The notes under the pieces are model-generated. The model was not told where the DNA came from and did not search any database. It worked only from the letters and a program-made list of their open reading frames with translations. The translations under genes and the position numbers were made by a program. Below, piece after piece: positions 1 to 21,065 of a stretch of 21,065 nucleotides of DNA. The stretch lies in the IMG/VR virus record IMGVR_UViG_2718218228_000013; one strand, written 5' to 3'. How positions within the stretch are numbered: position 1 is the first letter of the stretch; each line of letters starts with the position of its first letter. The stretch is from a virus. Its lineage: Duplodnaviria; Heunggongvirae; Uroviricota; Caudoviricetes.

Positions 1-125
1 ATGTCTGCACCTGCATTGCCTGATGTCAGAACAGTATTTTGATTAATTGCCAGGGTTACAATGGCACAAATGCGGCACAGGAGGAAACGTGGTGTATTTA
101 AATATGGGGTAACTACTTGATTTAA

Positions 126-142
126 ATGGTGCGATAATAGGA
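126..142. repeat. Left att-type direct repeat of the P4-like element (ATGGTGCGATAATAGGA)
   Basis: 17/18 identity (one 1-nt gap) with 13012-13029, which is the 3' end of the tRNA-Thr fragment next to int; same orientation. Confidence 0.55.
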
Positions 143-675
143 ACCAATAATCGCCACCAACACAATGATTTTAATACATAAATTAAAATAGAAGATTTAA
201 ACTACACACACCCCTATACACATTGGTGAAGGCGTTCGCTTTCCGCGCATTCTCAAGGCAGAAAAAACTTTTTTTGGGGGAAAACTGTTCATACTACTCA
301 TTGTGTTTTTTTTCATTAATATTCAAAAAGATATGAAATTAACGATTGATAAGAAGTGAACACTTTACTGTTCACCTTGACTGATTAATAAGTGCATAAA
401 AACCTAATTTTTGAGCACGGAAGGTATTTGTTCCTTACCCCATTTTTTCTCTTTAGTCCAGTACAACAAAAAATGCGCCCAACAGAAAACTGTTTTGAAT
501 TTAAATGCAATCGCTTTGTAGTGATTGTAACGTAAGTTGATTTGATGGGTGCGATTTTGTTTAGCGATAATGGTATGTTGTAAAAATCATTTCGTTGCAA
601 TAAAATTGCATCGCTACATTTTATAGACAATATCAATTAAATTTTAATACTCATTATTAATTTTGAGGCTAACAA

Positions 676-1632
676 GTGACTAGTTATTCAAACTTTTCCA
701 ATCAAATAAAAGAAACCATCAATAATAAATTCGATCATGAAATTCATGATTGGGACATTATAAAAAACTCAATCACAACTTTAATAAATAAAAATATCCA
801 TGGTGCAGGTAGAAATATCGTTGATTTTATAGATTTAGGTAACTGGGATTTTATTTCAAACTTTTCCTTTGATGACTCTACAAGAAGACTTGAATTAGAG
901 TGGCACCCCAATGATAAATTCCATATATATATTGAGTCCGTTGTGTTTGTCGAGTTTAATGACACTATATATGCTTTCTTAAAGGGATACTATCACAATC
1001 AGTTATCTCTAAATAGAATATATAATACAAAATGCTCTTCATGTTCATTTGAAAACTCAGGTTCTTATATGGTAGACGTTTATAGAACGGTTAAAAGAGT
1101 AAATGAGACAATCCAGACCCCAAATATAAATTGCTATACTACATGTATTTTAACAAGGCCCGCAAATGGTCATGTTACATCTACAGGCTTCTCACGAAAC
1201 CTCATGGATGCGATAAATATTTCATTAGCAGAGCACAAAATAGCCTCTTTACATAATGAAGTCATGAGTATTGAGGAATATGATCGTGATTCTTTACAAG
1301 AGAAAGGAAATACTGCCAGGAGATATTTAGAATATATTCTCATGCTTGTTAATATTCGTATAATGCATTTAAACAACGTTCAATACCAAGAGCAAATGCT
1401 AGGTAGTTTAGTTTCTGTTATTGAGGCTCTGGACTATGAACCATTAATGAAAAATGATGTTGAAATTACAAAGGACATCCTTAATGCTTGCAGCCACCAC
1501 GGGGGGGTTAGAATTGAAAAGAAAGATGTAATTTTTTCTTTGGAAGTTATTGAAAACTTAATTAAAGCCATAAAGAAAACCGACATAAATAAATTACAAC
1601 TCGATGGGATGTTTAAATCAATTCAAAAATAA
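676..1632 (+). CDS. Hypothetical protein (318 aa), AT-rich cargo gene between left att repeat and primase
   Basis: Long ORF with GTG start; GAGG 7 nt upstream; much more AT-rich than the adjacent primase gene. No motif recognised. Confidence 0.6.
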   Translation: MTSYSNFSNQIKETINNKFDHEIHDWDIIKNSITTLINKNIHGAGRNIVDFIDLGNWDFISNFSFDDSTRRLELEWHPNDKFHIYIESVVFVEFNDTIYAFLKGYYHNQLSLNRIYNTKCSSCSFENSGSYMVDVYRTVKRVNETIQTPNINCYTTCILTRPANGHVTSTGFSRNLMDAINISLAEHKIASLHNEVMSIEEYDRDSLQEKGNTARRYLEYILMLVNIRIMHLNNVQYQEQMLGSLVSVIEALDYEPLMKNDVEITKDILNACSHHGGVRIEKKDVIFSLEVIENLIKAIKKTDINKLQLDGMFKSIQK

Positions 1633-1764
1633 ACATCATCTAACAATGAATTAGATGCATTTTCCGCTGACGCCTTAGCATATAACTTTTAAATTTTATC
1701 GATATATATTTTGAGATAATTTCCTGTAGCGGATTTAAGACCGGCACAGCCGGTCTTAGGTCAG

Positions 1765-4098
1765 TTATTTCGCTGCAAACTCATCGCATTTTGGCAACCA
1801 GTCAGCATTGCTTTCCTCTCTTAGGGCCAGATTAGTCTGCATTCCTTGATTGGTCCGTCGTTTCTCATACTGCAGCCCATATTCCTTGAGCATTAACGGT
1901 AGCCCCTTGCCAAACATGGTCAGACTGAGCGTATTTTTATAGCCGTTAGCCTCCATGTAGACCAGATAGGCATGGTAGAGGTAAGTTCGAGGCTGACGTG
2001 GAACAATATTAGCGTTCCCCATAAACATGCCCGTGGTGTCAGGTAGGACCTCAAGGTAGCCGCAAAAATCAAAAGCTGAATCAGCATCACGTTTGATGGT
2101 GAGCGCTTCATCGGAGTTCTGCTGTGACTGAAGCAATGTCCTGGCACTCATTGGGTCGCTGAAACGCTGCATAAGCTGGCGAACAATCACCGCTAGCTCA
2201 CTGGCAATTTTCTCTTTGAGCTGGGTATCGCGTTCCTCCGGGGCTATCTGGTCGGGGAAATGCAGGATCACCCTTCGGCGTGAAACTCCACCACTACGAT
2301 CAGTGAAGCGCATCGGATTATTGTTCACAGCCAGGATGACCGCCGGGATGTGGGTTGAATAGGCGTTCTGATATTTGGGATCAACGGATACCGCATCGCC
2401 GCCAGTGATGGCTTTTAGTCCGGCCCCGTCACCGCTCCACTTTTCCTGGTCGGGAAGTCGAATCAGTGAAAAACCTATTAACGCAGCTCGTTCTCTTGGC
2501 GACTCAAGCATTTCAATGGTTGCCGAGGTCGCGTTATCTTCACCCGCCAGCATGGTTGCTATTTCAGCAAGAATACTCTTTCCACTTCCGCCAGGGCCAG
2601 TGACCTCCAGAAACAGCTGCCAGTCATAACGGTTAGCCAGCACCATAAACAATGCAGCCAGAATAATGTCCCGTTTTTCAGGATTAAAACCTGCGGCACG
2701 ATCCAGCCAGCGCCAGAATGCCGGGGCATGGGTTTCCAGTGACTCACCGTCAACGGGCTGCGTGTAATCCACCTCGCACAGCGTACGTAACCAGTGCTTC
2801 TTATCGTGCGGGCTGAACAATCCTGTCCGGGTATCGAGCACACCGTTGCGAAATCCGATAAGTTGCCGCGCCGGATTCTGCTGTTGCGGAACGATCAGTT
2901 TGAGGGTTTCCACGAGAGACGCAATTTTCGCGGATGAAAAAGGTGCGTCGAGGCGCTGAAACAGCGCAGCGACATCACGGGCAAAATCGGCGTAATAGAT
3001 AACTTTCCAGGCCCCCGCCTCATAGCGTGAAAGGAGCTGCCCGTTCGGGTCTACTGCCAGTGAATTTTTATAGTGATCCACTACCCTCTGCGCTTTTTCG
3101 CTGACGCTCAGCGCGGTAAATTCAGCTTCGCTCATTGTGTCGAAGGGGCTGGCAACAGCTGGTTTTATTACTTCATGAATTGCATGCCGGGTGGCTTCTT
3201 CGCCGTTTTGCGTGAATGCATCGTTCCAGTCACCAAACACAGGCGGGAGCGCCATTGTGCAATTGCAGGCCCCGGTAACAGCTGCGCCCCTTGTTTGCCC
3301 CGCACCGTTGAGATCGCGGTCAGCAGCAATAATTATCTGGTGCGTTGGGTACTCACTGCAGGCAATGCTCGCCAGGGAAAGGAAATTGACGGACGAAAAG
3401 GCCACCATGACAGCATCGCCAGTCAGATAGTTGATAGTAAGTGCGGTGGCATATCCTTCCGCTATCCAGAGCCGTTTGGCTGCTTTGGCAGTACCTTCAA
3501 CCAGGTAAAAGGCATTCTTAACCTGACCGCCTTTAAGGAAGCATTTGCCCCCATTAGCGTTGATTAACTGCAGATTTACCAGCTCTCCATCTGCATACAA
3601 TGGAACGACAAGATCTCCCGCGCGAAATGCCACACCACCGACTTTATGCATAGCGGTTAATTCCCGGCAAGGCAGTGCAGGAAACCCTTTACTCGTCAGA
3701 TAGGCATTGCCAGTGGTCTGGCGGGACTTATCAAACAAACGGGCAGCCAGCACTGCTGCAGCTTTTCTCCCGTCCTCTTTTTCAGGAGAACCAGATTCAA
3801 GCATTCCCTGAGATACTGGCAGCAGGTTTCCGATAATGCCGTTTATTCTGTCTGCCGCTTCACTAATGCCTACATCCAGTACTTTACTTACAAGCGCCAG
3901 GCCATCACCTGCCCCGCACTGGTTACAGAACCACGTTCCCCGCCCTTCCTGGTCATCAAATCGAAAGCGGTCTTTCCCGGCACAGACCGGGCAGGGCTGG
4001 TGCCGATTTTTCAGTACATTTACGCCCAGCGCAGGTAAAATTCTTGACCAGTGACCCCGAGCTGCTTTCTCAGCCTGGCTAACTTTCATTCCTGACAT
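1765..4098 (-). CDS. P4 alpha-type DNA primase-helicase (777 aa)
   Basis: ORF 1765..4155; start placed at the internal ATG (4098) preceded by AAGGAGGG. N-terminal Cys-rich zinc-binding primase region (CPVCAGKDRFRFDD...WFCNQCG); Walker A-like GPGGSGKS. Length equals P4 alpha (777 aa). Confidence 0.92.
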   Translation of the reverse strand: MSGMKVSQAEKAARGHWSRILPALGVNVLKNRHQPCPVCAGKDRFRFDDQEGRGTWFCNQCGAGDGLALVSKVLDVGISEAADRINGIIGNLLPVSQGMLESGSPEKEDGRKAAAVLAARLFDKSRQTTGNAYLTSKGFPALPCRELTAMHKVGGVAFRAGDLVVPLYADGELVNLQLINANGGKCFLKGGQVKNAFYLVEGTAKAAKRLWIAEGYATALTINYLTGDAVMVAFSSVNFLSLASIACSEYPTHQIIIAADRDLNGAGQTRGAAVTGACNCTMALPPVFGDWNDAFTQNGEEATRHAIHEVIKPAVASPFDTMSEAEFTALSVSEKAQRVVDHYKNSLAVDPNGQLLSRYEAGAWKVIYYADFARDVAALFQRLDAPFSSAKIASLVETLKLIVPQQQNPARQLIGFRNGVLDTRTGLFSPHDKKHWLRTLCEVDYTQPVDGESLETHAPAFWRWLDRAAGFNPEKRDIILAALFMVLANRYDWQLFLEVTGPGGSGKSILAEIATMLAGEDNATSATIEMLESPRERAALIGFSLIRLPDQEKWSGDGAGLKAITGGDAVSVDPKYQNAYSTHIPAVILAVNNNPMRFTDRSGGVSRRRVILHFPDQIAPEERDTQLKEKIASELAVIVRQLMQRFSDPMSARTLLQSQQNSDEALTIKRDADSAFDFCGYLEVLPDTTGMFMGNANIVPRQPRTYLYHAYLVYMEANGYKNTLSLTMFGKGLPLMLKEYGLQYEKRRTNQGMQTNLALREESNADWLPKCDEFAAK

Positions 4099-4111
4099 TG
4101 TGCGGCCCTCC

Positions 4112-4435
4112 TTAGTGCAGCGCTGGTTTGTTGAGGTGACGGGAACAAAGTTCATCCATGACCGTCATTCCGAGCAGTGAGAGAACCGGACAGGCTTTAA
4201 GCGGCCCCGACTCCATCAGATCCGAAAGCAACGCGCAGGCAATTTCCAGCCCTCTTTGCTGCCCATGCTGGCGCAGATAGAACCCTTCCAGCTCGCGGGC
4301 TATGGCATCTTCAAGTTCAGCGAGCGTCAGGCCGGAATAACGTTCCTGATGATTGCTTAGAGCCAGCCAGGCACAGGCAACGGCACGGCGATACAGAGCG
4401 GCACGAAGTGCCAGAAGAGATTCACAGCATATCAT
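4112..4435 (-). CDS. Hypothetical protein (107 aa) upstream of primase
   Basis: ORF whose start overlaps the upstream gene stop (TGATG-type) and ends 13 nt before the primase start. No motif recognised. Confidence 0.5.
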
Positions 4436-4656
4436 CAGGCCACCTCCGCATTCATCAGGTCGTCATGGCAGCGTTGCACCACTCCATCCAGTTGCTCTGT
4501 CATCAGATAAATGAGGGAAACCAGTTGTTCGCATTGGGCACCTGCTGGCTTTTCATAACAGTCCTGCAGGGCTGCCATGCCAGTTACATACTCACCCACA
4601 TTGCGTAAATGTTTCAGCCTTACAACATCGTCGTAGGAAATCTCAAACTGGTTCAT
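4435..4656 (-). CDS. Hypothetical small protein (73 aa)
   Basis: ATG start with GGAGG 9 nt upstream; ATGA overlap with the upstream small gene. Confidence 0.5.
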
Positions 4657-4847
4657 AGCGTCACCTCCCCGGCAGGCAGCCGTGCAGAAAGGGAGAGTAC
4701 ATAATCTCGGACTAGCAAACGGCGCGCGGAACGCTCATCGCAGGAGACAGTGCGAAGCATACAGATGCGGGGGTGAGTGTCAGCACGGCGGATTGCGGCA
4801 AACACAAAGACATATTGCGGGTGTGACGGGGTGAGGATTGTAGCCAT
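4653..4847 (-). CDS. Small protein (64 aa), possible Icd/Kil-like host-interference protein
   Basis: Internal ATG of the 185-aa ORF, preceded by GGAGG with 8-nt spacer; sits where P4/P1 immunity regions carry kil/icd. Identity is a guess. Confidence 0.35.
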
Positions 4848-4879
4848 GATGGCAGCCTCCAATAAGTAGCGGTTATTGC

Positions 4880-4980
4880 TACCACCGGAAACGCCAATTT
4901 CACTGGTGGCAGCCCGAACGGGGTTGGCGTAACCGGCCTTATTGGAAACCGGCCAGCCCGAAGGCTGCCCCGCCCGGACT
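4880..4980 (-). ncRNA. Candidate c4/cI-type antisense immunity RNA region
   Basis: Hairpins (CAGCC-CGAA-GGCTG at 4954-4967) and three GGCAGCC/GGCTGCC motif copies in mutually complementary orientations, one overlapping the RBS of the downstream small gene (4851-4860). Boundaries approximate. Confidence 0.3.
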
Positions 4981-5206
4981 ACCATTATCTCGATAGAACC
5001 ATGGTGTAAGCATAAACACCACAGCCCTGAAAATGGTTGTGCCTGAGCTACGACGTAAAAAAAGACGCAAGGGGCGTCAATTGTCGCCAATAAGTTATAC
5101 GGAACGCCAATTCCGGCTGCCGATTTTGCGACAGCGGAAAAACTATACCTGGAAATGACGACAGTAAGCAAGCCAGAATAAAGGTATTTAATGTATGCAG
5201 GTATCA

Positions 5207-5467
5207 TCATGCATCACATCCCCGCCCACGGGCGCTGATGCGGTCCGCCATCCATGCGCTGACCTCAGACTGTGCCCAGGCGACATTTTTACCGCCAAGC
5301 GGGATCTGCTTCGGAAACGCATCGCGGCTGATCAGGTCGTAAACGGTCGAACGGGACAACCCGCATAAGTGCATCACCTCAGGCAGGCGTAAAAATCGCT
5401 CATGATGGTTCGATACAGGAAATAATGGCGCAGCAGGAGCTGGCGCAGACACAGAAATATTACGCAT
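5207..5467 (-). CDS. alpA: AlpA/Vis-family phage transcriptional regulator (excisionase-like HTH)
   Basis: [23 protein letters not shown]...[12 protein letters not shown] matches the AlpA family pattern; AGAGGG RBS upstream. Confidence 0.8.
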
Positions 5468-6019
5468 TTATCTACCCTCTTTAATTTCCACAACAGTCCG
5501 GATGAATTTATCCGGGTTCAGGTAGTTCCTTATTATGTGTATATAAACCACCTGCGCACGCATTTTTTATTTAGCGTCACATATTGATTTTATGGAATTT
5601 AAAGCCCGATTAAACCATATAAAATGACATAATAAATACCATGCCTGCGGACTATAAATACAGGAGCATTAATAGGAACTACCATTCACCCAGGGTTTAC
5701 TATCCTATGGGTCATTGCACCTGATAGTGCTAACCCCACCGCCAATACAGCAAGGCAGTACAACTTCTACACGAGGCCTTGCATTGCAGGCCCCAATTTC
5801 CGGGCATATTTTTGAATCGCATCCAACTTATAAACATTGGGCCTGCATAAAAACCTTGATATTAAATAACATCACCTTAAATCGTAAAATATATCCGAAT
5901 GAATCCATAAAGAACCGGACAGATCTAGTTTTATAAAAATCAGTATGAAATGCAACACCATGGCCAGAGGCGAAAATGTTATTCCCCGGCAAAAACATGC
6001 AGTCTATTTATGTGCCTGT

Positions 6020-6234
6020 TGAATACTCCTGAATAAGGGTGAATAGTGGTGAGGAGCAAAAAACAAATAGCTACGAGGAATAAAAAAACCACCCATTATG
6101 AAAAAATACCATAAATAATTTTATTCCCATGTGAACAGTTATGAACAGTCGATGAATACTGCCATGCCAACCCTTCACCTTATAACCTTCTGTATTACCT
6201 ATTTTTTTTACCTAAGTGAATAGTAGTGAATAGT
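6020..6234. repeat. Cluster of at least 7 direct 8-9 bp iterons TGAA(T/C)A(G/C)T, candidate alpha-binding crr/ori-type site
   Basis: Copies at 6020, 6040, 6132, 6142, 6153, 6217, 6227, mostly 10 bp apart; reverse complement contains TGTTCAC, the P4 type I iteron core. Similar motifs at 286-295, 356-364 and 369-376. Confidence 0.5.
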
Positions 6235-6312
6235 TAAGGTAAGTCTGAAACAGCCTTAGTTAAACGAGGCCTTTTCTGGCTAGCCAAAAGAGGTCCGGGG
6301 CGGTTCAGTCTT

Positions 6313-6330
6313 TGTCTTGTCGCTCGCACA
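6313..6330 (+). promoter_or_regulatory. Candidate Ogr/Delta-dependent late promoter element (TGT-N12-ACA dyad) upstream of sid-like gene
   Basis: TGTCTTGTCGCTCGCACA fits the P2/P4 late-promoter activator dyad, about 70-90 bp upstream of the ATG at 6401. Confidence 0.4.
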
Positions 6331-6400
6331 ATGGCGTTCAATGGCAGCTTTGTATGCATCACAGCACAATTGACACCACGACAAACCACTAGGTGCTGAC

Positions 6401-7153
6401 ATGACAATCCCAGAACAGAACAATAACCCGATCGTTGAAATTTCTATCCCTGTTTCGACGCAACAGGCGCTTGAGAAAGTGAATGCCACCAAATCTGCAT
6501 GGCTTGAAGCACGTCGTCAGCAAAAAGCGGCAGCGGATAATATTGCGACAATCCGCCAGCGCCGCGCTGAAATGGAAGCCACGACGAACGCCCTGAATGA
6601 GGAGTGGCGCACGCTATTTCGTGAAAGTCAGGGCGTAGTCTCAAAGGAAATGAAAAAACTGCGCACGGAAATTGCGCTGGGACGAGAAACGCTTGAGGAT
6701 TTTGATGAGCTGCTGGCGGCTCAGGAAAGCGAAAATGCACTTTTGCCGCAGGAGGCTGCGGAATTAGCCGGAAAGTATATCCACGCGCACGACACCCTTG
6801 TGGGTATTCGCGCAAAACAAATCTGGGAAGATTTTATGCAGTCGCATGGAAAAGCACTAATCCAGACACTAAGCCTGCTCAAATCAACAATGGGCAGGGA
6901 AGCCAGCGCAGTTGTCGGTGTGGTGCATTCAGTTAATGACCCGGACACACTGCTGAAAGATTTTATTCATAAACATATCACCAGACCGGCTCTGACTAAC
7001 GATGCGATGCCCGAACAGGACCCCGTGTTTAAACTGGCGGGAGTTGCCCCGGATTATGCGGCCCGTCTGGATTTCAGTAATAAACTCTCTCCAGCAGCTA
7101 TGCATAAAATGAAGGTTCGTCAGGAACGTGCTGAGAAGGAGAAAGCAGTATGA
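6401..7153 (+). CDS. sid: Sid-like capsid size determination (external scaffold) protein
   Basis: 250 aa (P4 Sid 244 aa); first gene of the late operon; internal similarity to the downstream Psu-like protein; stop overlaps the next start. Confidence 0.6.
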   Translation: MTIPEQNNNPIVEISIPVSTQQALEKVNATKSAWLEARRQQKAAADNIATIRQRRAEMEATTNALNEEWRTLFRESQGVVSKEMKKLRTEIALGRETLEDFDELLAAQESENALLPQEAAELAGKYIHAHDTLVGIRAKQIWEDFMQSHGKALIQTLSLLKSTMGREASAVVGVVHSVNDPDTLLKDFIHKHITRPALTNDAMPEQDPVFKLAGVAPDYAARLDFSNKLSPAAMHKMKVRQERAEKEKAV

Positions 7154-7701
7154 TGGCCCGAGTCACTCCAGACCAAGCGCTTATCAGTTTTAGAAATGCC
7201 CGTATTCTGTGGGCTGGACATAGTGAGAGCCGAAAAGCCGTTGAACAACAGATAGAATCACTCCTCACTGCCATGGAAAAACCAGCAGATTATGCTCGAC
7301 AGCTCGAATTACAGCGGGAACATCTGGATGTGCTGAAATGGCAAATTAACTGTGCTGCGCGCGAATGCATTTACTCGCAGCATCAACTGATGGAGGCCTG
7401 CACAGAAGACGCTCTCAGCAATTTTATGCAGGCGAATGGAGCAGCCCTGACATCTGCACTGGCTCCGTTCCTGAAGGGGCGCGGAGGGGTTGACGTTGCG
7501 TCCCGTATATTACGCAATGCTCTGGTTCGCCAGCTGGCAATAACACCGCCTGAAATTGCCGGGGATTATCGTATGATTCTGGATGAATCCGGTGTGATGC
7601 CTGACCCCATGATGGTTCGTGATTGCCAGAGCTCTTACACCCCTGCACAACAACTGCGCTTTCAGCAACGTCTGGATTACATTAACGGCATGCAGGAGTA
7701 A
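7150..7701 (+). CDS. psu: Psu-like polarity suppression / capsid decoration protein
   Basis: 183 aa; LKWQINCAARECIYS, FMQANGAALTSALAP and YTPAQQLRF resemble P4 Psu as I recall it. Confidence 0.7.
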   Translation: MMARVTPDQALISFRNARILWAGHSESRKAVEQQIESLLTAMEKPADYARQLELQREHLDVLKWQINCAARECIYSQHQLMEACTEDALSNFMQANGAALTSALAPFLKGRGGVDVASRILRNALVRQLAITPPEIAGDYRMILDESGVMPDPMMVRDCQSSYTPAQQLRFQQRLDYINGMQE

Positions 7702-7706
7702 TATTA

Positions 7707-7979
7707 ATGGCACTTAAATGTCCCGAATGCGGTACGACGGCACACGCCAGAACCTCCGCCTATGAAGCACCATCGGTTAAACGCTCATGGTATCAGTGCC
7801 AGAATCTTGAATGTTCCTACACATTTACCGCACTGGAAAGTGTGGATACGATAATCATGAAGCCCCGGCGCAATGAACAGGAATCAGAGAAAGCACAAAT
7901 GCCGGAAAAACAACAGCAAACTCTCAATCGCTATGGCTCCGCGTCAAAGCTGTCAAGCCGTCAGCAAATTCCTGTCTGA
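7707..7979 (+). CDS. Ogr/Delta-family zinc-finger late transcriptional activator
   Basis: CPECGTTAHARTS...YQCQNLECSYTF, the classic Ogr/Delta Cys4 motif; 90 aa. Confidence 0.9.
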   Translation: MALKCPECGTTAHARTSAYEAPSVKRSWYQCQNLECSYTFTALESVDTIIMKPRRNEQESEKAQMPEKQQQTLNRYGSASKLSSRQQIPV

Positions 7980-7999
7980 TTAGCAAAAAAAGCCCACGT

Positions 8000-8027
8000 A
8001 ATCCCGGTCCAGTACTGGGATTTTTTA
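8000..8027 (+). terminator. Rho-independent terminator after the late operon
   Basis: GC-rich palindrome AATCCCGGTCCAGTACTGGGATT followed by TTTTTT, about 20 nt after the Ogr/Delta stop. Confidence 0.6.
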
Positions 8028-8332
8028 CGCCTTTTCCCTGGCTGGCCTGAGAGCGCATGAGTGCATGTCTATAGCGCATGAAAACGCATGATTCTCATGC
8101 ACCATTTTTGACGCGAAAGCCCTTGTGTGGTGGCTTCTGAGACGATTTGCGGAATGCATGAAAACCAGTCTGTTAAGCGAAGCGAGCAGGCGTGGGGGGC
8201 TGCGCGCGCTAAGGGGTTAGATTATAAAATATCAAACGCCGGTGAGATCCATTATTGTGGAACCACCCGAAGGAAGTGTAGAGGCGAAAGTACCCAAAAT
8301 AATTTTGCAAATTATTTAGAAATGAACTGAGC

Positions 8333-8358
8333 GCTCGAAACGAAATATAATTTCGAGC
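8333..8358 (-). terminator. Hairpin downstream of the minus-strand hotspot cassette (candidate terminator)
   Basis: GCTCGAAA-N10-TTTCGAGC inverted repeat about 30 nt after the stop of the last cassette gene; flanked by T-rich sequence. Confidence 0.4.
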
Positions 8359-8388
8359 ACCCCAATTAGCAGTTATATTTTTAATGTA

Positions 8389-8955
8389 TTAAACAGGATA
8401 AAAACCAGAGCTTCCATTCTTATTTAAGTTATGGATTTTATTTGCATCATTAATTTTTATTTGGAACGTCGGACCTTTATTCTCAAGAATTACAATCTGG
8501 AAATTATAGTCCCTTTTGATTAATGCGTGATAAAATGAATCACTGAGACTGACGCTATTAACATCCGATAGAGAACCCCCTCTATCTTTATCAAAGTGCG
8601 TCACTAATGGACTATCAAGCACAACAAATCCAATGAATGGATTCCCTTTTCTTGATAAAAATTCCGCAAAGCAAATGGTAAATATAGCATGCATTACTGC
8701 ACGGGTACCTTTACCAAACATTCCTCGGCGTTTCCCATTGATATTAAAGTCATATGTATCTTCGTCAAATCGCACTTTGTTATCTTTAGAATTTTCAAAA
8801 TTTATATCATTCAAAAAGTCTTGCATCGCTATTTCTATATCATACAAATCAGCTACTGTTAAGGAGTCAAAGTCCTCGGCGGAGTATTTAAGTTCGTCAA
8901 CATCATCTTCTTTATCTTGTAATGAAGATAGAATGCTATGTTTTGTGTGATCCAT
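8389..8955 (-). CDS. ABC/SMC-like ATPase C-terminal lobe (Walker B-like FVVLDSP), hotspot cassette gene 6
   Basis: 188-aa ORF; hydrophobic strand + D (PFIGFVVLDSP); ATG overlaps upstream stop as TAATG; could be a frameshifted continuation of the upstream ORFs. Confidence 0.55.
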   Translation of the reverse strand: MDHTKHSILSSLQDKEDDVDELKYSAEDFDSLTVADLYDIEIAMQDFLNDINFENSKDNKVRFDEDTYDFNINGKRRGMFGKGTRAVMHAIFTICFAEFLSRKGNPFIGFVVLDSPLVTHFDKDRGGSLSDVNSVSLSDSFYHALIKRDYNFQIVILENKGPTFQIKINDANKIHNLNKNGSSGFYPV

Positions 8956-9545
8956 TAAAAGATTGTCTTTATATTCATAAAGTGATTCAAGAGATGAATG
9001 TATTGTTTTATATTTTTATCTTCTAACGTCTTAAAATCACTTTTTTCTGATTGATAAATTTCATTAACATCATTTTTTCTTAACATAATTAATTCATGTT
9101 CGCGAACATTAGATCCGATTGATTCAATTAATCCTTTCAGCTGGCTTTTGATTTTCAATTTTTCTGCATTACACGACAAAAAACAATCATCATATGATAT
9201 TTCATTTTCTTTTTTTTGCGGTGTATTACAGAACTCACAATAAATATCTGCAAAATTATTTAAATAGAAATTCGCCTGTGATACAACATCTATTCTTTGT
9301 AGATCTATAAAGTATTGGTCTTTAAGAAGACTAAATCTTTCAATGAGTAATGATAAGTATTTTTCCCTGTCACTGATTGAATATAATTCATCACTTAACT
9401 CTTTTAATAATTGCTTCTTATCATCAAGTGCATCAACAATACCTTTCAATATATCTTTCGATGATTCAATATCTTGCTCTACTTTCTCAAGTTCTCTTGA
9501 AACAATGACTTGATCATATTCAGGATAAATTAATTGCGCTTTCAA
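8955..9545 (-). CDS. Coiled-coil segment with central CxxC (CEFC), hotspot cassette gene 5
   Basis: 196-aa K/E/L-rich heptad-like sequence; same frame as the upstream Walker A ORF, separated only by one TAA (9576-9578). Confidence 0.5.
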   Translation of the reverse strand: MKAQLIYPEYDQVIVSRELEKVEQDIESSKDILKGIVDALDDKKQLLKELSDELYSISDREKYLSLLIERFSLLKDQYFIDLQRIDVVSQANFYLNNFADIYCEFCNTPQKKENEISYDDCFLSCNAEKLKIKSQLKGLIESIGSNVREHELIMLRKNDVNEIYQSEKSDFKTLEDKNIKQYIHLLNHFMNIKTIF

Positions 9546-9575
9546 TTCCTCATAAATATTTGCAATTTGATTTTT

Positions 9576-10226
9576 TTAAAAATATCTTGCTTTTTTATTT
9601 GGTTTTTCTGCTAAGGAGTTAGTATCATCTCTCTGAGTTAAAAGGAATTTAAATTCAGACTTTCTTTTTGTCTCCTCGCTAGGAATATCAGAAAGAATTA
9701 ACGACTTCTCAGTTAACACTCTTAATTCATCAATACAAAAAAATTCAAAAACATTATTAAGATTAAATTTATGAAGAGTATTACTTAAGTTTGTTCTTAC
9801 TTTAGCCTCTTTGAAATTCAACCTACCATAAAAGTATGATGAAAAACTCTTTTTAGACGAAGCACTTTTGGAAAAAACCATCAACAGATTAGCTTCACTA
9901 ACATTTTCAATGCTCGAATCATATAATCTGTAATGGGCGCTATCCTGAAGAGACCTCTCAATTGTCATTACCCTACCTTGAAAATTAAATTCCAGATAGG
10001 CTAAATCATAACCTTGAGCATGATCGATATCTTTATTTTTTAGTTTTTCACTCCCTAATAAATATCGAATCAAATAATATATGTATGTTTTTCCAGAGTC
10101 AGAACCACCATATAAAATAGTCAATTTAGAACCAAATTCAATTATAGCATCTAATTTATTGAATCCGGTTACCTTTATTTTTCTGAACGTAAAAAAATTG
10201 TCATTCATAATTAAATTCCATATCAT
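9576..10226 (-). CDS. ABC/SMC-like ATPase N-terminal lobe (Walker A GGSDSGKT), hotspot cassette gene 4
   Basis: LTILYGGSDSGKTYI P-loop in a RecF/SMC-like N-terminal context; ORF opens at TTG 10235, ATG starts at 10226 or 10208; ends at in-frame TAA. Confidence 0.6.
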   Translation of the reverse strand: MIWNLIMNDNFFTFRKIKVTGFNKLDAIIEFGSKLTILYGGSDSGKTYIYYLIRYLLGSEKLKNKDIDHAQGYDLAYLEFNFQGRVMTIERSLQDSAHYRLYDSSIENVSEANLLMVFSKSASSKKSFSSYFYGRLNFKEAKVRTNLSNTLHKFNLNNVFEFFCIDELRVLTEKSLILSDIPSEETKRKSEFKFLLTQRDDTNSLAEKPNKKARYF

Positions 10227-10659
10227 ATTTGCCAATTTTATTTTTTATAATTGATTGCAACTGCTCATCAGGAATATCACTATATAACTTAACCACCAAA
10301 TTTATATTATGCTCCATCTGCGCAACATATTCATTATGTAGAGAATTTGTAAATGCATATGTTTTTTCAGAAGCTTTATATACAAAACCACGATGTGTAT
10401 AAATTTTTGAGGCTAGTTCATAGCCTTGCAACAAAGCCAATGATTCTAAAACAATCTCTCGTTTTAGGGCTAACTGAGCATCTCTACGGGGTATTGGAGG
10501 ATGAAGACTAATCTCTTCAGGTAAAAAATCCTTAAGATTTACTAAAATAAAATCAAAACAAATAAGCCGTTCAAGGCTTAATGAAGAAGGATAAATAGCG
10601 ACGAGCACTTTCGCCATTCGACATGCCACTTCTAAACTTGAATTATAAATTCTAACCAT
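10201..10659 (-). CDS. Hypothetical small protein (about 152 aa), hotspot cassette gene 3
   Basis: ATG at 10659 overlaps upstream stop as TAATG; GGTGA 4 nt upstream; stop overlaps start region of gene 4. No motif recognised. Confidence 0.5.
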   Translation of the reverse strand: MVRIYNSSLEVACRMAKVLVAIYPSSLSLERLICFDFILVNLKDFLPEEISLHPPIPRRDAQLALKREIVLESLALLQGYELASKIYTHRGFVYKASEKTYAFTNSLHNEYVAQMEHNINLVVKLYSDIPDEQLQSIIKNKIGKYDMEFNYE

Positions 10660-11276
10660 TATCTCACCGTCCAAATTACTTCACCATCATTAACCAAATG
10701 ATGGCATATTCCTTTTTTATCATTTGCTTCACATATTTTTGATAGTACTGAATGTGCAATTGGTGTCAGAACAGCCTGCTTCAAGACTGCATTACACCTA
10801 ATAAATGCATAATTATGGTCTTCATAAAAGACGGGTTCAATTGAAGATGAAATGTAACATTTCAATGCTTTGAATACATCATCTTTAAATACTTCGCGGA
10901 CAAAAACCTCAAGCGAAGATGCAAAATAAAAATCATTTCTACTATTATTAAAGTGTCGTCTGTATGGATCATCAAGCTCTAAGAAAGAACTATAAGTTTT
11001 ATTTCCATGCTCTGAATAGGCTTGAAGCAGTGCATTAACATATACAGACTCTTTTTTTGAATTGTATGTTGGAATTTCATTTGGAGGGATTCTCACGACA
11101 TACAGCTCGTTAAAGTACTTAAAATAAAGGTGTGTATTTGCAATATCATTTAAAATCAATGATAAGGGTAGAGAGTAAAAAATACTAAAATCAAAATCCT
11201 CAATATATTTTTTTATTTCATCATCTAATGGAATATCAATCTTTTTAGTTATTTTTTTGAAATTGCTGAATCCCAT
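10659..11276 (-). CDS. Hypothetical protein (205 aa), hotspot cassette gene 2; possibly C-terminal part of a frameshifted gene 1-2 fusion
   Basis: AT-rich ORF with one candidate start; overlaps gene 1 by 28 nt across an A7 tract where a 1-nt indel would fuse the frames. Confidence 0.5.
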   Translation of the reverse strand: MGFSNFKKITKKIDIPLDDEIKKYIEDFDFSIFYSLPLSLILNDIANTHLYFKYFNELYVVRIPPNEIPTYNSKKESVYVNALLQAYSEHGNKTYSSFLELDDPYRRHFNNSRNDFYFASSLEVFVREVFKDDVFKALKCYISSSIEPVFYEDHNYAFIRCNAVLKQAVLTPIAHSVLSKICEANDKKGICHHLVNDGEVIWTVR

Positions 11277-11665
11277 GAATCAAGGACTGCTTTTTTAAGC
11301 TCGTTTTTATTTTTCAATAAATTAGAAAATGTAGTAGATAAATCATAGGGTGCCACAAAAAAGTACTTCTGAGGGATGGGATAATCACCATTCAGAGTAA
11401 AATAGATAAGTTTTCCAAACTCAACTACAACATCAGAGAACCCTAAACTTTTTTTGTACAGTTTGCATTGATAATTATCCCAAGAATAACCTTCTACGTT
11501 AGGATCCGATTTATATCCAACAACGTCTCTACCTTTATCTCCAGCTCCTCCCAAACGTTCGCTCCACGGGTAATCATCTGATTTACAGACAATAAGCCAA
11601 TCATGGACAAATACCCCCCATTGTTCATCATCCCATGTCAATATTTCCGAAAGTGGTTGAGACAC
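11249..11665 (-). CDS. Mrr-type PD-(D/E)xK restriction-endonuclease-like domain protein (138 aa), hotspot cassette gene 1
   Basis: GGAGDKGRDVVGY ... YQCKLYKK matches the Mrr catalytic pattern; GTG start with AAGGAG 7 nt upstream, 3 nt after the int stop. Confidence 0.55.
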   Translation of the reverse strand: MSQPLSEILTWDDEQWGVFVHDWLIVCKSDDYPWSERLGGAGDKGRDVVGYKSDPNVEGYSWDNYQCKLYKKSLGFSDVVVEFGKLIYFTLNGDYPIPQKYFFVAPYDLSTTFSNLLKNKNELKKAVLDSWDSAISKK

Positions 11666-11668
11666 AAA

Positions 11669-12850
11669 TTAACTCCTTTTTAGTCTTTCAAATATCAAAT
11701 TACTGTACCAGTCCATCATAGACTTCCTTCCACTAAAATATTGAGCATGGTTATAAGTCCCCCTAATAGAATTTTTATCTACATGAGCCAACTGGATTTC
11801 AATCCAAGCACTCTCAAAACCTTGCTCATGCAGGATTGTAGAAAGGGTATGACGAAAACCATGTCCAGTGACTTTTCCTCCATACCCAATACGCTTAATG
11901 GCTTGATTTATACTCGCTTCGCTCATTGGCCTATTCGGATCGTTCCGCCCTGGAAAAACATAACGATAGTTCCCTGTCATGATCTTGAGTTCATTGAGTA
12001 AATCTACCGCTTGAGATGATAAGGGCACAAGATGTGGCCTACGCATTTTCATCCTTTCAGCAGGAATTTCCCAAATAGCGTTATCCAGATCAAATTCTTG
12101 CCATAATGCCGCGCGTAATTCGATGGTTCTCACACCCGTAATCATCAGTAATTTCGTGGCTATCTGGACAAGCTTACTCCCGGAGTAACCCTCTAAGGCA
12201 CGTAGAAAATCAGGTATCTCATCAGCTTTTAGGAATGGGAAATGATTGGATTGGTGTACTTCGAGAGCGCTGGAGAGATCAGCCGCAGGATTGTACTCCG
12301 CCCTACCCGTTGCAATTGCGTAGCGAAACACTTCGGAGCAACGCTGCCGCACTTTGCGCATTTTCTCCAACGCACCACGTTTCTCAATTTTACGCAGAAC
12401 GTTCAGCAGCTCTAGCGGTTTAATCTCTCCCACAGGCCTTGTTCCGACATAAGGAAAAATGTCGTTCTTAAACGCTTCCATGATGTCTGATGCATATCCC
12501 GCCGACCATTTAGCAGATTTAAGTTGATGCCACTCTCTGGCTATCTTTTCGAAGGCGTTCTCTGACTCTGTTTGCATAGCTAGCTTTTGCTCTTTTCGAA
12601 CCTCACTAGGGTTCTTTCCTTCTGCCACAAGTTTTCGAGCTTCATCACGACGGGAACGAGCATCGGCAAGGGTGATCGTTGGGTAAACACCAAGCGAGAT
12701 CATTTTGGGTTTGCCGGCATAGCGATAGCGGAACCGCCAACTCTTGCTTCCATTAGGTTCTATAAGTAATGACAACCCTAGCCCATCTCCAAATGTATAG
12801 GCTTTAGCTTCAGGCTTAGCGCGGCGAATCTGCATATCGTTTAAAGGCAT
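11669..12850 (-). CDS. int: P4-type tyrosine integrase
   Basis: MPLNDMQIRRAKPEAKAYTFGDGLGL N-terminus and C-terminal HGFRHT...Y catalytic region; start placed at ATG 12850 (ORF opens at 12901). Confidence 0.92.
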   Translation of the reverse strand: MPLNDMQIRRAKPEAKAYTFGDGLGLSLLIEPNGSKSWRFRYRYAGKPKMISLGVYPTITLADARSRRDEARKLVAEGKNPSEVRKEQKLAMQTESENAFEKIAREWHQLKSAKWSAGYASDIMEAFKNDIFPYVGTRPVGEIKPLELLNVLRKIEKRGALEKMRKVRQRCSEVFRYAIATGRAEYNPAADLSSALEVHQSNHFPFLKADEIPDFLRALEGYSGSKLVQIATKLLMITGVRTIELRAALWQEFDLDNAIWEIPAERMKMRRPHLVPLSSQAVDLLNELKIMTGNYRYVFPGRNDPNRPMSEASINQAIKRIGYGGKVTGHGFRHTLSTILHEQGFESAWIEIQLAHVDKNSIRGTYNHAQYFSGRKSMMDWYSNLIFERLKRS

Positions 12851-12900
12851 GTGTATAGGAATCCAGACCGAACAGGAACATATACACAATCCTATACACA
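12850..12900. promoter_or_regulatory. Perfect 11-bp inverted repeat (TGTGTATAGGA / TCCTATACACA) bracketing the int translation start region
   Basis: Arms at 12850-12860 and 12890-12900 separated by 29 bp, immediately upstream of and overlapping the int ATG. Confidence 0.4.
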
Positions 12901-13012
12901 TTCAGTACCGGATTCTACTGGATGGTTACGGACTACTATGGACTTAAAAGAATAAAAAATGTTATAAATCAGAGATTTTATGGACTAATACGGACGTTTG
13001 AGGAAGTTGAGA

Positions 13013-13058
13013 TGGTGCCGATAATAGGAGTCGAACCTACGACCTTCGCATTACGAAT
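13013..13058 (-). other. 46-nt 3' fragment of a tRNA-Thr(CGU) gene (anticodon loop to CCA), right att copy of the P4-like element
   Basis: Reverse complement ATTCGTAATGCGAAGGTCGTAGGTTCGACTCCTATTATCGGCACCA matches the 3' part of enterobacterial tRNA-Thr(CGU) as recalled; no complementary 5' acceptor strand, so not an intact tRNA. Confidence 0.75.
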
Positions 13059-13405
13059 TATAAGAATCCGCTTCTAATTCAAAGCATTACCCCATCAACA
13101 CTGCGCTCACACGTCCCACCACATCAAAACATGTAAAGCCTTGCAAGCCATTGCGAGGCCTTATGTGTCTCAGTTTTGTCCCACCTTGTATTACGACTTG
13201 CATAGCCAATGAAGATAAACGTGACGACAAACGGCGCAGCAGTCTTCTTTTCTTTCACGACTTCTCCAGCATGCATACCTTTCTGCCATGACTGAAGTGA
13301 ATGCCTGTTATGAGCAAGGATTGGCCCAGATGAATCGCCCTGGACTGTTGCGATCGTGAAGCCATAGACTGGGCCGCAAGCACGGGAGGTTACGATAAAG
13401 CGACA

Positions 13406-13771
13406 GTGCAGGATGTCATGTTAGGAGCGATAGAAAAACGCTTTGGCGATAAAGTACCGGAACAGTCCATCCAGTGGCTGACAGATAACGGTTCAGCGTA
13501 TAGAGCGCATGAAACACGGCAGTTCGCCAGAGAGTTGAATCTGGAGCCCTGCACAACGGCAATCAGCAGTCCTCAGAGTAATGGAATTGCAGAAAGGTTC
13601 GTGAAAACGATGAAGGAAGACTACATCGCGTTCATGCCGAAACCGAATGTAAGAACGGCATTGCATAATCTTGCAGTGGCGATCGAACATTACAATGAAA
13701 ACCATCCGCACAGTGCGTTGGGTTATCGCTCTCCGCGAGAATATCGACGTCAGCGGGTAACGTTAACTTAA
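13406..13771 (+). pseudogene. IS2-like (IS3 family) transposase OrfB C-terminal fragment; IS remnant about 13130-13810
   Basis: [11 protein letters not shown]...[16 protein letters not shown]...[14 protein letters not shown] is the DDE-core C-terminus typical of IS2 OrfB; no upstream OrfA or N-terminal OrfB in frame. Confidence 0.7.
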
Positions 13772-13812
13772 GATACCCCCCCTGTCTGGAAATAAGGGGG
13801 CAAGAACAATGA

Positions 13813-14556
13813 TCAGATTCCCTGGTGAGTAAGAATTTTACTTTCTGAACTCCTCTGAGAGTATTGACTTGGAGAAACACCAAAATAACGTCTAAATACA
13901 TAAGTAAAGTATGAGACACTGGCATAACCACAGACCTTAGCTACTTTACTAATAGGATAACAACGAGTGCTGAGTAAATATTCAGCCATTTGCATCCTCT
14001 CATCAAGTATGATCTTACTGAATGATACCCCCTCTTCTTTCAATTTCCTCTTTAGTAAACTTTCGCTGAGATATAATCTTGATGATATATCCTTAAGACG
14101 CCATGGTGCAGATAAATCCGTATGAATAATCGTTTTAACTTTAGCCCCTGTGCTTTTCAAACATCCAAACAGAAATACTCCAAATTGTTTTTCAGAAGAA
14201 AATGCAGAGAGACATGTAAAAGCAATAGACTCATCAAAAATTTCTATGTATTCAGCACAGTGATTAGCCCAACTAATTAATCCTTTAATTAAACTGAAGT
14301 CAGCAAAGTTTATTTTTAAATAAGATGGATATTCCCTACAATCAGAAATATCCCTTAAGTTATTAGCTTTCAAATAGCGACTAATAAACTCAGCGCCAAA
14401 ATCCGCCACTATCACTCTTTCAGGATATGTCAGGAAAAAATCTCTAGAGCTAGAGTCGACAAGTACAGATGAACCTCTCTCCAGAAACACACTCTCTTTT
14501 CCGAAATAAACATCAAAGGACTCCAAAATCAATATAACTGAACATGTAGTTGCCAT
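13813..14556 (-). CDS. AraC-family transcriptional regulator (AppY/EnvY-like)
   Basis: C-terminal AraC-type HTH (LKDISSRLYLSESLLKRKL...YFTYVFRRYFGVSPSQY); AT-rich. Confidence 0.8.
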   Translation of the reverse strand: MATTCSVILILESFDVYFGKESVFLERGSSVLVDSSSRDFFLTYPERVIVADFGAEFISRYLKANNLRDISDCREYPSYLKINFADFSLIKGLISWANHCAEYIEIFDESIAFTCLSAFSSEKQFGVFLFGCLKSTGAKVKTIIHTDLSAPWRLKDISSRLYLSESLLKRKLKEEGVSFSKIILDERMQMAEYLLSTRCYPISKVAKVCGYASVSYFTYVFRRYFGVSPSQYSQRSSESKILTHQGI

Positions 14557-15138
14557 ATCATCCCCCCAATTTAACTGAAACCAGGATGAAGTATATGTAT
14601 ATAAAGTTCACTTTGCCAAACTTCAGTATAAAAAACCACTAAAAATAGGGTGTGATAAAAAATACCGTAACAATAAAGCAAAGGATTATAAATTCCGTTA
14701 CAGTTACAAATGATACTCAAGAAACAATTCCTTAGGAAAAACTTATTTACAGCCAATAAGTAAGACACTTATATGATATCAAGTTTTCATAAAACATAAC
14801 TAGGCTAAATAGCTGCGCCTAATACCGCTACACTTTTGCCAGCCCATGTTTGCCTCCGGGTATTGACCCCTTCTCTACGCAACTTCAGTTCCCACCACCA
14901 ACTTTGCGGCAGCTTTGTAGGATCAATGTCTAAAAGAATAATGGTGACCGATAAGAAAACGACTGAATAACTGCAGATTTTCGCTCAAAACCTTCCTGTC
15001 AGATCCATAGCGAATCAAGTGCTGAATGTCACAGTATCGAACAGAAAACAGTGACGATCTAACCCTTCAAGAATATTCTACGATTGTTCTGTTTAGGAAA
15101 AGCAAGACGGGAAGTCGGGAGATAAGTCATTGATAAAG

Positions 15139-15200
15139 TGGCGGAGAGAGGGGGATTTGAACCCCCGGTAGAGTTGCCCCTACTCCGGTTTTCGAGACCG
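15139..15200 (-). other. 62-nt 3' fragment of a tRNA-Ser(CGA) gene (serU-like), probable att remnant of the prophage remnant
   Basis: Reverse complement CGGTCTCGAAAACCGGAGTAGGGGCAACTCTACCGGGGGTTCAAATCCCCCTCTCTCCGCCA matches the 3' two-thirds of E. coli serU as recalled; 5' part absent. Confidence 0.7.
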
Positions 15201-15283
15201 ACCCGATCATCAAACGAAACATAAAATTAGCTCACATTATGAGGAAAGGTATCTTTTTGCGCTATGTAAATTCAAAGGGTTAG

Positions 15284-16153
<870 letters not shown>

Positions 16154-16210
16154 ATCTTCAAGTGGTAAGCATAAACCGCAGCACGATCTTGCATACGACG
16201 TGCTACGGTT

Positions 16211-16765
16211 TCATTTATCTCCGGCCGGAAACTTCTTATACAGTGTCGATACACCAACATCATAGATGATCGCTACCTTCTGGCGAGGAATTCCTGCTGC
16301 AATTAATCGTCCGGCCTGCGCCCATTGTTCTGGTGTAAGTTTGGGACGACGTCCACCAATTCGTCCCTGTGCGCGAGCAGCTTCCAGTCCAGCTTTTGTT
16401 CGTTCAACAATCAGTTCTCGTTCCATTTCAGCCAGGGCCCCCATCACATGAAAGAAAAAGCGCCCCATTGGGGTACTGGTATCAATAGCATCCGTCAGGC
16501 TGCGAAAATTAACGCCACGTTCGCGCAACTCCTCAACCAGAATGACCAGATGCCGCATACTGCGCCCCAGCCGATCCAGTTTCCAGACAACCAGAGTGTC
16601 ACCTGCCGATAATGTCCTGAGCAGTTTTTTCAGTCCCGGCCTTTCGGACTTTGTACCGCTTATCTTGTCTTCAAAAATCAGCTCGCATCCTGCACAGTTC
16701 AGCGCATTACGTTGTAGATCTGTGTTCTGGTCATTTGTTGACACACGTACATAGCCAATAAGCAT
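16211..16765 (-). CDS. pin: Pin/Hin/Gin-family serine DNA invertase
   Basis: MLIGYVRVSTNDQNTDLQRNAL, the near-invariant N-terminus of Hin-family invertases, with C-terminal HTH; 184 aa from ATG 16765. Confidence 0.93.
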   Translation of the reverse strand: MLIGYVRVSTNDQNTDLQRNALNCAGCELIFEDKISGTKSERPGLKKLLRTLSAGDTLVVWKLDRLGRSMRHLVILVEELRERGVNFRSLTDAIDTSTPMGRFFFHVMGALAEMERELIVERTKAGLEAARAQGRIGGRRPKLTPEQWAQAGRLIAAGIPRQKVAIIYDVGVSTLYKKFPAGDK

Positions 16766-16791
16766 GGTAGATCTCCCTGACAAAAGCAGGA

Positions 16792-17289
16792 ATGATGCCA
16801 TTTGCTCGTTATTTCTGCATTTTCATAAACGTTGGTTTGGGAGAAGGTGCTCCAGCTATTGGCGTTCCGTTCTTCTGGCCGTCCGCTGCAATGCCAAATA
16901 CTGTAATCGACAGCTGGTCCTGTATGGTGTTTTTGAAGTTCAACGGCGCGAAATTCTCTGCCACTGATTATCCTGTGCTGGCGAAAGTGTTTCCTTCGCT
17001 GGTATTACCTGAAGCCCGCGGTGATTTCATTCGTATCTGGGATGACGGGCGAGGTGCAGACGGTGGTCGCGAATTATTAAGCTGGCAGGCAGCTACAAAC
17101 TTTTCTCAGTTTGCCGGGAATATAGGCGAAGGTGCGGGACACGCAATTAACTTTCATGATGGCATCGCCGGAAATCAGCCAGGATTTTCACGATTTAATT
17201 TCACCAGTAACTCTGTGGGTGATGGTGTGAATTTTGTTGCAGTCAGACCGCGAAATATTGCATTTAACTTTCTGGTGAGGGCTAAATAA
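16792..17289 (+). CDS. Tail fibre C-terminal variable segment (silent/partial cassette)
   Basis: Collar-like C-terminal sequence (FSATDYPVLAKVFPSLVLPEARGDFIRIWDDGRG); begins inside the crossover site with no constant N-terminal part. Confidence 0.55.
   Translation: MMPFARYFCIFINVGLGEGAPAIGVPFFWPSAAMPNTVIDSWSCMVFLKFNGAKFSATDYPVLAKVFPSLVLPEARGDFIRIWDDGRGADGGRELLSWQAATNFSQFAGNIGEGAGHAINFHDGIAGNQPGFSRFNFTSNSVGDGVNFVAVRPRNIAFNFLVRAK
16820..16845. promoter_or_regulatory. Candidate Hin-family recombination crossover site
   Basis: TTTTCATAAACG-TT-GGTTTGGGAGAA: two inverted 12-bp half-sites fitting TTnTCnnAAAC / GTTTnnGAnAA, inside the 5' end of the tail-fibre ORF. Confidence 0.45.
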
Positions 17290-17882
17290 TGAAACCTGTT
17301 TTTGATGAAAATGGGCTGGCTACAGTGCCGGGCGATATGCGTTGTTTTTATTATGATGCTGAAACATCTGAGTATACGGGCTGGTCTGATGAATATATTA
17401 ATACTGGCGTAAGTATGCCCGCCTGTTCCACTGGTATTGACCCTGGCGAAAACATTCCGGGAAGAGTGGCAGTATTTACAGGTAAGGGATGGAGCCATGA
17501 AGAAGACCATCGCAATGAGACTGTTTACTCAATCGAAAATGGCGCAGCTGTTACAGTGGATTATATCGGTGCCATCAAAGACGGTTATGTCACGATTTCA
17601 CCGTTAACGCCATACGATAAATGGGATGGTGAGAAATGGGTGACAGACACTGAGGCACAACACAGTGCCGCAGTAGACGCGGCAGAAGCACAGCGCCAAT
17701 CACTGATTGATGCAGCAATGGCTTCCATTAGTCTGATTCAGCTGAAGTTACAGGCCGGACGGAAACTGACTCAGGCAGAAACAACCCGACTTAACGCCGT
17801 GCTGGATTACATTGACGCGGTGACGGCAACAGATACCAGCACCGCGCCGGATGTCATCTGGCCTGAACTGCCGGAGGCGTAG
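17289..17882 (+). CDS. tfa: Tail fibre assembly protein (Tfa)
   Basis: Typical Tfa C-terminus (LDYIDAVTATDTSTAPDVIWPELPEA); start overlaps the upstream fibre ORF stop. Confidence 0.8.
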   Translation: MKPVFDENGLATVPGDMRCFYYDAETSEYTGWSDEYINTGVSMPACSTGIDPGENIPGRVAVFTGKGWSHEEDHRNETVYSIENGAAVTVDYIGAIKDGYVTISPLTPYDKWDGEKWVTDTEAQHSAAVDAAEAQRQSLIDAAMASISLIQLKLQAGRKLTQAETTRLNAVLDYIDAVTATDTSTAPDVIWPELPEA

Positions 17883-18306
17883 GCCATTCAATATCTGGCG
17901 CACCGGAAGTATCGACCAGCTCCAGTGCGTCCAGATAATCCAGCCACAAATTATATTGCGTCAGTTCGTCACCTTTCAGACGACCAATAGCCGCTTTACC
18001 GGGCCATTGCTTACTGTTCATGTATTCGTTGGCCTGGTTAATTAGTAGCTGTCTTTCTGATTCAGTAATTTCAATAAGCTCTTCATGCGTGGGTGGAGGA
18101 ATATCTGCCCACGCAGGCAGCCCATCATCTCCGGCAATACGGATTTTTCCTTGTGGCGGTTCAGCCATAAACTCACTGATAATATTTTGATTTACTTCCT
18201 TAGCGTCTGATAAATCCCATCCCTCTGATTTATATTTATCAATCATATCCACAGGGAAAAAAGCATTATGCCTTGCGCTATAAACATATTCGTCCATATA
18301 AATCAC
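17854..18306 (-). CDS. tfa: Tail fibre assembly protein (alternative Tfa, opposite orientation)
   Basis: Tfa C-terminus (LWLDYLDALELVDTSGAPDIEWPTPP); convergent with the other tfa, as in invertible G/P segments. Confidence 0.8.
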   Translation of the reverse strand: MIYMDEYVYSARHNAFFPVDMIDKYKSEGWDLSDAKEVNQNIISEFMAEPPQGKIRIAGDDGLPAWADIPPPTHEELIEITESERQLLINQANEYMNSKQWPGKAAIGRLKGDELTQYNLWLDYLDALELVDTSGAPDIEWPTPPAVQAR

Positions 18307-18414
18307 CCTGAATAAAATTACTCACCAACAGCCCACCAACTGTAATTCATCGATACCGTGTGAACCGCCCCGGGTTTCCTGGAGACTAAACTCCCTGAGA
18401 AAGAGGTAAACAGG

Positions 18415-18741
18415 ATGACTAAAAATACTCGTTTTTCCCCCGAAGTCCGTCAGCGGGCGATTCGTATGGTTCTGGAAAGTCAGGATGAATATGACTCACA
18501 GTGGGCGGCAATTTGTTCCATTGCCCCAAAGATTGGCTGTACGCCGGAGACTCTGCGTGTCTGGGTTCGCCAGCATGAGCGGGATACCGGGGGCGGTGAT
18601 GGTGGGCTCACCAGCGCTGAACGTCAGCGTCTGAAAGAGCTGGAACGTGAAAATCGTGAACTGCGCCGCAGTAACGATATCCTTCGCCAGGCTTCCGCTT
18701 ATTTTGCGAAGGCGGAGTTCGACCGCCTCTGGAAAAAATGA
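18415..18741 (+). CDS. IS3-family transposase OrfA (HTH)
   Basis: [22 protein letters not shown]...[31 protein letters not shown] is the OrfA type of IS629/IS3-group elements. Confidence 0.9.
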
Positions 18742-19628
18742 TGCCACTGCTGGATAAGCTGCGTGAGCAGTACGGGGTCGGACCGGTATGCAGCGAACTG
18801 CATATTGCCCCGTCAACGTATTACCATTGTCAGCAACAGCGACATCATCCGGATAAACGCAGTGCCCGTGCGCAGCACGACGACTGGCTGAAGAGAGAGA
18901 TACAGCGCGTATACGATGAAAATCATCAGGTGTACGGTGTGCGTAAAGTCTGGCGTCAGTTGTTACGGGAAGGAATCAGGGTGGCCAGATGTACAGTGGC
19001 ACGTCTCATGGCGGTTATGGGACTTGCCGGTGTTCTCCGGGGTAAAAAGGTCCGTACGACCATCAGCCGGAAAGCCGTTGCCGCAGGCGACCGCGTAAAC
19101 CGTCAGTTCGTGGCAGAACGACCTGACCAGCTGTGGGTGGCTGATTTTACTTACGTCAGCACATGGCAGGGCTTCGTCTATGTGGCGTTTATCATTGATG
19201 TGTTTGCCGGATACATCGTGGGGTGGCGGGTCTCATCGTCTATGGAAACGACATTCGTGCTGGATGCGCTGGAGCAGGCGTTGTGGGCCCGTCGTCCGTC
19301 TGGCACCATCCATCACAGCGATAAAGGCTCTCAGTATGTGTCACTGGCCTATACGGAGCGACTAAAAGAAGCCGGATTACTGGCATCAACAGGGAGTACA
19401 GGCGACTCGTATGACAACGCGATGGCTGAGAGCATCAATGGTCTTTACAAAGCGGAGGTAATACACCGTAAGAGCTGGAAAAACCGTGCAGAAGTGGAAC
19501 TGGCCACACTAACGTGGGTGGACTGGTATAACAATCGACGATTGCTGGGAAGGCTGGGCCATACTCCTCCGGCAGAAGCAGAAAAAGCTTATTATGCTTC
19601 CATCGGAAACGATGATCTGGCAGCCTGA
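18738..19628 (+). CDS. IS3-family transposase OrfB (DDE integrase core), expressed as OrfAB by -1 frameshift
   Basis: DDE region (WVADFTYV...HSDKGSQY...[11 protein letters not shown]); overlaps OrfA at the A6 run 18733-18738. Confidence 0.9.
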
Positions 19629-19796
19629 GTTCACAGATAAAACACTCTCCAGGAAACCCGGGGCGGTTCATAACCAATTGTATTTATTTTAAAATTAATA
19701 GGTGCAACTCACTAAACAACGCAATTCTGATCTCTCGATCACCTCCCAAGCCACACAACCCTGCAAAAAATAAATCTATATAAAAAACATACAGAT

Positions 19797-19859
19797 AACC
19801 ATCTGCGGTGATAAATTATCTCTGGCGATGTTGACACAAATACCACTAGCGGTGATACC
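19797..19859 (+). promoter_or_regulatory. Lambda-like OL3-OL2-OL1 operators and pL promoter (-35 TTGACA 19831-19836; -10 GATACC 19854-19859)
   Basis: Near-identity to lambda OL/pL as recalled (AACCATCTGCGGTGATA; TATCTCTGGCGaTGTTG; TACCACTaGCGGTGATA), with scattered substitutions. Confidence 0.8.
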
Positions 19860-19896
19860 AAGCACATCAGCAGGACGCACTAACCACCATGAAGGT

Positions 19897-19929
19897 GATG
19901 CTCTTAAAAATTAAGCCCTGAAGAAGGGC
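19897..19929 (+). promoter_or_regulatory. nutL-like antitermination site (boxA GATGCTCTTAA; boxB hairpin GCCCTGAAGAAGGGC)
   Basis: boxB stem-loop identical to lambda nutL boxB; boxA one substitution from lambda as recalled. Confidence 0.8.
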
Positions 19930-20086
19930 AGCATTCAAAGCAGAAGGCTTTGGTGTGTGTGATACGAAACGAAGCATTGGCCGGAAGTGCGAATCCGGAT
20001 TAGCAGCCAATGTGCCATTGCGGGGTGTTTTCGTTCAGGACTACGACTCCCACACACAACCAAAGCTAACTAACAGGAGAATCCAG

Positions 20087-20200
20087 ATGGATGCACAAAC
20101 ACGCCGCCGCGAACGTCGCGCAGAGAAACAGGCTCAATGGAAAGCAGATCGGATTCTGGCTTCAACATTTCGCAGGAATGCAACTAAGAGACATTACTGA
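20087..20200 (+). pseudogene. N: Truncated lambda N-like antiterminator (first 20 codons, the arginine-rich motif only)
   Basis: [20 protein letters not shown] identical to the lambda N amino terminus, then unrelated sequence and a stop 17 codons later. Confidence 0.8.
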
Positions 20201-21065
20201 ATCAAAAATTTATTCAGCAATGCAGAAAATGACGAACCGGCGTCATGAGGAAAACTGGAAACTCAGGGCAGAAGCATGCAGAAAAAAAGGGAAACCTGTT
20301 CCAGAATACACGCCAAAACCAGCGTCCGTTGCAACGAAGGCTACGCATCTTTCATTTATAAAGGCCCTGCTAAGAGCCGCAGAGCGTGAATGGAAAATGC
20401 TCGATAAGGCACCAATTATTAAAGTGCCTCAACCAAAGAATAAACGGATCCGCTGGCTGGAGCCCCATGAAGCACAAAGGCTGATTGATGAATGTCCGGA
20501 GCCATTAAAGTCTGTTGTTGAATTTGCACTGGCAACAGGCTTAAGACGCTCGAACATCATCAACCTTGAATGGCAACAAATAGATATGCAGCGCCGGGTG
20601 GCATGGATAAACCCGGAAGAGAGTAAATCAAACCGCGCAATTGGCGTTGCGCTGAATGATACTGCATGTCGCGTATTGAAAAAACAAATCGGTAATCATC
20701 ACCGTTGGGTATTTGTGTACAAGGAAAGCTGTACCAAACCAGACGGAACGAAAGCGCCAACAGTAAGGAAGATGCGGTATGACGCAAACACAGCCTGGAA
20801 AGCGGCGCTGAGACGGGCTGGTATTGATGATTTCAGATTTCACGACTTGAGACACACCTGGGCAAGTTGGCTGGTTCAAGCCGGAGTCCCGTTGTCAGTG
20901 TTACAGGAAATGGGAGGCTGGGAGTCTATCGAAATGGTTCGTCGATATGCTCACCTTGCACCTAATCACCTTACCGAACACGCACGGCAAATAGACTCGA
21001 TCCTGAACCCATCGGTCCCAAATTTGTCCCAGTCAAAAAATAAGGAAGGTACTAATGATGTGTAA
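20091..21065 (+). CDS. Phage tyrosine integrase, 5'-truncated and fused to the N' segment (possible pseudogene)
   Basis: Integrase-like sequence from about 20148 (GFWLQHFAG...) to [10 protein letters not shown]...VRRYAHL; the first about 19 codons are lambda N DNA read out of frame. Confidence 0.65.

Follow-up and report, generated by a model that had tools for sequence, protein, structure and literature searches.

The analysed stretch of 21,065 nucleotides (the window) can be assigned with high confidence to the thrW (tRNA-Thr CGU) integration hotspot of E. coli O157:H7, where two elements lie in tandem. Many O157:H7 chromosomes match the window at 100% identity, and the annotation just beyond its right end lists an intact thrW and then proA. 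Read outward from the tRNA, the order is proA, thrW, Sp1, a 46-nt copy of thrW, Sp2, a 17-bp copy of the core and the host flank (Table 1). The literature places Sp1 and Sp2 at thrW (PMC8190617) and describes Sp2 as the P4-like prophage of Sakai (PMC2669165). The satellite described here is the same element as Sakai Sp2: published descriptions (P4-like, beside Sp1 at thrW; PMC2669165, PMC8190617) agree with it and no material difference was found. The thrW hotspot, P4-like satellites with a defence hotspot and decayed O157 prophages are all well documented, and the overall finding is an ordinary one that is already known. In strain EDL933 the Sp2 element is named CP-933I. The value of the analysis is mostly corrective, in that the window edge had cut off the intact tRNA gene, and the gain for annotation is a set of exact ends for Sp2 and Sp1.

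Table 1. Features of the window and of the two tandem elements at thrW
Feature	Position	Strand	Evidence or remark
Host chromosome, native sequence downstream of thrW, after the 3' end of a LysR-family regulator gene	1..125	.	Contiguous with thrW and proA in 948 E. coli genomes
Sp2 distal att core (attR in tRNA orientation), ATGGTGC-GATAATAGGA, one C shorter than thrW	126..142	+	
Body of P4-like satellite prophage Sp2	143..13011	.	Gene content
Candidate arm-type integrase binding repeats, tandem pair CTACACACA and CTATACACA, alpha-side arm	202..222	+	
318-aa orphan gene, 31% GC, variable slot between alpha and distal att core	676..1632	+	
Alpha primase-helicase (annotated CDS 1765-4098)	1765..4155	-	Zn_Ribbon_Prim, Toprim_3, D5_N and Pox_D5 domains
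P4 CI-type immunity RNA region: C4 antisense RNA (4902-4989) and isrK RNA (5058-5135)	4902..5135	-	Rfam
AlpA/Vis-type excisionase-regulator	5207..5467	-	Pfam Phage_AlpA
Genes acting on helper phage: Sid-like (6401-7153), Psu (7150-7701), Ogr/Delta (7707-7979)	6401..7979	+	
Lamassu system (lmuA-lmuC-lmuB) broken into six ORFs, defence hotspot between delta and int	8389..11665	-	PADLOC
P4-family tyrosine integrase (annotated start 12850)	11669..12901	-	Arm-DNA-bind_3, Phage_int_M and Phage_integrase domains
Candidate int-side arm-type repeats: inverted copy 12850-12858 (int start), tandem pair 12880-12888 and 12892-12900	12850..12900	.	
Sp2 int-proximal att core ATGGTGCCGATAATAGGA	13012..13029	+	
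46-nt 3' part of thrW, anticodon loop to CCA	13013..13058	-	Identical to 3' 46 nt of intact thrW
Sp1, internally deleted remnant of thrW-integrating prophage	13059..21065	.	Runs 14 bp past window (to 21079)
IS2 transposase (TnpB) C-terminal remnant inside Sp1-type prophage end	13337..13771	+	NCBIfam IS2 TnpB
IS1203/IS629 (1,310 bp)	18361..19670	+	ALIL pseudoknot, annotation, comparison with CEC03102
Sp1 tyrosine integrase, N-terminally truncated	20091..21065	+	Pfam Phage_integrase; annotated partial

For both elements, the proposed route of entry is site-specific recombination at the thrW 3' end, catalysed by a tyrosine integrase, which would leave a second copy of the common core at the end of the element distant from the tRNA. 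The core used by Sp2 would be short and lie at the extreme 3' end of the tRNA, and that used by Sp1 would be long, starting in the anticodon loop and extending about 10 nt past the CCA end. The initial annotation had delimited a satellite of roughly 12.9 kb by an imperfect direct repeat, and this was confirmed. The coordinates and sequences of the repeat, ATGGTGCGATAATAGGA (126-142) and ATGGTGCCGATAATAGGA (13012-13029), are exact, the two copies are the only ones in the window, and they are the attachment-site cores of a P4-like satellite (12,886 bp from repeat to repeat) with int at its 13-kb end. The tRNA-Thr(CGU) 3' fragment that had been seen next to int is likewise real, since positions 13013-13058 on the minus strand are identical at 46 of 46 positions to the 3' end of the thrW that lies outside the window.

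The initial annotation had also stated that neither copy of the repeat extends into a full tRNA. Within the window this is correct, as ARAGORN found no tRNA there. It fails 15 bp beyond the last base, where intact thrW occupies the equivalent of positions 21080-21155, 8.0 kb to the right of the satellite. An intact tRNA-Thr gene with different repeats had been named as an outcome that would overturn the proposed boundaries; the intact gene does exist, and what it shares with the fragment is the longer 46-nt repeat. The observation itself is therefore confirmed and its earlier interpretation partly supported, the picture of a locus with no intact tRNA having arisen because the window ends 15 bp short of thrW. 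The 46-nt copy, which also borders Sp1-type prophages that stand alone at thrW, serves as Sp1's distal attachment repeat and thereby marks the junction of the two tandem elements. At the int-proximal end of Sp2 the tRNA is not rebuilt intact here; only 46 nt of thrW abut int, because Sp1 separates it from the intact gene.

The states of the site were surveyed in 5,426 E. coli genomes. In 948 the site is empty: the LysR gene is followed without interruption by the host flank, thrW and proA (about 99% identity). An alignment with genomes lacking the element, as had been proposed, thus gave a clear answer: the flanks are joined exactly at the repeat and host sequence resumes at base 125/126. One such empty site (L004) carries the identical flank, ...ACTACTTGATTTAAA|TGGTGCC. 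An Sp2-type element stands directly beside intact thrW in 120 of the genomes, namely O55:H7 DEC5A and 119 others, with the intact tRNA rebuilt at the int end of the same element. The match to Sp2 in this arrangement is 99.8% in DEC5A and 100% in the sorbitol-fermenting (SF) O157 strain 493/89 and a few O157:H7 strains. An Sp1-type element alone, with the 46-nt repeat against bare host flank, was found in 310 genomes and the tandem Sp1-Sp2 junction in 323.

These arrangements decide against the explanation that had been offered for the half tRNA, namely that an already existing tRNA remnant received the satellite, or that the 5' half was lost by a rearrangement linked to IS2, and that the locus has no intact tRNA. 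The absence of tRNAs inside the window and an IS2 TnpB remnant 278 bp from the fragment speak in its favor, and the remnant is genuine (13337-13771 matches positions 149-289 of 301 of the IS2 TnpB profile). The intact gene, however, lies only 15 bp outside the window, and the sequence adjoining the fragment on its right belongs to a thrW-integrating prophage, of which it forms a conserved end, so that what looked like a pre-existing remnant is the distal repeat of Sp1, with Sp1 standing between it and the whole gene. The 46-nt repeat and this prophage end also lie on bare host flank in the 310 genomes that carry no satellite, and they bound a complete 39.6-kb prophage. The IS2 remnant is in the same place in those satellite-free genomes and in the PapM-32-1 prophage, and it is annotated under all 22 of the listed full-length matches to the Sp1-alone junction. 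As it starts 278 bp inside the Sp1-type prophage end, it is cargo and not the cause of the truncation. We regard the remnant or rearrangement explanation as very improbable; the existence of an intact thrW and of single-element genomes refutes it. More generally, a half tRNA beside an integrase with no whole tRNA in view does not require a rearrangement; tandem occupancy of one tRNA site suffices. The repeat is short and imperfect, and it could be suspected of being a chance match with the element ending elsewhere. The chance of this is negligible and the suggestion is already refuted: the repeat pattern gave 0 matches in 100 dinucleotide shuffles (none is expected by chance), host sequence resumes exactly at the repeat in the 948 empty-site genomes, the core is also where related elements of other genomes terminate, and arm-type repeats flank both copies.

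For the tandem arrangement, the most likely order of events is that Sp2 integrated before Sp1, giving the state found in O55:H7 and sorbitol-fermenting O157. Sp1 would then have integrated into the rebuilt thrW, pushing the old 46-nt 3' portion and the attached Sp2 8 kb away. The order is unreadable from the sequence because either order yields the same final structure, and our preference is based solely on which lineages carry which element. The reverse order, in which Sp1 entered thrW and the satellite then used its 46-nt remnant, which retains the 17-18-bp core, is unlikely. It gains some plausibility from Sp1-type prophages alone at thrW being common (the 310 genomes above) and from the experimental demonstration of integration into the attR of a resident prophage for Sp10/Rac (PMC2669165). 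Against it, Sp2 (99.8-100%) lies directly beside thrW, without Sp1, in O55:H7 DEC5A and SF O157 493/89, the strains most closely related to the tandem lineage, and a precise loss of Sp1 would be needed in them at least once.

A direct repeat matching the thrW 3' end is present at both ends of Sp2, with one indel. The pattern ATGGTGC[N0-1]GATAATAGGA occurs in the window only at 126-142, with a single C, and at 13012-13029, with CC. The missing C could be taken for a decay mutation that blocks excision. We rejected this, since independent elements in different hosts share this form. A single-C distal core is also present in O55:H7 DEC5A, F404, VR50 and OkiPb01694; the E. coli loci that carry it are L002, L005, L014 and L015, and in L013 the distal core is shorter still (TGGTG--ATAATAGGA). 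Intact thrW carries CC in all six full loci read (L002, L005, L006, L013, L014 and L015). As the tRNA-side copy is always CC and the distal copy always shorter, we infer that strand exchange in Sp2 takes place inside ATGGTG(C), leftward of the position at which the copies differ. This stretch consists of the tRNA CCA end and one flanking base, and its length is typical of a 6-7-bp overlap region. The missing C in 126-142 would then derive from the attP of the satellite itself and not from decay, and the one-base mismatch is a trait of the family rather than a sign of a dead site.

Outside E. coli, the distal core was scanned for in species-representative genomes, which returned four loci, too few for statistics. 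Three genera (Citrobacter, Scandinavium and Enterobacter) had the single-C form in unrelated flanks, and a related element in Raoultella had CC, which makes the shorter attP core common in the family and not universal. The alpha gene was absent within the fetched stretch of two of the four scanned loci, those of Enterobacter and Raoultella. Two points have perhaps not been spelled out before, and we put them forward tentatively. One is that thrW-targeting P4-like integrases may use an attP core 1-3 nt shorter than the tRNA sequence, with strand exchange confined to the terminal ATGGTG(C), in which case the att repeats would be imperfect by construction. The other is that a second variable cargo position may lie between alpha and the distal att core. 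In Sp2 this slot holds the 318-aa orphan, which had no match among Pfam, NCBIfam, PHROGs or PADLOC profiles and could be an undescribed defence or accessory gene; in L005, L014 and L007 the slot is empty.

For excision of Sp2, the predicted circle junction is ...GAGGAAGTTGAG-ATGGTGC-GATAATAGGAACCAATAATCGCC..., and the predicted healed site is host flank ...CTTGATTTAA-ATGGTGCC...46 nt...-TTATAAGAATCC. In Sakai, a published PCR assay made without a helper detected no circular Sp2, whether or not mitomycin C was added (PMC2669165 Table 2).

The gene content of Sp2 was compared with that of satellite phage P4 (NC_001609). A common gene order runs through int, the hotspot, psu/delta/sid, the immunity RNA and alpha, although Sp2 has sid-psu-delta where P4 has sid-delta-psu. 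Identity to P4 is highest for alpha (72.4% over 98% of its length), followed by ORF106 (67%) and the AlpA/Vis protein (63% to ORF88, annotated as excisionase and transcriptional regulator). Both components of the immunity RNA exceed the Rfam gathering score (C4 at 84 bits, isrK at 71.9 bits). Of the genes acting on the helper phage, Psu (Pfam Psu, 4.8e-42) is 31% and Delta (Ogr_Delta, 1e-16) 39% identical to P4, and the gene at the Sid position is Psu-like (phrog_6165 at 5e-96), with no direct tblastn match of P4 Sid itself in Sp2. A megablast of the satellite against a phage collection returned no real relatives; two small "phage" records that it yielded proved to be chromosomal int-thrW-proA fragments of another enterobacterium.

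Two parts of P4 were looked for in Sp2 and not detected. Among Sp2 ORFs of at least 60 aa, none matches P4 epsilon or the ORF151 region, and only five match that part of P4, covering alpha, ORF106, cI and ORF88; an epsilon homologue sits instead on the P2-like Sp13 (PMC2669165). The P2/P4-type cos GGCGAGGCGGGGAAAGCAC, a 19-mer checked against the end of the P4 record, was not found in the window at up to 3 mismatches, and a blastn search of the window with the P4 cos region, run at low stringency, yielded no match above chance level. A divergent cos is possible, but on this sequence evidence the packaging competence of Sp2 appears doubtful.

The hotspot described between psu and int (PMC9122126) holds gop-beta-cII in P4 and a broken Lamassu system in Sp2, where PADLOC assigned two ORFs to LmuA, three to LmuB and an intact one to LmuC. 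In relatives the cargo between psu/delta and int is DRT3, a Gabija-like pair or a reverse-transcriptase cassette.

The attachment regions of P4 and Sp2 are also alike. In both, the att core starts at the tRNA CCA end (TGGTGCC...) and lies about 150-160 bp from the int start (the Sp2 int gene is about 110-160 bp from the core at 13012), and in both the arm repeats comprise a tandem pair on each side with an inverted copy at the int start. The candidate int-side arm of Sp2 resembles in layout the P4 attP arm repeats at 3915-3926 and 3942-3965 (NC_001609), and the alpha-side pair has a core spacing like that of the P' arm repeats annotated in the same record. The P4 core is annotated there as 20 bp, and the core of the Sp2 element is one base shorter than the tRNA. 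Sp2 Int targets thrW, whereas P4 Int, 38% identical to it, targets a different tRNA 3' end. The integration target of P4 is leuX.

Sp1 is an 8-kb remnant of a prophage of about 40 kb. Positions 13012-16845 are 97.4% identical to one end of the 39.6-kb PapM-32-1 prophage, and positions 20147-21065 are 100% identical to the other. The latter prophage is complete, with an HK97-type head, a contractile tail and lambdoid regulation, and is bounded by the same 46-nt repeat as Sp1 and by intact thrW. Compared with it, Sp1 is missing about 30 kb of interior genes as well as the N-terminus of the integrase, and has acquired IS1203. The part homologous to the 372-aa PapM-32-1 integrase starts at 20147, and the stop codon of the Sp1 integrase lies 15 bp from intact thrW. 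Next to IS1203, Sp1 here has lost 3,838 bp that some other O157 strains retain.

Tandem prophage arrays are known elsewhere in Sakai, where Sp10 and Rac are arranged in tandem through integration at the attR of the resident prophage (PMC2669165). For Sp10 beside Rac and for Sp17a/Sp17b, as here, the second element recombines with a site rebuilt or left by the first. In arrays of the Sp10/Rac type, a partial att or tRNA copy stays between the elements (PMC2669165), just as the 46-nt copy does at thrW. Sp1 and Sp2 differ from such arrays in that their integrases are unrelated and their cores differ (46 bp or more for Sp1, 17-18 bp for Sp2) at the same tRNA gene.

Many E. coli O157:H7 chromosomes match the window over its full length at 100% identity. 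We examined the locus with 12-kb flanks in strain 644-PT8 (locus L001), where the window differs at one base. In the annotation of that genome, paoABCD, further genes and a LysR regulator precede 12.9 kb in which a set of P4-type genes ends with an integrase. Next come 8 kb of prophage remains (IS remnant, AraC regulator, GIY-YIG protein, pin invertase, tail-fibre pieces, IS1203 and a partial integrase) and, after them, an intact tRNA-Thr(CGT) gene followed by proA and proB. Since the intact gene lies 15 bp outside, its absence is a product of the window cut. At thrW, the tRNA-Thr(CGU) gene, there are two tandemly inserted elements. The left-hand element (143-13011) is the P4-like satellite Sp2; the right-hand one, from 13059 to just beyond the window, is the deleted remnant Sp1, with the 46-nt tRNA fragment as its distal attachment repeat. 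The arrangement is already documented for O157:H7 genomes: Sp1 and Sp2 are both placed at thrW (PMC8190617), and the P4-like prophage of strain Sakai is Sp2 (PMC2669165).

Features of the tandem thrW insertions (window positions)
Feature	Position	Remarks
Distal core	126-142	ATGGTGCGATAATAGGA, read directly
Candidate arm repeat, tandem pair	202-222	CTATACACA; 60-80 bp from distal core
Orphan ORF	676-1632	318 aa, 31% GC; between alpha and distal core
Alpha primase-helicase	1765-4155	72.4% identity, 98% of P4 alpha length
C4 antisense RNA and isrK RNA	4902-5135	Minus strand; Rfam; immunity region
P4 ORF106 homologue		67% identity
P4 Vis/ORF88 homologue		63% identity
Counterpart of P4 cI-region product		57% identity; Ash/Icd-like domain
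Psu		31% identity to P4 Psu
Delta		39% identity to P4 Delta
Sid position		Occupied by Psu-like protein
P4 defence hotspot, between delta and int	8389-11665	Lamassu (lmuA-lmuC-lmuB, 'ABC-three component'), broken
Sp2 integrase	11669-12901	P4-family three-domain set; 38% identity to P4 Int
Candidate arm repeat, inverted copy	12850-12858	Over annotated int start
Candidate arm repeat, tandem pair	12880-12900	CTATACACA
Int-proximal core	13012-13029	ATGGTGCCGATAATAGGA, read directly
tRNA-Thr(CGU) fragment	13013-13058	Minus strand; final 46 nt, anticodon loop to CCA end
IS2 remnant	13337-13771	IS2 TnpB positions 149-289 of 301
Invertase and tail-fibre fragments	16211-18306	Pin-type (Resolvase + HTH_7)
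IS1203/IS629	18361-19670	1,310 bp
Sp1 integrase	20091-21065	Truncated
Intact tRNA-Thr(CGT)	21080-21155 (equivalent)	L001 33080-33155

The initial annotation had proposed that a 17-bp repeat bounds a satellite of about 12.9 kb. The repeat is real: when both strands of the 21 kb were searched with a pattern tolerating a one-base gap, these two sites alone matched, and 0 of 100 dinucleotide-preserving shuffles held any match. The boundaries proved right as well, from junction comparisons across 5,426 complete E. coli genomes, against which three artificial junctions and one native window junction were searched, each count requiring one contiguous match. The comparison with empty sites that the initial annotation had suggested found 948 genomes in which host flank (to base 125) runs into full thrW and proA at ~99% identity; in strain 88-3493 the site reads ACTACTTGATTTAAA followed by TGGTGCCGATAATAGGAGTCG, with a flank the same as window 105-126. 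A direct run from the Sp2 int end into full thrW and proA was present in 120 genomes, the host flank joined to the 46-nt fragment and the sequence right of 13058 (the Sp1-alone junction) in 310, and the native junction (12609-13461) in 323. Absence of an intact tRNA, also claimed, holds inside the window, where ARAGORN found none, and fails for the locus. Past the 46-nt match the sequence departs from the tRNA (TTATAAG...). The attribution of the half-tRNA to a tRNA remnant or IS2-linked rearrangement was mistaken, the fragment being Sp1's own repeat.

In strain PapM-32-1 the Sp1-alone junction forms the distal end of a prophage that is complete at 39.6 kb; at its opposite end 15 bp separate the integrase stop codon from intact thrW, and each end has one copy of the 46 nt. 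Window 13012-16845 matches one end of this prophage at 97.4% identity and 20147-21065 the other at 100%. Homology to the 372-aa PapM-32-1 integrase begins only at 20147, so ~66 N-terminal residues are missing, and Sp1 probably cannot excise itself. Comparison of window 21056-21065 and L001 33056-33079 with window 105-125 showed that likeness to the host site extends past the tRNA end (GTAACTTATTGATTTAAA beside intact thrW versus GTAACTACTTGATTTAAA in the native flank); therefore the Sp1-type core is longer than the 46 nt of tRNA. The IS2 remnant was rejected as the cause of the tRNA truncation, because it sits 278 bp inside the conserved Sp1-type end and occupies that position in PapM-32-1 too, a strain lacking the satellite; it is annotated under every one of the 22 full-length matches listed for the Sp1-alone junction. 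Elsewhere in Sp1, the IS1203/IS629 copy adjoins, at 18361, a deletion: 3,838 bp present in O157 strain CEC03102 (L012 18662-22499) are missing, and the tail-fibre, replication, cII, cro and cI remnants went with them. The pin-type invertase has as neighbours fragments of tail-fibre and tail-fibre-assembly genes in opposed orientation; together they are what is left of an invertible host-range segment.

Either order of integration yields the observed structure. Entry of Sp1 before Sp2 would give an identical end product, but it is improbable, given that one O55:H7 strain and one sorbitol-fermenting O157 strain carry this Sp2 beside intact thrW without Sp1. This Sp2-thrW junction is 100% identical in sorbitol-fermenting O157 493/89 and a few O157:H7 strains and 99.8% in O55:H7 DEC5A, where the entire Sp2 directly abuts intact thrW. 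The simplest history is Sp2 first, with Sp1 later entering the rebuilt thrW.

The distal core of Sp2 is one C short. The same single-C core occurs in DEC5A, in F404 (DRT3 at the defence hotspot), in VR50 and OkiPb01694 (both with a Gabija-like pair), and, with unrelated host flanks, in Citrobacter amalonaticus, a Scandinavium MAG and Enterobacter sp. EA-1. Strain 700462 has a shorter form still, TGGTG--ATAATAGGA, and Raoultella has CC. The intact-tRNA copy has CC in all six full loci (L002, L005, L006, L013, L014, L015); the short form is therefore the element's attP, re-created at each integration. In the distal junction the part to the left of the crossover comes from the host and the part to its right from the element, which would put the crossover left of the C/CC position; judged from the junctions, strand crossover probably falls within the shared ATGGTG(C). 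This 6-7 bp block is the size of a tyrosine-recombinase overlap region. In EA-1 (L006 3534-6421) the single-C P4-type core lies 2.8 kb from intact thrW, next to which is the 3' end of an integrase gene of Sp1 type (72% identical); the locus is a decayed form of the same two-family occupancy of thrW, in another genus.

With one mismatch allowed, CTATACACA occurs at three places near the Sp2 cores, and of its nine matches across the 21 kb, five fall in two short att-side stretches (202-222 and 12850-12900). The layout mirrors the annotated arm repeats around the 20-bp core of P4, and the Sp2 att regions look P4-like. The adjacent C4 and isrK RNAs lie upstream of the Ash/Icd-like gene, the same CI-type immunity RNA arrangement as in P4. 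No epsilon homologue was found in Sp2, nor the P2/P4 cos sequence at ≤3 mismatches. The P4 cos position corresponds to 7980-8388, where a G-rich stretch, GGCGTGGGGGGCTGCGCGC (~8189-8207), may represent a divergent cos site or may mean nothing. PCR for circular Sp2 in Sakai was negative with and without mitomycin C (PMC2669165 Table 2).

In the Sp2 Lamassu system, LmuA is spread over two ORFs and LmuB over three; in DEC5A two LmuB pieces are fused, yet a stop codon interrupts the middle gene. In related satellites at thrW, this hotspot is occupied by DRT3, by a Gabija-like nuclease with UvrD helicase, or by a reverse-transcriptase cassette. The 318-aa orphan had no match in Pfam, NCBIfam, PHROGs or PADLOC. 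Its slot, between alpha and the distal core, is vacant in the related elements of F404, VR50 and Citrobacter, while the Scandinavium element has another orphan there, of 356 aa (L008 5811-6881); these satellites may thus have a second variable position for cargo. A 1.8-kb record in the phage collection, OR845657.1 ('Escherichia phage ECO95 1-6-1'), holds a P4-type int 5' end, then intact thrW and proA; by this content we rejected it as phage DNA and regard it as a chromosomal fragment of another enterobacterium.

What the first reader, a model, noticed from the sequence alone, without database searches (positions are those of the whole stretch)
676..1632. Second AT-rich cargo gene between the left att repeat and the primase
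A 318-aa ORF with a good RBS and AT content like the hotspot cassette, unlike the GC-richer satellite core, sits inside the element boundaries downstream of alpha. It has no motif I can recognise. This is a plausible second accessory locus (defence, anti-defence or abortive-infection candidate).
Basis: inference. Interest (0 to 1): 0.55.

Follow-up and report, generated by a model that had tools for sequence, protein, structure and literature searches.

The report
Uncharacterised HEPN-like cargo gene in P4 satellite
A real, strongly conserved but unnamed gene sits as a 1.35-kb AT-rich insert in a minor defence-gene hotspot of an E. coli O157-type P4-like phage satellite, and its predicted protein (a binding-type domain joined to an RNase-type HEPN-like domain with an unusual active-site motif) looks like an untested single-gene anti-phage system.

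Summary
Window 676-1632(+) is a genuine 318-aa gene (RefSeq WP_000205213.1, "hypothetical protein"). It has GC 0.31 against 0.52 for alpha, and dN/dS is about 0.06. It lies inside a ~12.9-kb P4-like satellite bounded by tRNA-Thr att copies at 127-144 and 13013-13058. It is an accessory gene. At least 12 related satellites join the alpha terminator directly to the crr/att arm, whereas here ~1.35 kb (387-1736) is inserted at that junction. None of 80 related satellite loci carries a homolog. Other satellites hold different AT-rich cargo at this junction (PARIS/OLD-like ATPase, SIR2, Mrr-like nuclease). A 2026 paper already describes this primase-att position as a minor P4 defence hotspot.

No Pfam, PADLOC, PHROG, NCBIfam or PDB sequence match exists. 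Homologs are always solitary and sit on ICEs, prophages and defence islands.

Best reading, untested: a sensor-gated single-protein HEPN RNase that acts by abortive infection. It would be a new variant of a known kind, of moderate interest.

The parts
676..1632 (+). ORF318 coding sequence (318 aa plus stop; GTG start), = WP_000205213.1 hypothetical protein
   Evidence: purifying selection and chance test; about 150 homolog clusters
665..668 (+). Shine-Dalgarno GAGG, 7 nt before the GTG start
   Evidence: read directly from the sequence
676..1173 (+). N-terminal alpha/beta domain (aa 1-166) with conserved VDFxD..NWD (D50, D58), W76 and P162; a binding or sensor-type fold
1183..1629 (+). C-terminal helical HEPN-like domain (aa about 170-318)
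1300..1344 (+). Helix-1 motif EKGNTARRYLEYILM (aa 209-223), with invariant R215 and E219; corresponds to the HEPN Ex3[KR] acidic motif (K223 in the family consensus, M in this protein)
   Evidence: motif definition from PMC3710099
1483..1506 (+). Motif NACSHHGG (aa 270-277): N270, S273, invariant H274 and G277. This is the N and H of an RNxxxH-type HEPN motif, with Leu269 in place of the Arg
387..1736 (.). The ~1.35-kb AT-rich cargo cassette (GC 0.31) inserted between the satellite's crr/att arm and the alpha terminator
   Evidence: blastn against 80 related satellites: homology blocks window 1737-4174 and window 126-386 are adjacent in at least 12 loci; insert sizes and GC; GC
1732..1762 (.). 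GC-rich hairpin between the convergent ORF318 and alpha genes; terminator-like on the + strand. Most related satellites share sequence from about 1737 onward
127..144 (.). Left att: a degenerate copy of the tRNA-Thr (thrW) 3' end, reverse complement. Window 1 to about 145 matches the thrW flank in most E. coli
145..386 (.). Satellite left arm (crr-like) with an exact alpha iteron CTGTTCACC (reverse complement of GGTGAACAG) at 368-376; conserved next to alpha in related satellites
   Evidence: the iteron consensus is from memory of the P4 literature
537..575 (.). Second, degenerate att-junction-like copy inside the cassette, upstream of ORF318 (unexplained)
1765..4155 (-). alpha primase-helicase of the P4-like satellite (context; defines the hotspot)
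   Evidence: Pfam Zn_Ribbon_Prim, Toprim_3, D5_N, Pox_D5
13013..13058 (.). Right att: a 46-nt partial tRNA-Thr copy about 110 bp beyond the int start (int is 11669-12901, minus strand)

Best explanation
ORF318 is a horizontally mobile, single-gene cargo inserted in the minor 'primase-att' defence hotspot of a P4-like satellite. It most likely encodes a self-contained anti-phage protein of the abortive-infection type. The proposed mechanism is as follows. The N-terminal YojF/ChuX/PH-like domain acts as a sensor or gate, binding a phage-derived protein or small ligand. The C-terminal HEPN-like domain is a metal-independent RNase, probably acting as a dimer on tRNA or other RNA of the translation machinery. 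Its active site would be built from invariant H274 and near-invariant N270/S273, together with invariant E219 and R215 on helix 1, with R215 standing in for the missing Arg of the canonical Rx4-6H motif. Activation during infection would arrest translation, blocking competing phages and protecting the satellite-bearing lineage.

Shown: the gene is real, it is an accessory insert, the hotspot exists, the fold and the conservation pattern are as described, and homologs are solitary on mobile elements and in defence islands.

Inferred: anti-phage function, RNase activity, the substitute role of R215, the sensor role of the N-domain, and the RNA target.
For: 1) Accessory insert. At least 12 related satellites have an empty alpha-crr junction, and the window carries 1.35 kb there. 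0 of 80 related loci carry a homolog.
2) Same-site cargo in other satellites includes an AriA/OLD-like ATPase (E 3.5e-55), SIR2, and an Mrr-like PDC-S02 protein. The published minor defence hotspot lies between primase and att (PMC13586616).
4) Conservation is concentrated on a HEPN-type polar constellation. R215, E219, H274 and G277 are invariant and N270 and S273 near-invariant across 66 sequences reaching down to about 15% identity. This matches the Ex3[KR] motif, the polar residue that follows the motif Arg, and the catalytic His described for HEPN. There is a precedent for R-less families that have compensating basic residues (PMC3710099).
5) The N-domain has no enzyme fold, only small binding-module folds.
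6) Homologs are always solitary and sit among varying neighbours on ICEs, a lambdoid prophage and integrase-bounded islands. Neighbours include type I and MmeI-like R-M, DRT UG24, a P4 cII-like protein, PDC-M60 and PDC-M34. The gene is AT-rich (0.29-0.34) in every host examined.
7) Selection is strongly purifying, with dN/dS about 0.06.
8) Functional analogues exist: HepS, ApeA and DARNA are single-protein HEPN anticodon nucleases triggered by phage components.
Against: There is no phenotype, expression or biochemical evidence. The canonical Arg of Rx4-6H is absent (Leu269 here; L/A/S/T elsewhere in the family), and motif-deficient HEPN domains can be non-catalytic binding modules. No HEPN sequence model from Pfam, PADLOC or NCBIfam matches, so the HEPN assignment rests on fold plus motif logic. 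In the Citrobacter ICE the homolog sits between an orphan methyltransferase and ArdC, which is a typical anti-defence neighbourhood. The promoter-like matches upstream are no more frequent than in shuffled sequence. Guilt by association is probabilistic: in the published tests 6 of 8 unknown P4 loci protected, and those were at the main hotspot.
Confidence: 0.55

Rival explanations
1. Anti-defence or counter-defence cargo. The protein would help the satellite, its helper phage or a conjugative element to overcome host immunity, for example by degrading or sequestering an immune signalling nucleotide or RNA through the HEPN-like site or the ligand-binding N-domain.
For: In the Citrobacter ICE the 80%-identical homolog lies between an orphan N6/N4 methyltransferase and ArdC, with DUF932 nearby, which is a typical anti-restriction neighbourhood. 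HEPN domains can deplete cyclic oligoadenylate signals (statement in the DARNA preprint). The N-domain resembles small ligand-binding folds.
Against: Other cargoes at the same P4 junction are defence genes, and the position is published as a defence hotspot. Homologs also sit in non-mobile-looking chromosomal islets (Proteus, Aeromonas) and in defence islands. No structural relative was found among predicted viral proteins (BFVD: no hit below E 0.001, and the best hit at E 1.0e-03 has TM-scores of only 0.26/0.34). The same ICE region also carries type I R-M and an AAA_15 ATPase.
Confidence: 0.12
2. A non-catalytic HEPN-like adaptor or regulator. The helical domain would have lost nuclease activity (no motif Arg), and the protein would bind nucleic acid or a ligand in some satellite-host or regulatory role unrelated to immunity.
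For: The canonical Arg is missing. HEPN domains that lack the motif are proposed to be binding modules. No HEPN sequence model matches.
Against: An invariant set of polar residues (R215, E219, H274, plus N270 and S273) across very divergent members argues for chemistry and not mere binding. The gene is absent from 80 related satellites, so it has no core satellite role. It occurs on unrelated types of mobile element.
Confidence: 0.12
3. A toxin of an addiction (toxin-antitoxin-like) module that stabilises the satellite or island, with an unrecognised protein or RNA antitoxin.
Against: No conserved neighbour gene appears in any of about 12 contexts. No MNT partner is present. There are no tandem repeats or Rfam RNA upstream. 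Only the CDS is shared with the ICE copy, and the flanks are unrelated. The 83-aa antisense ORF at 385-636 is within the range expected by chance and is unannotated.
Confidence: 0.08
4. A functionless hitch-hiking gene or annotation artefact.
For: There is no direct evidence of expression, and all databases call it hypothetical.
Against: dN/dS is about 0.06. The open frame is 319 codons against a maximum of 143 in shuffles. About 150 clusters at 50% identity share conserved motifs, from Proteobacteria to Firmicutes. The two-domain fold is predicted confidently.
Confidence: 0.03

Closest known systems
HepS (Gifsy-1 prophage 'HEPN Solo' abortive-infection anticodon nuclease; PMC13043305)
   Same: A single-gene, constitutively carried cargo of a mobile element in Enterobacteriaceae. 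It has a HEPN fold, no partner gene, and sits in an accessory slot of the element. It provides a plausible model: a resting oligomer activated by a phage structural protein, followed by tRNA cleavage.
   Different: HepS is a standalone HEPN of under 250 aa with a canonical R100-x4-H105 motif. ORF318 has an extra 166-aa N-terminal domain, lacks the motif Arg, and shows no sequence similarity to any PDB chain.
ApeA and DARNA (PD-T7-3): single-protein HEPN tRNases with an attached sensor domain
   Same: Both join a sensor domain to a HEPN effector in one polypeptide and work by abortive infection, activated by infection-derived ligands (deoxydinucleotides; SSB-bound ssDNA).
   Different: DARNA has an N-terminal HEPN (R117x4H122) plus a Pds5-like helical C-domain and forms dodecamers. 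ApeA has its own Pfam and PADLOC models. ORF318 matches none of them, has the opposite domain order to DARNA, and has a beta-rich sensor-type domain.
HEPN-T / HEPN-MNT toxins (e.g. 1wwp, 2hsb, 7ae2, 5yep) and the R-less Parep1/8 HEPN family
   Different: There is no adjacent MNT nucleotidyltransferase antitoxin, sequence identity is 7-14%, and ORF318 has an additional N-terminal domain.
Cargo of the P4-like satellite 'primase-att' minor defence hotspot (PMC13586616) and the main psu-int hotspot (Rousset et al. 2022, PMC9122126)
   Same: Same location, same AT-rich single-cassette organisation, and same presence/absence polymorphism among related satellites.
   Different: This particular family is not among the named or tested systems in those papers as far as the held text shows. 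It is also not detected by PADLOC.

Membership tests
HEPN superfamily | Four-helix up-down bundle HEPN fold | tested here: met
HEPN superfamily | Catalytic His of the Rx4-6H motif | tested here: met
   H274 is invariant in 66 diverse members within the motif N-x2-S-H-(D/H)-(S/G)-G.
HEPN superfamily | Arg of the Rx4-6H motif, 4-6 residues before the His | tested here: not met
   Position 269 is Leu in the window protein and L/A/S/T across the family, and no Arg or Lys occupies positions -5 to -7. Invariant R215 on helix 1 is a candidate substitute, but its spatial position could not be checked.
HEPN superfamily | Polar residue (N/D/H) immediately after the motif Arg position | tested here: met
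   N270 is conserved in at least 90% of sequences. The criterion comes from PMC3710099.
HEPN superfamily | Upstream conserved acidic residue, typically Ex3[KR] | tested here: met
   E219 is invariant and the family consensus is RRxxExxLK (E219-x3-K223). In the window's own subfamily position 223 is Met.
HEPN superfamily | Match to a curated HEPN sequence model | tested here: not met
   No Pfam HEPN family appears among the families listed for any of the 66 members at E up to 1. NCBIfam and PADLOC give nothing. One member carries a UniRef name 'HEPN domain-containing protein'.
HEPN superfamily | Metal-independent RNase activity at a dimer interface | not testable with these tools
   This needs biochemistry or a multimer structure.
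P4-like satellite primase-att defence-hotspot cargo | Located between alpha and the att site, inside an att-bounded P4-like satellite | tested here: met
   The core genes alpha, Ash, AlpA, Sid-like, Psu, Delta and Int are present, as is the C4/CI RNA. The att copies are at 127-144 and 13013-13058, and the ORF is at 676-1632.
P4-like satellite primase-att defence-hotspot cargo | Variable occupancy of the site among related satellites, with known defence genes among the occupants | tested here: met
   The junction is empty in at least 12 loci. Six loci have different AT-rich inserts, including AriA/OLD-like, SIR2 and Mrr-like proteins. The hotspot is described in the literature.
P4-like satellite primase-att defence-hotspot cargo | Confers anti-phage protection | not testable with these tools
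   This needs a phage challenge assay.
HepS / ApeA / DARNA families | Family-specific architecture and sequence (HepS: solo HEPN under 250 aa with RX4H; ApeA: ApeA models; DARNA: N-terminal HEPN plus Pds5-like C-domain) | tested here: not met
   The architecture differs. There are no PADLOC or Pfam hits and no PDB sequence hits.
HEPN-MNT or type III (RNA antitoxin) toxin-antitoxin modules | Conserved adjacent antitoxin gene (MNT) or an upstream repeat RNA | tested here: not met
   The gene is solitary in all contexts examined. There are no tandem repeats and no Rfam hit in 1-1800.

The most novel reading that the evidence does not exclude
The family could represent a previously unrecognised class of ligand- or protein-gated HEPN enzyme in which the catalytic arginine has moved from the Rx4-6H helix to helix 1 (R215-x3-E219 plus N270-x3-H274). 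It would be coupled to a new YojF/ChuX/PH-like sensor domain. Its trigger or substrate might differ from the known anticodon nucleases, for example a small-molecule signal or a non-tRNA target, and the system might even work in counter-defence instead of defence.
Probability: 0.15. Interest if true: 0.65.

Novelty: new variant of a known kind. Interest (0 to 1): 0.42.

Why it matters
If the gene protects against phages, it adds an unannotated single-gene immune system that is fixed in the E. coli O157:H7 lineage: it is 100% identical in about 300 complete genomes. It would also support the view that the little-studied primase-att slot of P4-like satellites is a second source of new defence genes.

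Mechanistically, it would be a test case for how HEPN RNases tolerate relocation of the catalytic arginine, and for what a YojF/ChuX/PH-like module senses. The protein is small, solitary and from E. coli, so protection assays, point mutants and RNA-end mapping are simple to run.

If it does not protect, the finding is only a well-delimited accessory gene of unknown role.

Tried and rejected
- Sequence-family searches were all negative: Pfam, PADLOC, PHROGs and NCBIfam on the window protein, on 66 diverse members, and on the extended-architecture members.
- Profile searches against PDB sequences returned only designed coiled coils.
- A PD-(D/E)xK nuclease reading of the N-domain, based on the VDFID motif, was rejected because the domain-only model matches YojF/ChuX/PH-like binding folds and no nuclease fold.
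- The viral structure library (BFVD) gave no credible relative. AFDB50 was not available.
- An RNA-antitoxin or repeat upstream was not found.
- A conserved partner gene was not found. The neighbours tested were unrelated to each other, and some had no PADLOC hit.
- The 83-aa antisense ORF at 385-636 was rejected as a chance ORF.
- A shared mobile cassette including the flanks was rejected, because only the CDS is homologous to the ICE copy.
- Literature and supplement searches for the accession and for signature motifs gave no hits. The supplements of the 2026 NAR paper are not held, and some DefensePredictor files are truncated, so prior testing cannot be fully excluded.
- The sigma-70 promoter scan gave no more matches than shuffled sequence, so it is uninformative.

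Full report
**1. The observation**

Window 676-1632 (+) is an open reading frame of 318 codons plus a stop. It starts at GTG and has a GAGG Shine-Dalgarno sequence 7 nt upstream. RefSeq annotates exactly these coordinates as WP_000205213.1, "hypothetical protein".

A frame this long is not expected in DNA this AT-rich. In 500 mononucleotide shuffles of 387-1736, the longest open frame averaged 71 codons and never exceeded 143. Against the 80%-identical Citrobacter homolog, dN/dS is about 0.06 with synonymous sites saturated.

| Segment | GC |
|---|---|
| ORF318 (676-1632) | 0.313 |
| Cassette (387-1736) | 0.310 |
| Main psu-int hotspot (8389-11665) | 0.310 |
| alpha (1765-4155) | 0.523 |
| Satellite core (1765-7979) | 0.502 |

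.

**2. The element and its boundaries**

The neighbouring genes are those of a P4-like satellite:
- alpha primase-helicase, 1765-4155 (minus strand)
- a DUF5375 protein
- an Ash/Icd-like protein
- AlpA
- a Sid-like protein, Psu and Delta, 6401-7979 (plus strand)
- an AT-rich hotspot, 8389-11665
- a tyrosine integrase, 11669-12901 (minus strand)

The P4 immunity RNAs (C4/CI RNA and isrK) are at 4902-5148.

Window 1 to about 145 matches the thrW flank present in most E. coli genomes. A degenerate copy of the tRNA-Thr 3' end lies at 127-144. A 46-nt partial tRNA-Thr copy lies at 13013-13058, just beyond the int start. The satellite is therefore about 12.9 kb, and ORF318 is inside it.

The rest of the window (about 13.3-21 kb) is a decayed prophage remnant lying between the satellite and thrW. 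This is why ARAGORN finds no tRNA in the window. The 300-1800 segment is at least 99% identical in 306 of the 308 matching records (307 of 5,426 complete E. coli genomes; the listed hits are 100% identical), and the listed hits are mostly O157:H7.

**3. Accessory or core?**

I fetched 80 loci encoding relatives of alpha (56-94% identity, from different species). None encodes an ORF318 homolog within 6 kb of alpha (tblastn, E 1e-5 or better).

DNA comparison shows two homology blocks:
- alpha plus its terminator hairpin, window about 1737-4174
- the crr/att arm, window about 126-386, which contains an exact alpha iteron at 368-376 (the iteron consensus is from memory)

In at least 12 loci these two blocks are only 10-25 bp apart. 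In the window they are separated by about 1.35 kb (387-1736) that carries ORF318. Six other loci have different inserts of 0.8-2.5 kb at the same junction. All of these are AT-rich (GC 0.34-0.38, against 0.53-0.61 for alpha). They encode:
- a PARIS AriA/OLD-type ATPase (E 3.5e-55)
- an SIR2 protein
- an Mrr-like nuclease (PDC-S02)
- several unknown proteins

. The gene is cargo.

**4. The protein**

No curated family matches the protein: not Pfam, PADLOC, PHROGs or NCBIfam. Every database name for it is "hypothetical".

Close homologs form about 35 clusters in Enterobacterales and Aeromonas. A profile search of 1.84 billion representative proteins finds about 150 clusters, some with N- or C-terminal extensions that Pfam does not recognise. 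Members also occur in Bacillus and Paenibacillus, and UniRef labels one of them "HEPN domain-containing protein".

The N-terminal domain modelled alone is even more confident (pLDDT 93.7). It gives only modest matches to small binding modules and none to an enzyme fold:

**5. The active-site question**

Across 66 sequences reaching down to about 15% identity, the invariant residues are R215, E219, H274 and G277. N270, S273, D50, D58, W76 and P162 are nearly invariant. The family consensus is "EKGNTiRRilEyvLK" on the first HEPN helix and "aNElSHDSGkP" further on.

I compared this with the criteria of Anantharaman et al. 2013 (PMC3710099):

| HEPN criterion | Status in this family |
|---|---|
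| Catalytic His | Present (H274) |
| Polar residue after the motif Arg | Present (N270) |
| Upstream Ex3[KR] acidic motif | Present (E219-x3-K223 in the consensus; Met at 223 in this subfamily) |
| Arg of Rx4-6H | Absent (Leu269 here; L/A/S/T elsewhere) |

That paper notes a precedent, Parep1/8, in which the His is kept, the Arg is lost, and conserved basic residues elsewhere may take over. Invariant R215 lies one helical turn before E219 and is the obvious candidate. I could not check its position in three dimensions. I therefore describe the domain as HEPN-like with a non-canonical motif, and not as a verified HEPN RNase.

**6. Genomic contexts of homologs**

| Homolog | Host | Context |
|---|---|---|
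| 80% identical | Citrobacter | In an ICE between an orphan methyltransferase and ArdC, next to type I R-M |
| P0022 | Proteus | Alone in a chromosomal islet |
| P0032, 45% identical | E. coli | Directly next to an integrase at thrW, beside a PDC-M60 candidate system |
| P0012 | Pantoea | In a lambdoid prophage |
| P0021 | Pectobacterium | In ICE cargo |
| P0036, distant | metagenome | Next to an MmeI-like enzyme |
| P0204 | B. thuringiensis | In an integrase-bounded island with DRT UG24, a P4 cII-like protein, a RES protein and a HepT-like protein |

No neighbour gene is conserved across these contexts. Only the CDS is shared with the ICE copy, and the flanks are unrelated. The gene is AT-rich (GC 0.29-0.34) in every host examined, even where the surrounding locus is 0.57. 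No upstream RNA or repeat suggests an RNA antitoxin. There are no credible structural relatives among predicted viral proteins.

**7. Interpretation**

The best-supported reading is a solitary, mobile anti-phage gene. A sensor-type N-domain would gate a HEPN-like RNase that arrests translation on infection. This is analogous to, but not a member of, the HepS, ApeA and DARNA families. I put this at about 0.55.

The rivals are:
- counter-defence, suggested by the ArdC/methyltransferase neighbourhood (0.12)
- a non-catalytic adaptor, suggested by the missing Arg (0.12)
- an addiction toxin with a hidden antitoxin (0.08)
- a functionless gene (0.03)

Everything beyond [quoted passage not shown] is inference.

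**8. Novelty and score**

The hotspot itself is already published, and single-protein HEPN defence systems are a known kind. What is new is the family: it has no curated model, its N-domain has only remote structural matches, and its HEPN motif is non-canonical. I found no sign that it has been tested or named in the literature and supplements I could search, but those sources are incomplete.

I rate it a new variant of a known kind, with interest 0.42. It is easy to test and relevant to O157:H7, but a specialist would not find it very surprising.

Noticed in passing
window 537-575 (compare 117-144): A second, degenerate copy of the left att junction lies inside the ORF318 cassette: TTGATTTGATGGGTGCGAT[TTTGTTTAGCGAT]AATGG against TTGATTTAAATGGTGCGATAATAGGAAC. 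It includes about 10 nt that are chromosomal flank at the true junction. It may be chance, or a relic of how the cassette was acquired. A 45%-identical homolog sits next to an integrase at thrW in other E. coli.
   Followed up: partly
window 4902-5148 (minus strand): Rfam finds the P4 immunity RNAs: C4/CI antisense RNA (84 bits), isrK (72 bits) and the c4 a1b1 target. They overlap the Ash/Icd-like ORF region, as in P4.
   Followed up: no
window 13013-13058: A 46-nt partial tRNA-Thr copy (reverse complement) forms the satellite's right att. ARAGORN reports no tRNA in the window. The intact thrW lies just beyond the window's end.
   Followed up: yes
window ~13300-21065: A decayed prophage remnant lies between the satellite and thrW. 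It holds an IS/integrase-core fragment, an AraC regulator, a LEM-3-like GIY-YIG protein, the pinE invertase with tail-fibre fragments, and an N-terminally truncated integrase at 20091-21065. Some strains carry IS1203 here.
   Followed up: partly
window 8389-11665 (minus strand): According to RefSeq, the main psu-int hotspot carries six AT-rich genes, including 'ABC-three component system' proteins and an AAA ATPase. In strain PV15-279 an IS1203 lies directly beyond the hotspot's last gene (annotated there as frameshifted), where the window has int; int and most of the prophage remnant are absent there, leaving an integrase fragment next to thrW.
   Followed up: no
window 6401-7979: The gene order is Sid-like (a weak Psu-family hit), then Psu, then Delta. 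From memory, this differs from the sid-delta-psu order of P4 itself. RefSeq calls the Sid-like protein a 'septation initiation protein'.
   Followed up: no
L095 (B. thuringiensis CP132200.1) 953-12991: An integrase-bounded island in a Firmicute combines a family member with a P4 cII-like protein (PADLOC cll, E 1.9e-13), a UG24 defence reverse transcriptase fused to HD, a RES-domain protein and a HepT-like protein. A cII homolog this far from P4 hosts is unusual.
   Followed up: partly
L016, L025, L047 inserts downstream of alpha: Three related satellites carry AT-rich cargo at the same alpha-crr junction with no PADLOC hit: a 224-aa and a 220+168-aa set of predicted membrane proteins, and a 495-aa protein. 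These are further untested candidates from the same minor hotspot.
   Followed up: partly

What the first reader, a model, noticed from the sequence alone, without database searches (positions are those of the whole stretch)
4850..4980. Possible c4/cI-like antisense immunity module upstream of a small icd/kil-like gene
Between alpA and the small genes preceding the primase, the only long ORF (185 aa) looks like an out-of-frame artefact. Its 3' third has a good internal RBS and start (64 aa). Upstream are hairpins and three copies of a GGCAGCC/GGCTGCC motif: one overlaps that RBS (4851-4860), one is at 4908-4914, and one in complementary orientation is at 4963-4969. A transcript of the upstream copy could pair with the RBS over about 10 bp. 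This mirrors RNA-mediated immunity in P1 (c4-icd) and P4 (cI, seqA/B/C).
Basis: partly seen in the sequence, partly recalled or inferred. Interest (0 to 1): 0.5.

Follow-up and report, generated by a model that had tools for sequence, protein, structure and literature searches.

The report
P4-type RNA immunity module in O157

Summary
On the minus strand, Rfam finds a full-length C4 antisense RNA (4989-4902, 84 bits, gathering score 45). An isrK/seqA-type leader lies upstream (5135-5058, 71.9 bits). The 64-aa gene downstream (4847-4653) is Icd-like. The region is 69% identical to the phage P4 immunity region, inside a complete P4-type satellite prophage of E. coli O157:H7.

Three details need correcting.
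- The operative antisense contacts are not the GGCAGCC/GGCUGCC motif. They are two other boxes of C4: the hairpin-2 loop and the 3' junction strand. Each is complementary to a site at the kil ribosome-binding region and to a second site in the isrK leader. In 39 related loci these contacts co-vary (9 and 6 sequence types).
- The 185-aa ORF is not an artefact. It is the homolog of P4 eta, it overlaps the alpA stop codon (ATGA), and it stays open in 33 of 33 distinct loci where the overlap is in frame.
- The module extends beyond the reported coordinates, to about 5171.

Novelty: already known (P4 CI/seqA/seqC; the IsrK-C4 link was published in 2013). Interest is low.

The parts
5207..5467 (-). 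alpA/vis homolog (86 aa), the first gene of the operon. Its stop codon overlaps the eta start (ATGA at 5210-5207).
   Evidence: Pfam Phage_AlpA 70.3 bits. Aligns with P4 ORF88/vis.
4653..5210 (-). eta-like long ORF (185 aa) that runs across the promoter, isrK, C4 and kil. It is kept open, but its upstream part is not constrained as a protein.
   Evidence: In 33 distinct loci there are 0 stops in this frame, against 153 and 175 in the other two frames. Codon-position variability is flat at 0.60/0.64/0.58. Pfam Phage_ASH matches residues 22-132. The P4 equivalent is open and starts at the same ATGA overlap with vis. The eta/kil literature is summarised in PMC10111431.
5142..5171 (-). PLE-like constitutive promoter inside eta: TTGCTT (5171-5166), an 18-nt spacer, then TATAGT (5147-5142). 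The isrK 5' end (5135) lies 7 nt downstream.
   Evidence: Both hexamer regions are conserved with P4 in alignment A1. The generic sigma-70 scan did not call it, because only 3 of 6 bases match in the -35 hexamer. This part is inferred by homology.
5058..5135 (-). isrK-type leader, equivalent to the P4 seqA region and the P1 a1/b1 site. It holds hairpin 1, hairpin 2 presenting box a1 (UUGGCGU, 5110-5104), box b1 (CUUAUUGG, 5094-5087), and an intrinsic terminator (stem 5078-5064 plus a U-run; t1 in P4).
   Evidence: Rfam isrK 71.9 bits (gathering score 50); c4-a1b1 44.6 bits (gathering score 46.7). The terminator scan finds only this site. a1-a' and b1-b' covary, 99.4% of cells paired, 0/500 shuffles.
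4997..5026 (-). Spacer hairpin between the terminator and C4 (arms 5026-5018 and 5005-4997). Its function is unknown.
   Evidence: RNAalifold. 94% of cells paired, 7 of 9 pairs changed on both sides, 0/500 shuffles.
4902..4989 (-). C4/CI antisense RNA. It has a 17-bp outer stem, hairpin 1 with a C(UUCG)G loop (4967-4954), hairpin 2 whose loop carries box b' (UCCAAUAAG, 4946-4938), and a 3' junction strand carrying box a' (ACGCCAA, 4930-4924). A CCA follows the stem.
   Evidence: Rfam C4 84 bits, full length. MFE -50.8 kcal/mol, z = -4.9. Stems and contacts covary, 98.6% of cells paired, 0/500 shuffles.
4851..4897 (-). Downstream target, equivalent to P4 seqC and P1 a2/b2. Box a2 is UUGGCGU (4897-4891). 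Box b2 is CUUAUUGGA (4866-4858) and overlaps the Shine-Dalgarno GGAGG (4860-4856).
   Evidence: Exact complementarity in every locus, with 9 b-types and 6 a-types. a'-a2 is 100% paired with 6 of 7 pairs changed on both sides; b'-b2 is 93% paired with 7 of 9. Duplex energies are -12.7 and -10.3 kcal/mol.
4653..4847 (-). kil/icd-like gene (64 aa), nested in the 3' end of eta. Its stop overlaps the start of the next gene (ATGA at 4656-4653).
   Evidence: NCBIfam phage_ICD_like 66.9 bits, cutoff 25. 79% amino-acid identity to P4 Kil. Third-position variability excess 0.22/0.18/0.76.
4878..4913 (-). Alternative hairpin. The 3' arm of the C4 outer stem (4913-4905) can instead pair with a downstream mimic of the 5' arm (4886-4878), which places a2 in the loop.
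   Evidence: 99.4% of cells paired, 3 pairs changed on both sides, 0/500 shuffles. Its function is not established.
1765..4656 (-). Downstream genes under immunity control: a 73-aa ORF (4656-4435), a DUF5375/orf106 homolog (4435-4112) and the alpha primase-helicase (4155-1765). Their stop and start codons overlap or abut.
   Evidence: Pfam DUF5375 166.6 bits. Primase domains. RefSeq annotation. Same gene order as P4.

Best explanation
This is the immunity region of a P4-type satellite prophage of E. coli O157:H7. It is orthologous to the P4 PLE-seqA-t1-cI-seqC-kil/eta region but has a different specificity.

Shown here:
- A C4/CI-family RNA lies at 4989-4902 (-), preceded by an isrK/seqA-type leader with an intrinsic terminator at 5135-5058.
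- Two single-stranded boxes of C4 are complementary to two bipartite sites. The boxes are b' (UCCAAUAAG, hairpin-2 loop) and a' (ACGCCAA, 3' junction). The sites are a1/b1 in the leader and a2/b2 just upstream of kil.
- Box b2 covers the first three bases of the kil Shine-Dalgarno sequence.
- These contacts co-vary across relatives.
- kil (Icd-like, 64 aa) is nested in a long ORF (eta) that overlaps the alpA stop codon. The upstream part of eta is kept open but is not constrained as a protein.

Inferred from P4 and P1 genetics:
- A constitutive promoter inside eta (about 5171-5142) makes an untranslated leader.
- Read-through of the terminator yields a precursor from which the CI/C4 RNA is cut out (RNase P at the 5' end).
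- CI RNA then pairs with nascent leaders. At a1/b1 it enhances termination at the leader terminator, which autoregulates CI. At a2/b2 it blocks kil translation and causes premature termination and polarity.
- As a result kil, the 73-aa ORF, DUF5375 and the alpha primase stay off, and the element stays quiescent and immune.
- When the upstream late promoter fires, ribosomes translate alpA and then eta through the whole region. This melts the RNA structures and prevents termination, so expression becomes insensitive to immunity.
- Because both boxes differ from those of P4, the element is predicted to be heteroimmune to P4 and to the C4 modules of the Stx phages.
For: Rfam gathering-level hits: C4 84 bits and isrK 71.9 bits. 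c4-a1b1 scores 44.6 bits, just under its 46.7 threshold. P4 gives the same three hits. The region aligns with P4 at 69% identity, and the boxes change at all three places. The window is 100% identical to many O157:H7 chromosomes. Gene order is as in P4: sid, psu, delta, vis, eta/kil, DUF5375, alpha, int.

39 loci were collected through the Kil protein, not through the RNA. In them, b' is 7-11 nt complementary to b2, and a' is 7 nt complementary to a2 and a1 in every locus not cut by a contig end. There are 9 b-types and 6 a-types. Formal counts: C4 plus a'-a2 plus b'-b2 is 98.6% paired with 190 cells changed on both sides, 0/500 shuffles. isrK plus a1-a' plus b1-b' is 99.4% paired, 0/500.

kil matches phage_ICD_like at 66.9 bits and shows a third-position excess. 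The eta frame has 0 stops in 33 distinct loci, against 153 and 175 in the other frames. The only terminator-like site in the region is 5078-5064. Cognate duplexes are -9.7 to -12.7 kcal/mol; b' against P4 targets is -2.4 to -4.2.

Literature: IsrK = seqA and C4 = CI RNA in P4-like prophages (PMC3632133; PMC4825925). The eta/kil/CI model is summarised in PMC10111431.
Against: There is no expression data: no RNA has been detected from this locus, and processing, termination and translational repression are all inferred by homology. The PLE-like promoter fails a generic sigma-70 consensus scan, with 3 of 6 matches in the -35 hexamer. The primary P4 papers (Sabbattini 1995, Forti 1999, Briani 2000) were not held in the library, so details such as t1, t4 and timm rest on secondary summaries and my own recollection. 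The element lacks a recognisable epsilon homolog, and according to the O157 Sakai literature (PMC2669165) it may lack a competent P2-type helper. The switch may therefore have little present-day function.
Confidence: 0.88

Rival explanations
1. One reading: the GGCAGCC segment of C4 (5' arm and loop of hairpin 1, 4969-4960) pairs over 10 bp with GGAGGCUGCC (4860-4851) and is the contact that occludes the kil ribosome-binding site.
For: The complementarity is 10 bp with one G-U pair and -18.4 kcal/mol as an isolated duplex. It is perfect in P4. 91.8% of cells are pairable across 39 loci, and the common C-to-U change in the target keeps a G-U pair. It lies directly next to b2, so it could extend the b'-b2 helix once the complex has formed.
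Against: There is no covariation: 91.8% observed against 91.7% in shuffles, 238/500. Hairpin 1 is replaced in L018 and L019, and the post-SD box is changed in L009, L035, L012 and L034, all without compensation. The segment sits inside a stable C(UUCG)G hairpin, with mean P(unpaired) of 0.34 against 0.73 for b' and 0.95 for a'. The post-SD box is also coding sequence of eta.
Confidence: 0.15
2. A Gifsy-1 IsrK-type positive switch. The short leader RNA that ends at the 5064-5078 terminator acts in trans, either as an activator of translation of the long transcript or as a sponge for C4. In this view the module mainly triggers expression of kil and the replication genes rather than maintaining repression.
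For: The isrK model matches at 71.9 bits with an intact terminator. The leader carries a1 and b1, which are fully complementary to C4, so a free short RNA could titrate C4. This activity was shown for Salmonella IsrK, where a C4 homolog (STnc1160) lies downstream (PMC4825925).
Against: The context is P4-type rather than a lambdoid ant module. In P4 the seqA element is reported as needed for immunity and lysogeny rather than for induction (PMC3632133). The two roles are not mutually exclusive, so this is an add-on rather than a replacement.
Confidence: 0.2
3. The region is just a protein-coding gene: the 185-aa Ash/Eta protein is the functional product, and the RNA-family hits are by-products of conserved coding sequence.
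For: Pfam Phage_ASH matches residues 22-132 at 104.6 bits. RefSeq annotates the full ORF as a protein. The frame is conserved.
Against: The upstream part shows no third-codon-position excess (0.60/0.64/0.58), unlike kil. Substitutions are compensatory in RNA stems and in four intermolecular helices. An intrinsic terminator and a promoter-like site lie inside the ORF.
Confidence: 0.03

Closest known systems
Satellite phage P4 immunity region (PLE, seqA, terminator t1, cI RNA with seqB, seqC, nested kil/eta genes)
   Same: It shares 69% nucleotide identity over about 740 nt. The order of elements is identical, and the Rfam hits are the same. The ATGA overlap of vis and eta is the same, as is kil nested in eta (79% amino-acid identity). 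The surrounding satellite genes are the same.
   Different: Both specificity boxes differ: b' is CCAAUAAG here and CCUGUGAA in P4; a' is ACGCCAA here and UUCUCAC in P4. All four target boxes are changed to match. The spacer between the terminator and C4 is a net 39 nt shorter. There is no epsilon homolog downstream, and delta is a single 90-aa Ogr-like protein.
Phage P1/P7 c4-icd-ant immunity (C4 antisense RNA, Rfam RF01695; a1/b1 targets, RF03163)
   Same: It belongs to the same RNA family at gathering level. The logic of two boxes and two sites is the same. The target overlaps the ribosome-binding site of an Icd-like first gene encoded on the same transcript as the RNA (review PMC12197685).
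   Different: The downstream cargo is replication genes (alpha primase) rather than an antirepressor. There is no detectable DNA similarity to P1 outside the RNA and icd motifs. The a1b1 model scores just below its threshold (44.6 against 46.7).
Salmonella Gifsy-1 isrK-STnc1160-orf45-anrP locus, and the isrK-C4-ant cassettes of Stx and other lambdoid phages
   Same: The tandem of isrK leader with terminator followed by C4 is the same (PMC4825925).
   Different: Those cassettes sit in lambdoid early regions and control an antirepressor. Their boxes are different (Stx1/Stx2 b' is CCGUUGAC; a' is CUGCGAA or GUGCAAA). Only phage 2H10 shares the a' box. The published IsrK mechanism is trans-activation of translation, not immunity.

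Membership tests
C4 antisense RNA (Rfam RF01695; P1 C4 / P4 CI RNA) | Covariance-model score at or above the curated gathering score, over the full length of the model | tested here: met
   84.0 bits against a gathering score of 45, model positions 1-87 of 87, E = 1.6e-15.
C4 antisense RNA (Rfam RF01695; P1 C4 / P4 CI RNA) | Fold made of a long outer stem enclosing two hairpins, supported by compensatory changes | tested here: met
   The MFE structure equals the family fold, z = -4.9. The outer stem and hairpin 1 are 100% paired across 39 loci, with changes on both sides at 6 pairs. Hairpin 2 is invariant.
C4 antisense RNA (Rfam RF01695; P1 C4 / P4 CI RNA) | Two exposed boxes (a', b') complementary to two target sites, one upstream and one downstream of the RNA gene on the same strand | tested here: met
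   a' pairs with a1 and a2 over 7 nt. b' pairs with b1 over 8 nt and with b2 over 9 nt. All four helices covary.
C4 antisense RNA (Rfam RF01695; P1 C4 / P4 CI RNA) | The downstream target overlaps the ribosome-binding site of an icd/kil-type first gene | tested here: met
   b2 (4866-4858) overlaps GGAGG (4860-4856). The gene matches phage_ICD_like at 66.9 bits.
C4 antisense RNA (Rfam RF01695; P1 C4 / P4 CI RNA) | A stable small RNA released from a longer transcript by RNase P, acting as repressor in vivo | not testable with these tools
   Only indirect support: a CCA follows the outer stem (4906-4904), as I recall for RNase P substrates of this family. There are no expression data.
P4 immunity region (seqA-cI-seqC with kil nested in eta) | Location in a P4-type satellite between vis/alpA and the alpha primase operon, divergent from sid-delta-psu | tested here: met
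   RefSeq and P4 annotations. Pfam hits for AlpA, DUF5375, primase and integrase.
P4 immunity region (seqA-cI-seqC with kil nested in eta) | kil is the 3' part of a longer ORF (eta) that starts upstream of the constitutive promoter and is coupled to the vis/alpA homolog | tested here: met
   ATGA overlap at 5210-5207. The frame is open in 33 distinct loci with 0 stops, against 153 and 175 in the other frames. The arrangement is the same in P4.
P4 immunity region (seqA-cI-seqC with kil nested in eta) | Constitutive promoter (PLE) directly upstream of seqA | tested here: inconclusive
   TTGCTT-18-TATAGT is conserved with P4 and is correctly spaced from the isrK 5' end. It falls below the generic consensus scan threshold. 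There is no transcript mapping.
P4 immunity region (seqA-cI-seqC with kil nested in eta) | Rho-independent terminator between promoter and cI (t1); further terminators (t4, timm) downstream of cI | tested here: inconclusive
   A t1-like terminator is present at 5078-5064 plus a U-run. t4 and timm cannot be located from sequence. The alternative hairpin at 4913-4878 is a candidate only.
isrK (Rfam RF01394) | Covariance-model score at or above the gathering score | tested here: met
   71.9 bits against a gathering score of 50, model positions 1-77 of 77.
isrK (Rfam RF01394) | Hfq-binding short RNA that trans-activates translation of its own read-through mRNA | not testable with these tools
   This was shown only for Salmonella Gifsy-1 (PMC4825925).

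The most novel reading that the evidence does not exclude
The two boxes form a combinatorial immunity code. Among 41 loci there are 9 b-types and 6 a-types, reassorted into 21 combinations. The same cassette also serves lambdoid ant modules, and in 9 co-resident pairs no two elements share both boxes. This could mean that polylysogens such as O157:H7 hold several mutually orthogonal RNA immunities, each needing both boxes, with occasional deliberate cross-talk. One example is L018, whose leader boxes match the C4 of the co-resident L035 rather than its own, which would make it a decoy. Another is phage 2H10, which shares the a' box of this element. Two further covarying hairpins (5026-4997, and the alternative 4913-4878 hairpin that competes with the C4 outer stem) may form a structural toggle between C4 maturation and target display. 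I could not find either described.
Probability: 0.3. Interest if true: 0.4.

Novelty: already known. Interest (0 to 1): 0.13.

Why it matters
For the scan, it shows that this intergenic-looking stretch is fully explained by a textbook system, so it needs no further priority.

There are practical points for annotation. RefSeq labels the whole 185-aa ORF as 'Icd-like' and lists no RNA gene here. Only the last 64 codons are Icd/Kil-like. The rest overlaps two RNA elements, a promoter-like site and a terminator. The Pfam family Phage_ASH largely reflects conserved RNA sequence.

Biologically, the locus predicts that the P4-like prophage of O157:H7 is heteroimmune to P4 and orthogonal to the C4 modules of the Stx phages. 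That matters for prophage-prophage interactions in this pathogen, but it does not open a new question.

Tried and rejected
Tested by pair counting; no covariation. Kept only as a possible helix extension.
- **Generic promoter scan.** It did not call the PLE-like site. I rely on conservation with P4 instead.
- **Primary P4 papers.** PMC176756 and PMC94026 are not held. I used secondary summaries and flagged what comes from memory.
- **Cross-talk with O157 Stx-phage C4 modules.** I looked for it; the boxes differ and the duplex energies are weak.
- **tRNA scan for the attachment site.** None found in the window.
- **Weak b1 matches.** In L020, L022, L026, L029 and L032 these turned out to be G-U wobbles. 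L018 is a genuine mismatch with its own C4.
- **CRISPR-DR22 hit at 5004-5033.** At 21 bits this is chance; it is the spacer hairpin.
- **Local fold pairing a2 with the post-SD GGCUGCC box.** Not pursued: the a2 box changes in relatives while the post-SD box does not, so the pairing cannot be general.
- **Not used.** The large protein-database searches and structure prediction were not needed.

Full report
**1. Observation**

GGCAGCC or its complement lies at 4851-4857 (+), 4908-4914 (+) and 4963-4969 (-). The motif is enriched: 9 copies in the window against 2.34 expected, 0 of 100 shuffles reach 9, and six copies lie within 4570-5121. The only long ORF between alpA (5467-5207, minus strand) and the genes before the primase is 4653..5210 (-), 185 aa. 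Its last 64 codons begin at the ATG at 4847-4845, behind GGAGG at 4860-4856. GGCAGCCUUC (4969-4960) is complementary to GGAGGCUGCC (4860-4851) over 10 bp with one G-U pair.

**2. What it is**

An Rfam scan at gathering thresholds gives two adjacent minus-strand hits:
- C4 antisense RNA (RF01695) at 4989-4902, 84.0 bits against 45, full length.
- isrK (RF01394) at 5135-5058, 71.9 bits against 50, full length.

A third model, 'a1, b1 targets of C4' (RF03163), scores 44.6 against 46.7 at 5148-5096. The C4 segment folds into the family structure: -50.8 kcal/mol, z = -4.9.

The window is 100% identical to many E. coli O157:H7 chromosomes. The 1.1-kb region aligns with phage P4 at 69% identity over P4 coordinates 8180-8961, which is the P4 immunity region. 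P4 itself gives the same three Rfam hits.

The surrounding genes are those of a P4-type satellite:
- sid (6401-7153), psu (7150-7701) and an Ogr/delta-like gene (7707-7979) on the plus strand.
- alpA/vis, the long ORF, a 73-aa ORF, DUF5375 and the alpha primase-helicase (4155-1765) on the minus strand.
- a P4-type integrase at 12901-11669.

An Ogr-like gene and the lack of an epsilon homolog fit the description of the P4-like prophage Sp2 of O157 Sakai (PMC2669165). That identification is my inference.

**3. The small gene and the long ORF**

The 64-aa product matches NCBIfam phage_ICD_like (66.9 bits, cutoff 25). It is 79% identical to the C-terminal 65 aa of the corresponding P4 ORF, which is Kil.

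The long ORF is not an artefact. In P4 the same frame is open from an ATGA overlap with the vis stop codon through to the kil stop. I collected 39 loci from diverse Enterobacterales by searching with the Kil protein. The in-frame GCATGA overlap with the alpA stop is present in 33 distinct loci. The loci without it are L010, L013 and four cut by contig ends. Across those 33 loci the frame has 0 stop codons, against 153 and 175 in the other two frames.

The upstream part of the ORF is not constrained as a protein, however. Per-column variability at codon positions 1/2/3 is 0.60/0.64/0.58, whereas kil gives 0.22/0.18/0.76. This is what the published P4 model predicts. [quoted passage not shown] 1999, as summarised in PMC10111431).

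The Pfam family Phage_ASH, which matches residues 22-132, corresponds to the DNA encoding isrK, C4 and the kil ribosome-binding site.

**4. The antisense contacts**

Comparison with P4 showed coordinated changes at three places:

| Element | Window | P4 |
|---|---|---|
| C4 hairpin-2 loop | CCAAUAAG | CCUGUGAA |
| Box at the kil SD | CUUAUUGG | UUCACAGG |
| Box inside isrK | CUUAUUGG | UUCACAGG |

The 39 loci extend this:
- The loop box (b') has 9 sequence types. It is 7-11 nt Watson-Crick complementary to the SD-proximal box (b2) in every locus. It is complementary to the leader box (b1) in all but one locus, with a few G-U wobbles.
It has 6 types. It is exactly 7-nt complementary to a box just downstream of C4 (a2, 4897-4891) and to the loop of isrK hairpin 2 (a1, 5110-5104).

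Formal pair counts on a 39-row alignment:
- C4 plus a'-a2 plus b'-b2: 98.6% of cells paired, 190 cells changed on both sides, 0/500 shuffles.
- isrK plus a1-a' plus b1-b': 99.4% paired, 0/500 shuffles.
- Sliding the partners by 1-3 columns drops pairing to 33-51% in both cases.

In the window, b2 (4866-4858) overlaps the first three bases of the SD. Cognate duplex energies are -12.7 and -9.7 kcal/mol for b', and -10.3 for a'. Against P4 targets the b' box gives only -4.2 and -2.4. This predicts heteroimmunity.

**5.

The three copies have different roles:
- 4969-4963 is the 5' arm of C4 hairpin 1, a C(UUCG)G hairpin.
- 4914-4908 is part of the 3' arm of the C4 outer stem.
- 4857-4851 follows the SD.

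The proposed pairing of hairpin 1 with the SD region is pairable in 91.8% of cells, but that equals the shuffled expectation (91.7%, 238/500). Where hairpin 1 is replaced (L018, L019), or the post-SD box is altered (L009, L035, L012, L034), there is no compensation. The segment is mostly paired within C4: mean P(unpaired) is 0.34, against 0.73 for b' and 0.95 for a'. It may extend the b'-b2 helix in some members, including this one and P4, but it is not the conserved determinant.

**6. Other anatomy**

- **Promoter.** The -35 and -10 regions of a PLE-like promoter (TTGCTT 5171-5166, 18-nt spacer, TATAGT 5147-5142) are conserved with P4 and place the start at the isrK 5' end. A generic scan does not call it.
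- **Terminator.** The only terminator-like site in 4400-5800 is the isrK 3' hairpin at 5078-5064 followed by a U-run. As I recall Briani et al. 2000, this corresponds to P4 t1, where the CI RNA together with seqA enhances termination and so autoregulates CI. I could not open that paper.
- **Two further covarying hairpins.** One lies in the spacer at 5026-4997 (94% paired, 7 of 9 pairs changed on both sides, 0/500). The other is an alternative hairpin in which the 3' arm of the C4 outer stem (4913-4905) pairs with a downstream copy of the 5' arm (4886-4878) and shows a2 in its loop (99.4% paired, 0/500).
- **Coupled genes.** The stop and start codons of alpA/eta, kil/orf73 and orf73/DUF5375 overlap. 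This fits control of the whole operon through translation of its first cistron.

**7. Mechanism**

*Shown:* the RNA-family membership, the fold, the bipartite complementarity to two sites with covariation, the overlap of b2 with the SD of an Icd-like gene, the nested and coupled ORF architecture, and the terminator.

*Inferred from P4 and P1 work* (PMC3632133; PMC4825925; PMC10111431; PMC12197685):
- Constitutive transcription of an untranslated leader.
- Processing of the read-through transcript to a stable CI/C4 RNA.
- Pairing of that RNA with nascent leaders, which causes premature termination and blocks kil translation.
- Resulting silence of the replication genes.
- Escape from immunity when the transcript from upstream of alpA is translated through eta.

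**8. Comparison and novelty**

The module is an ortholog of the P4 immunity region, a family member of P1/P7 c4, and a relative of the Gifsy-1 isrK locus. Barquist et al. 2013 had already stated that IsrK corresponds to seqA and C4 to the CI RNA in P4-like prophages.

Stx1, Stx2 and other lambdoid phages carry the same isrK-C4 tandem upstream of ant, with different boxes. Only phage 2H10 shares the a' box.

The system is therefore already known. What is particular to this copy is its specificity type (b CUUAUUGG, a UUGGCGU). That type is shared with loci from an Enterobacter MAG, Phytobacter, Kosakonia and Kluyvera.

The a and b types reassort into 21 combinations among 41 loci. In 9 co-resident pairs none shares both boxes. 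This is suggestive, but the sample is too small to be significant.

**9. Verdict**

Interest is low.

Noticed in passing
window 4997-5026 (-): A covarying hairpin lies in the spacer between the isrK terminator and C4 (arms 5026-5018 and 5005-4997). It is 94% paired across 39 loci, and 7 of 9 pairs change on both sides. P4-type loci carry a net 39 nt of extra sequence in this spacer. Its function is unknown; it might aid processing of the C4 5' end.
   Followed up: partly
window 4878-4913 (-): An alternative hairpin forms when the 3' arm of the C4 outer stem pairs with a downstream mimic of the 5' arm, displaying target box a2 in its loop. This mirrors how isrK hairpin 2 displays a1. It covaries (99.4% paired, 0/500 shuffles). 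It is mutually exclusive with the mature C4 fold, and it could be related to the P4 t4 terminator.
   Followed up: partly
window 4815-5147 (-), residues 22-132 of the 185-aa ORF: The Pfam family Phage_ASH (104.6 bits) covers exactly the DNA that encodes isrK, C4 and the kil ribosome-binding site. Codon-position variability there is flat. The 'protein family' is therefore largely a translation of conserved RNA elements. RefSeq names the whole ORF 'Icd-like' and annotates no RNA gene here.
   Followed up: partly
L018 (35-328) and L035 (35-334), both from Mangrovibacter yixingensis: The leader boxes a1 and b1 of L018 (GUAGGAA, CUCAAUGG) do not match its own C4 (a' pairs with GUGGAAA; b' pairs with UCUAACGG). 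They do match the C4 of the co-resident element L035. This is either a recombinant or a possible decoy for the neighbour's immunity RNA.
   Followed up: no
L042 1099-1287, L043 1099-1287, L044 1064-1252 (Stx1a, Stx2a and 2H10 phages): Stx-converting and other lambdoid phages carry the same isrK-C4 tandem inside or upstream of an annotated ant gene, with specificity boxes different from the window's. Phage 2H10 shares the a' box (ACGCCAA) but not b'. O157:H7 genomes may therefore hold three or more orthogonal C4-type modules.
   Followed up: partly
window 8389-11276 (-): The hotspot between the Ogr/delta-like gene and the integrase carries an ABC-three-component (ABC-3C) type defence cassette. 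It includes a CTD6 domain protein, an AAA ATPase and a weak, sub-threshold DUF3732 match (23.2 bits, cutoff 25). One component is annotated as frameshifted in RefSeq.
   Followed up: no
window 18415-19628 (+), ALIL hit at 18696-18812: An IS3-family insertion sequence: orfA of 108 aa (HTH_Tnp_1) and orfB of 296 aa (rve), with an ALIL frameshift pseudoknot at 121.5 bits. From memory, the sizes fit IS629, which is common in O157:H7.
   Followed up: no
window 4435-4656 (-) and 7707-7979 (+): A 73-aa ORF with no family match sits where P4 has epsilon (95 aa) and orf151. The delta-like gene is a single 90-aa Ogr-type protein rather than the 166-aa P4 delta. This matches the published description of Sakai prophage Sp2 as an atypical P4-like element.
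   Followed up: no
window 4675-4681 (-) and 4570-4576 (-): Two further copies of the GGCUGCC/GGCAGCC motif. One lies 14 nt upstream of the GGAGG of the 73-aa ORF, whose ATG overlaps the kil stop codon. Whether this is more than GC-rich coding sequence was not examined.
   Followed up: no
window 1-21065: No tRNA gene is found anywhere in the window, although P4-type integrases usually target tRNA genes. A 318-aa ORF at 676-1632 (+), frameshifted in RefSeq, lies just beyond the alpha end of the element.
   Followed up: no

What the first reader, a model, noticed from the sequence alone, without database searches (positions are those of the whole stretch)
5990..6250. Phased iteron cluster between the divergent alpA and sid operons (candidate crr/ori)
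At least seven direct copies of TGAA(T/C)A(G/C)T occur at helical spacing. Their reverse complement contains TGTTCAC, the core of the P4 type I iteron bound by the alpha C-terminal domain. A second small group, including an inverted pair GTGAACA-N6-TGTTCAC, lies at 286-376 near the other end of the element.
Basis: partly seen in the sequence, partly recalled or inferred. Interest (0 to 1): 0.45.

Follow-up and report, generated by a model that had tools for sequence, protein, structure and literature searches.

The report
P4-type satellite replication origin (ori)
The repeat cluster is the replication origin of a P4-like satellite prophage of E. coli O157:H7, a close structural copy of the origin already mapped in phage P4, so it is real but ordinary.

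Summary
Seven exact TGAAYAST copies, all on the + strand, lie at 6020-6234 in three groups spaced 10-11 bp. Simulated sequence never gave more than 2 in 260 bp.

The window is a P4-like satellite prophage, 100% identical in about 295 E. coli O157:H7-type genomes. Its alpha primase-helicase is 73% identical to P4 alpha.

In P4's GenBank record the origin lies between the vis/alpA-type gene and sid. It has type 1 repeats arranged as 3 direct (spacing 10, 11), 1 inverted and 2 direct (spacing 10). The window's 6130-6234 aligns to that layout slot for slot.

The same core was found upstream of alpA in all 64 alpha-relative loci that retained enough sequence there. The GTGAA columns are the most conserved. 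In the closest relatives the iteron cores carry 1/96 substitutions against 93/573 elsewhere.

So the finding is the ori homologue, not crr.

One point stays open. The left triple (6020-6049) sits where P4 has its type 2 repeats, which match the P2 Cox-box consensus. Other satellites carry variable 10-bp arrays there. In the window only one of these three units is a strong type 1 iteron.

Verdict: a new member of a known kind, of low interest.

The parts
6018..6057 (+). Left array of four 10-bp units: GTTGAATACT, CCTGAATAAG, GGTGAATAGT, GGTGAGGAGC. Unit 3 (6038-6047) is a strong type 1 iteron. Units 1 and 4 are weak and unit 2 is not iteron-like. The array sits where P4 has its 'type 2' repeats (cox boxes).
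   Evidence: Searches give the positions. One search gives family-PWM ranks of 22, 1336, 2 and 35 out of 42112 window positions. Searches show positional equivalence to P4 9176-9205. One search shows weak constraint (3/45 substitutions, p=0.13).
6058..6129 (.). AT-rich spacer (20-30% G+C) between the left array and the core iterons. It is the candidate DNA unwinding region.
   Evidence: 40-bp G+C values. One search shows it aligned to the A-rich stretch of P4 at about 9260-9305.
6130..6160 (+). Core triple of type 1 iterons: TGTGAACAGT, TATGAACAGT, GATGAATACT, with start spacing 10 and 11. On the - strand these read as the P4-style TGTTCAC(A/C) family.
   Evidence: Searches align them to P4 type 1 repeats at 9310/9320/9331, which have the same 10/11 spacing. 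One search shows the GTGAAC columns are the most conserved. One search gives ranks 6, 17 and 16.
6170..6179 (-). Inverted type 1 iteron: GGTGAAGGGT on the - strand, ACCCTTCACC on the + strand.
   Evidence: Searches align it to the P4 inverted repeat TGTTCACC at 9353-9360. ranks it 7 of 42112. One search shows TTCACC is conserved.
6181..6214 (.). Conserved AT-rich block (TATAACCTTCTGTATTACCTATTTTTTTTACCTA) between the inverted iteron and the right pair.
   Evidence: ACTGTATTAC plus a T-run is conserved across 64 satellites. One search gives 25% G+C.
6215..6234 (+). Right pair of type 1 iterons, AGTGAATAGT twice, with spacing 10.
   Evidence: Searches align them to P4 repeats at 9396/9406. ranks both joint 3rd. 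One search shows one unit is precisely deleted in E. coli strain 472.
6264..6288 (.). Conserved block GAGGCCTTTTCTGGCTAGCC between the origin and the sid promoter. Its role is unknown.
   Evidence: high-information columns CCTTT.TCTGGC.AGCC across the family..
6313..6330 (+). TGT-N12-ACA dyad. It is the position equivalent of the Ogr/Delta-type activator site of the P4 sid promoter.
   Evidence: One search aligns it to P4 TGTGTCAGGGCTGGCACA. The activator role rests on established P2/P4 knowledge, not on a test here.
263..379 (+). Single crr unit, homologous to P4's 120-bp crr repeat. Retained iterons are TGTTCATA (286-293), AGTGAACACT (355-364) and, on the - strand, GGTGAACAGT (367-376).
   Evidence: alignment to both P4 crr repeats. 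(nhmmer E 3.6e-25, the only hit in the window). (ranks 1 and 5).
1765..4155 (-). Alpha primase-helicase, the presumed initiator. The origin-binding winged-helix domain is encoded at about 1789-2088.
   Evidence: Zn-ribbon primase, Toprim, D5_N, DUF5906 and Pox_D5 domains. (73% identity to P4 alpha). (PDB 1KA8, E 1.2e-47).
4112..4435 (-). DUF5375 protein, homologue of P4 ORF106 (Cnr, the copy-number regulator that acts on alpha).
   Evidence: DUF5375, E 1.7e-49. (71% identity to P4 ORF106). The Cnr role is from established knowledge.
5207..5467 (-). alpA/vis-type gene. It marks the left border of the intergenic region.
   Evidence: Phage_AlpA. (63% identity to P4 ORF88/Vis).
6401..7153 (+). sid homologue, first gene of the sid-psu-delta operon. 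It marks the right border.
   Evidence: Psu/Sid-type families. (RefSeq annotation).

Best explanation
Region 6018-6234 is the replication origin (the P4 'ori' or ori1 equivalent) of a roughly 12.9-kb P4-like satellite prophage.

By homology with P4, the satellite's alpha protein binds the GTGAAYA/TRTTCAC iterons through its C-terminal winged-helix domain. The helical spacing puts the sites on one face of the DNA. The adjacent AT-rich stretches are the likely place where DNA opens. Alpha's own helicase and primase activities then start theta replication.

A second iteron site in cis is also expected to be needed, as in P4. Here that is the single crr unit at 263-379, downstream of alpha. The DUF5375/Cnr homologue probably modulates alpha binding.

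What is shown: the repeats, their layout, their homology to the annotated P4 origin, their conservation and selective constraint, and the presence of alpha, crr and cnr.

What is inferred: alpha binding, DNA opening, the crr requirement, and whether this copy still fires.
For: 1. P4's record annotates its origin at 9086-9809, between ORF88 (vis) and sid. It has type 1 repeats at 9310, 9320, 9331 (one orientation), 9353 (inverted), 9396 and 9406. The window has 6132, 6142, 6153, an inverted copy at 6170-6179, then 6217 and 6227. The spacings are the same, 10/11 and 10, and the offset is 85 against 86 bp.
2. Homology extends beyond the repeats, for example CTGTATTAC plus a T-run.
3. An nhmmer profile of the core finds it upstream of alpA in all 64 alpha-relative loci with enough sequence, at E 1e-74 to 4e-11. 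The window scores 1.8e-50. The GTGAA(C) columns carry the most information.
4. A PWM was built from 62 other satellites, leaving this lineage out. Its seven best scores among 42112 window positions all fall in this region or in crr.
5. In three diverged relatives (81-89% identical, or from another genus), the iteron core positions have 1/96 substitutions against 93/573 for the rest of 6013-6250. Fisher p = 4e-6.
6. Alpha is intact and 73% identical to P4 alpha, and it carries the 1KA8 origin-binding domain. A crr unit and a cnr homologue are present.
Against: - No direct evidence of binding or replication exists.
- None of the slots carries the perfect P4 octamer GGTGAACA. Slots 6140 and 6151 have A where the family almost always has G.
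- crr is a single unit with about 3 of 5 iteron slots intact, and it lies 1389 bp from alpha instead of about 55 bp.
- The element may be a cryptic prophage whose origin no longer fires.
- The three relatives used for the constraint test are not independent lineages.
- The left array may not be part of the alpha-binding set (see rival 1).
Confidence: 0.85

Rival explanations
1. The left array (6018-6057) is not alpha's. It would be a landing pad for a helper-phage recombination directionality factor of the Cox/Apl type. Such a factor would bind three or more direct repeats one helical turn apart and switch on the leftward alpA/late-left promoter, as P2 Cox does on P4.
For: - The array occupies the position of P4's 'ori type 2 repeats'.
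- Those P4 repeats read TTAAAGTCA, TTAAAGCCA and TTAAAGCAA at 10-bp spacing. That matches the cox-box consensus TTAAA(G/C)NC(A/C). Cox is reported to bind upstream of P4 PLL with boxes 10-11 bp apart (PMC3936717).
- Most related satellites have a 3-4 unit, 10-bp-period array at -110 to -180 from the iterons, and its sequence differs between satellites.
- One such array type, TGGCAAWC, also occurs in non-satellite viral contigs. In one such contig checked in detail it lies between a repressor gene and a Cox-like excisionase gene; in others it lies next to a tRNA 3' end.
- Apl-type proteins need at least three adjacent direct repeats at 10-11 bp (PMC7498355).
- The left array is less constrained than the core (3/45 substitutions).
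Against: - Unit 3 (GGTGAATAGT) is the second-best type 1 iteron in the whole window. In E. coli MIN14 it is the perfect GGTGAACAGT.
- No helper switch region examined (P2, Wphi, SEN5, P88_4B11, fiAA91-ss) has TGAATA-type boxes.
- About 440 bp of lineage-specific DNA separates the array from alpA.
Confidence: 0.3
2. The region is a decayed relic. It is homologous to a P4 origin but no longer functional in this cryptic O157:H7 prophage.
For: - The iterons are degenerate: no perfect octamer, and two slots have A in place of a near-invariant G.
- crr is a single, partly eroded unit displaced by an inserted ORF.
- One iteron is deleted in strain 472.
- No TGT-N12-ACA activator site was found for a leftward late promoter.
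Against: - Iteron cores are strongly constrained within the lineage, including a copy in another genus (1/96 against 93/573).
- Alpha, cnr, alpA, sid, psu, delta and int are all intact ORFs.
- The variant GGTGAATA is itself annotated as a type 1 repeat in P4 crr.
Confidence: 0.2
3. The repeats are operators for a transcription regulator of the divergent promoters (AlpA/Vis or Delta), not an origin.
For: The region lies between divergent operons. RDF-type regulators use direct repeats at helical spacing (PMC7498355).
Against: - The core is homologous to repeats annotated as origin repeats in P4.
- The same motif recurs in crr, far from any promoter of these operons.
- AlpA proteins with identical helix-turn-helix regions sit next to different upstream arrays, while the core iterons stay constant.
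- The Delta-type site is a separate TGT-N12-ACA dyad at 6313-6330.
Confidence: 0.04
4. The cluster is the crr (cis replication region) rather than ori.
Against: - A crr profile hits only 263-379 in the window (E 3.6e-25) and nothing in 5990-6250.
- In P4 and in most relatives crr lies downstream of alpha.
- The 3+1+2 layout and its flanks match P4 ori.
Confidence: 0.02

Closest known systems
Origin of replication (ori / ori1) of satellite phage P4 (NC_001609, rep_origin 9086-9809)
   Same: - Same position between the vis/alpA-type gene and sid.
- Same arrangement of type 1 iterons: 3 direct at 10/11 bp, 1 inverted, an AT-rich block, then 2 direct at 10 bp, with an 85-86 bp offset.
- Homologous flanks and a homologous initiator, with alpha 73% identical.
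   Different: - The iteron sequences are degenerate: GTGAATA, ATGAACA and ATGAATA instead of GGTGAACA.
- P4's cox-box-type 'type 2' repeats are replaced by a TGAATA-type array containing one strong type 1 iteron.
- About 440 bp of extra DNA lies between alpA and the origin.
- A 15-bp insertion lies before the sid promoter dyad.
P4 crr (cis replication region, two 120-bp repeats, NC_001609 4291-4590)
   Same: It uses the same type 1 iterons. The window has a homologous unit at 263-379.
   Different: It is not the finding region. The window has one unit rather than two, about 3 of 5 slots are intact, and it lies 1389 bp from alpha with an ORF in between.
P2 Cox boxes and phage 186 Apl operators (RDF arrays)
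   Same: Three or more direct repeats about one helical turn apart. In P4 the boxes lie immediately left of the origin iterons, as the window's left array does.
   Different: The window's units do not match TTAAAGNCA or any box set seen in the helper switch regions examined. One unit is a type 1 iteron.
Iteron origins of Gram-negative PICIs (e.g. EcCICFT073) and of iteron plasmids
   Same: Two sets of direct repeats flank an AT-rich region and are bound by an element-encoded initiator (PMC6092414).
   Different: The initiator family is unrelated (a Pri-Rep type there, P4 alpha here) and so is the iteron sequence. The P4 type also needs a second distant site, crr. This is a functional analogy only.

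Membership tests
P4-type origin (ori1) | Lies between the vis/alpA-type gene and sid, upstream of the sid promoter | tested here: met
   alpA at 5207-5467(-) and sid at 6401(+). The P4 origin is annotated between ORF88 and sid. The TGT-N12-ACA dyad is aligned.
P4-type origin (ori1) | Type 1 iterons (TGTTCACC / GGTGAACA family) arranged as 3 direct, 1 inverted and 2 direct at helical spacing | tested here: met
   Positions and spacing match P4 slot for slot. The family PWM ranks them at the top of the window. The sequences are degenerate variants.
P4-type origin (ori1) | Sequence homology of the non-repeat parts of the origin | tested here: met
   nhmmer E 1.8e-50 for the window against a profile of the family core. 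The ACTGTATTAC/T-run block is conserved.
P4-type origin (ori1) | Cognate alpha initiator with primase, SF3 helicase and a C-terminal origin-binding winged helix | tested here: met
   Pfam domains. 73% identity to P4 alpha. PDB 1KA8 match at E 1.2e-47.
P4-type origin (ori1) | Partner crr site with type 1 iterons in cis | tested here: met
   One unit at 263-379. It is reduced compared with P4's two units.
P4-type origin (ori1) | Type 2 repeats (CCACTTAAAG three times; cox-box type) left of the iterons | tested here: not met
   A 10-bp array is present at the equivalent place but has a different sequence. This feature varies across the family, so it does not define the origin.
P4-type origin (ori1) | Alpha binds the iterons, and the fragment supports alpha-dependent replication | not testable with these tools
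   Needs EMSA or footprinting and replicon assays.
P4 crr | Homology to the 120-bp crr repeat, located downstream of alpha | tested here: not met
   The crr profile hits 263-379 only and nothing in 5990-6250.
Cox/Apl-type RDF operator array (left array only) | Three or more adjacent direct repeats at 10-11 bp | tested here: met
   6018/6028/6038/6048. The criterion is from PMC7498355.
Cox/Apl-type RDF operator array (left array only) | The repeat sequence matches the operator set of a known helper RDF | tested here: inconclusive
   No TGAATA-type boxes in the P2, Wphi, SEN5, P88_4B11 or fiAA91-ss switch regions. The collection scan was too unspecific. Few helpers were sampled.

The most novel reading that the evidence does not exclude
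The 10-bp-period arrays just left of P4-family origins may be interchangeable helper-sensing modules. Each would be a set of Cox/Apl-type boxes matched to the RDF of the satellite's helper phage. In the O157:H7 lineage this module would have been replaced by, or converted into, alpha-type iterons. Control of the leftward late promoter and origin would then be rewired to the satellite's own initiator or to an unidentified helper factor.
Probability: 0.2. Interest if true: 0.5.

Novelty: new member of a known kind. Interest (0 to 1): 0.2.

Why it matters
It gives a functional label to an unannotated 930-bp gap in a prophage carried by hundreds of sequenced O157:H7 genomes. It also shows that the P4 origin architecture is conserved across Enterobacterales satellites whose alpha proteins are only 56-94% identical. 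That helps satellite annotation and the design of P4-based vectors, but it does not change what is known about how P4 replicates.

The side observation is the part that could lead to new biology. The array next to the origin varies between satellites, and in two cases (P4 and the TGGCAAWC type) it matches Cox/Apl-type sites of helper phages.

Tried and rejected
- blastn ('distant') of 5400-6500 against the phage collection found nothing. The similarity to P4 is patchy and only appeared on direct alignment.
- Reading the variable upstream arrays as AlpA/Vis sites was rejected. Loci with identical AlpA helix-turn-helix regions carry different arrays.
- The switch regions of P2, Wphi, SEN5, P88_4B11 and fiAA91-ss show no TGAATA-type boxes.
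- A Cox/Apl alignment was too divergent for the search for related loci.
- The TGT-N12-ACA match at 6130-6147 is formed by two adjacent iterons. I read it as coincidence, because P4 has GGT there.
- Rfam at a permissive threshold finds nothing in 5400-6450.
- The small ORFs 5828-5998(-) and 5715-5936(+) have no Pfam or PHROG family.
- The original P4 replication papers (Ziegelin 1993; Tocchetti 1999), Christie and Dokland 2012 and Saha 1989 are not held. Statements on alpha binding, the crr requirement and Cnr therefore rest on established knowledge plus the GenBank annotation.

Full report
**What the window is**

The window carries a P4-like satellite prophage.
- Pfam finds a primase-helicase at 1765-4155(-) with Zn-ribbon, Toprim, D5_N, DUF5906 and Pox_D5 domains.
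- It also finds a DUF5375 protein (4112-4435), an AlpA-family regulator (5207-5467, -), two Psu/Sid-family proteins (6401-7153 and 7150-7701) and an Ogr/Delta zinc finger (7707-7979).
- Rfam finds the C4/CI-type antisense RNA and isrK at 4902-5135(-).
- The 5468-6400 interval is 100% identical in about 295 complete E. coli genomes, almost all O157:H7, with nothing annotated under it.
- In strain TR01 the element runs from a hypothetical gene next to alpha to a tyrosine integrase, which is window 11669-12901.

**The observation**

TGAAYAST occurs exactly seven times on the + strand between 6020 and 6234. The starts are 6020, 6040, 6132, 6142, 6153, 6217 and 6227. Near copies lie at 6030 and 6050.

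The whole window has 11 matches against 2.97 expected, and no shuffle reached 11. Seven same-strand copies in 260 bp compares with a maximum of 2 in 300 simulated windows. None of 5000 simulations of the intergenic region reached 4.

Spacing inside the groups is 10-11 bp. Only one copy contains the exact GTGAACA, and three contain GTGAATA. The second group at 284-376, including GTGAACA-N6-TGTTCAC, is confirmed.

**Comparison with P4**

The P4 record (NC_001609) annotates the origin at 9086-9809, between ORF88 (excisionase/regulator, i.e. vis) and sid. It lists:
- 'ori type 1 repeats' at 9310, 9320 and 9331 (one strand), 9353 (the other strand), and 9396 and 9406;
- three 10-bp 'ori type 2 repeats' at 9176-9205;
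- crr downstream of alpha, as two 120-bp repeats each with five type 1 repeats.

Pairwise and multiple alignments place the window's 6130-6160 triple, the ACCCTTCACC at 6170-6179 and the 6215-6234 pair on the P4 type 1 repeats. The spacings are the same, 10/11 and 10. The triple-to-pair offset is 85 bp against 86 bp. The block CTGTATTAC plus a T-run between them is shared. The TGT-N12-ACA dyad at 6313-6330 aligns with the dyad before P4 sid.

Window 263-379 aligns to both P4 crr repeats. It is the only crr-profile hit in the window, at E 3.6e-25.

The alpha protein is 73% identical to P4 alpha over 771 residues. Its last ~100 residues match PDB 1KA8 at E 1.2e-47. 1KA8 is the solved P4 alpha winged-helix DNA-binding domain, as described in PMC2777425.

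**Conservation**

Eighty loci encoding alpha relatives (56-94% identical) were fetched from species-representative genomes of Enterobacterales and some MAGs. Most of those with sequence upstream of alpA show the same positional pattern of TGAAYA hits.

An nhmmer profile of the core found it in all 64 loci with enough sequence, at E 1e-74 to 4e-11. In the resulting alignment the GTGAAC, AG and TTCACC columns and the ACTGTATTAC block carry the highest information.

A position weight matrix was built from the five direct slots of 62 other satellites, leaving the window's own lineage out. It was scored over all 42112 positions of the window. The seven best scores are:
- 367(-) GGTGAACAGT
- 6038 GGTGAATAGT
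- 6215 and 6225 AGTGAATAGT
- 355 AGTGAACACT
- 6130 TGTGAACAGT
- 6170(-) GGTGAAGGGT

All seven lie in the origin or in crr.

Within the window's own lineage I compared E. coli 64EVA (89% identical), E. coli MIN14 (81%) and Scandinavium lactucae. The fixed iteron positions have 1 substitution in 96 cells, against 93 in 573 for the rest of 6013-6250 (p = 4e-6). The caveat is that the three sequences are related to each other. The C/T position inside the iteron flips freely between relatives.

**Mechanism (inferred)**

From established work on P4 (Ziegelin et al. 1993, 1995; Flensburg and Calendar 1987; Tocchetti et al. 1999; recalled, not read here):
- alpha binds type 1 iterons in ori and crr through its C-terminal domain;
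- it provides helicase and primase activity;
- it needs both sites in cis;
- Cnr modulates its binding.

The window has every component, so the same mechanism is the most likely one. The AT-rich stretches at 6058-6129 and 6181-6214 (20-30% G+C) are the candidate opening sites.

**The left array**

The three leftmost copies sit where P4 has its type 2 repeats. Those P4 repeats read TTAAAGTCA, TTAAAGCCA and TTAAAGCAA at 10-bp spacing. This is the cox-box consensus. P2 Cox is reported to bind upstream of P4 PLL with boxes 10-11 bp apart (PMC3936717).

Most related satellites have a 3-4 unit, 10-bp array at -110 to -180 from the iterons. Its sequence differs between satellites: TGGCAAWC, TATTGGCC, AATATAGG, TGCCTACA and others. 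AlpA does not covary with these arrays.

A scan for the TGGCAAWC array gave 32 hits. Sixteen were satellites and 16 were other viral contigs. In one group of the non-satellite contigs the array lies just upstream of a conserved ORF start. In the contig examined, L215, that ORF is a Cox-like excisionase gene, and the order is int, repressor, array, cox-like gene, cII-like gene, as in phage 186. In a second group the array lies next to a tRNA 3' end.

These arrays therefore look like helper RDF operators. That fits the rule that Apl-type proteins need at least three direct repeats at 10-11 bp (PMC7498355).

For the window the question stays open:
- The array is in that position and is weakly constrained (3/45 substitutions).
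- Its third unit is the second-best type 1 iteron in the window, and in MIN14 it is the perfect GGTGAACAGT.
- No helper switch region examined has TGAATA-type boxes.

**Verdict**

It is a new member of a well-characterised kind. Function is inferred by strong homology, and activity in this cryptic prophage is untested. Interest is low. The variable array next to the origin is the only part that might repay further work.

Noticed in passing
L001 9176-9205; loci L003-L081, about 110-180 bp left of the origin iterons; L213-L244: P4-like satellites carry a second array of 3-4 units at 10-bp period next to the origin, and its sequence differs between satellites. P4's version equals the P2 cox-box consensus. 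The TGGCAAWC version also occurs in non-satellite viral contigs: in the one contig checked in detail it lies between a repressor gene and a Cox-like gene, and in others it lies beside a tRNA 3' end, a likely att site.
   Followed up: partly
L208 (E. coli strain 472), equivalent to window 6215-6234: Exactly one 10-bp iteron of the right pair is deleted. This is copy-number variation of an origin iteron within otherwise identical DNA.
   Followed up: no
window 6293-6307: The O157:H7 copies with the window's sequence (the window and strain 472) have a 15-bp insertion (about TCCGGGGCGGTTCAG) just before the sid-promoter dyad. It is absent from O157:H7 strain LSU61, O55:H7, 64EVA, MIN14 and Scandinavium.
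   Followed up: no
window about 5550-5990: About 440 bp of lineage-specific DNA lies between the alpA leader and the origin. It is shared with Scandinavium L038. It has no RNA family, and its small ORFs have no protein family. Klebsiella L030 has a different insertion at the same place, flanked by a duplicated alpA-leader segment.
   Followed up: partly
window 676-1632 (+) and loci L003-L067: A 318-aa ORF with no Pfam or PHROG match sits between alpha and crr. Across satellites, crr units are often displaced 0.7-2.3 kb from alpha or split apart. This suggests an insertion hotspot at crr.
   Followed up: partly
window 125-146 and 13011-13033; 205-224 and 12882-12902: Likely att core repeat ATGGTGC(C)GATAATAGGA. 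The right copy lies in a truncated tRNA-like 3' end that ARAGORN does not call. A shared CCTATACACATT repeat, possibly an integrase arm site, occurs near both ends. Together these imply an element of about 12.9 kb.
   Followed up: partly
window 4902-4989 (-) and 5058-5135 (-): A C4/CI-type antisense RNA and isrK lie inside the ORF annotated as an Icd/Ash-like protein (4653-5210). This is the P4-type RNA immunity region.
   Followed up: no
window 8389-11665 (-): The hotspot between delta and int holds an AAA ATPase and 'ABC-three component system' genes according to RefSeq, so it is probably an anti-phage cargo. Gene content in this stretch differs slightly between the window and strain TR01.
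   Followed up: no
window 18415-19628, 18696-18812: An IS3-family element with an ALIL frameshift pseudoknot lies outside the satellite. Remnants of a lambdoid prophage follow.
   Followed up: no
window 2320-2329 (-) and 5681-5690 (-): Two isolated sites score fairly well against the type 1 iteron matrix: TGTGAACAAT inside alpha and GGTGAATGGT in the lineage-specific segment. From memory, P4 is reported to have a second origin inside alpha. This was not examined.
   Followed up: no

What the first reader, a model, noticed from the sequence alone, without database searches (positions are those of the whole stretch)
8389..11665. AT-rich six-ORF cassette in the P4 hotspot: Mrr-type nuclease plus Rad50/SMC-like ATPase with a CxxC coiled coil
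Between the Ogr/Delta gene and int, where P4-like satellites are known to carry variable anti-phage cargo, lies a co-oriented, tightly packed, very AT-rich cassette. Gene 1 has an Mrr catalytic-type pattern (GDKGRDVVGY ... YQCK). Genes 4-5-6 together look like one roughly 600-aa mini-SMC/Rad50 ATPase: a Walker A head (GGSDSGKT), a roughly 200-aa coiled coil with a central CEFC, and a Walker B-like head (FVVLDSP). Genes 2 and 3 have no recognisable motif. The order nuclease effector, small protein, SMC-like ATPase resembles Lamassu / ABC-three-component systems, but that assignment is inference from motifs; it could equally be a divergent or undescribed family.
Basis: partly seen in the sequence, partly recalled or inferred. 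Interest (0 to 1): 0.9.

Follow-up and report, generated by a model that had tools for sequence, protein, structure and literature searches.

The report
Decayed Lamassu defence cassette in satellite
The six AT-rich ORFs are the broken remains of an ordinary three-gene Lamassu anti-phage system (Mrr-type nuclease LmuA, small LmuC, Rad50-like LmuB) in the cargo slot of the P4-like satellite Sp2 of E. coli O157:H7. The cassette has already been published as "Lamassu-var", so this is a known system in a decayed state.

Summary
Six co-oriented minus-strand ORFs (8389-11665, 31% GC) lie between ogr/delta and int of a P4-like satellite. The window matches E. coli O157:H7 prophage Sp2.

The Lamassu / ABC-3C reading is correct; the "undescribed family" alternative is not.
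- Genes 1+2 are one LmuA: a Mrr-type PD-(D/E)xK nuclease domain plus CTD6.
- Gene 3 is LmuC (MC2).
- Genes 4+5+6 are one 606-aa LmuB with Walker A, a single CxxC hook at the coiled-coil apex, and a short-Lamassu Walker B (VVLDS).

Intact three-gene versions exist in Proteus mirabilis (89% nt identity). They also exist in Pantoea alhagi and two metagenome contigs, at the same int-to-ogr slot of a P4-like satellite.

Against these, the window has three lesions:
- a 1-nt loss in an A-run in lmuA;
- a 1-nt loss in an A-run in lmuB;
- a TTA>TAA nonsense codon in lmuB, specific to O157:H7.

Other lineages add further lesions, and none of the twelve sequences aligned base by base or read as annotation restores a frame. 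I conclude it is a pseudogenised short Lamassu-Mrr system.

The cassette was already reported as "Lamassu-var" (Domainator, NAR 2024), cloned from an O55:H7 strain carrying an equally broken allele. That paper does not mention the breaks. Novelty is low; the useful addition is that the weak published phenotype came from a decayed copy.

The parts
11249..11665 (-). lmuA fragment 1 (138 aa, GTG start with an AAGGAG Shine-Dalgarno 8 nt upstream, 3 nt after the int stop). It holds the Mrr-type PD-(D/E)xK nuclease domain: GAGDKGRDV at 11522-11548 and QCK at 11462-11470.
   Evidence: PADLOC LmuA PDLC03852, E=3.6e-39, model positions 10-140. G42, D43, G45, D47, Q66, C67, K68, E82 and K85 are invariant in homologues. 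Pfam Mrr_cat hits 10 of 31 homologues.
11252..11258 (-). Frameshift lesion 1 in lmuA: an A7 run where intact orthologues have 8 bases (TCA AAG AAA ATA in Pantoea, TCC AAT AAA ATA in Proteus). The 1-nt loss ends the frame at TAA 11249-11251.
   Evidence: DNA alignment to L006, L007 and L008 shows a single 1-nt gap at 11256-11260. The lesion is shared by the O55:H7 and O157:H7 sequences aligned base by base.
10659..11276 (-). lmuA fragment 2 (205-aa ORF; its first ~8 residues are out-of-frame artefact). It holds the middle region and C-terminal domain CTD6, which is the oligomerisation/sequestration domain in solved LmuA.
   Evidence: Pfam CTD6 PF20282 E=7.7e-30. PADLOC LmuA PDLC03852 E=3.9e-44, model positions 141-333, continuing fragment 1. 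There is no Shine-Dalgarno before its ATG.
10201..10674 (-). lmuC, intact (152 aa from the ATG at 10659, the start RefSeq annotates; the mechanical ORF runs from 10674). It overlaps the lmuA stop and overlaps the lmuB start by 8 nt.
   Evidence: Pfam MC2 PF20288 E=6e-30. PADLOC LmuC PDLC03871 E=2.5e-36. It is 91% identical to the Proteus protein and 82% to the Pantoea protein.
9576..10235 (-). lmuB fragment 1 (residues 1-210 from the ATG at 10208): N-terminal ABC/SMC head with Walker A GGSDSGKT at 10086-10109.
   Evidence: PADLOC LmuB PDLC03863 E=8.4e-50, model positions 3-199 of 610. Pfam AAA_23 and SMC_N match weakly.
9576..9578 (-). Lesion 2: nonsense codon TAA replacing Leu211 (TTA) of LmuB. 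It is present in the O157:H7 alleles examined; the three O55-type alleles examined keep TTA.
   Evidence: The parts before and after it are in the same reading frame. 9577 is T in the window and A in DEC5D, TB182A and 2013C-4465. RefSeq annotates the fused 394-aa product in O55:H7 DEC5D and TB182A.
8955..9545 (-). lmuB fragment 2 (196-aa ORF from a TTG; residues 222-398 in frame, then 19 out-of-frame residues). It holds both coiled-coil arms and the CxxC zinc-hook motif CEFC at 9228-9239.
   Evidence: PADLOC LmuB PDLC03863 E=1.6e-21, model positions 231-412. C324 and C327 are invariant in 17 and 23 homologues. In the AF2 model they sit in the loop between helices 233-318 and 339-439.
9013..9017 (-). 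Frameshift lesion 3 in lmuB: an A5 run (GAT AAA AAT ATA) where Proteus has A6 (GGT AAA AAA TAT).
   Evidence: A 1-nt gap at 9018-9019 against L006, L007 and L008. The lesion is shared by the O55:H7 and O157:H7 sequences aligned base by base.
8389..8955 (-). lmuB fragment 3 (residues 419-606): C-terminal head with the GKGxRA signature-like motif and Walker B VVLDSP at 8608-8625. Its ATG is an internal Met of the intact protein and overlaps the fragment 2 stop (TAATG).
   Evidence: PADLOC LmuB PDLC03863 E=5.1e-37, model positions 428-608. Pfam DUF3732 matches weakly. G499, K500, G501, R503, D532, S533 and P534 are invariant.
8329..8362 (-). Terminator-like hairpin 27 nt downstream of the lmuB stop.
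   Evidence: Consensus scan: 13-bp stem with 6 GC pairs. This is a pattern match only.
11669..12850 (-). P4-type tyrosine integrase, the flank of the hotspot. Its stop lies 3 nt before the lmuA GTG, so the cassette is probably co-transcribed with int (inference).
   Evidence: Pfam Arm-DNA-bind_3, Phage_int_M and Phage_integrase. It is 92% identical to the Pantoea satellite integrase. No promoter signal above the shuffle expectation.
7707..7979 (+). Ogr/Delta zinc-finger activator, the other flank of the hotspot. It converges on the cassette.
   Evidence: Pfam Ogr_Delta E=1e-16. The Sakai record annotates this region as 'prophage Sp2, P4-like phage'.

Best explanation
The cassette is a pseudogenised short (type II, LmuA-LmuC-LmuB order) Lamassu anti-phage system with a Mrr-type nuclease effector. 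It sits in the variable cargo slot between int and ogr/delta of the P4-like satellite Sp2 in the E. coli O55:H7/O157:H7 lineage.

For the intact ancestor, I infer the mechanism from solved and tested Lamassu systems; it was not shown for this one. Two LmuB protomers (Rad50-like ABC heads, short antiparallel coiled coil, one CxxC zinc hook) and one LmuC hold a single LmuA by its C-terminal domain, which keeps the nuclease monomeric and inactive. The complex senses DNA ends or phage replication intermediates. It then releases LmuA, whose C-terminal domains oligomerise and bring nuclease domains together. DNA is cut and infection is aborted.

In this window the system is broken in three places, all shown directly by sequence comparison. 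LmuA is split between its nuclease domain and its C-terminal domain by a 1-nt loss in an A-run. LmuB is cut at residue 211 by a nonsense codon. LmuB is cut again after residue 398 by a 1-nt loss in an A-run. Canonical Lamassu defence is therefore most likely lost, and the DNA is drifting as a remnant that has not been replaced or deleted.
For: Identity of the genes:
- PADLOC LmuA (E=3.6e-39 and 3.9e-44), LmuC (2.5e-36) and LmuB (8.4e-50, 1.6e-21, 5.1e-37) tile one model each, colinearly, across the fragments.
- Pfam gives CTD6 and MC2.
- A profile of the LmuB family hits the solved Lamassu LmuB chains 9hqu, 9uxl and 9ny5, then SMC and Rad50.
- AF2 models of intact orthologues (pLDDT 92.9 and 86.0) match solved LmuA and LmuB chains first by Foldseek.

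The intact state exists elsewhere. Proteus mirabilis L006 8543-11821 and Pantoea alhagi L007 carry uninterrupted 335-aa, 152-aa and 606-aa genes. L007, L008 and L009 place them between int and ogr/delta of a P4-like satellite.

Lesions:
- The only net indels against the intact copies are two 1-nt losses in A-runs, plus TTA>TAA at 9576-9578.
- Further independent lesions occur in sub-lineages: -1 at 9210 in ATCC 43889, CEC01302, TR01 and FSIS11705876; -1 at 9041 in the O55-type alleles of DEC5D, TB182A and 2013C-4465; +1 at 9736 in 2013C-4465; -1 at 9665; -1 at 11621; an IS1203-family IS3-like element within the matched region; and partial deletions.
- None of the sequences examined restores a frame.
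- Substitutions between the O157 and O55 alleles are 7 nonsynonymous to 1 synonymous.
- The secondary starts of fragments 2 and 6 have no Shine-Dalgarno, whereas the native lmuA start has a strong one.

Literature:
- All three Lamassu components are required for defence, and Lamassu-Mrr has been validated (Millman et al., bioRxiv 10.1101/2022.05.11.491447).
- Effector sequestration and tetramerisation are described in 10.1101/2025.03.14.643221 and PMC12663957.
Against: A clone of the O55:H7 allele of this cassette was reported to reduce plaque size of T2, T4, T6 and RB69 (PMC11754643), so some residual or non-canonical activity cannot be excluded.

The six ORFs have stayed long, and the cassette is retained at 99% identity or more in 309 of 5,426 complete E. 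coli genomes. Retention in a young clonal lineage is expected even for neutral DNA.

Rad50-type heads can reassemble from separately expressed N- and C-terminal halves (my own knowledge of Rad50 structural work), so a split LmuB is not necessarily inert.

No expression or phenotype data for the O157:H7 allele were available to me.

The mechanistic steps were established for Cap4-type LmuA, not for Mrr-type LmuA.
Confidence: 0.85

Rival explanations
1. The split cassette is still a working, if weakened or altered, defence system. The fragments (free Mrr nuclease domain, free CTD, LmuC and three LmuB pieces) would be translated separately and reassemble non-covalently.
For: The published clone of the O55:H7 allele gave smaller plaques for T-even phages (PMC11754643). 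The LmuA break falls in the loop between the nuclease domain and the rest of the protein (helix 120-138, then loop 139-148 in the model). Fragment 6 starts at an internal Met that overlaps the preceding stop (TAATG), which could allow translational coupling. All fragments remain open in most genomes.
Against: The LmuB breaks are not clean domain splits. Residues 211-221 and 399-418 of the coiled coil are lost or replaced by out-of-frame residues. Different lineages carry additional, different truncations of the same gene. Substitutions are 7 nonsynonymous to 1 synonymous. In tested Lamassu systems every component and the ATPase site are needed, and activation needs CTD-driven oligomerisation of the nuclease, which a detached nuclease domain cannot undergo. 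The published insert ends exactly at the lmuA start codon (record position 4,120,474), so it lacks the native ribosome-binding site and any upstream promoter. The phenotype was plaque size only, seen at the highest dilutions.
Confidence: 0.1
2. The A-run frameshifts are recoding or phase-variation sites. Transcriptional or ribosomal slippage at A7 and A5, or reversible tract-length changes, would give low, regulated amounts of full-length, potentially toxic LmuA and LmuB.
For: Both shared frameshifts lie in homopolymeric A-runs. Lamassu over-expression is toxic (PMC12663957), so down-tuning is conceivable.
Against: The tracts are short (7 and 5 A). Intact orthologues read straight through with interrupted runs such as AAG AAA ATA, so the slippery tract is not a conserved feature. 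In the eleven other E. coli sequences aligned base by base, neither tract differs in length from the window. The O157:H7 nonsense codon and the extra lineage-specific frameshifts cannot be rescued by slippage. AT-rich genes (31% GC) are full of A-runs, so mutation at such sites is the expected mode of decay.
Confidence: 0.03
3. The breaks are sequencing or assembly errors, and the real genome carries an intact three-gene Lamassu.
For: Homopolymer indels are a common error class in long-read assemblies. Some one-off indels in single assemblies (for example 11621 and 9665) could be such errors.
Against: In 10 of the 11 other E. coli sequences aligned base by base, neither A-run differs from the window; in the eleventh (FSIS11705876) neither is listed as differing, but its aligned length does not account for its listed deletions. 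These are independent assemblies made with different technologies and include the Sanger-era Sakai record, which annotates lmuB as a pseudogene and lmuA as two ORFs. The remaining records were compared only at the summary level: 310 records at 99% identity or more. The nonsense codon is a substitution. The -1 at 9210 is shared by four assemblies.
Confidence: 0.02

Closest known systems
'Lamassu-var' of E. coli Psu-integrase hotspots (Domainator paper, Nucleic Acids Res 2024, PMC11754643)
   Same: It is the same cassette. The cloned region CP038295 4,116,517-4,120,474 is E. coli O55:H7 TB182A, running from ogr/delta to the first base of gene 1. It has the same ORF layout and differs from the window at 10 positions. 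It was reported as the commonest hotspot cluster (259 of 910), flanked by a Psu only 31% identical to P4 Psu. That fits the O157:H7 clone, which makes up 309 of 5,426 genomes here.
   Different: The paper presents it as a functional variant related to type II Lamassu. Its main text contains none of the words frameshift, pseudogene or truncation. Here it is shown to be a broken copy of an ordinary three-gene system. The O55 allele has its own extra frameshift at 9041 but keeps TTA at 9577.
Lamassu-Mrr (Millman et al. 2022; experimentally validated from E. coli O150:H5 SE15)
   Same: An SMC-like LmuB, LmuC, and an LmuA whose N-terminal effector is a Mrr-family endonuclease. All three parts are required, and the phenotype is abortive infection.
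   Different: The SE15 system is not detectably similar at DNA level; the blastn 'distant' search found only the O157/O55 clone. I did not compare the proteins. The present copy is inactivated.
Short type II Lamassu with solved structures: Vibrio cholerae DdmABC / LmuABC (9ny5, 9nyg, 9uxh, 9uxl) and Salmonella enterica LmuACB (9hqu, 9hqx)
   Same: Gene order is effector, small protein, SMC-like ATPase. The LmuB fold is shared (Foldseek E=4e-15 to 3e-12), and a profile of the LmuB family matches these chains by sequence (E=1.4e-17). LmuA has a similar two-domain layout. The Walker B is of the short-Lamassu form hhhhD[Q/S/T/E] (here VVLDS).
   Different: The effector here is Mrr-type, not Cap4; no sequence-level PDB hit was found for the LmuA profile. 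LmuB here has one CxxC zinc hook, whereas the V. cholerae LmuB has none. Sequence identity to the solved LmuB chains is 13-15%.
ABC-three-component (ABC-3C) systems (Krishnan, Burroughs, Iyer and Aravind 2020; Pfam CTD6 and MC2)
   Same: RefSeq and Pfam name gene 2 'ABC-three component system protein' (CTD6) and gene 3 'middle component 2'. The architecture of ABC ATPase, middle component and effector with a CTD is the same.
   Different: None in kind. ABC-3C is the comparative-genomics name for the same assemblage that includes Lamassu.
Rad50/SbcC (CxxC-hook SMC-like DNA repair ATPases)
   Same: A split ABC head, an antiparallel coiled coil and an apical CxxC. Rad50 chains are the next-best structural matches after LmuB. 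Lamassu has been proposed to derive from SbcCD.
   Different: The coiled coil is much shorter (about 85-100 residues per arm). The partners are LmuA and LmuC rather than Mre11/SbcD. The Walker B lacks the catalytic Glu (D-S).

Membership tests
Lamassu (short / type II) | SMC-like LmuB with Walker A Gx4GK[S/T] | tested here: met
   GGSDSGKT at 10086-10109. G34, S36, G39 and K40 are invariant in the family. PADLOC LmuB E=8.4e-50.
Lamassu (short / type II) | Short-Lamassu Walker B hhhhD[Q/S/T/E] in the C-terminal head | tested here: met
   VVLDSP at 8608-8625, with D532, S533 and P534 invariant. The motif definition comes from PMC12663957.
Lamassu (short / type II) | Short antiparallel coiled coil between the head halves, with 0-2 CxxC zinc-hook motifs | tested here: met
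   The AF2 model of the 88%-identical intact orthologue has helices 233-318 and 339-439, with invariant C324 and C327 in the apical loop. Zinc binding itself was not tested.
Lamassu (short / type II) | LmuB fold resembles solved LmuB | tested here: met
   The top Foldseek PDB hits are 9uxh_F, 9hqx_B, 9hqu_A, 9nyg_B and 9ux7_A (E=4e-15 to 7e-12), ahead of Rad50 and SMC. By sequence, the family profile hits 9hqu at E=1.4e-17.
Lamassu (short / type II) | Small LmuC gene between or next to lmuA and lmuB | tested here: met
   Gene 3: PADLOC LmuC E=2.5e-36 and Pfam MC2 E=6e-30. It is intact and overlaps both neighbours.
Lamassu (short / type II) | LmuA is an N-terminal effector domain plus a conserved C-terminal domain | tested here: met
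   PADLOC LmuA tiles genes 1+2. CTD6 matches gene 2. The AF2 model of the orthologue hits the LmuA chains 9nxx, 9ny1, 9ny5_A and 9uxh_C first (E=1.4e-4 to 1.7e-2; TM about 0.3 because of the relative orientation of the two domains).
Lamassu (short / type II) | All three genes intact and expressed as single polypeptides (needed for function) | tested here: not met
   lmuA is split at residue 138/139. lmuB is cut at residue 211 (TAA) and after residue 398 (frameshift). It is therefore a member by descent but not a functional member.
Lamassu (short / type II) | Confers phage or plasmid defence by abortive infection, dependent on the ATPase and the effector | not testable with these tools
   The only report is a weak plaque-size effect of the broken O55:H7 allele, without mutant controls (PMC11754643).
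Mrr-type (PF04471) PD-(D/E)xK nuclease effector | Sequence match to the Mrr_cat profile | tested here: inconclusive
   The window's gene 1 gives no Pfam hit at E<=1. Ten of 31 full-length homologues match Mrr_cat, best E=1.6e-6, and only one matches Cap4_nuclease weakly.
Mrr-type (PF04471) PD-(D/E)xK nuclease effector | Catalytic core D ... (D/E/Q)xK on a restriction-endonuclease fold | tested here: met
   GxGDxGxD and QCK are invariant. The model shows an alpha-beta core (strands 34-37, 48-51, 62-67, 100-105) and matches Cap4, MspJI, FokI and Avs3 nuclease domains. Catalysis was not tested.
P4-like satellite defence hotspot (Rousset et al. 2022) | Variable cargo between psu/delta and int of an element with the P4 core genes | tested here: met
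   Primase alpha, DUF5375, Ash, AlpA, a Sid-like protein, Psu, Ogr/Delta and int were all found. Sakai annotates the region as 'prophage Sp2, P4-like phage'. Psu is divergent from P4 Psu (31% according to PMC11754643).

The most novel reading that the evidence does not exclude
The broken cassette may not be inert. One or more fragments (for example LmuC plus LmuB pieces, the free CTD, or the untethered Mrr nuclease domain) could interfere weakly with T-even phages. That would be a naturally split Lamassu acting by a route other than the canonical sequester-and-release mechanism, and it would explain the published plaque-size phenotype.
Probability: 0.1. Interest if true: 0.45.

Novelty: already known. 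Interest (0 to 1): 0.22.

Why it matters
This matters mainly as a correction and a caution.

First, the commonest "Lamassu variant" in E. coli satellite hotspots owes its count to one clone (O157:H7/O55:H7), and it is a pseudogenised copy. Its published weak phenotype should not be read as the activity of this Lamassu clade. The intact Proteus or Pantoea cassettes, or a three-point repair, are the right constructs to test.

[quoted passage not shown] This locus is a clear counter-example.

Third, gene callers missed the GTG start of lmuA in the intact Proteus and Pantoea loci. They called 145-aa and 201-aa products instead of 335 aa. This can make complete systems look as if they lack an effector.

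Tried and rejected
- Pfam and NCBIfam on gene 1 alone gave nothing. The Mrr assignment rests on homologues and on fold instead.
- A sequence profile of LmuA against the PDB gave only noise, with E>0.06. The fold search was needed.
I modelled the intact database orthologues P0038 (67% identical to LmuA) and P0001 (88% identical to LmuB) instead, so the models are of orthologues, not of the window's proteins.
- ARAGORN found no tRNA in the window. The attachment-site tRNA was therefore not located, and Sp2 abuts prophage Sp1.
- The promoter scan gave no signal above the shuffle expectation (22 found against 19.1 expected). Co-transcription with int is only an inference.
- The blastn 'distant' search of E. 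coli genomes found no diverged E. coli relatives, so the relation to the SE15 Lamassu-Mrr could not be measured.
- I asked whether the 'Lamassu variant' tested in the 2026 P4/P2 preprint is this cassette. Its supplement names it LmuBC_SMEK, and its first ~100 nt share no 11-mer with the window, so it is probably a different system.
- I considered whether all three lesions fall at domain boundaries, which would suggest a 'designed' split. This is true for LmuA, but the LmuB breaks remove coiled-coil residues 211-221 and 399-418. I rejected it as evidence for function.
- Supplementary files of the Domainator paper are not held.

Full report
**1. What is there**

The window is E. coli O157:H7 DNA. 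Positions 8300-11700 are 100% identical to strain 350 (NZ_CP018243) and differ at one base from strain Sakai, where the region is annotated 'prophage Sp2, P4-like phage'.

The element carries the full P4-type core:
- primase alpha (1765-4155);
- DUF5375;
- Ash (4653-5210);
- AlpA (5207-5467);
- a Sid-like Psu-family protein (6401-7153);
- Psu (7150-7701);
- Ogr/Delta (7707-7979);
- a tyrosine integrase (11669-12850).

All quoted motifs are present. The cassette is 31% GC, against 45-52% for the satellite core.

**2. What the ORFs are**

PADLOC profiles identify the ORFs and show that they are fragments.
- Gene 1 matches LmuA model PDLC03852 at positions 10-140 (E=3.6e-39). Gene 2 continues the same model at 141-333 (E=3.9e-44).
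- Gene 3 is LmuC (E=2.5e-36).
- Genes 4, 5 and 6 match LmuB model PDLC03863 at 3-199, 231-412 and 428-608 of 610 (E=8.4e-50, 1.6e-21, 5.1e-37).

Pfam independently gives CTD6 of ABC-3C systems for gene 2 (E=7.7e-30) and Middle Component 2 for gene 3 (E=6e-30). It also gives weak AAA_23/SMC_N matches for gene 4 and a weak DUF3732 match for gene 6.

**3. Intact relatives and the lesions**

I searched with conceptually repaired proteins. This found full-length LmuB proteins of 606 aa (88% identity in Proteus mirabilis, 76% in Pantoea alhagi) and full-length LmuA proteins of 334-337 aa.

The encoding loci carry uninterrupted lmuA (335 aa, GTG start), lmuC (152 aa) and lmuB (606 aa). In Pantoea alhagi (L007) and two metagenome contigs (L008, L009) the cassette sits in the same slot: int, then lmuA-lmuC-lmuB, then ogr/delta, psu and sid. 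The integrase there is 92% identical to the window's. In Proteus (L006) the cassette is 89% identical in DNA but sits in a different island, next to smpB.

DNA alignment to these intact copies shows only two net indels in the window:
- a 1-nt loss in an A-run in lmuA, which is A7 at 11252-11258 here, where the intact copies read TCA AAG AAA ATA or TCC AAT AAA ATA;
- a 1-nt loss in an A-run in lmuB, which is A5 at 9013-9017 here, where Proteus has A6.

The gene 4/5 boundary is not a frameshift. Both parts are in one frame, separated by TAA at 9576-9578. The O55-type alleles examined (DEC5D, TB182A and 2013C-4465) have TTA (Leu) there, and RefSeq annotates the fused 394-aa product in DEC5D and TB182A.

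In protein terms:
- LmuA is cut at residue 138/139, between the nuclease domain and the rest.
- LmuB is cut at residue 211.
- LmuB is cut again after residue 398, and the third fragment restarts at the internal Met419.

**4. Structure-level checks**

*LmuA.* The model of P0038 has pLDDT 92.9. Its best PDB matches are the solved LmuA chains 9nxx, 9ny1, 9ny5_A, 9uxh_C and 9uxi. These are followed by PD-(D/E)xK nucleases: Cap4, MspJI, FokI and the Avs3 nuclease. The invariant residues are GxGDxGxD, QCK and ExxK. Ten of 31 homologues match Pfam Mrr_cat, against one weak Cap4 match. 'Mrr-type' is therefore reasonable, although the window's own fragment gives no Pfam hit.

*LmuB.* The model of P0001 has pLDDT 86.0. 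It shows an N-terminal head, helix 233-318, a loop carrying the invariant C324-x-x-C327, helix 339-439 and a C-terminal head. That is a Rad50-like hook architecture. Its best PDB matches are the solved Lamassu LmuB chains 9uxh_F, 9hqx_B, 9hqu_A and 9nyg_B, followed by Rad50 and SMC heads. A sequence profile agrees.

The Walker B (VVLDS) is the form described for 'short' Lamassu, hhhhD[Q/S/T/E]. A single CxxC lies within the 0-2 range described for that group (PMC12663957).

**5. Is it decayed or a working split system?**

Several lines point to decay.

(a) Every E. coli copy is from one clone. The cassette occurs in 309 of 5,426 complete genomes, all at 99% identity or more. The eleven other E. 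coli sequences I aligned base by base show no difference from the window at either A-run, in both O55:H7 and O157:H7.

(b) Lineages have added different further lesions:
- the nonsense codon at 9577 (O157:H7);
- -1 at 9210, shared by ATCC 43889, CEC01302, TR01 and FSIS11705876;
- -1 at 9041, in the O55-type alleles (DEC5D, TB182A, 2013C-4465);
- +1 at 9736, in 2013C-4465;
- -1 at 9665 and -1 at 11621, each in a single assembly and possibly assembly errors;
- an IS1203-family IS3-like element within the matched region in M1300706002 (annotation only; the insertion point was not located);
- partial deletions in strains 4276 and F3113.

None of the examined sequences restores a frame.

(c) Substitutions between the O157 and O55 alleles are 7 nonsynonymous to 1 synonymous. 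The numbers are small, but this is the direction expected without purifying selection. The window itself has Gly at the nearly invariant Glu17 of LmuA.

(d) The native starts have ribosome-binding context, AAGGAG before the lmuA GTG and GGTGAG before lmuC. The secondary ATGs of fragments 2 and 6 have none.

(e) In tested Lamassu systems all three proteins and the ATPase site are required. Activation depends on the LmuA C-terminal domain driving oligomerisation of the nuclease, which a detached nuclease domain cannot undergo.

Against decay, a clone of this cassette reduced T-even plaque size (see section 6). Also, Rad50-type heads can reassemble from separate halves; that point rests on my own knowledge. 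I put the decay reading at 0.85.

**6. What is already known**

The Domainator paper (Nucleic Acids Res 2024, PMC11754643) extracted Psu-integrase hotspots from 2,718 E. coli genomes. Its most frequent cluster (259 of 910, 3-9 CDSs, flanking Psu 31% identical to P4 Psu) was 'related to Lamassu systems' according to PADLOC.

The authors synthesised CP038295 4,116,517-4,120,474 as 'Lamassu-var' and saw smaller plaques for T2, T4, T6 and RB69, visible only at the highest dilutions. That record is E. coli O55:H7 TB182A. The interval runs from the first base of ogr/delta to the first base of gene 1. The ORFs are the same broken set: LmuA in two pieces, and LmuB as 394-aa and 188-aa pieces. The cassette sequence is identical to DEC5D.

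The paper's main text contains no mention of frameshifts, pseudogenes or truncation. The insert also stops at the lmuA start codon, so it excludes the native ribosome-binding site and anything upstream.

Other relevant literature:
- Lamassu with an Mrr effector was defined and validated by Millman et al..
- Mrr is listed among short-Lamassu effectors in PMC12663957.
- RefSeq already names genes 2 and 3 as ABC-three-component proteins.

The finding is therefore already known in kind, and this very locus has been published. What my analysis adds is that it is a decayed copy, that intact orthologues exist, and where each lesion lies.

**7. Mechanism**

Shown here:
- the identity and order of the three genes;
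- the conserved catalytic and nucleotide-binding motifs;
- the hook-type coiled coil in the model;
- the three lesions.

Inferred from solved Cap4-type Lamassu systems: in the intact ancestor, a LmuB dimer and LmuC sequester one LmuA by its CTD. DNA ends or phage replication intermediates trigger release. LmuA then tetramerises and its nuclease cuts DNA, aborting infection. Whether a Mrr-type LmuA is activated in the same way is untested.

For the window, the predicted state is loss of canonical function.

**8. Verdict**

The cassette is not a new family. Interest is low (0.22). Its value lies in reinterpreting a published weak phenotype, and in providing a clear example of a pseudogenised defence system persisting in a satellite hotspot. 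A recent survey found such cases to be rare.

Noticed in passing
window 15329-16153 (+): A 274-aa ORF in the neighbouring lambda-like prophage Sp1 remnant matches the PADLOC defence model PD-T4-3 almost end to end (E=2.3e-140), and PHROG 5356 of unknown function. Sakai annotates it as a hypothetical protein (ECs_0285). It looks like a second, apparently intact, defence gene a few kb from the decayed Lamassu.
   Followed up: partly
window 676-1632 (+), within the AT-rich stretch 1-1700: A 318-aa ORF (ECs_0304 in Sakai) lies just beyond the primase, at the other end of the satellite, in a 32% GC segment. It has no match in Pfam, PADLOC, PHROGs or NCBIfam-type annotation. It may be a second foreign cargo gene of unknown function.
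   Followed up: partly
L006 8543-9550 and L007 8543-9550: In the intact Proteus and Pantoea loci the deposited gene calls give LmuA as only 145 aa and 201 aa, because the 335-aa ORF starts with GTG. In L008 and L009 the full 335 aa is called. Such truncated calls can make complete Lamassu systems look effector-less in automated surveys.
   Followed up: yes
window 11616: The window and strain 350 have C here (codon GGG, Gly17 of LmuA). Ten other E. coli sequences aligned base by base (Sakai among them) have T (GAG, Glu), and Proteus and Pantoea also encode Glu. Glu is nearly invariant at this position in the family. This is a private nonsynonymous change in an already broken gene.
   Followed up: yes
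window 13406-13771 and 13813-14556: At the Sp2/Sp1 junction there is an IS3-family transposase fragment (ISEc48 partial in the Sakai annotation) and an AraC-family regulator gene. No tRNA gene is detectable anywhere in the window, so the satellite's attachment-site tRNA is not adjacent here.
   Followed up: no
window 7985-8025 and 8329-8362: There is a GC-rich hairpin flanked by A- and T-runs just after ogr/delta, which looks like a bidirectional terminator. A second terminator-like hairpin lies just after the lmuB stop. About 300 bp of 42-50% GC non-coding DNA lies between them.
   Followed up: no
L006 12100-13122: In Proteus mirabilis a 340-aa ORF with no Pfam hit directly follows the intact lmuB. 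The island also carries HsdM, NUDIX and AAA_33 kinase genes and lies next to smpB. This is a defence-island context quite different from the P4-like satellite, which shows that the cassette moves between element types.
   Followed up: no

Follow-up and report, generated by a model that had tools for sequence, protein, structure and literature searches.

A nonsense codon in lmuB of a decaying Lamassu cassette in the P4-like prophage Sp2 of Escherichia coli O157:H7

The minus-strand TAA at positions 9576-9578 of the DNA stretch analysed here (21,065 nucleotides, in the following called the window) is very probably a fixed nonsense mutation that turned the leucine codon 211 (TTA) of lmuB into a stop, in a Lamassu cassette of prophage Sp2 that was already broken. 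One dead gene of 606 codons thus accounts for the three open reading frames 9576..10235, 8955..9545 and 8389..8955, which are its pieces and neither separate genes nor a recoding site. The window originates from Escherichia coli O157:H7 and its P4-like prophage Sp2.

9576..9578, minus strand: TAA nonsense codon, lmuB codon 211; ancestral TTA (Leu), change at 9577

The minus-strand frames on both sides of this codon (9576..10235 and 8955..9545) are present in the list of open reading frames, and since 10235-9545 equals 690 or 3x230 nucleotides they share one frame. Translation of the minus strand over 8389..10235 gives one stop, within ...KKARYF*KNQIANIYEELKAQL... or, with a wider left flank, ...NKKARYF*KNQIANIYEELKAQLIYPEY..., and the ten codons that lead from the TAA to the TTG at 9545 are open. 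On the plus strand a T7 run (9571-9577) is followed by an A5 run (9578-9582); the minus strand reads TAT TTT TAA AAA AAT CAA. A first-pass annotation of this DNA had described two frames in register, parted by one TAA beside T7 and A5 homopolymers, and both the frame list with its translation and the run positions bear this out. Its wording of a single TAA holds for the number of stops in frame and misleads otherwise, as the cassette has three disabling lesions, of which this stop arose last. The annotation was silent on the second, older lesion of lmuB (9013-9017) and on the frameshifted effector gene upstream.

The cassette is a Lamassu (ABC-3C) operon of the order lmuA (Mrr nuclease-CTD6), lmuC (MC2) and lmuB, which occupies 8389..11665 of the minus strand. 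It is of the short, type II kind of these anti-phage systems, and its lmuB is the gene for an ATPase resembling Rad50 and SMC proteins. This block of 3.4 kb has a GC content of about 28-31% against about 50% in its surroundings, and matches at 99% identity or more were found in 310 E. coli records (309 genomes), with strain 350 at 100%. The Sakai record assigns this region to 'prophage Sp2, P4-like phage'. It is framed by genes that mark a P4 cargo hotspot, with a P4 alpha primase further out. Its genes abut or overlap and run in one direction from 11665 to 8389, as in a compact operon. A promoter scan of the cassette returned scores no better than those of shuffled sequences. The flanks, the operon end and the two upstream genes are as follows.

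11669..12901, minus strand: P4-type integrase flanking the cargo hotspot (from context)
6401..7979, plus strand: P4 sid/psu/delta genes at the opposite edge of the hotspot (from context)
8329..8362, minus strand: terminator-like 13-bp hairpin just past the lmuB stop, likely the operon end
11249..11665, minus strand: lmuA fragment 1, 138 aa, Mrr-like PD-(D/E)xK nuclease domain; PADLOC LmuA profile 10-140
11252..11258, minus strand: A7 run of lmuA, one base short against orthologues, giving a -1 frameshift at codon ~137
10659..11276, minus strand: lmuA fragment 2, 205 aa, CTD6 domain; Pfam CTD6 E=7.7e-30, PADLOC LmuA profile 141-333
10201..10659, minus strand: lmuC, 152 aa, ABC-3C middle component 2, intact; Pfam MC2 E=6e-30, PADLOC LmuC E=2.9e-36, PGAP

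The gene lmuB is represented by three fragments with the following motifs and lesion.

9579..10208, minus strand: lmuB fragment 1, 210 aa, N-terminal ATPase head lobe; PADLOC LmuB PDLC03863 E=1.3e-49, Pfam AAA_23
10086..10109, minus strand: Walker A GGSDSGKT, residues 34-41, read from the translation
8955..9575, minus strand: lmuB fragment 2, coiled-coil arm; PADLOC LmuB profile 210-412, protein and DNA alignments
9228..9239, minus strand: CxxC (C324-E-F-C327) at the coiled-coil apex, Zn-hook-like; motif and orthologue model
9013..9017, minus strand: A5 run of lmuB, one base short (A6 in P. mirabilis), giving a -1 frameshift at codon ~398
8389..8955, minus strand: lmuB fragment 3, 188 aa, C-terminal ATPase head lobe; PADLOC E=5e-37, Pfam DUF3732, alignment
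8611..8628, minus strand: Walker B FVVLD-S, the hhhhD[S] type of short Lamassus (motif type according to PMC12663957)

Together these three frames cover the PADLOC LmuB profile of 610 positions consecutively (3-199, 210-412 and 428-608). Fragment 1 corresponds to a PGAP CDS in EDL933, and its ATG at 10208 overlaps the lmuC stop. Fragment 2 is without an ATG start, so that ORF callers take the TTG at 9545; after the deletion its final 19 codons (8958-9014) are read out of frame, up to the stop 8955-8957. Fragment 3 lies in a different frame, and its ATG, which is an internal methionine of the ancestral gene, overlaps the stop of fragment 2 as TAATG. Residues G34, S36, D37, G39 and K40 of Walker A, both cysteines (C324 and C327) of the apex in 32 homologues like the former, and D532, S533 and P534 of Walker B among the homologues are invariant. 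Thus the homology to LmuB and the succession of Walker A, coiled coil and Walker B are those of a Lamassu, and yet no polypeptide carries both head lobes, due to the TAA at codon 211 and the 1-nt deletion at codon ~398. As Walker A, the CxxC apex and Walker B reside on separate frames, no single piece of lmuB can be an ATPase.

The ancestral state is evident from intact relatives. Twenty-six homologues of 594-612 aa span 97-100% of the concatenated lmuB translation, and none of them is split. The best ones, both of 606 aa, are from Proteus mirabilis (85% identity) and Pantoea alhagi (73%). In an alignment of nine sequences the column of the stop holds leucine in all eight homologues, within the conserved motif EKPNKKA+xFLKxQ, and the homologues of 606 aa align across this position gap-free. 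The corresponding codon is TTA in P. mirabilis and CTG in Pantoea. P. mirabilis reads TAT TTT TTA AAA AAT (T6A6) where the window reads TAT TTT TAA AAA AAT (T5A7), which means that one T-to-A exchange on the coding strand, at 9577, accounts for the change from T6A6 to T5A7. The first-pass annotation had proposed a comparison with orthologous cassettes and had named, as the observation that would speak against its reading, orthologues that end at this position and are followed by a gene with its own start. The orthologues instead have leucine at this codon and encode a single LmuB of 606 aa.

At the level of DNA, intact three-gene cassettes encode proteins of 335, 152 and 606 aa and measure 3279 nt in 5 of 5 loci, with all three genes open in each of these five relatives, whereas the copy in the window measures 3277 nt. 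Its alignment (89% identity to P. mirabilis, 79% to Pantoea) contains exactly two gaps of 1 nt, at ~11256 in lmuA and at ~9018 in lmuB. The Pantoea cassette is flanked by a P4-type integrase and by ogr/delta-psu-psu, has proBA as a neighbour and thus lies in the same P4 satellite hotspot. LmuC has with 152 aa the same length as in the intact cassettes. LmuA homologues are single proteins of ~335-380 aa, and the two lmuA frames of the window are consecutive parts of one LmuA profile with 336 positions (10-140 and 141-333); here the effector and its C-terminal domain, elsewhere fused, are parted by the 1-nt deletion, and the frameshift runs straight into a TAA at 11249-11251. For the N-terminal domain of LmuA, Pfam and NCBIfam gave nothing even at E<=10. 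Three LmuA homologues carry PF04471 (Mrr-type restriction endonuclease) and the motif G42-D43-x-G45-x-D47...Q66-C67-K68 is invariant in 24 sequences; on these grounds the domain is read as a putative nuclease effector of the Mrr-like PD-(D/E)xK type.

The intact LmuB of P. mirabilis was modelled with AlphaFold2 from an alignment of 32 sequences (mean pLDDT 85.7). In this model the N-terminal head lobe extends to residue ~200, a helix 205-224 holds Leu211, the long arm helix comprises residues 233-318, the apex with C324xxC327 residues 319-338, and the return helix 339-439, which holds the frameshift codon, leads into the C-terminal head lobe (444-606). The first-pass annotation was right that the stop parts the Walker A lobe and the coiled coil, with residue 211 lying between head lobe and arm of the modelled orthologue. 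A fold search with the model returned as best matches the Lamassu LmuB chains 9uxh, 9hqu, 9hqx, 9ux7 and 9nyg, followed by heads of Rad50 and SMC proteins. Sequence identity to the solved LmuB chains is just 12-14%. Searched with phmmer against PDB sequences, neither the intact LmuB orthologue nor that of LmuA found a match, and a profile gave only marginal matches to N-terminal parts of SMC and Rad50 proteins, so that the kinship to solved LmuB is seen by fold search only.

The distribution of the stop in E. coli was followed among complete-genome records with a 90-nt blastn query centred on it and with a second 90-mer repaired to TTA. The query with TAA matched 309 records, of which 296 were identical and 13 differed. 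The TTA version was found exactly in ten records, namely eight of O55:H7 type (O55:H7 RM12579, USDA5905, DEC5A, DEC5B, DEC5D, DEC5E and TB182A as well as FDAARGOS_946), 493/89 and LSU61; CB9615 likewise has T at 9577. Megablast with stop-centred queries of 60 nt and 90 nt returned nothing, presumably owing to low-complexity masking and the word size of 28 nt. TAA is seen only in typical O157:H7. In the stepwise model leading from O55:H7 to O157:H7, the early branches include O55:H7 itself, LSU-61 and a sorbitol-fermenting O157:H- clone (493/89), and the split between TTA and TAA fits this model.

These counts also bear on the view that the stop is an error of sequencing or assembly at the T7/A5 junction, the true codon being TTA and the gene continuous here. 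The junction of two homopolymer runs is indeed an error-prone context on some platforms. The lesion, however, is a substitution and not an error in length, the identical TAA 90-mer is shared by those 296 independently sequenced records, and the TTA state is confined to the phylogenetically coherent, early-branching set of O55:H7 strains, 493/89 and LSU61. The probability of an error, which the first-pass annotation had listed among its options, is practically nil, and the option has to be rejected.

Seven E. coli copies were aligned with two outgroups for mapping of the lesions, which fall as follows.

1-nt deletion in lmuA: 7 of the 7 E. coli copies compared
1-nt deletion in lmuB, codon ~398: 7 of the 7 E. 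coli copies compared
TTA>TAA, lmuB codon 211: window, Sakai and EDL933 only, among the seven copies
-A at lmuB codon 388: CB9615 and FDAARGOS_946
+T at lmuB codon 155, and Q214*: CB9615
lmuC Y87* (PGAP 'internal stop'): FDAARGOS_946
+A at lmuB codon 388: LSU61

The lesions, their polarity and their distribution are direct observations. They amount to eight disabling events over seven copies, five of them beyond the three of the window. The annotation of 493/89 joins fragments 1 and 2 in a single CDS of 417 aa, which is the layout of the window minus the stop. Variable substitution sites among the E. coli copies number 16 (3 nonsense, 11 missense and 2 synonymous). The nonsense codon Q214* of CB9615 is only three codons away from the TAA and independent of it, which shows that the region is unconstrained. 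With intact orthologues, a derived and lineage-restricted lesion and multiple independent disabling lesions in relatives, lmuB has the properties of a unitary pseudogene. In the RefSeq record of Sakai ECs_0293 is a pseudogene (AAA family ATPase) that spans all three lmuB frames. Of the options considered in the first-pass annotation it is thus the nonsense lesion that is supported, by the leucine found in 8 of 8 homologues and by the TTA in the copies of O55:H7, 493/89 and LSU61.

Another of its options was a readthrough site, meaning that programmed readthrough of the stop or other recoding would yield a full-length LmuB. Both frames are in register and the downstream one has neither an ATG nor a convincing Shine-Dalgarno sequence, which speaks for this option. 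The stop, on the other hand, is not conserved, since leucine stands at this codon in all orthologues and in the ancestral E. coli copies. Both release factors recognise UAA, the least leaky of the stop codons in E. coli, and a search of the window for a tRNA gene, as a possible suppressor, found none. Readthrough would moreover gain nothing, the C-terminal ATPase lobe being out of frame regardless: the frameshift 187 codons downstream would still remove the Walker B lobe, and its A5 run (9013-9017) is not on an X_XXY_YYZ heptamer. The downstream frame is neither intact nor constrained, as the classes of the 16 variable sites indicate, and sister lineages gained other stops and indels including the Q214* of CB9615. 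Recoding is hence extremely improbable and the readthrough option finds no support.

It could also be asked whether LmuB is naturally split and functional, with the N-terminal head, arm and C-terminal head reassembling into a system that still defends. Rad50-type head lobes can in principle associate as separate chains. The TAATG overlap of fragment 3 with the upstream stop could permit its coupled translation, lmuC is intact in O157:H7, and PGAP gives the three pieces of lmuB as ordinary CDSs in most genomes. Against this stand the complete lack of splitting among the 26 full-length homologues, the missing credible start of fragment 2, the frameshift in the effector gene lmuA, the ratio of 14 nonsynonymous or nonsense to 2 synonymous sites among E. 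coli copies, as expected without constraint, and the five further independent disabling events among these copies. A functional split protein is very improbable. An independent start of fragment 2 was considered separately; the only candidate, in lieu of an ATG, is the TTG, which has GAGG just 2 nt upstream, and it was dismissed.

The lmuA frameshift occurs on an A_AAA_AAA heptamer followed by the stop, and low-level -1 slippage is conceivable there. From this a partly active cassette can be construed, in which slippage at 11252-11258 would deliver full-length LmuA, while LmuC and the separate LmuB pieces would form a residual or re-purposed complex, for example one with attenuated defence or one acting as a regulator of Sp2. 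A stimulatory RNA structure was sought after the A7 run and none was found (MFE -5.9 kcal/mol, weaker than for most shuffled sequences), fragment 2 has no start, and the sister lineages keep gaining lesions. We consider such residual activity, in either form, highly unlikely.

Decay of a pseudogene remains the best explanation, and its course may be reconstructed as follows. The two frameshifts in lmuA and lmuB would have inactivated the cassette before the split of O55:H7 and O157. Because both deletions are common to every O55:H7/O157 copy compared, the cassette would already have been inactive when the TAA arose. The latter would have come later, on the branch to typical O157:H7, and would have been fixed without selection against it. 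Since its inactivation the cassette presumably drifts, with different lesions in each branch. The T-to-A exchange where two homopolymer runs meet and the four indels located within A/T runs suggest replication slippage or misalignment in AT-rich DNA. Judged from its sequence, the cassette has probably lost its function.

Among known systems the short or type II Lamassus of the order lmuA-lmuC-lmuB (e.g., LmuACB of Salmonella enterica, 9hqu/9hqx, and type II LmuACB, 9uxh) are the closest kin. In short Lamassus LmuB measures ~600 aa, its Walker A is Gx4GK[ST] and its Walker B hhhhD[Q/S/T/E], and some clades possess a Zn-hook (PMC12663957). The cassette of the window shares with them the PADLOC profiles LmuA, LmuC and LmuB as well as Pfam CTD6 and MC2, and its ancestral LmuB likewise had ~600 aa, a Walker A of the form Gx4GKT, a Walker B of the form hhhhDS and a CxxC at the apex. 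In contrast with them its lmuB is in three pieces (nonsense and frameshift) and its lmuA in two (frameshift). In Lamassu a dimer of LmuB with LmuC sequesters monomeric LmuA, which is released by DNA ends and tetramerises into the active nuclease so that the infection is aborted; Walker A mutants lose defence and LmuA is toxic if overexpressed (PMC12663957). This toxicity is a plausible reason for the knockout of both lmuA and lmuB.

The DdmABC system of Vibrio cholerae (Lamassu Vc-Cap4, 9nyg) belongs to the same family and presumably shared the mechanism ascribed here to the ancestral cassette. It differs by its Cap4 nuclease from the Mrr-like PD-(D/E)xK effector of the window, the LmuB clades are distant, and the O157:H7 copy is a pseudogene. 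A split ABC head with an antiparallel coiled coil in between and a CxxC apex is found in Rad50/SbcC too, and it has been proposed that Lamassu derives from SbcCD (PMC12663957). In contrast with Rad50/SbcC the LmuB of the window has a much shorter arm and a Walker B that diverges, it lies in the setting of a defence island, and an Mre11/SbcD partner is absent. As to its location, the cassette resembles the P4-like elements of Pantoea that carry an intact one in the hotspot between int and delta/psu/sid. A survey from 2026 found recognisable defence pseudogenes to be rare in P4 hotspots (<1% of P4 pseudogenes) and favours swapping of functional systems before inactivation (PMC13586616). Unlike the usual P4 cargo of this survey, the O157:H7 cassette is a rare case of decayed cargo and has been kept across the whole O55:H7/O157:H7 lineage.

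The Lamassu/ABC-3C family, its presence in P4 hotspots and the fact that ECs_0293 is a pseudogene are already on record, and the gene is an ordinary, already annotated pseudogene with nothing mechanistically surprising. What is added here are the ancestral state from which each lesion arose, the relative age of the lesions, the assignment of the fragments to Lamassu and Mrr, and the finding that in most PGAP records the fragments figure as ordinary CDSs. For O157:H7 the majority of these records list five proteins for two broken genes (three times 'hypothetical protein', one 'AAA family ATPase' and one 'ABC-three component system protein'), and only the curated Sakai record flags the ATPase as pseudogene. 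The exchange TTA>TAA at 9577 is a clean lineage marker that separates typical O157:H7 from O55:H7, 493/89 and LSU61 (5,426 complete genomes). For the biology of P4-like satellites the cassette is a concrete case of defence cargo that decays in place within an otherwise intact-looking element and a long-lived counter-example to cargo swapping, though as an anecdote and not as a new principle. From its sequence the native cassette of O157:H7 is predicted to confer no protection against phages or plasmids, and censuses of defence systems should not count a functional Lamassu in O157:H7.

The effector gene lmuA of the broken Lamassu operon is interrupted at the sequence TC A_AAA_AAA TAA (window 11249-11260, minus strand), a frameshift site that is common to all seven E. 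coli copies compared. Its A_AAA_AAA run represents a canonical X_XXY_YYZ slippery heptamer for -1 frameshifting in the correct phase, directly followed by the stop codon of the 0 frame. Upon a -1 slip at this position the ancestral LmuA frame (…ISKK|ITKKIDIPLDDE…) would be regained. A search for a stimulatory RNA structure downstream of the heptamer found none (minimum free energy -5.9 kcal/mol, weaker than that of shuffles).

Among the intact relative loci the deposited lmuA calls are short in two cases, namely 145 aa in Proteus mirabilis (L003, GCA_054147305.1) and 201 aa in Pantoea alhagi (L005, CP019706.1). The DNA of both contains an uninterrupted lmuA ORF of 335 aa, the length at which the gene is called in the other three loci (L004, L006 and L007). 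Judged from this DNA, the short calls are an inconsistency of start-site choice or annotation and no lesion.

Codon 17 of lmuA (window 11616, minus strand) carries G (Gly) in the window and A (Glu) in both outgroups and in every other E. coli copy, Sakai and EDL933 included. This G is apparently the one difference that leaves strain 350 as the sole 100% match to the low-GC block of the window. One of the 312 places in E. coli records that match this block is located on a record typed as plasmid, and one E. coli genome possesses two such places.

Outside the operon, a low-GC (~31–32%) ORF of 318 aa (676-1632, plus strand) adjoins the gene for the P4 alpha primase (1765-4155, minus strand). Neither Pfam nor PADLOC gives a match for this ORF, and it may represent unknown cargo of the satellite at a second variable locus. 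Beyond the P4-type integrase the window is of mosaic make-up (13406-14556 and 16211-19628), as seen from Pfam matches (P) or our reading of ORF translations (R):

13406-13771: truncated rve-type transposase fragment (R)
13813-14556: AraC-family regulator, low GC (P)
16211-16801: Pin-like serine invertase (P)
within 16211-19628: tail-fibre-assembly-like ORFs (R)
18415-19628: element of the IS3 family whose two transposase ORFs overlap (R)
20091-21065: second tyrosine integrase, running past the window end (P)

A 274-aa GIY-YIG protein (15329-16153, plus strand; Pfam LEM-3_GIY-YIG) matches PD-T4-3, a single-gene defence system in PADLOC, over its full length (E=2.3e-140); this adjoining mosaic region thus seems to hold a defence gene that is intact.

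Sister lineages have acquired additional lesions of their own in the same cassette:

lmuB codon 155, +T: O55:H7 CB9615 (L008)
lmuB Q214*: O55:H7 CB9615
lmuB codon 388, -A: both O55 copies, CB9615 and FDAARGOS_946 (L009)
lmuB codon 388, +A in the same A-run: LSU61 (L011)
lmuC Y87*: FDAARGOS_946

These lesions are of use as lineage markers.

What the first reader, a model, noticed from the sequence alone, without database searches (positions are those of the whole stretch)
11249..11276. A7 tract at the gene 1 / gene 2 boundary: a 1-nt length change would fuse them
Gene 1 ends ...TCA AAA AAA TAA while gene 2 reads the same A-run in another frame. One extra A (A8) makes gene 1 read directly into gene 2, giving a roughly 335-aa Mrr-domain protein. 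So the cassette is either frameshift-inactivated, phase-variable through slipped-strand mispairing, or affected by a homopolymer sequencing error. The gene 5 / gene 6 boundary (8953-8957, TAATG) also involves a frame change.
Basis: seen in the sequence. Interest (0 to 1): 0.6.

Follow-up and report, generated by a model that had tools for sequence, protein, structure and literature searches.

The report
Frameshifted, decayed Lamassu defence gene
The A7 run is where a single anti-phage nuclease gene (lmuA of a Lamassu system carried by a P4-like satellite prophage of E. coli O157:H7) lost one A and broke into two ORFs; the break is fixed in every strain examined and the partner gene is broken as well, so this is an ordinary dead gene, not a switch.

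Summary
On the minus strand, gene 1 (11249-11665) ends TCA AAA AAA TAA, gene 2 (10659-11276) reads the same A7 run (11252-11258) in the -1 frame, and one extra A gives a 335-aa protein.

That protein is LmuA, the Mrr-type nuclease effector (Mrr domain plus CTD6) of a three-gene Lamassu / ABC-3C defence system, lmuA-lmuC-lmuB. The system sits in the int-psu hotspot of P4-like prophage Sp2 of E. coli O157:H7.

- All divergent homologues found are single 324-381-aa genes.
- Aeromonas has TCA AAA AAA ATT (A8) at the same codons.
- The exact fused protein, differing only by G17E, exists on 434 public contigs. A 99%-identical intact LmuB exists in Salmonella.

- Sequencing error is excluded: about 300 independent complete genomes have A7.
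- Phase variation is not supported: 0 of 309 E. coli records have A8, including O55:H7.
- Restoring the frame would not restore function. lmuB carries a nonsense codon (9576-9578) and an A6-to-A5 frameshift (9013-9017).

This is a decaying pseudogene cluster, of low novelty.

The parts
11252..11258 (-). A7 homopolymer, the site of a 1-nt deletion from an ancestral A8 (TCA AAA AAA ATA = S-K-K-I) inside lmuA. In the gene-1 frame it also forms the slippery heptamer A_AAA_AAA, followed directly by TAA.
   Evidence: Searches give the sequence. Aeromonas has TCA AAA AAA ATT at the aligned codons. P. mirabilis and Pantoea are in frame with interrupted tracts; the exact A8-type protein exists on 434 contigs.
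11249..11665 (-). lmuA 5' fragment ('gene 1', ECs_0290, 138 aa). It holds the complete Mrr-like restriction-endonuclease domain with its catalytic residues (D43, D47, Q66-C67-K68, E82, K85). GTG start with an AAGGAG Shine-Dalgarno.
   Evidence: PADLOC LmuA PDLC03852 positions 10-140, E=3.6e-39. Invariant columns in the 40-sequence alignment. 8 of 40 family members hit Pfam Mrr_cat. SD sequence.
10659..11276 (-). lmuA 3' fragment ('gene 2', ECs_0291, 205 aa as an ORF): conserved linker plus CTD6, the C-terminal domain of ABC-3C/Lamassu effectors. The first 8 codons (MGFSNFKK) are out-of-frame overlap with gene 1. There is no Shine-Dalgarno before the ATG.
   Evidence: Pfam CTD6, E=7.7e-30. PADLOC LmuA positions 141-333. 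No SD.
10201..10659 (-). lmuC (ABC-3C middle component 2, ECs_0292, 152 aa). It is the only intact gene of the cassette.
   Evidence: Pfam MC2, E=6e-30. PADLOC LmuC, E=2.5e-36. A 151-154-aa MC2 gene sits between lmuA and lmuB in the homologous cassettes.
8389..10208 (-). lmuB pseudogene (SMC-like/ABC ATPase, ECs_0293), split into three ORFs: 9576-10235, 8955-9545 and 8389-8955.
   Evidence: PADLOC LmuB PDLC03863 positions 3-199, 231-412 and 428-608 of 610. tblastn with intact 604-609-aa homologues spans all three ORFs. Sakai annotates it as a pseudogene.
9576..9578 (-). Nonsense codon TAA in lmuB, from ancestral TTA (Leu). It is a T-to-A change at 9577 that turns T6A6 into T5A7.
   Evidence: Near-identical loci L015, L025 and L034 still carry TTA. 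P. mirabilis has TTA.
9013..9017 (-). A5 run, the site of a 1-nt deletion from A6 (GAT AAA AAA TAT AAA) that frameshifts lmuB.
   Evidence: this is the only gap column against the intact P. mirabilis and Pantoea lmuB. L035 has A6; the protein rebuilt with A6 exists exactly in Salmonella.
8953..8957 (-). TAATG stop/start overlap. It is a by-product of the lmuB frameshift, not a coupling signal between real genes.
   Evidence: Homology in the downstream frame starts at about 9009, some 50 nt upstream of this ATG. No SD.
11669..12850 (-). P4-type tyrosine integrase (intS, ECs_0289), one border of the satellite's defence hotspot.
   Evidence: Pfam Arm-DNA-bind_3, Phage_int_M and Phage_integrase. 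Annotation.
6401..7979 (+). P4 sid-like, psu and delta genes, the other border of the hotspot.
   Evidence: Pfam Psu and Ogr_Delta. Sakai annotation of prophage Sp2 as a P4-like phage.

Best explanation
The A7 tract marks a fixed 1-nt deletion (A8 to A7) inside a single ancestral gene, lmuA. That gene encodes the Mrr-nuclease effector of a type II Lamassu (ABC-3C) anti-phage system, lmuA-lmuC-lmuB. The system is cargo in the integrase-psu hotspot of P4-like satellite prophage Sp2 of E. coli O157:H7.

The deletion cuts LmuA after residue 138. This separates the nuclease domain (gene 1) from the conserved linker and CTD6 domain (gene 2). In characterised Lamassu systems, the CTD docks the effector on LmuB/LmuC and mediates its activating oligomerisation.

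Two further lesions break lmuB: TTA to TAA at 9576-9578, and A6 to A5 at 9013-9017. The cassette is therefore a decaying pseudogene cluster.

Shown here: the lesions, their ancestral states, their fixation across the lineage, and the existence of intact near-identical alleles elsewhere.

Inferred: loss of defence function (from the published requirement for all three components), and replication slippage as the origin of the two homopolymer deletions.
For: (1) One protein, two ORFs. PADLOC LmuA profile PDLC03852 is covered 10-140 by gene 1 and 141-333 by gene 2. Pfam CTD6 lies in gene 2.

(2) Of 156 significant homologues, the 120 listed are single 324-381-aa proteins covering 88-100% of the fused query, apart from two fragments. 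The homologous cassettes inspected are three genes, 334-337 / 151-154 / 604-609 aa.

(3) Codon alignment:
- window: TCA AAA AAA [A]TA ACT
- Aeromonas: TCA AAA AAA ATT ACA, i.e. A8 and the same SISKKIT peptide
- a metagenomic relative: AGT AAA AAA ATA
- Pantoea: TCA AAG AAA ATA
- P. mirabilis: TCC AAT AAA ATA

(4) The fused protein with one substitution (G17E, the state in nearly all other copies) is in the 15-billion-protein collection on 434 contigs. Partial Salmonella proteins read straight through ...SAISKKITKKIDI....

(5) lmuB rebuilt with TTA and A6, plus 5 substitutions seen in L035, exists exactly as a 606-aa Salmonella protein on 292 contigs.

(6) Fixation. 309 E. coli records match; none is identical to an A8 query (best 99.2%, which is one gap). 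The 33 near-identical loci fetched (32 independent copies plus the Sakai source locus) have A7 together with the A5 lesion, including copies integrated next to proBA and in O55:H7.

(7) Stepwise decay.
- L015, L025 and L034 have A7 and A5 but still TTA.
- Some O157 strains have further breaks: ORF5 split into 129+67 aa, an IS in lmuB, and an IS3-family element inserted at 11289/11290 in lmuA (it accounts for the truncated match in NCCP 13918, and 8 records show a similarly short match).

(8) Millman et al. 2022 (10.1101/2022.05.11.491447) showed that Lamassu-family systems, including a Lamassu-Mrr, lose defence on mutation of the effector, mutation of the LmuB ATPase, or deletion of lmuC.
Against: No expression or phenotype data were available.

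I could not fetch the DNA of the intact Salmonella-type allele. Its A8 is inferred from the protein sequence and from one error-prone IMG/VR contig (L035).

Gene 1 keeps a good SD, an intact nuclease domain and all catalytic residues. A truncated protein is therefore probably still made, and its activity is unknown.

The heptamer A_AAA_AAA followed by a stop codon could allow a trace of -1 frameshifting to full-length LmuA.
Confidence: 0.9

Rival explanations
1. Phase variation. The A tract is a contingency locus that switches lmuA ON (A8) and OFF (A7) by slipped-strand mispairing, so the population can toggle a costly abortive-infection nuclease.
For: The lesion lies in a homopolymer, and both A7 and A8 states exist in nature among 99%-identical alleles. 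Intact relatives keep A7 or A8 runs in frame at the same codons, so the site is intrinsically slippage-prone.
Against: 0 of 309 E. coli records carry A8, and none of the 33 near-identical loci fetched does either. The exact fused protein with the window's own G17 is absent from 15 billion proteins.

The allele states are lineage-linked: A7 is always found with the lmuB A5 lesion, and the only A8 DNA seen (L035) has A6. That is the signature of single old events, not frequent switching.

A7 is shared by O55:H7 and O157:H7. An ON switch would be useless because lmuB is broken twice.

From general knowledge: 7-8-nt A runs in mismatch-repair-proficient E. coli are shorter than the tracts of classical contingency loci.
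Confidence: 0.04
2. Recoding. Full-length LmuA is made from the A7 allele by -1 ribosomal frameshifting on A_AAA_AAA (the adjacent TAA stop possibly helping), or by transcriptional slippage. On this view the split is a programmed expression device.
For: In the gene-1 frame the tract is a perfect X_XXY_YYZ heptamer followed immediately by a stop codon. A -1 shift yields exactly the conserved ...SKKITKK... product. A-rich heptamers are frameshift-prone in E. coli, and A7 runs can cause transcriptional slippage (PMC4066793).
Against: The 92 nt downstream fold worse than shuffled controls (z = +1.65; 195 of 200 shuffles fold at least as well). No SD-like element is visible upstream.

Without stimulators, heptamers gave at most about 10 times a 0.055% background in reporter assays (PMC4066793), so sub-percent yields are expected.

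The two-frame arrangement is not conserved. All 40 aligned family members and the divergent loci examined are in one frame. lmuB is non-functional in any case.
Confidence: 0.03
3. Homopolymer sequencing or assembly error. The real genome has A8 and an intact gene.
For: Homopolymer miscalls are common. One IMG/VR contig (L035) and one long-read assembly (ATCC 43888) of this same region do carry such errors at other runs.
Against: A7 is reproduced in about 300 independently sequenced complete genomes made on many platforms, including the Sanger-era Sakai and EDL933 genomes. The 138-aa and 205-aa products are on 287 and at least 1000 contigs. The two lmuB lesions are reproduced in the same way.
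Confidence: 0.01
4. A genuinely split, still-functional effector. The nuclease domain and the CTD6 domain work as two polypeptides that assemble non-covalently.
For: The break falls between the nuclease domain and the C-terminal half. Both ORFs are otherwise free of stops. RefSeq annotates them as two ordinary CDSs.
Against: Gene 2's ATG has no Shine-Dalgarno, and its first 8 codons are out-of-frame overlap.

The break is not in a variable linker. It lies inside a conserved motif, WDxxIxxKIT, with W131 invariant and I139 at least 90% conserved.

No split homologue exists outside this clone. The required partner LmuB is destroyed.
Confidence: 0.02

Closest known systems
Lamassu-Mrr, a type II Lamassu (LmuA-LmuC-LmuB) equivalent to the ABC-three-component (ABC-3C) systems with an REase effector, CTD6 and MC2 (Millman et al. 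2022, 10.1101/2022.05.11.491447; PMC12663957)
   Same: The three components and their order match: an LmuA with an N-terminal Mrr-like nuclease plus a C-terminal Lamassu/ABC-3C domain (Pfam CTD6), a small middle component (Pfam MC2 = LmuC), and a ~606-aa SMC-like ABC ATPase (LmuB). The location in a prophage/satellite defence hotspot also fits.
   Different: Here lmuA is frameshifted and lmuB carries a nonsense codon and a frameshift, so this copy is a relic. It is only distantly related in sequence to the tested E. coli SE15 system: no other E. coli complete genome matches this lmuA, even with sensitive blastn.
The intact sister allele in Salmonella enterica and other Enterobacteriaceae (P0165 LmuA 335 aa, P0181 LmuC, P0166 LmuB 606 aa), and the intact cassettes in Proteus mirabilis (L022) and in a Logan assembly (L024) that encodes the same LmuB as Pantoea alhagi
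   Same: The Salmonella-type allele is about 99% identical in protein: 1 difference in LmuA, 1 in LmuC and 5 in LmuB. The L024 copy sits in the same P4-like satellite context, int-lmuACB-delta-psu next to proBA.
   Different: These copies have uninterrupted reading frames. Their tract is A8 or is interrupted: TCA AAG AAA ATA, or TCC AAT AAA ATA.
Contingency (phase-variable) loci with homopolymeric tracts, such as phase-variable restriction-modification and surface genes of Haemophilus, Neisseria and Campylobacter (general knowledge)
   Same: A coding-region homopolymer whose length decides whether a defence-type gene is in frame.
   Different: There is no length polymorphism among hundreds of close relatives, the tract is short (7 nt), and the remainder of the operon is independently inactivated.
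Programmed -1 frameshift sites of the IS3/IS911 and dnaX type (A_AAA_AAG or A_AAA_AAA plus stimulators; PMC4066793, PMC5009743)
   Same: A slippery A_AAA_AAA heptamer in the upstream frame, with the downstream ORF in the -1 frame.
   Different: There is no stimulatory downstream structure and no upstream SD-like element. The arrangement is not conserved, and the ancestral state is a plain single ORF.

Membership tests
Lamassu type II / ABC-3C system | LmuB: an SMC-like ABC ATPase of about 600 aa (N-terminal Walker A head, coiled coil, C-terminal head) | tested here: met
   PADLOC LmuB PDLC03863 is matched at positions 3-199, 231-412 and 428-608 of 610 by the three ORF fragments. Pfam AAA_23 hits the first fragment. 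The region is 42-57% identical over the full length to intact 604-609-aa homologues. Homology is met; the reading frame is not intact.
Lamassu type II / ABC-3C system | LmuC / middle component encoded between effector and ATPase | tested here: met
   Pfam MC2 E=6e-30; PADLOC LmuC PDLC03871 E=2.5e-36. The position is the same in the homologous cassettes.
Lamassu type II / ABC-3C system | LmuA: an N-terminal effector domain fused to a Lamassu-specific C-terminal domain in one polypeptide | tested here: not met
   Both halves are present: PADLOC LmuA 10-140 and 141-333, and Pfam CTD6. They are in different frames because of the A8-to-A7 deletion. The feature is met only after adding one A in silico.
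Lamassu type II / ABC-3C system | Effector of the Mrr/REase type with catalytic D...(Q/E)xK residues | tested here: met
   Invariant D43, D47, Q66-C67-K68, E82 and K85 in 40 relatives are all present in gene 1. 8 of 40 relatives hit Pfam Mrr_cat, best E=1.6e-6. The window protein itself has no direct Pfam Mrr hit.
Lamassu type II / ABC-3C system | All components intact and conferring anti-phage or anti-plasmid defence | tested here: not met
   There are three inactivating lesions. The defence phenotype itself cannot be tested with these tools. The published requirement for all three components (10.1101/2022.05.11.491447) predicts loss of function.
Phase-variable contingency locus | Tract-length polymorphism among closely related isolates or within clones | tested here: not met
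   0 of 309 E. coli records have A8. The 33 near-identical loci fetched all have A7. Within-culture heterogeneity cannot be tested with these tools.
Phase-variable contingency locus | The ON state yields a functional product or system | tested here: not met
   lmuB carries an independent nonsense codon and a frameshift in the same genomes.
Programmed -1 ribosomal frameshift site | Slippery heptamer X_XXY_YYZ in the 0 frame | tested here: met
   TC A_AAA_AAA TAA in the gene-1 frame.
Programmed -1 ribosomal frameshift site | Stimulatory element (downstream stem-loop or pseudoknot, or upstream SD-like sequence) | tested here: not met
   The downstream 92 nt have an MFE of -5.9 kcal/mol, against -10.1 +/- 2.6 for shuffles (z = +1.65). 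No SD-like sequence is seen upstream.
Programmed -1 ribosomal frameshift site | Two-frame organisation conserved among homologues | tested here: not met
   All divergent homologues are single ORFs.
P4-like satellite defence hotspot (Rousset et al. 2022, PMC9122126) | Variable cargo between psu/delta and the P4 integrase in an element with sid, psu, delta, alpA and an alpha primase | tested here: met
   int 11669-12850; cassette 8389-11665; delta 7707-7979; psu 7150-7701; sid-like 6401-7153; primase 1765-4155. The Sakai record calls it 'prophage Sp2, P4-like phage'.

The most novel reading that the evidence does not exclude
The relic may not be inert. Gene 1 still has a strong SD and a complete Mrr nuclease domain, and lmuC is intact.

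One possibility is that sub-percent -1 slippage at A_AAA_AAA-TAA, or rare A7-to-A8 reversion, supplies traces of full-length LmuA. Another is that the free nuclease, the CTD6 fragment or LmuC have been retained for a new role, for example as decoys that interfere with an incoming Lamassu-bearing satellite.

The cassette would also be a rare, datable example of the 'inactivate then replace' route of defence turnover in P4 hotspots. A 2026 survey found that route to be uncommon (PMC13586616).
Probability: 0.04. Interest if true: 0.5.

Novelty: already known. Interest (0 to 1): 0.15.

Why it matters
The main value is annotation hygiene. In RefSeq, ECs_0290 and ECs_0291 (and their equivalents in hundreds of O157:H7 genomes) are listed as two ordinary CDSs ('hypothetical protein' and 'ABC-three component system protein'). 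They are the two halves of one frameshifted lmuA. Together with the lmuB pseudogene, this means O157:H7 should not be scored as carrying a working Lamassu system.

The locus also gives a small, clean example of stepwise decay of a defence system inside a P4-satellite hotspot:
- the ancestral state of every lesion is recoverable;
- an intact 99%-identical allele survives in Salmonella;
- two of the three lesions are 1-nt contractions of poly-A runs in a 31% G+C gene.

A recent large survey reports that recognisable defence pseudogenes in P4 hotspots are rare, so the locus could serve as a worked case. It makes no open question newly testable.

Tried and rejected
- **Recurrent lmuA breakage.** P. 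mirabilis L021 and Pantoea L023 showed lmuA gene calls of only 145 and 201 aa. The DNA alignment shows both are intact 1008-nt ORFs with a GTG start that the gene callers missed. Rejected.
- **L035 as proof of an A8 allele.** This is the only fetched DNA with A8, but the contig has about 26 indels, most of them in homopolymer runs, across the int-lmuB region (int plus cassette). I use it only as weak support. The A8 and A6 states rest instead on the exact protein look-ups.
- **Fetching contigs of the intact allele.** When one was accepted, it found nothing in JGI metagenomes. Look-ups by the window's own LmuC and integrase returned only split copies.
- **Other collections.** Megablast of the cassette found nothing in the phage collection and one E. 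coli record in the plasmid collection.
- **The O157:H7 FRIK944 P4 system in Rousset et al. 2022.** That paper reports it as inactive, but the supplement shows it is a different two-gene 'cytidine deaminase' cargo. Not used as evidence.
- **Solved structures.** Sequence searches with the protein and with a 40-sequence profile gave nothing significant. I judged structure prediction unnecessary and did not run it.

Full report
**Where the window comes from.** The region 8300-11700 is 100% identical to E. coli strain 350 and one base different from O157:H7 Sakai, EDL933 and about 300 other complete genomes. In the Sakai record it lies in 'prophage Sp2, P4-like phage', next to lambda-like Sp1. The element has the P4 layout:
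- primase, 1765-4155
- sid-like, psu and delta, 6401-7979
- a 31% G+C cargo block, 8389-11665
- the integrase, 11669-12850

The psu-int interval is the known variable defence hotspot of P4-like satellites (PMC9122126).

**The observation.** All cassette genes are on the minus strand.
- Gene 1 (11665..11249, GTG start, 138 aa, ECs_0290) ends TCA AAA AAA TAA.
- Gene 2 (11276..10659, 205 aa, ECs_0291) begins ATG GGA TTC AGC AAT TTC AAA AAA ATA.
- The A7 run is 11252-11258.
- Adding one A gives a 335-aa ORF reading ...WDSAISKKITKKIDIPL....

A7 runs are not rare in this block, which has eight A/T runs of 7 or more, so the tract alone means little. The homology evidence gives it meaning.

**What the genes are.**
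- PADLOC's LmuA profile PDLC03852 (336 positions) matches gene 1 at positions 10-140 (E=3.6e-39) and gene 2 at 141-333 (E=3.9e-44). That is one protein cut in two.
- Pfam places CTD6, 'C-terminal domain 6 of ABC-three component systems', in gene 2.
- The next gene (10201-10659) is MC2/LmuC.
- The three following ORFs match the LmuB profile PDLC03863 at 3-199, 231-412 and 428-608 of 610.

The six ORFs are therefore three genes, lmuA-lmuC-lmuB, a type II Lamassu / ABC-3C system.

The N-terminal domain is Mrr-like. In a 40-sequence alignment, D43, D47, Q66-C67-K68, E82 and K85 are invariant and all lie in gene 1. Eight of the 40 members hit Pfam Mrr_cat. NCBI names the fragments 'restriction endonuclease'. 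The window protein itself gives no direct Pfam Mrr hit.

**Homologues are single genes.** The fused protein finds 156 relatives. The 120 listed are 324-381 aa and cover 88-100% of the query, apart from two fragments. The cassettes inspected in Xenorhabdus, Aeromonas, metagenomes, Proteus mirabilis and a Pantoea-type assembly have three genes of 334-337, 151-154 and 604-609 aa.

Codon alignment at the junction:

| Source | Codons |
|---|---|
| window | TCA AAA AAA -TA ACT |
| Aeromonas | TCA AAA AAA ATT ACA (A8, same peptide SISKKIT) |
| metagenomic relative | AGT AAA AAA ATA |
| Pantoea-type | TCA AAG AAA ATA |
| P. mirabilis | TCC AAT AAA ATA |

The junction lies in a conserved motif, with W131 invariant and I139 at least 90% conserved. 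It is not in a loose linker.

Two short gene calls, 145 aa in P. mirabilis L021 and 201 aa in Pantoea L023, looked like further breaks. They are caller artefacts, because the DNA is an intact 1008-nt ORF in both.

**An intact sister allele exists.**
- The exact fused sequence with the window's G17 is not in the 15-billion-protein collection.
- The same sequence with G17E is there, on 434 contigs, the longest 1.88 Mb. G17E is the state in nearly every other copy.
- Partial Salmonella enterica proteins read straight through the junction...SAISKKITKKIDIPLDDEIKKYIED.
- I rebuilt lmuB with both lesions reverted, plus five substitutions seen in the IMG/VR contig L035. That sequence exists exactly as a 606-aa 'MULTISPECIES [Salmonella]' protein on 292 contigs.
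- An LmuC with one substitution is widespread in Salmonella and other Enterobacteriaceae.

The O157:H7 cassette is thus a broken copy of a system that is intact, at about 99% identity, elsewhere.

**The other lesions.**
- *Nonsense codon.* tblastn with intact LmuB homologues runs through an in-frame stop: ARYF*KNQI, against F-L-K in the homologues. The codon is TAA at 9576-9578. Near-identical loci L015, L025 and L034, and P. mirabilis, have TTA.
- *Frameshift.* The single gap column against the intact lmuB genes is at GAT-AAAAATAT. The ancestral state is A6 (GAT AAA AAA TAT); the window has A5 at 9013-9017.
- *TAATG.* The overlap at 8953-8957 is a downstream consequence of that frameshift. 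Homology in the new frame begins about 50 nt before the ATG, and the ATG has no SD.

**Is the tract variable?** A 100-nt query around the tract matches 309 E. coli records. In a 40-row sample spread down the ranking, 38 rows were 100% identical. The two exceptions were:
- one assembly with deletions in other runs (ATCC 43888, a record with many 'frameshifted' calls);
- one record with an IS3-family insertion at 11289/11290. Eight records in all cover less than 80% of the query, and only this one was inspected.

A query carrying A8 finds no perfect match. The best is 99.2%, which equals one gap. Sensitive blastn finds no other lmuA of this type in E. coli complete genomes.

The near-identical loci fetched from NCBI and IMG/VR all have A7 together with the A5 lesion: 32 independent copies, plus the Sakai locus from which the window itself comes. 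They include copies integrated beside proBA rather than beside Sp1, and O55:H7 strains. The only A8 DNA is L035, which also has A6. That contig carries about 26 indels, most of them in homopolymer runs, so I do not rely on it.

The states are therefore lineage-linked and old, not flickering. The order suggested by the loci is: A7 and A5 first, then TAA, then strain-specific IS insertions and extra frameshifts.

**Recoding?** In the gene-1 frame the tract is a textbook heptamer, A_AAA_AAA, followed by TAA, and a -1 shift would give the ancestral protein. Three things argue against a programmed site:
- the downstream 92 nt fold worse than shuffled sequence (z = +1.65);
- there is no SD-like element upstream;
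- no homologue conserves a two-frame layout.

Without stimulators, heptamers give at most about ten times a 0.055% background in E. coli reporters (PMC4066793). A trace of full-length LmuA is possible but not programmed, and it would lack a working LmuB.

**Mechanism and consequence.** In solved Lamassu complexes, the LmuA C-terminal domain holds the effector on LmuB/LmuC and, after release, mediates the tetramerisation that builds the active nuclease site (PMC12663957). Effector, ATPase and LmuC are each required for defence, including in a Lamassu-Mrr system (10.1101/2022.05.11.491447).

Cutting LmuA between its nuclease domain and its linker-plus-CTD6 half, and truncating LmuB at about residue 219, should abolish the system. 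This step is inferred and was not tested.

Both frameshifts are contractions of poly-A runs in an AT-rich gene. That is the expected signature of replication slippage, which is also an inference.

**Verdict.** The 'fusable' reading is correct and the fused form is ancestral. Frameshift inactivation is the explanation. Sequencing error is excluded, and phase variation and programmed recoding are not supported.

The locus is an ordinary, progressively decaying defence pseudogene cluster. It has two uses: as an annotation correction, and as a tidy example of a rarely seen state of a P4 hotspot (PMC13586616). Interest is low.

Noticed in passing
window 15329-16153 (+): A 274-aa GIY-YIG protein matches the PADLOC PD-T4-3 profile end to end (E=2.3e-140) and Pfam LEM-3_GIY-YIG. 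It appears to be an intact single-gene anti-phage defence gene in the Sp1 (lambda-like) prophage remnant next to the satellite.
   Followed up: partly
window 676-1632 (+): A 318-aa ORF (ECs_0304) in a 29-35% G+C block at the far end of the P4-like element, beyond the primase. It has no Pfam or PADLOC match. It may be a second cargo or defence candidate of unknown function.
   Followed up: partly
window 11615-11617 (-), base 11616: The window has GGG (Gly17), which makes a G6 run. Every other fetched copy with this codon, including Sakai, has GAG (Glu17), and E17 is at least 90% conserved in the family. In the complete-genome search only strain 350 was identical to the window. This is a private substitution in an already dead gene.
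   Followed up: partly
window 11289/11290 and lmuB (locus L017 5934-7147): Some O157:H7 genomes carry IS insertions in the relic. An IS3-family element interrupts gene 1 at 11289/11290 in strain NCCP 13918, and 8 complete-genome records in all have a similarly truncated match. Another IS sits inside lmuB in GCA_000155125.1. Other strains split ORF5 further, into 129 + 67 aa.
   Followed up: partly
loci L021 (5113-5550) and L023 (4945-5550): Public gene calls truncate the intact lmuA of Proteus mirabilis and Pantoea alhagi to 145 and 201 aa because the GTG start is missed. The DNA is a full 1008-nt ORF in both.
   Followed up: yes
locus L035 (IMGVR_UViG_2923272612_000005): This IMG/VR contig of the same element has about 26 indels, mostly 1-2-nt changes in homopolymer runs, across int and the cassette. 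It is an error-prone assembly, so its reading frames cannot be trusted.
   Followed up: yes
protein P0161: A 344-aa gene call from a Logan assembly carries Pfam MC2 and is 95% identical to the first third of LmuB. It is apparently an lmuC-lmuB N-terminal fusion call, either a real indel or an assembly artefact.
   Followed up: no
window 13030-14560: The junction between the two prophages holds a partial IS3-family element (ISEc48 in the Sakai record) and an AraC-family regulator (13813-14556, minus strand). No tRNA gene is found anywhere in the window, although related copies of the satellite sit beside proBA.
   Followed up: partly

Follow-up and report, generated by a model that had tools for sequence, protein, structure and literature searches.

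The lambda-like operator, promoter and gene fragments at the right end of the DNA analysed here belong to Sp1 of Escherichia coli O157:H7, a decayed lambda-like prophage at thrW. The complete stretch of 21,065 nucleotides (hereafter the window) ends in what is, with high probability, a non-functional relic of the early-left region of this prophage, in which a presumably weak and largely silent pL precedes nutL and the first 20 codons of N, which run on out of frame into the interior of a tyrosine integrase gene. The fusion is already known, having been annotated and published as part of a decayed prophage of a well-studied pathogen.

Over approximately 1.4 kb around the fusion, ten complete genomes had exactly the sequence of the window (100% identity), and many others reached an identity of at least 99.9%. 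In strain Sakai the region is annotated as ‘prophage Sp1, lambda-like phage’ (ECs0271-ECs0288; also designated OI#8 or S-loop#16). Sp1 is located there in tandem with the P4-like Sp2 at thrW, and the window comprises this pair of Sp2 and Sp1. The Sakai equivalents are ECs0271 for the int pseudogene, ECs0272 for the extended N' ORF (‘phage early gene regulator’) and ECs0274 for cI. Locus, N'-'int junction and att core are alike in Sakai Sp1 and the window, and from 19673 to 21065 the two sequences differ at three positions only (19828, 19859 and 20448). The window strain is unlike Sakai Sp1 in carrying an IS629 beside OL, in having lost ECs0273-ECs0280 and in two derived substitutions in pL/OL. 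The prophage is bordered by copies of the att core:

13012-13058: att core of 47 bp, second copy, which delimits Sp1
Starting 14 nt past the end of the window (int ends at 21065): att core, right copy, corresponding to the 3' end of the tRNA-Thr gene thrW

A degenerate copy of the core was present at the left end of the window, and the genes beyond thrW are proA and then proB. In the Rfam search no known RNA family was found in 19600-21065; the matches in the whole window were the IS629 frameshift pseudoknot and two P4-type sRNAs, and nothing else.

Sakai Sp1 has been listed with a defective Int and without xis, and showed no excision, circularisation, replication or packaging (Asadulghani et al. 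2009, PMC2669165). Mitomycin C clearly induced its residual early genes, an effect described as of ‘significance unknown’ (PMC2669165). By comparative genomic hybridisation (CGH), ECs0272-0280 were absent from lineage II strains (Zhang et al. 2007, PMC1890555), and this paper was the only match of the literature search for the names ECs0271-0274 or Z0308/9.

The control region upstream of the fusion consists of the following elements:

19671-19796, forward strand: non-coding spacer 5' of OL3, homologous to the DNA downstream of rexB in lambda and downstream of the NYN gene in phage ev099
19797-19813, forward strand: OL3, identical to lambda
19817-19833, forward strand: OL2, with one change relative to lambda, 19828 A (derived, G>A)
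19831-19836, forward strand: pL -35 hexamer TTGACA, intact
19841-19857, forward strand: OL1, with one change relative to lambda, 19848 A, common to ev099
19854-19859, forward strand: pL -10 hexamer GATACC, which reads GATACT in lambda, ev099 and Sakai Sp1
19899-19907, forward strand: nutL boxA TGCTCTTAA, with T as first base as in ev099, the single change relative to lambda
19915-19929, forward strand: nutL boxB hairpin, identical to the annotated lambda NutL and detected as a hairpin by scan
19930-20086, forward strand: N leader with Shine-Dalgarno sequence AGGAG at 20075-20079, by alignment to lambda and ev099

The start of pL presumably lies at 19866, by homology to the lambda pL start. The earlier note on this DNA had described operators, promoter, boxA and boxB as nearly identical to those of lambda, and pairwise alignment agreed with this description for every element: 440 of 479 positions of 19671-20147 were identical to lambda 35300-35775 (91.9%). 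Identity to ev099 (Radostvirus ev099) over the same stretch was 462/479 (96.5%). Among sequenced free phages, ev099 comes closest to the control region, with most of the non-lambda bases in common. Three lambda-type operators of 17 bp with lambda spacing are present, together with a lambda-type nutL made up of boxA and the boxB hairpin. The order and spacing of OL3, OL2, OL1, -35, -10, boxA, boxB, N leader, Shine-Dalgarno sequence and N codons 1-20 are conserved with lambda; the window strain differs from lambda in that N diverges after codon 20, the final T of the -10 hexamer is lost and rexAB-cI is missing upstream. In ev099 itself the -10 hexamer is GATACT, N is intact and the early-left operon is complete, and the cI-cro region of this phage is very close to the one retained by Sakai Sp1. 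An ev099-like phage was the source of most of the scattered differences from lambda. Only two, at 19828 and 19859, are derived changes that arose in O157, measured against the Sakai type, and six more window positions that differ from both lambda and ev099 are shared with Sakai.

The promoter thus has the lambda -35 hexamer TTGACA without the matching GATACT, as the alignment confirmed for the reading GATACC already given in the earlier note. A promoter scan for the consensus, in which the -10 hexamer must end in T, made no call at pL.

Downstream of the leader, the fusion is built up as follows:

20087-20200, forward strand: N' ORF of 37 codons, N residues 1-20 followed by 17 out-of-frame residues from int DNA
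20091-21065, forward strand: truncated integrase ORF of 324 aa, from ATG 20091, in the +1 frame relative to N
20147/20148, forward strand: deletion junction, N codon 20 joined to integrase codon 83
20148-21065, forward strand: SfIV-type Int residues 83-387, equivalent of the ECs0271 pseudogene

N' begins with the ATG at 20087 and ends with the stop codon at 20198-20200. Its first 20 codons, which had been called near-lambda, proved to be an exact match to lambda together with one further base (20087-20147). Pfam N36 was matched by N' residues 2-21 (E = 3.8e-10, model positions 1-20 of 35), and the arginine-rich boxB-binding motif is fully kept. Of a complete N of 107 aa with its NusA- and polymerase-binding regions, residues 1-20 remain. 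An N' without the parts that bind NusA and RNA polymerase would not be able to antiterminate like the parent N.

From 20148 onwards, the DNA was 99.4% identical to SfIV int over 926 nt, and all 305 retained amino acids were identical to SfIV Int 83-387. The integrase genes of SfIV, SfI, SfV and SfII, which are Shigella serotype-converting phages, and of phage phi458 showed 98.5-99.4% DNA identity over the retained stretch of 925 nt. In comparison with the SfIV-type integrases, the gene has lost its first 82 codons, which encode the N-terminal DNA-binding domain, and the excisionase gene upstream of it is absent as well. The 324-aa ORF matched Pfam Phage_integrase over model positions 1-171 of 172 (E = 2.3e-47), showing that the catalytic domain is present; the N-terminal DNA-binding domain and the gene's own start codon were lost with codons 1-82, and PGAP lists the integrase as a pseudogene, ‘missing N-terminus’. 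An integrase fragment without the arm-binding N-terminal domain, in the absence of xis, would not be able to perform the parental site-specific recombination. The ATG at 20091, through which alone the remaining integrase frame is entered, lies 11 nt after the N Shine-Dalgarno sequence, inside the start region of N and out of frame with it. At 20448 the window encodes Ile and Sakai Leu; the window allele is probably ancestral, judging from its match with SfIV.

These data substantiate the proposed structure of the fusion, in which N is cut right after its arginine-rich motif and continues as the interior of a tyrosine integrase read in another frame. N from codon 21 and Int codons 1-82 are absent, and neither a full-length N nor a complete integrase was found at the locus. 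The agreement over all these elements far exceeds what could arise by chance. The microhomology at the junction is imperfect (AAAGCAG in N, AAGCCGG in int), which fits illegitimate recombination. A 91-mer across the junction (20102-20192) was identical in 216/216 complete-genome records carrying it, including Sakai and EDL933. In the O157:H7 clone, the N'-'int fusion is an old event that has gone to fixation.

In related intact phages the corresponding interval is filled by N, recombination genes, xis and int. In phage phi458, which has a lambda-like N start and the same integrase type, approximately 7.4 kb lie between the two breakpoints, with the kil-gam-bet-exo region among the early genes that they flank. 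As a direct intact ancestor, the thrW prophage of O55:H7 CB9615 was rejected, since its integrase and immunity types differ. It has the N-to-int gene order expected for an intact relative, shares only 19865-20147 with the window (96%; pL start through nutL, N leader and N codon 20) and carries an integrase of a different type, about 72% identical over a short stretch. The ancestor of Sp1 combined an immunity region of the ev099/lambda type with an SfV/SfIV-type integrase, and one illegitimate deletion, of the size estimated from phi458, took N codon 21 through integrase codon 82. What stayed behind were OL/pL, nutL, the leader of N and its first 20 codons, out of frame with the catalytic part of the integrase, and this fusion then became fixed in the O157:H7 clone.

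An origin as an engineered pL-N' expression cassette, or as a chimera of assembly, is refuted and retains practically no probability. pL-N' fragments are classic parts of expression vectors. However, the junction is the same in 216 independently sequenced complete records and always lies at thrW, the flanks are prophage, IS629 and chromosomal genes, and the control region is closer to the natural phage ev099 than to lambda. Neither vector context nor an exact lambda sequence was found. The preference for a natural lambdoid relative expressed in the earlier note is borne out by the presence of the fusion at thrW in the complete O157:H7 records and by its annotation as Sp1 of Sakai.

On its left side, the remnant is bounded by an insertion sequence:

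18361-19670, forward strand: IS629/IS1203, 1310 bp, left boundary of the remnant, abutting the spacer at 19670/19671
18415-18741 and 18738-19628, forward strand: IS629 orfA and orfB, annotated by PGAP as ‘IS3-like element IS1203 family transposase’
18696-18812: IS629 frameshift pseudoknot (Rfam ALIL)

The gene order in Sakai-type strains is pin, invertible tail-fibre segment, tail-fibre/P' fusion, O, cII, cro, cI, truncated PIN/NYN, OL/pL-N'-'int. Three intermediate states were found in other strains. In the first, cI-PIN-OL/pL-N'-'int is present without an IS; in the second, a simple IS629 insertion with a TAA duplication lies between the PIN gene and OL and cI is intact; in the third, represented by DEC4E, IS629 is located in the tail-fibre segment, again with an intact cI. 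The IS629 of the window has no target duplication (flanks gtg and taa). At 3 nt its left end departs from the IS629 that occupies this site in cI-keeping strains, and there it agrees with the tail-fibre copy. On the right it is flanked like the OL-proximal copy, and the invertible tail-fibre segment is flipped relative to Sakai. This combination of left end, right flank, flipped segment and missing duplication is what recombination between two IS629 copies would leave. The copy beside OL and the copy in the Pin-invertible tail-fibre segment recombined, presumably after a Pin inversion had made their orientation direct, and this event removed ECs0273-ECs0280, namely PIN/NYN, cI, cro, cII, O and P' together with part of the tail-fibre region. 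The resulting deletion junction between tfa and the IS was found in 10 records only; strain 180-PT54 has a larger IS629-bounded deletion, reaching hyxA. A search of the literature covered for the IS-excision enhancer gave no match. A cognate cI next to OL is present in Sakai-type strains and absent from the window, so that with the IS629 event pL was left without a cognate repressor in cis. Promoter scanning gave a lone hybrid-looking site at the end of IS629 (19667-19695), which is no more than expected by chance.

Both changes in the control region of the window strain, 19828 G>A and 19859 T>C, are derived, as lambda, ev099 and Sakai all carry G and T at these positions. Position 19859 is -7 in the -10 hexamer of pL. 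The T at -7 is among the most conserved positions of sigma-70 promoters, and pL is already off-consensus at other -10 positions. It is reasonable to predict from general knowledge of sigma-70 promoters that GATACC weakens pL, with a strong loss of activity to be expected. The change at 19828 affects position 6 of an OL2 half-site, where all but one of the 12 lambda half-sites have C. Compensation for the loss of cI was considered as an explanation of the two changes and rejected, as both also occur in cI-bearing strains: the CEC08123-type strains (18 records) have 19859C with cI present, and DEC4E carries both changes with cI, cro and cII intact. In cI-keeping strains, the pL unit would be repressed by cI and SOS-inducible, as the response of the residual Sp1 early genes to mitomycin C suggests. 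In the window strain, the loss of cI and the changes in pL and OL2 would have turned it into a weak, unregulated and largely silent unit.

The variation of this core in the population was surveyed by searching 91-mers against all complete E. coli genomes. For the 91-mer 19800-19890, 173 records were exactly ancestral, 45 had one mismatch and 11 were of the window type with two changes. Set against the 216 junction-bearing records, the 173 exact matches leave at least 43 of 216 variant. At least nine different single-base changes were found across O157 genomes in the 41-bp OL2-pL-OL1 core:

19819: T>C, in three strains, at -47, the left limit of the cluster
19827: G>A
19828: G>A
19830: G>A
19834: A>G, at -32, turning the -35 hexamer into TTGGCA
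19836: A>G, at -30, turning the -35 hexamer into TTGACG
19842: A>G, OL1 position 2
19847: T>C
19859: T>C, at -7

All nine substitutions are transitions within -47 to -7 of pL, and none of them falls in OL3. For nine randomly placed sites in a 91-mer, confinement to 41 bp has a probability of 0.008. No O157 variant was seen in three neighbouring, unbiased control stretches of 91 bp: the upstream spacer (19706-19796) was exact in 281 of the 282 E. coli records matching at the E-value cut-off, the nutL 91-mer was exact in 250 records with no O157 variant among the matches listed, and the junction 91-mer was exact throughout (216/216). Across 19673-22390 in 14 strains, the sole other SNP was the one at 20448, and 15 kb of adjacent chromosome contained 2 SNPs between the window lineage and Sakai. 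The core genome of O157:H7 has been reported to contain about 3300 SNPs, or about 0.7/kb, without hot spots and with prophages masked (PMC4928038). The substitution density in the core is approximately two orders of magnitude above the background of the clone, and the immediate surroundings are invariant. The strains sequenced in detail were picked because they were variant in the 91-mer 19800-19890; counts of independent origins are minimum estimates, and singletons could have been acquired in culture.

By position, three of the changes (-32, -30 and -7) are predicted to weaken the promoter. Three others, at operator positions 2, 4 and 6, which vary little or not at all among the lambda operators and are needed for repressor binding, should derepress pL, and the remaining three affect operator positions that are variable. 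Polymorphism extends to the OR region of Sp1, with two singletons in OR2 as well as a change in the OR1-OR2 spacer; a deep SNP of the region is at 18431 (Sakai-based coordinates), and the accession of the cI protein was unchanged in every strain examined. The mixture of directions among the pL/OL changes would fit poorly with simple selection to silence pL; selection on a feature common to both classes of change, fluctuating selection and local hypermutability are possible instead.

Recurrent selection on an orphan, repressor-controlled pL unit, whose output (N', Int' or antisense transcription into thrW-proBA) affects fitness and for which GATACC is an adaptive outcome, can be entertained tentatively, at somewhat less than an even chance. 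The nine substitutions in 41 bp, the large share of variant records and the controls without an O157 variant speak for it, as do the three changes in the -35 and -10 hexamers, the three at operator positions 2, 4 and 6 and the low published SNP density outside the masked prophages (PMC4928038). The masking of prophages in standard SNP pipelines would explain why the cluster has been missed. Against selection stand the occurrence of both promoter-down and derepressing operator changes, the choice of strains for variation, origins counted as minimum and the possible culture origin of singletons.

Local hypermutability without a fitness effect, in DNA occupied by cI tetramers or RNA polymerase or at a head-on promoter, would account for the cluster with a neutral -10 change; we consider it rather unlikely. 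The restriction to transitions argues for a mutational cause, and the changes coincide with the stretch under cooperative OL1-OL2 repressor and polymerase, with OL3 spared. The polymorphism of OR points the same way, and the mixed predicted effects speak more for a mutational cause than for directional selection. However, nutL and the upstream spacer are invariant a few tens of bases away, and we know of no established precedent for a hot spot of about 100-fold or greater at a repressor-bound operator in E. coli.

The possible outputs of the pL unit would be the 37-aa N' peptide, the 324-aa integrase fragment and antisense transcription into thrW and proBA. Several observations stand against the relic interpretation. 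The integrase frame is open over 324 codons, of which 305 residues equal SfIV Int, so that a fragment with catalytic competence could still arise from it; the boxB-binding motif of N' is complete; and the fragment has outlived several independent IS629-mediated deletions of everything to its left. Read-through from IS629 or from the hybrid site at 19667-19695 could transcribe the unit even with a dead pL, and the predicted weakness of GATACC derives from general sigma-70 knowledge. Another reading is a domesticated module, in which an SOS-inducible N' peptide competes for boxB against N-dependent phages or Int' has residual DNA activity. The intact motif in N', the open Int' frame with the protein sequence of SfIV Int 83-387, the invariance of junction and nutL in 216 records, the persistence after independent deletions reaching the adjacent IS629 and the mitomycin C response of the Sp1 early genes (PMC2669165) can all be cited for such a role. 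Yet invariance over 1.2 kb is expected from the clonality of O157:H7, given 2 SNPs per 15 kb against Sakai, and persistence is explained by the position between the IS and thrW-proBA. The promoter-down change in the window lineage and the non-synonymous change at 20448 (Ile to Leu) in the Sakai-type Int' also speak against it. Experimental support for a domesticated function was not found, and we regard domestication as improbable; a non-functional early-left relic of Sp1 accounts for the locus far better.

As such a relic, the fusion documents the decay of a lambdoid prophage, by an illegitimate deletion in the early-left region and a later IS629-mediated loss of immunity and replication genes. 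The promoter/operator hot spot is a separate and modest lead beyond the known fusion. If selection is its cause, the regulated output of a ‘dead’ prophage fragment would still matter, for better or worse, to the fitness of an important pathogen. If its cause is mutational, the locus would illustrate clearly, from nature, that bacterial DNA bound by protein or serving as a promoter can be prone to mutation.

The window holds two tandem prophage insertions at thrW, the P4-like Sp2 (about 130-13011) and the lambda-like Sp1 (13012 to the end), bounded by an att core that consists of the 47-bp 3' end of thrW. Two copies of this core are exact and one is degenerate. The elements concerned are located as follows.

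13012-13058; about 110-150; 14 nt beyond the window end: copies of the att core
4902-4989 and 5058-5135, minus strand: C4 antisense RNA and isrK (Rfam matches)
About 9576-11276, minus strand: AAA ATPase and ‘ABC-three component system’ genes (annotation)
16211-18360: Pin-invertible tail-fibre segment with pinE, two tail-fibre assembly genes and tail-fibre C-terminal cassettes

Within Sp2, the two RNA matches lie beside the primase-helicase/Icd-like region, and the AAA ATPase and ‘ABC-three component system’ genes, which are candidate anti-phage defence cargo, adjoin the P4-type integrase.

The junction at 19670/19671, directly upstream of OL, was found to be a hot spot of IS629 events, with six states in the window and at loci L005, L008, L009, L011, L015 and L029 of other strains. 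Observed were a simple insertion that duplicated TAA, seen with two different left-hand contexts, a seemingly precise loss (strain 149), a deletion footprint of 7 bp (Sakai type), a copy inverted and shifted by a few bases (MB41-1), a further deletion variant (DEC4E), and IS-bounded deletions of 4 kb and of more than 30 kb. The Pin-invertible segment is oriented in the window opposite to Sakai, and deletion of cI by recombination of two IS629 copies requires the orientation found in the window.

The OR region of Sp1, the cro-cI intergenic region (about 18386-18485, Sakai-based coordinates), is likewise variable among O157 genomes. This region is deleted from the window; the loci concerned are L015 and L020-L027. 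An OR 91-mer was matched exactly by 146 records and with one mismatch by about 64; the spacer between OR1 and OR2 has one lineage-wide SNP, and two OR2 positions show singleton changes. The protein accessions of Cro, cII and cI were constant across the strains examined.

The retained integrase part (20148-21065) differs from the int of Shigella phage SfIV at five nucleotides, all synonymous. Its only polymorphism within O157, at 20448, is non-synonymous, with Ile in the window and SfIV but Leu in Sakai-type strains, which keep cI and a truncated NYN/PIN gene.

Transcription might enter OL/pL-N'-'int, the lambda-like control region with its N stub fused to this integrase part, from upstream. 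The sole sigma-70-like match in 19600-21065 (19667-19695, TTCATA-17-TAAAAT), a number not above chance expectation, straddles the right end of IS629 and the flanking DNA and is directed towards OL/pL. In ev099, the closest sequenced free phage for the control region, a hairpin terminator lies 3' of the NYN/PIN gene, and lambda has the same terminator 3' of rexB. Sakai-type strains have lost this hairpin as well through a deletion within NYN/PIN (loci L005 and L008 versus L004 and L009, outside the window), so that transcription started at the cI promoter may run on into OL/pL-N'-'int in these strains.
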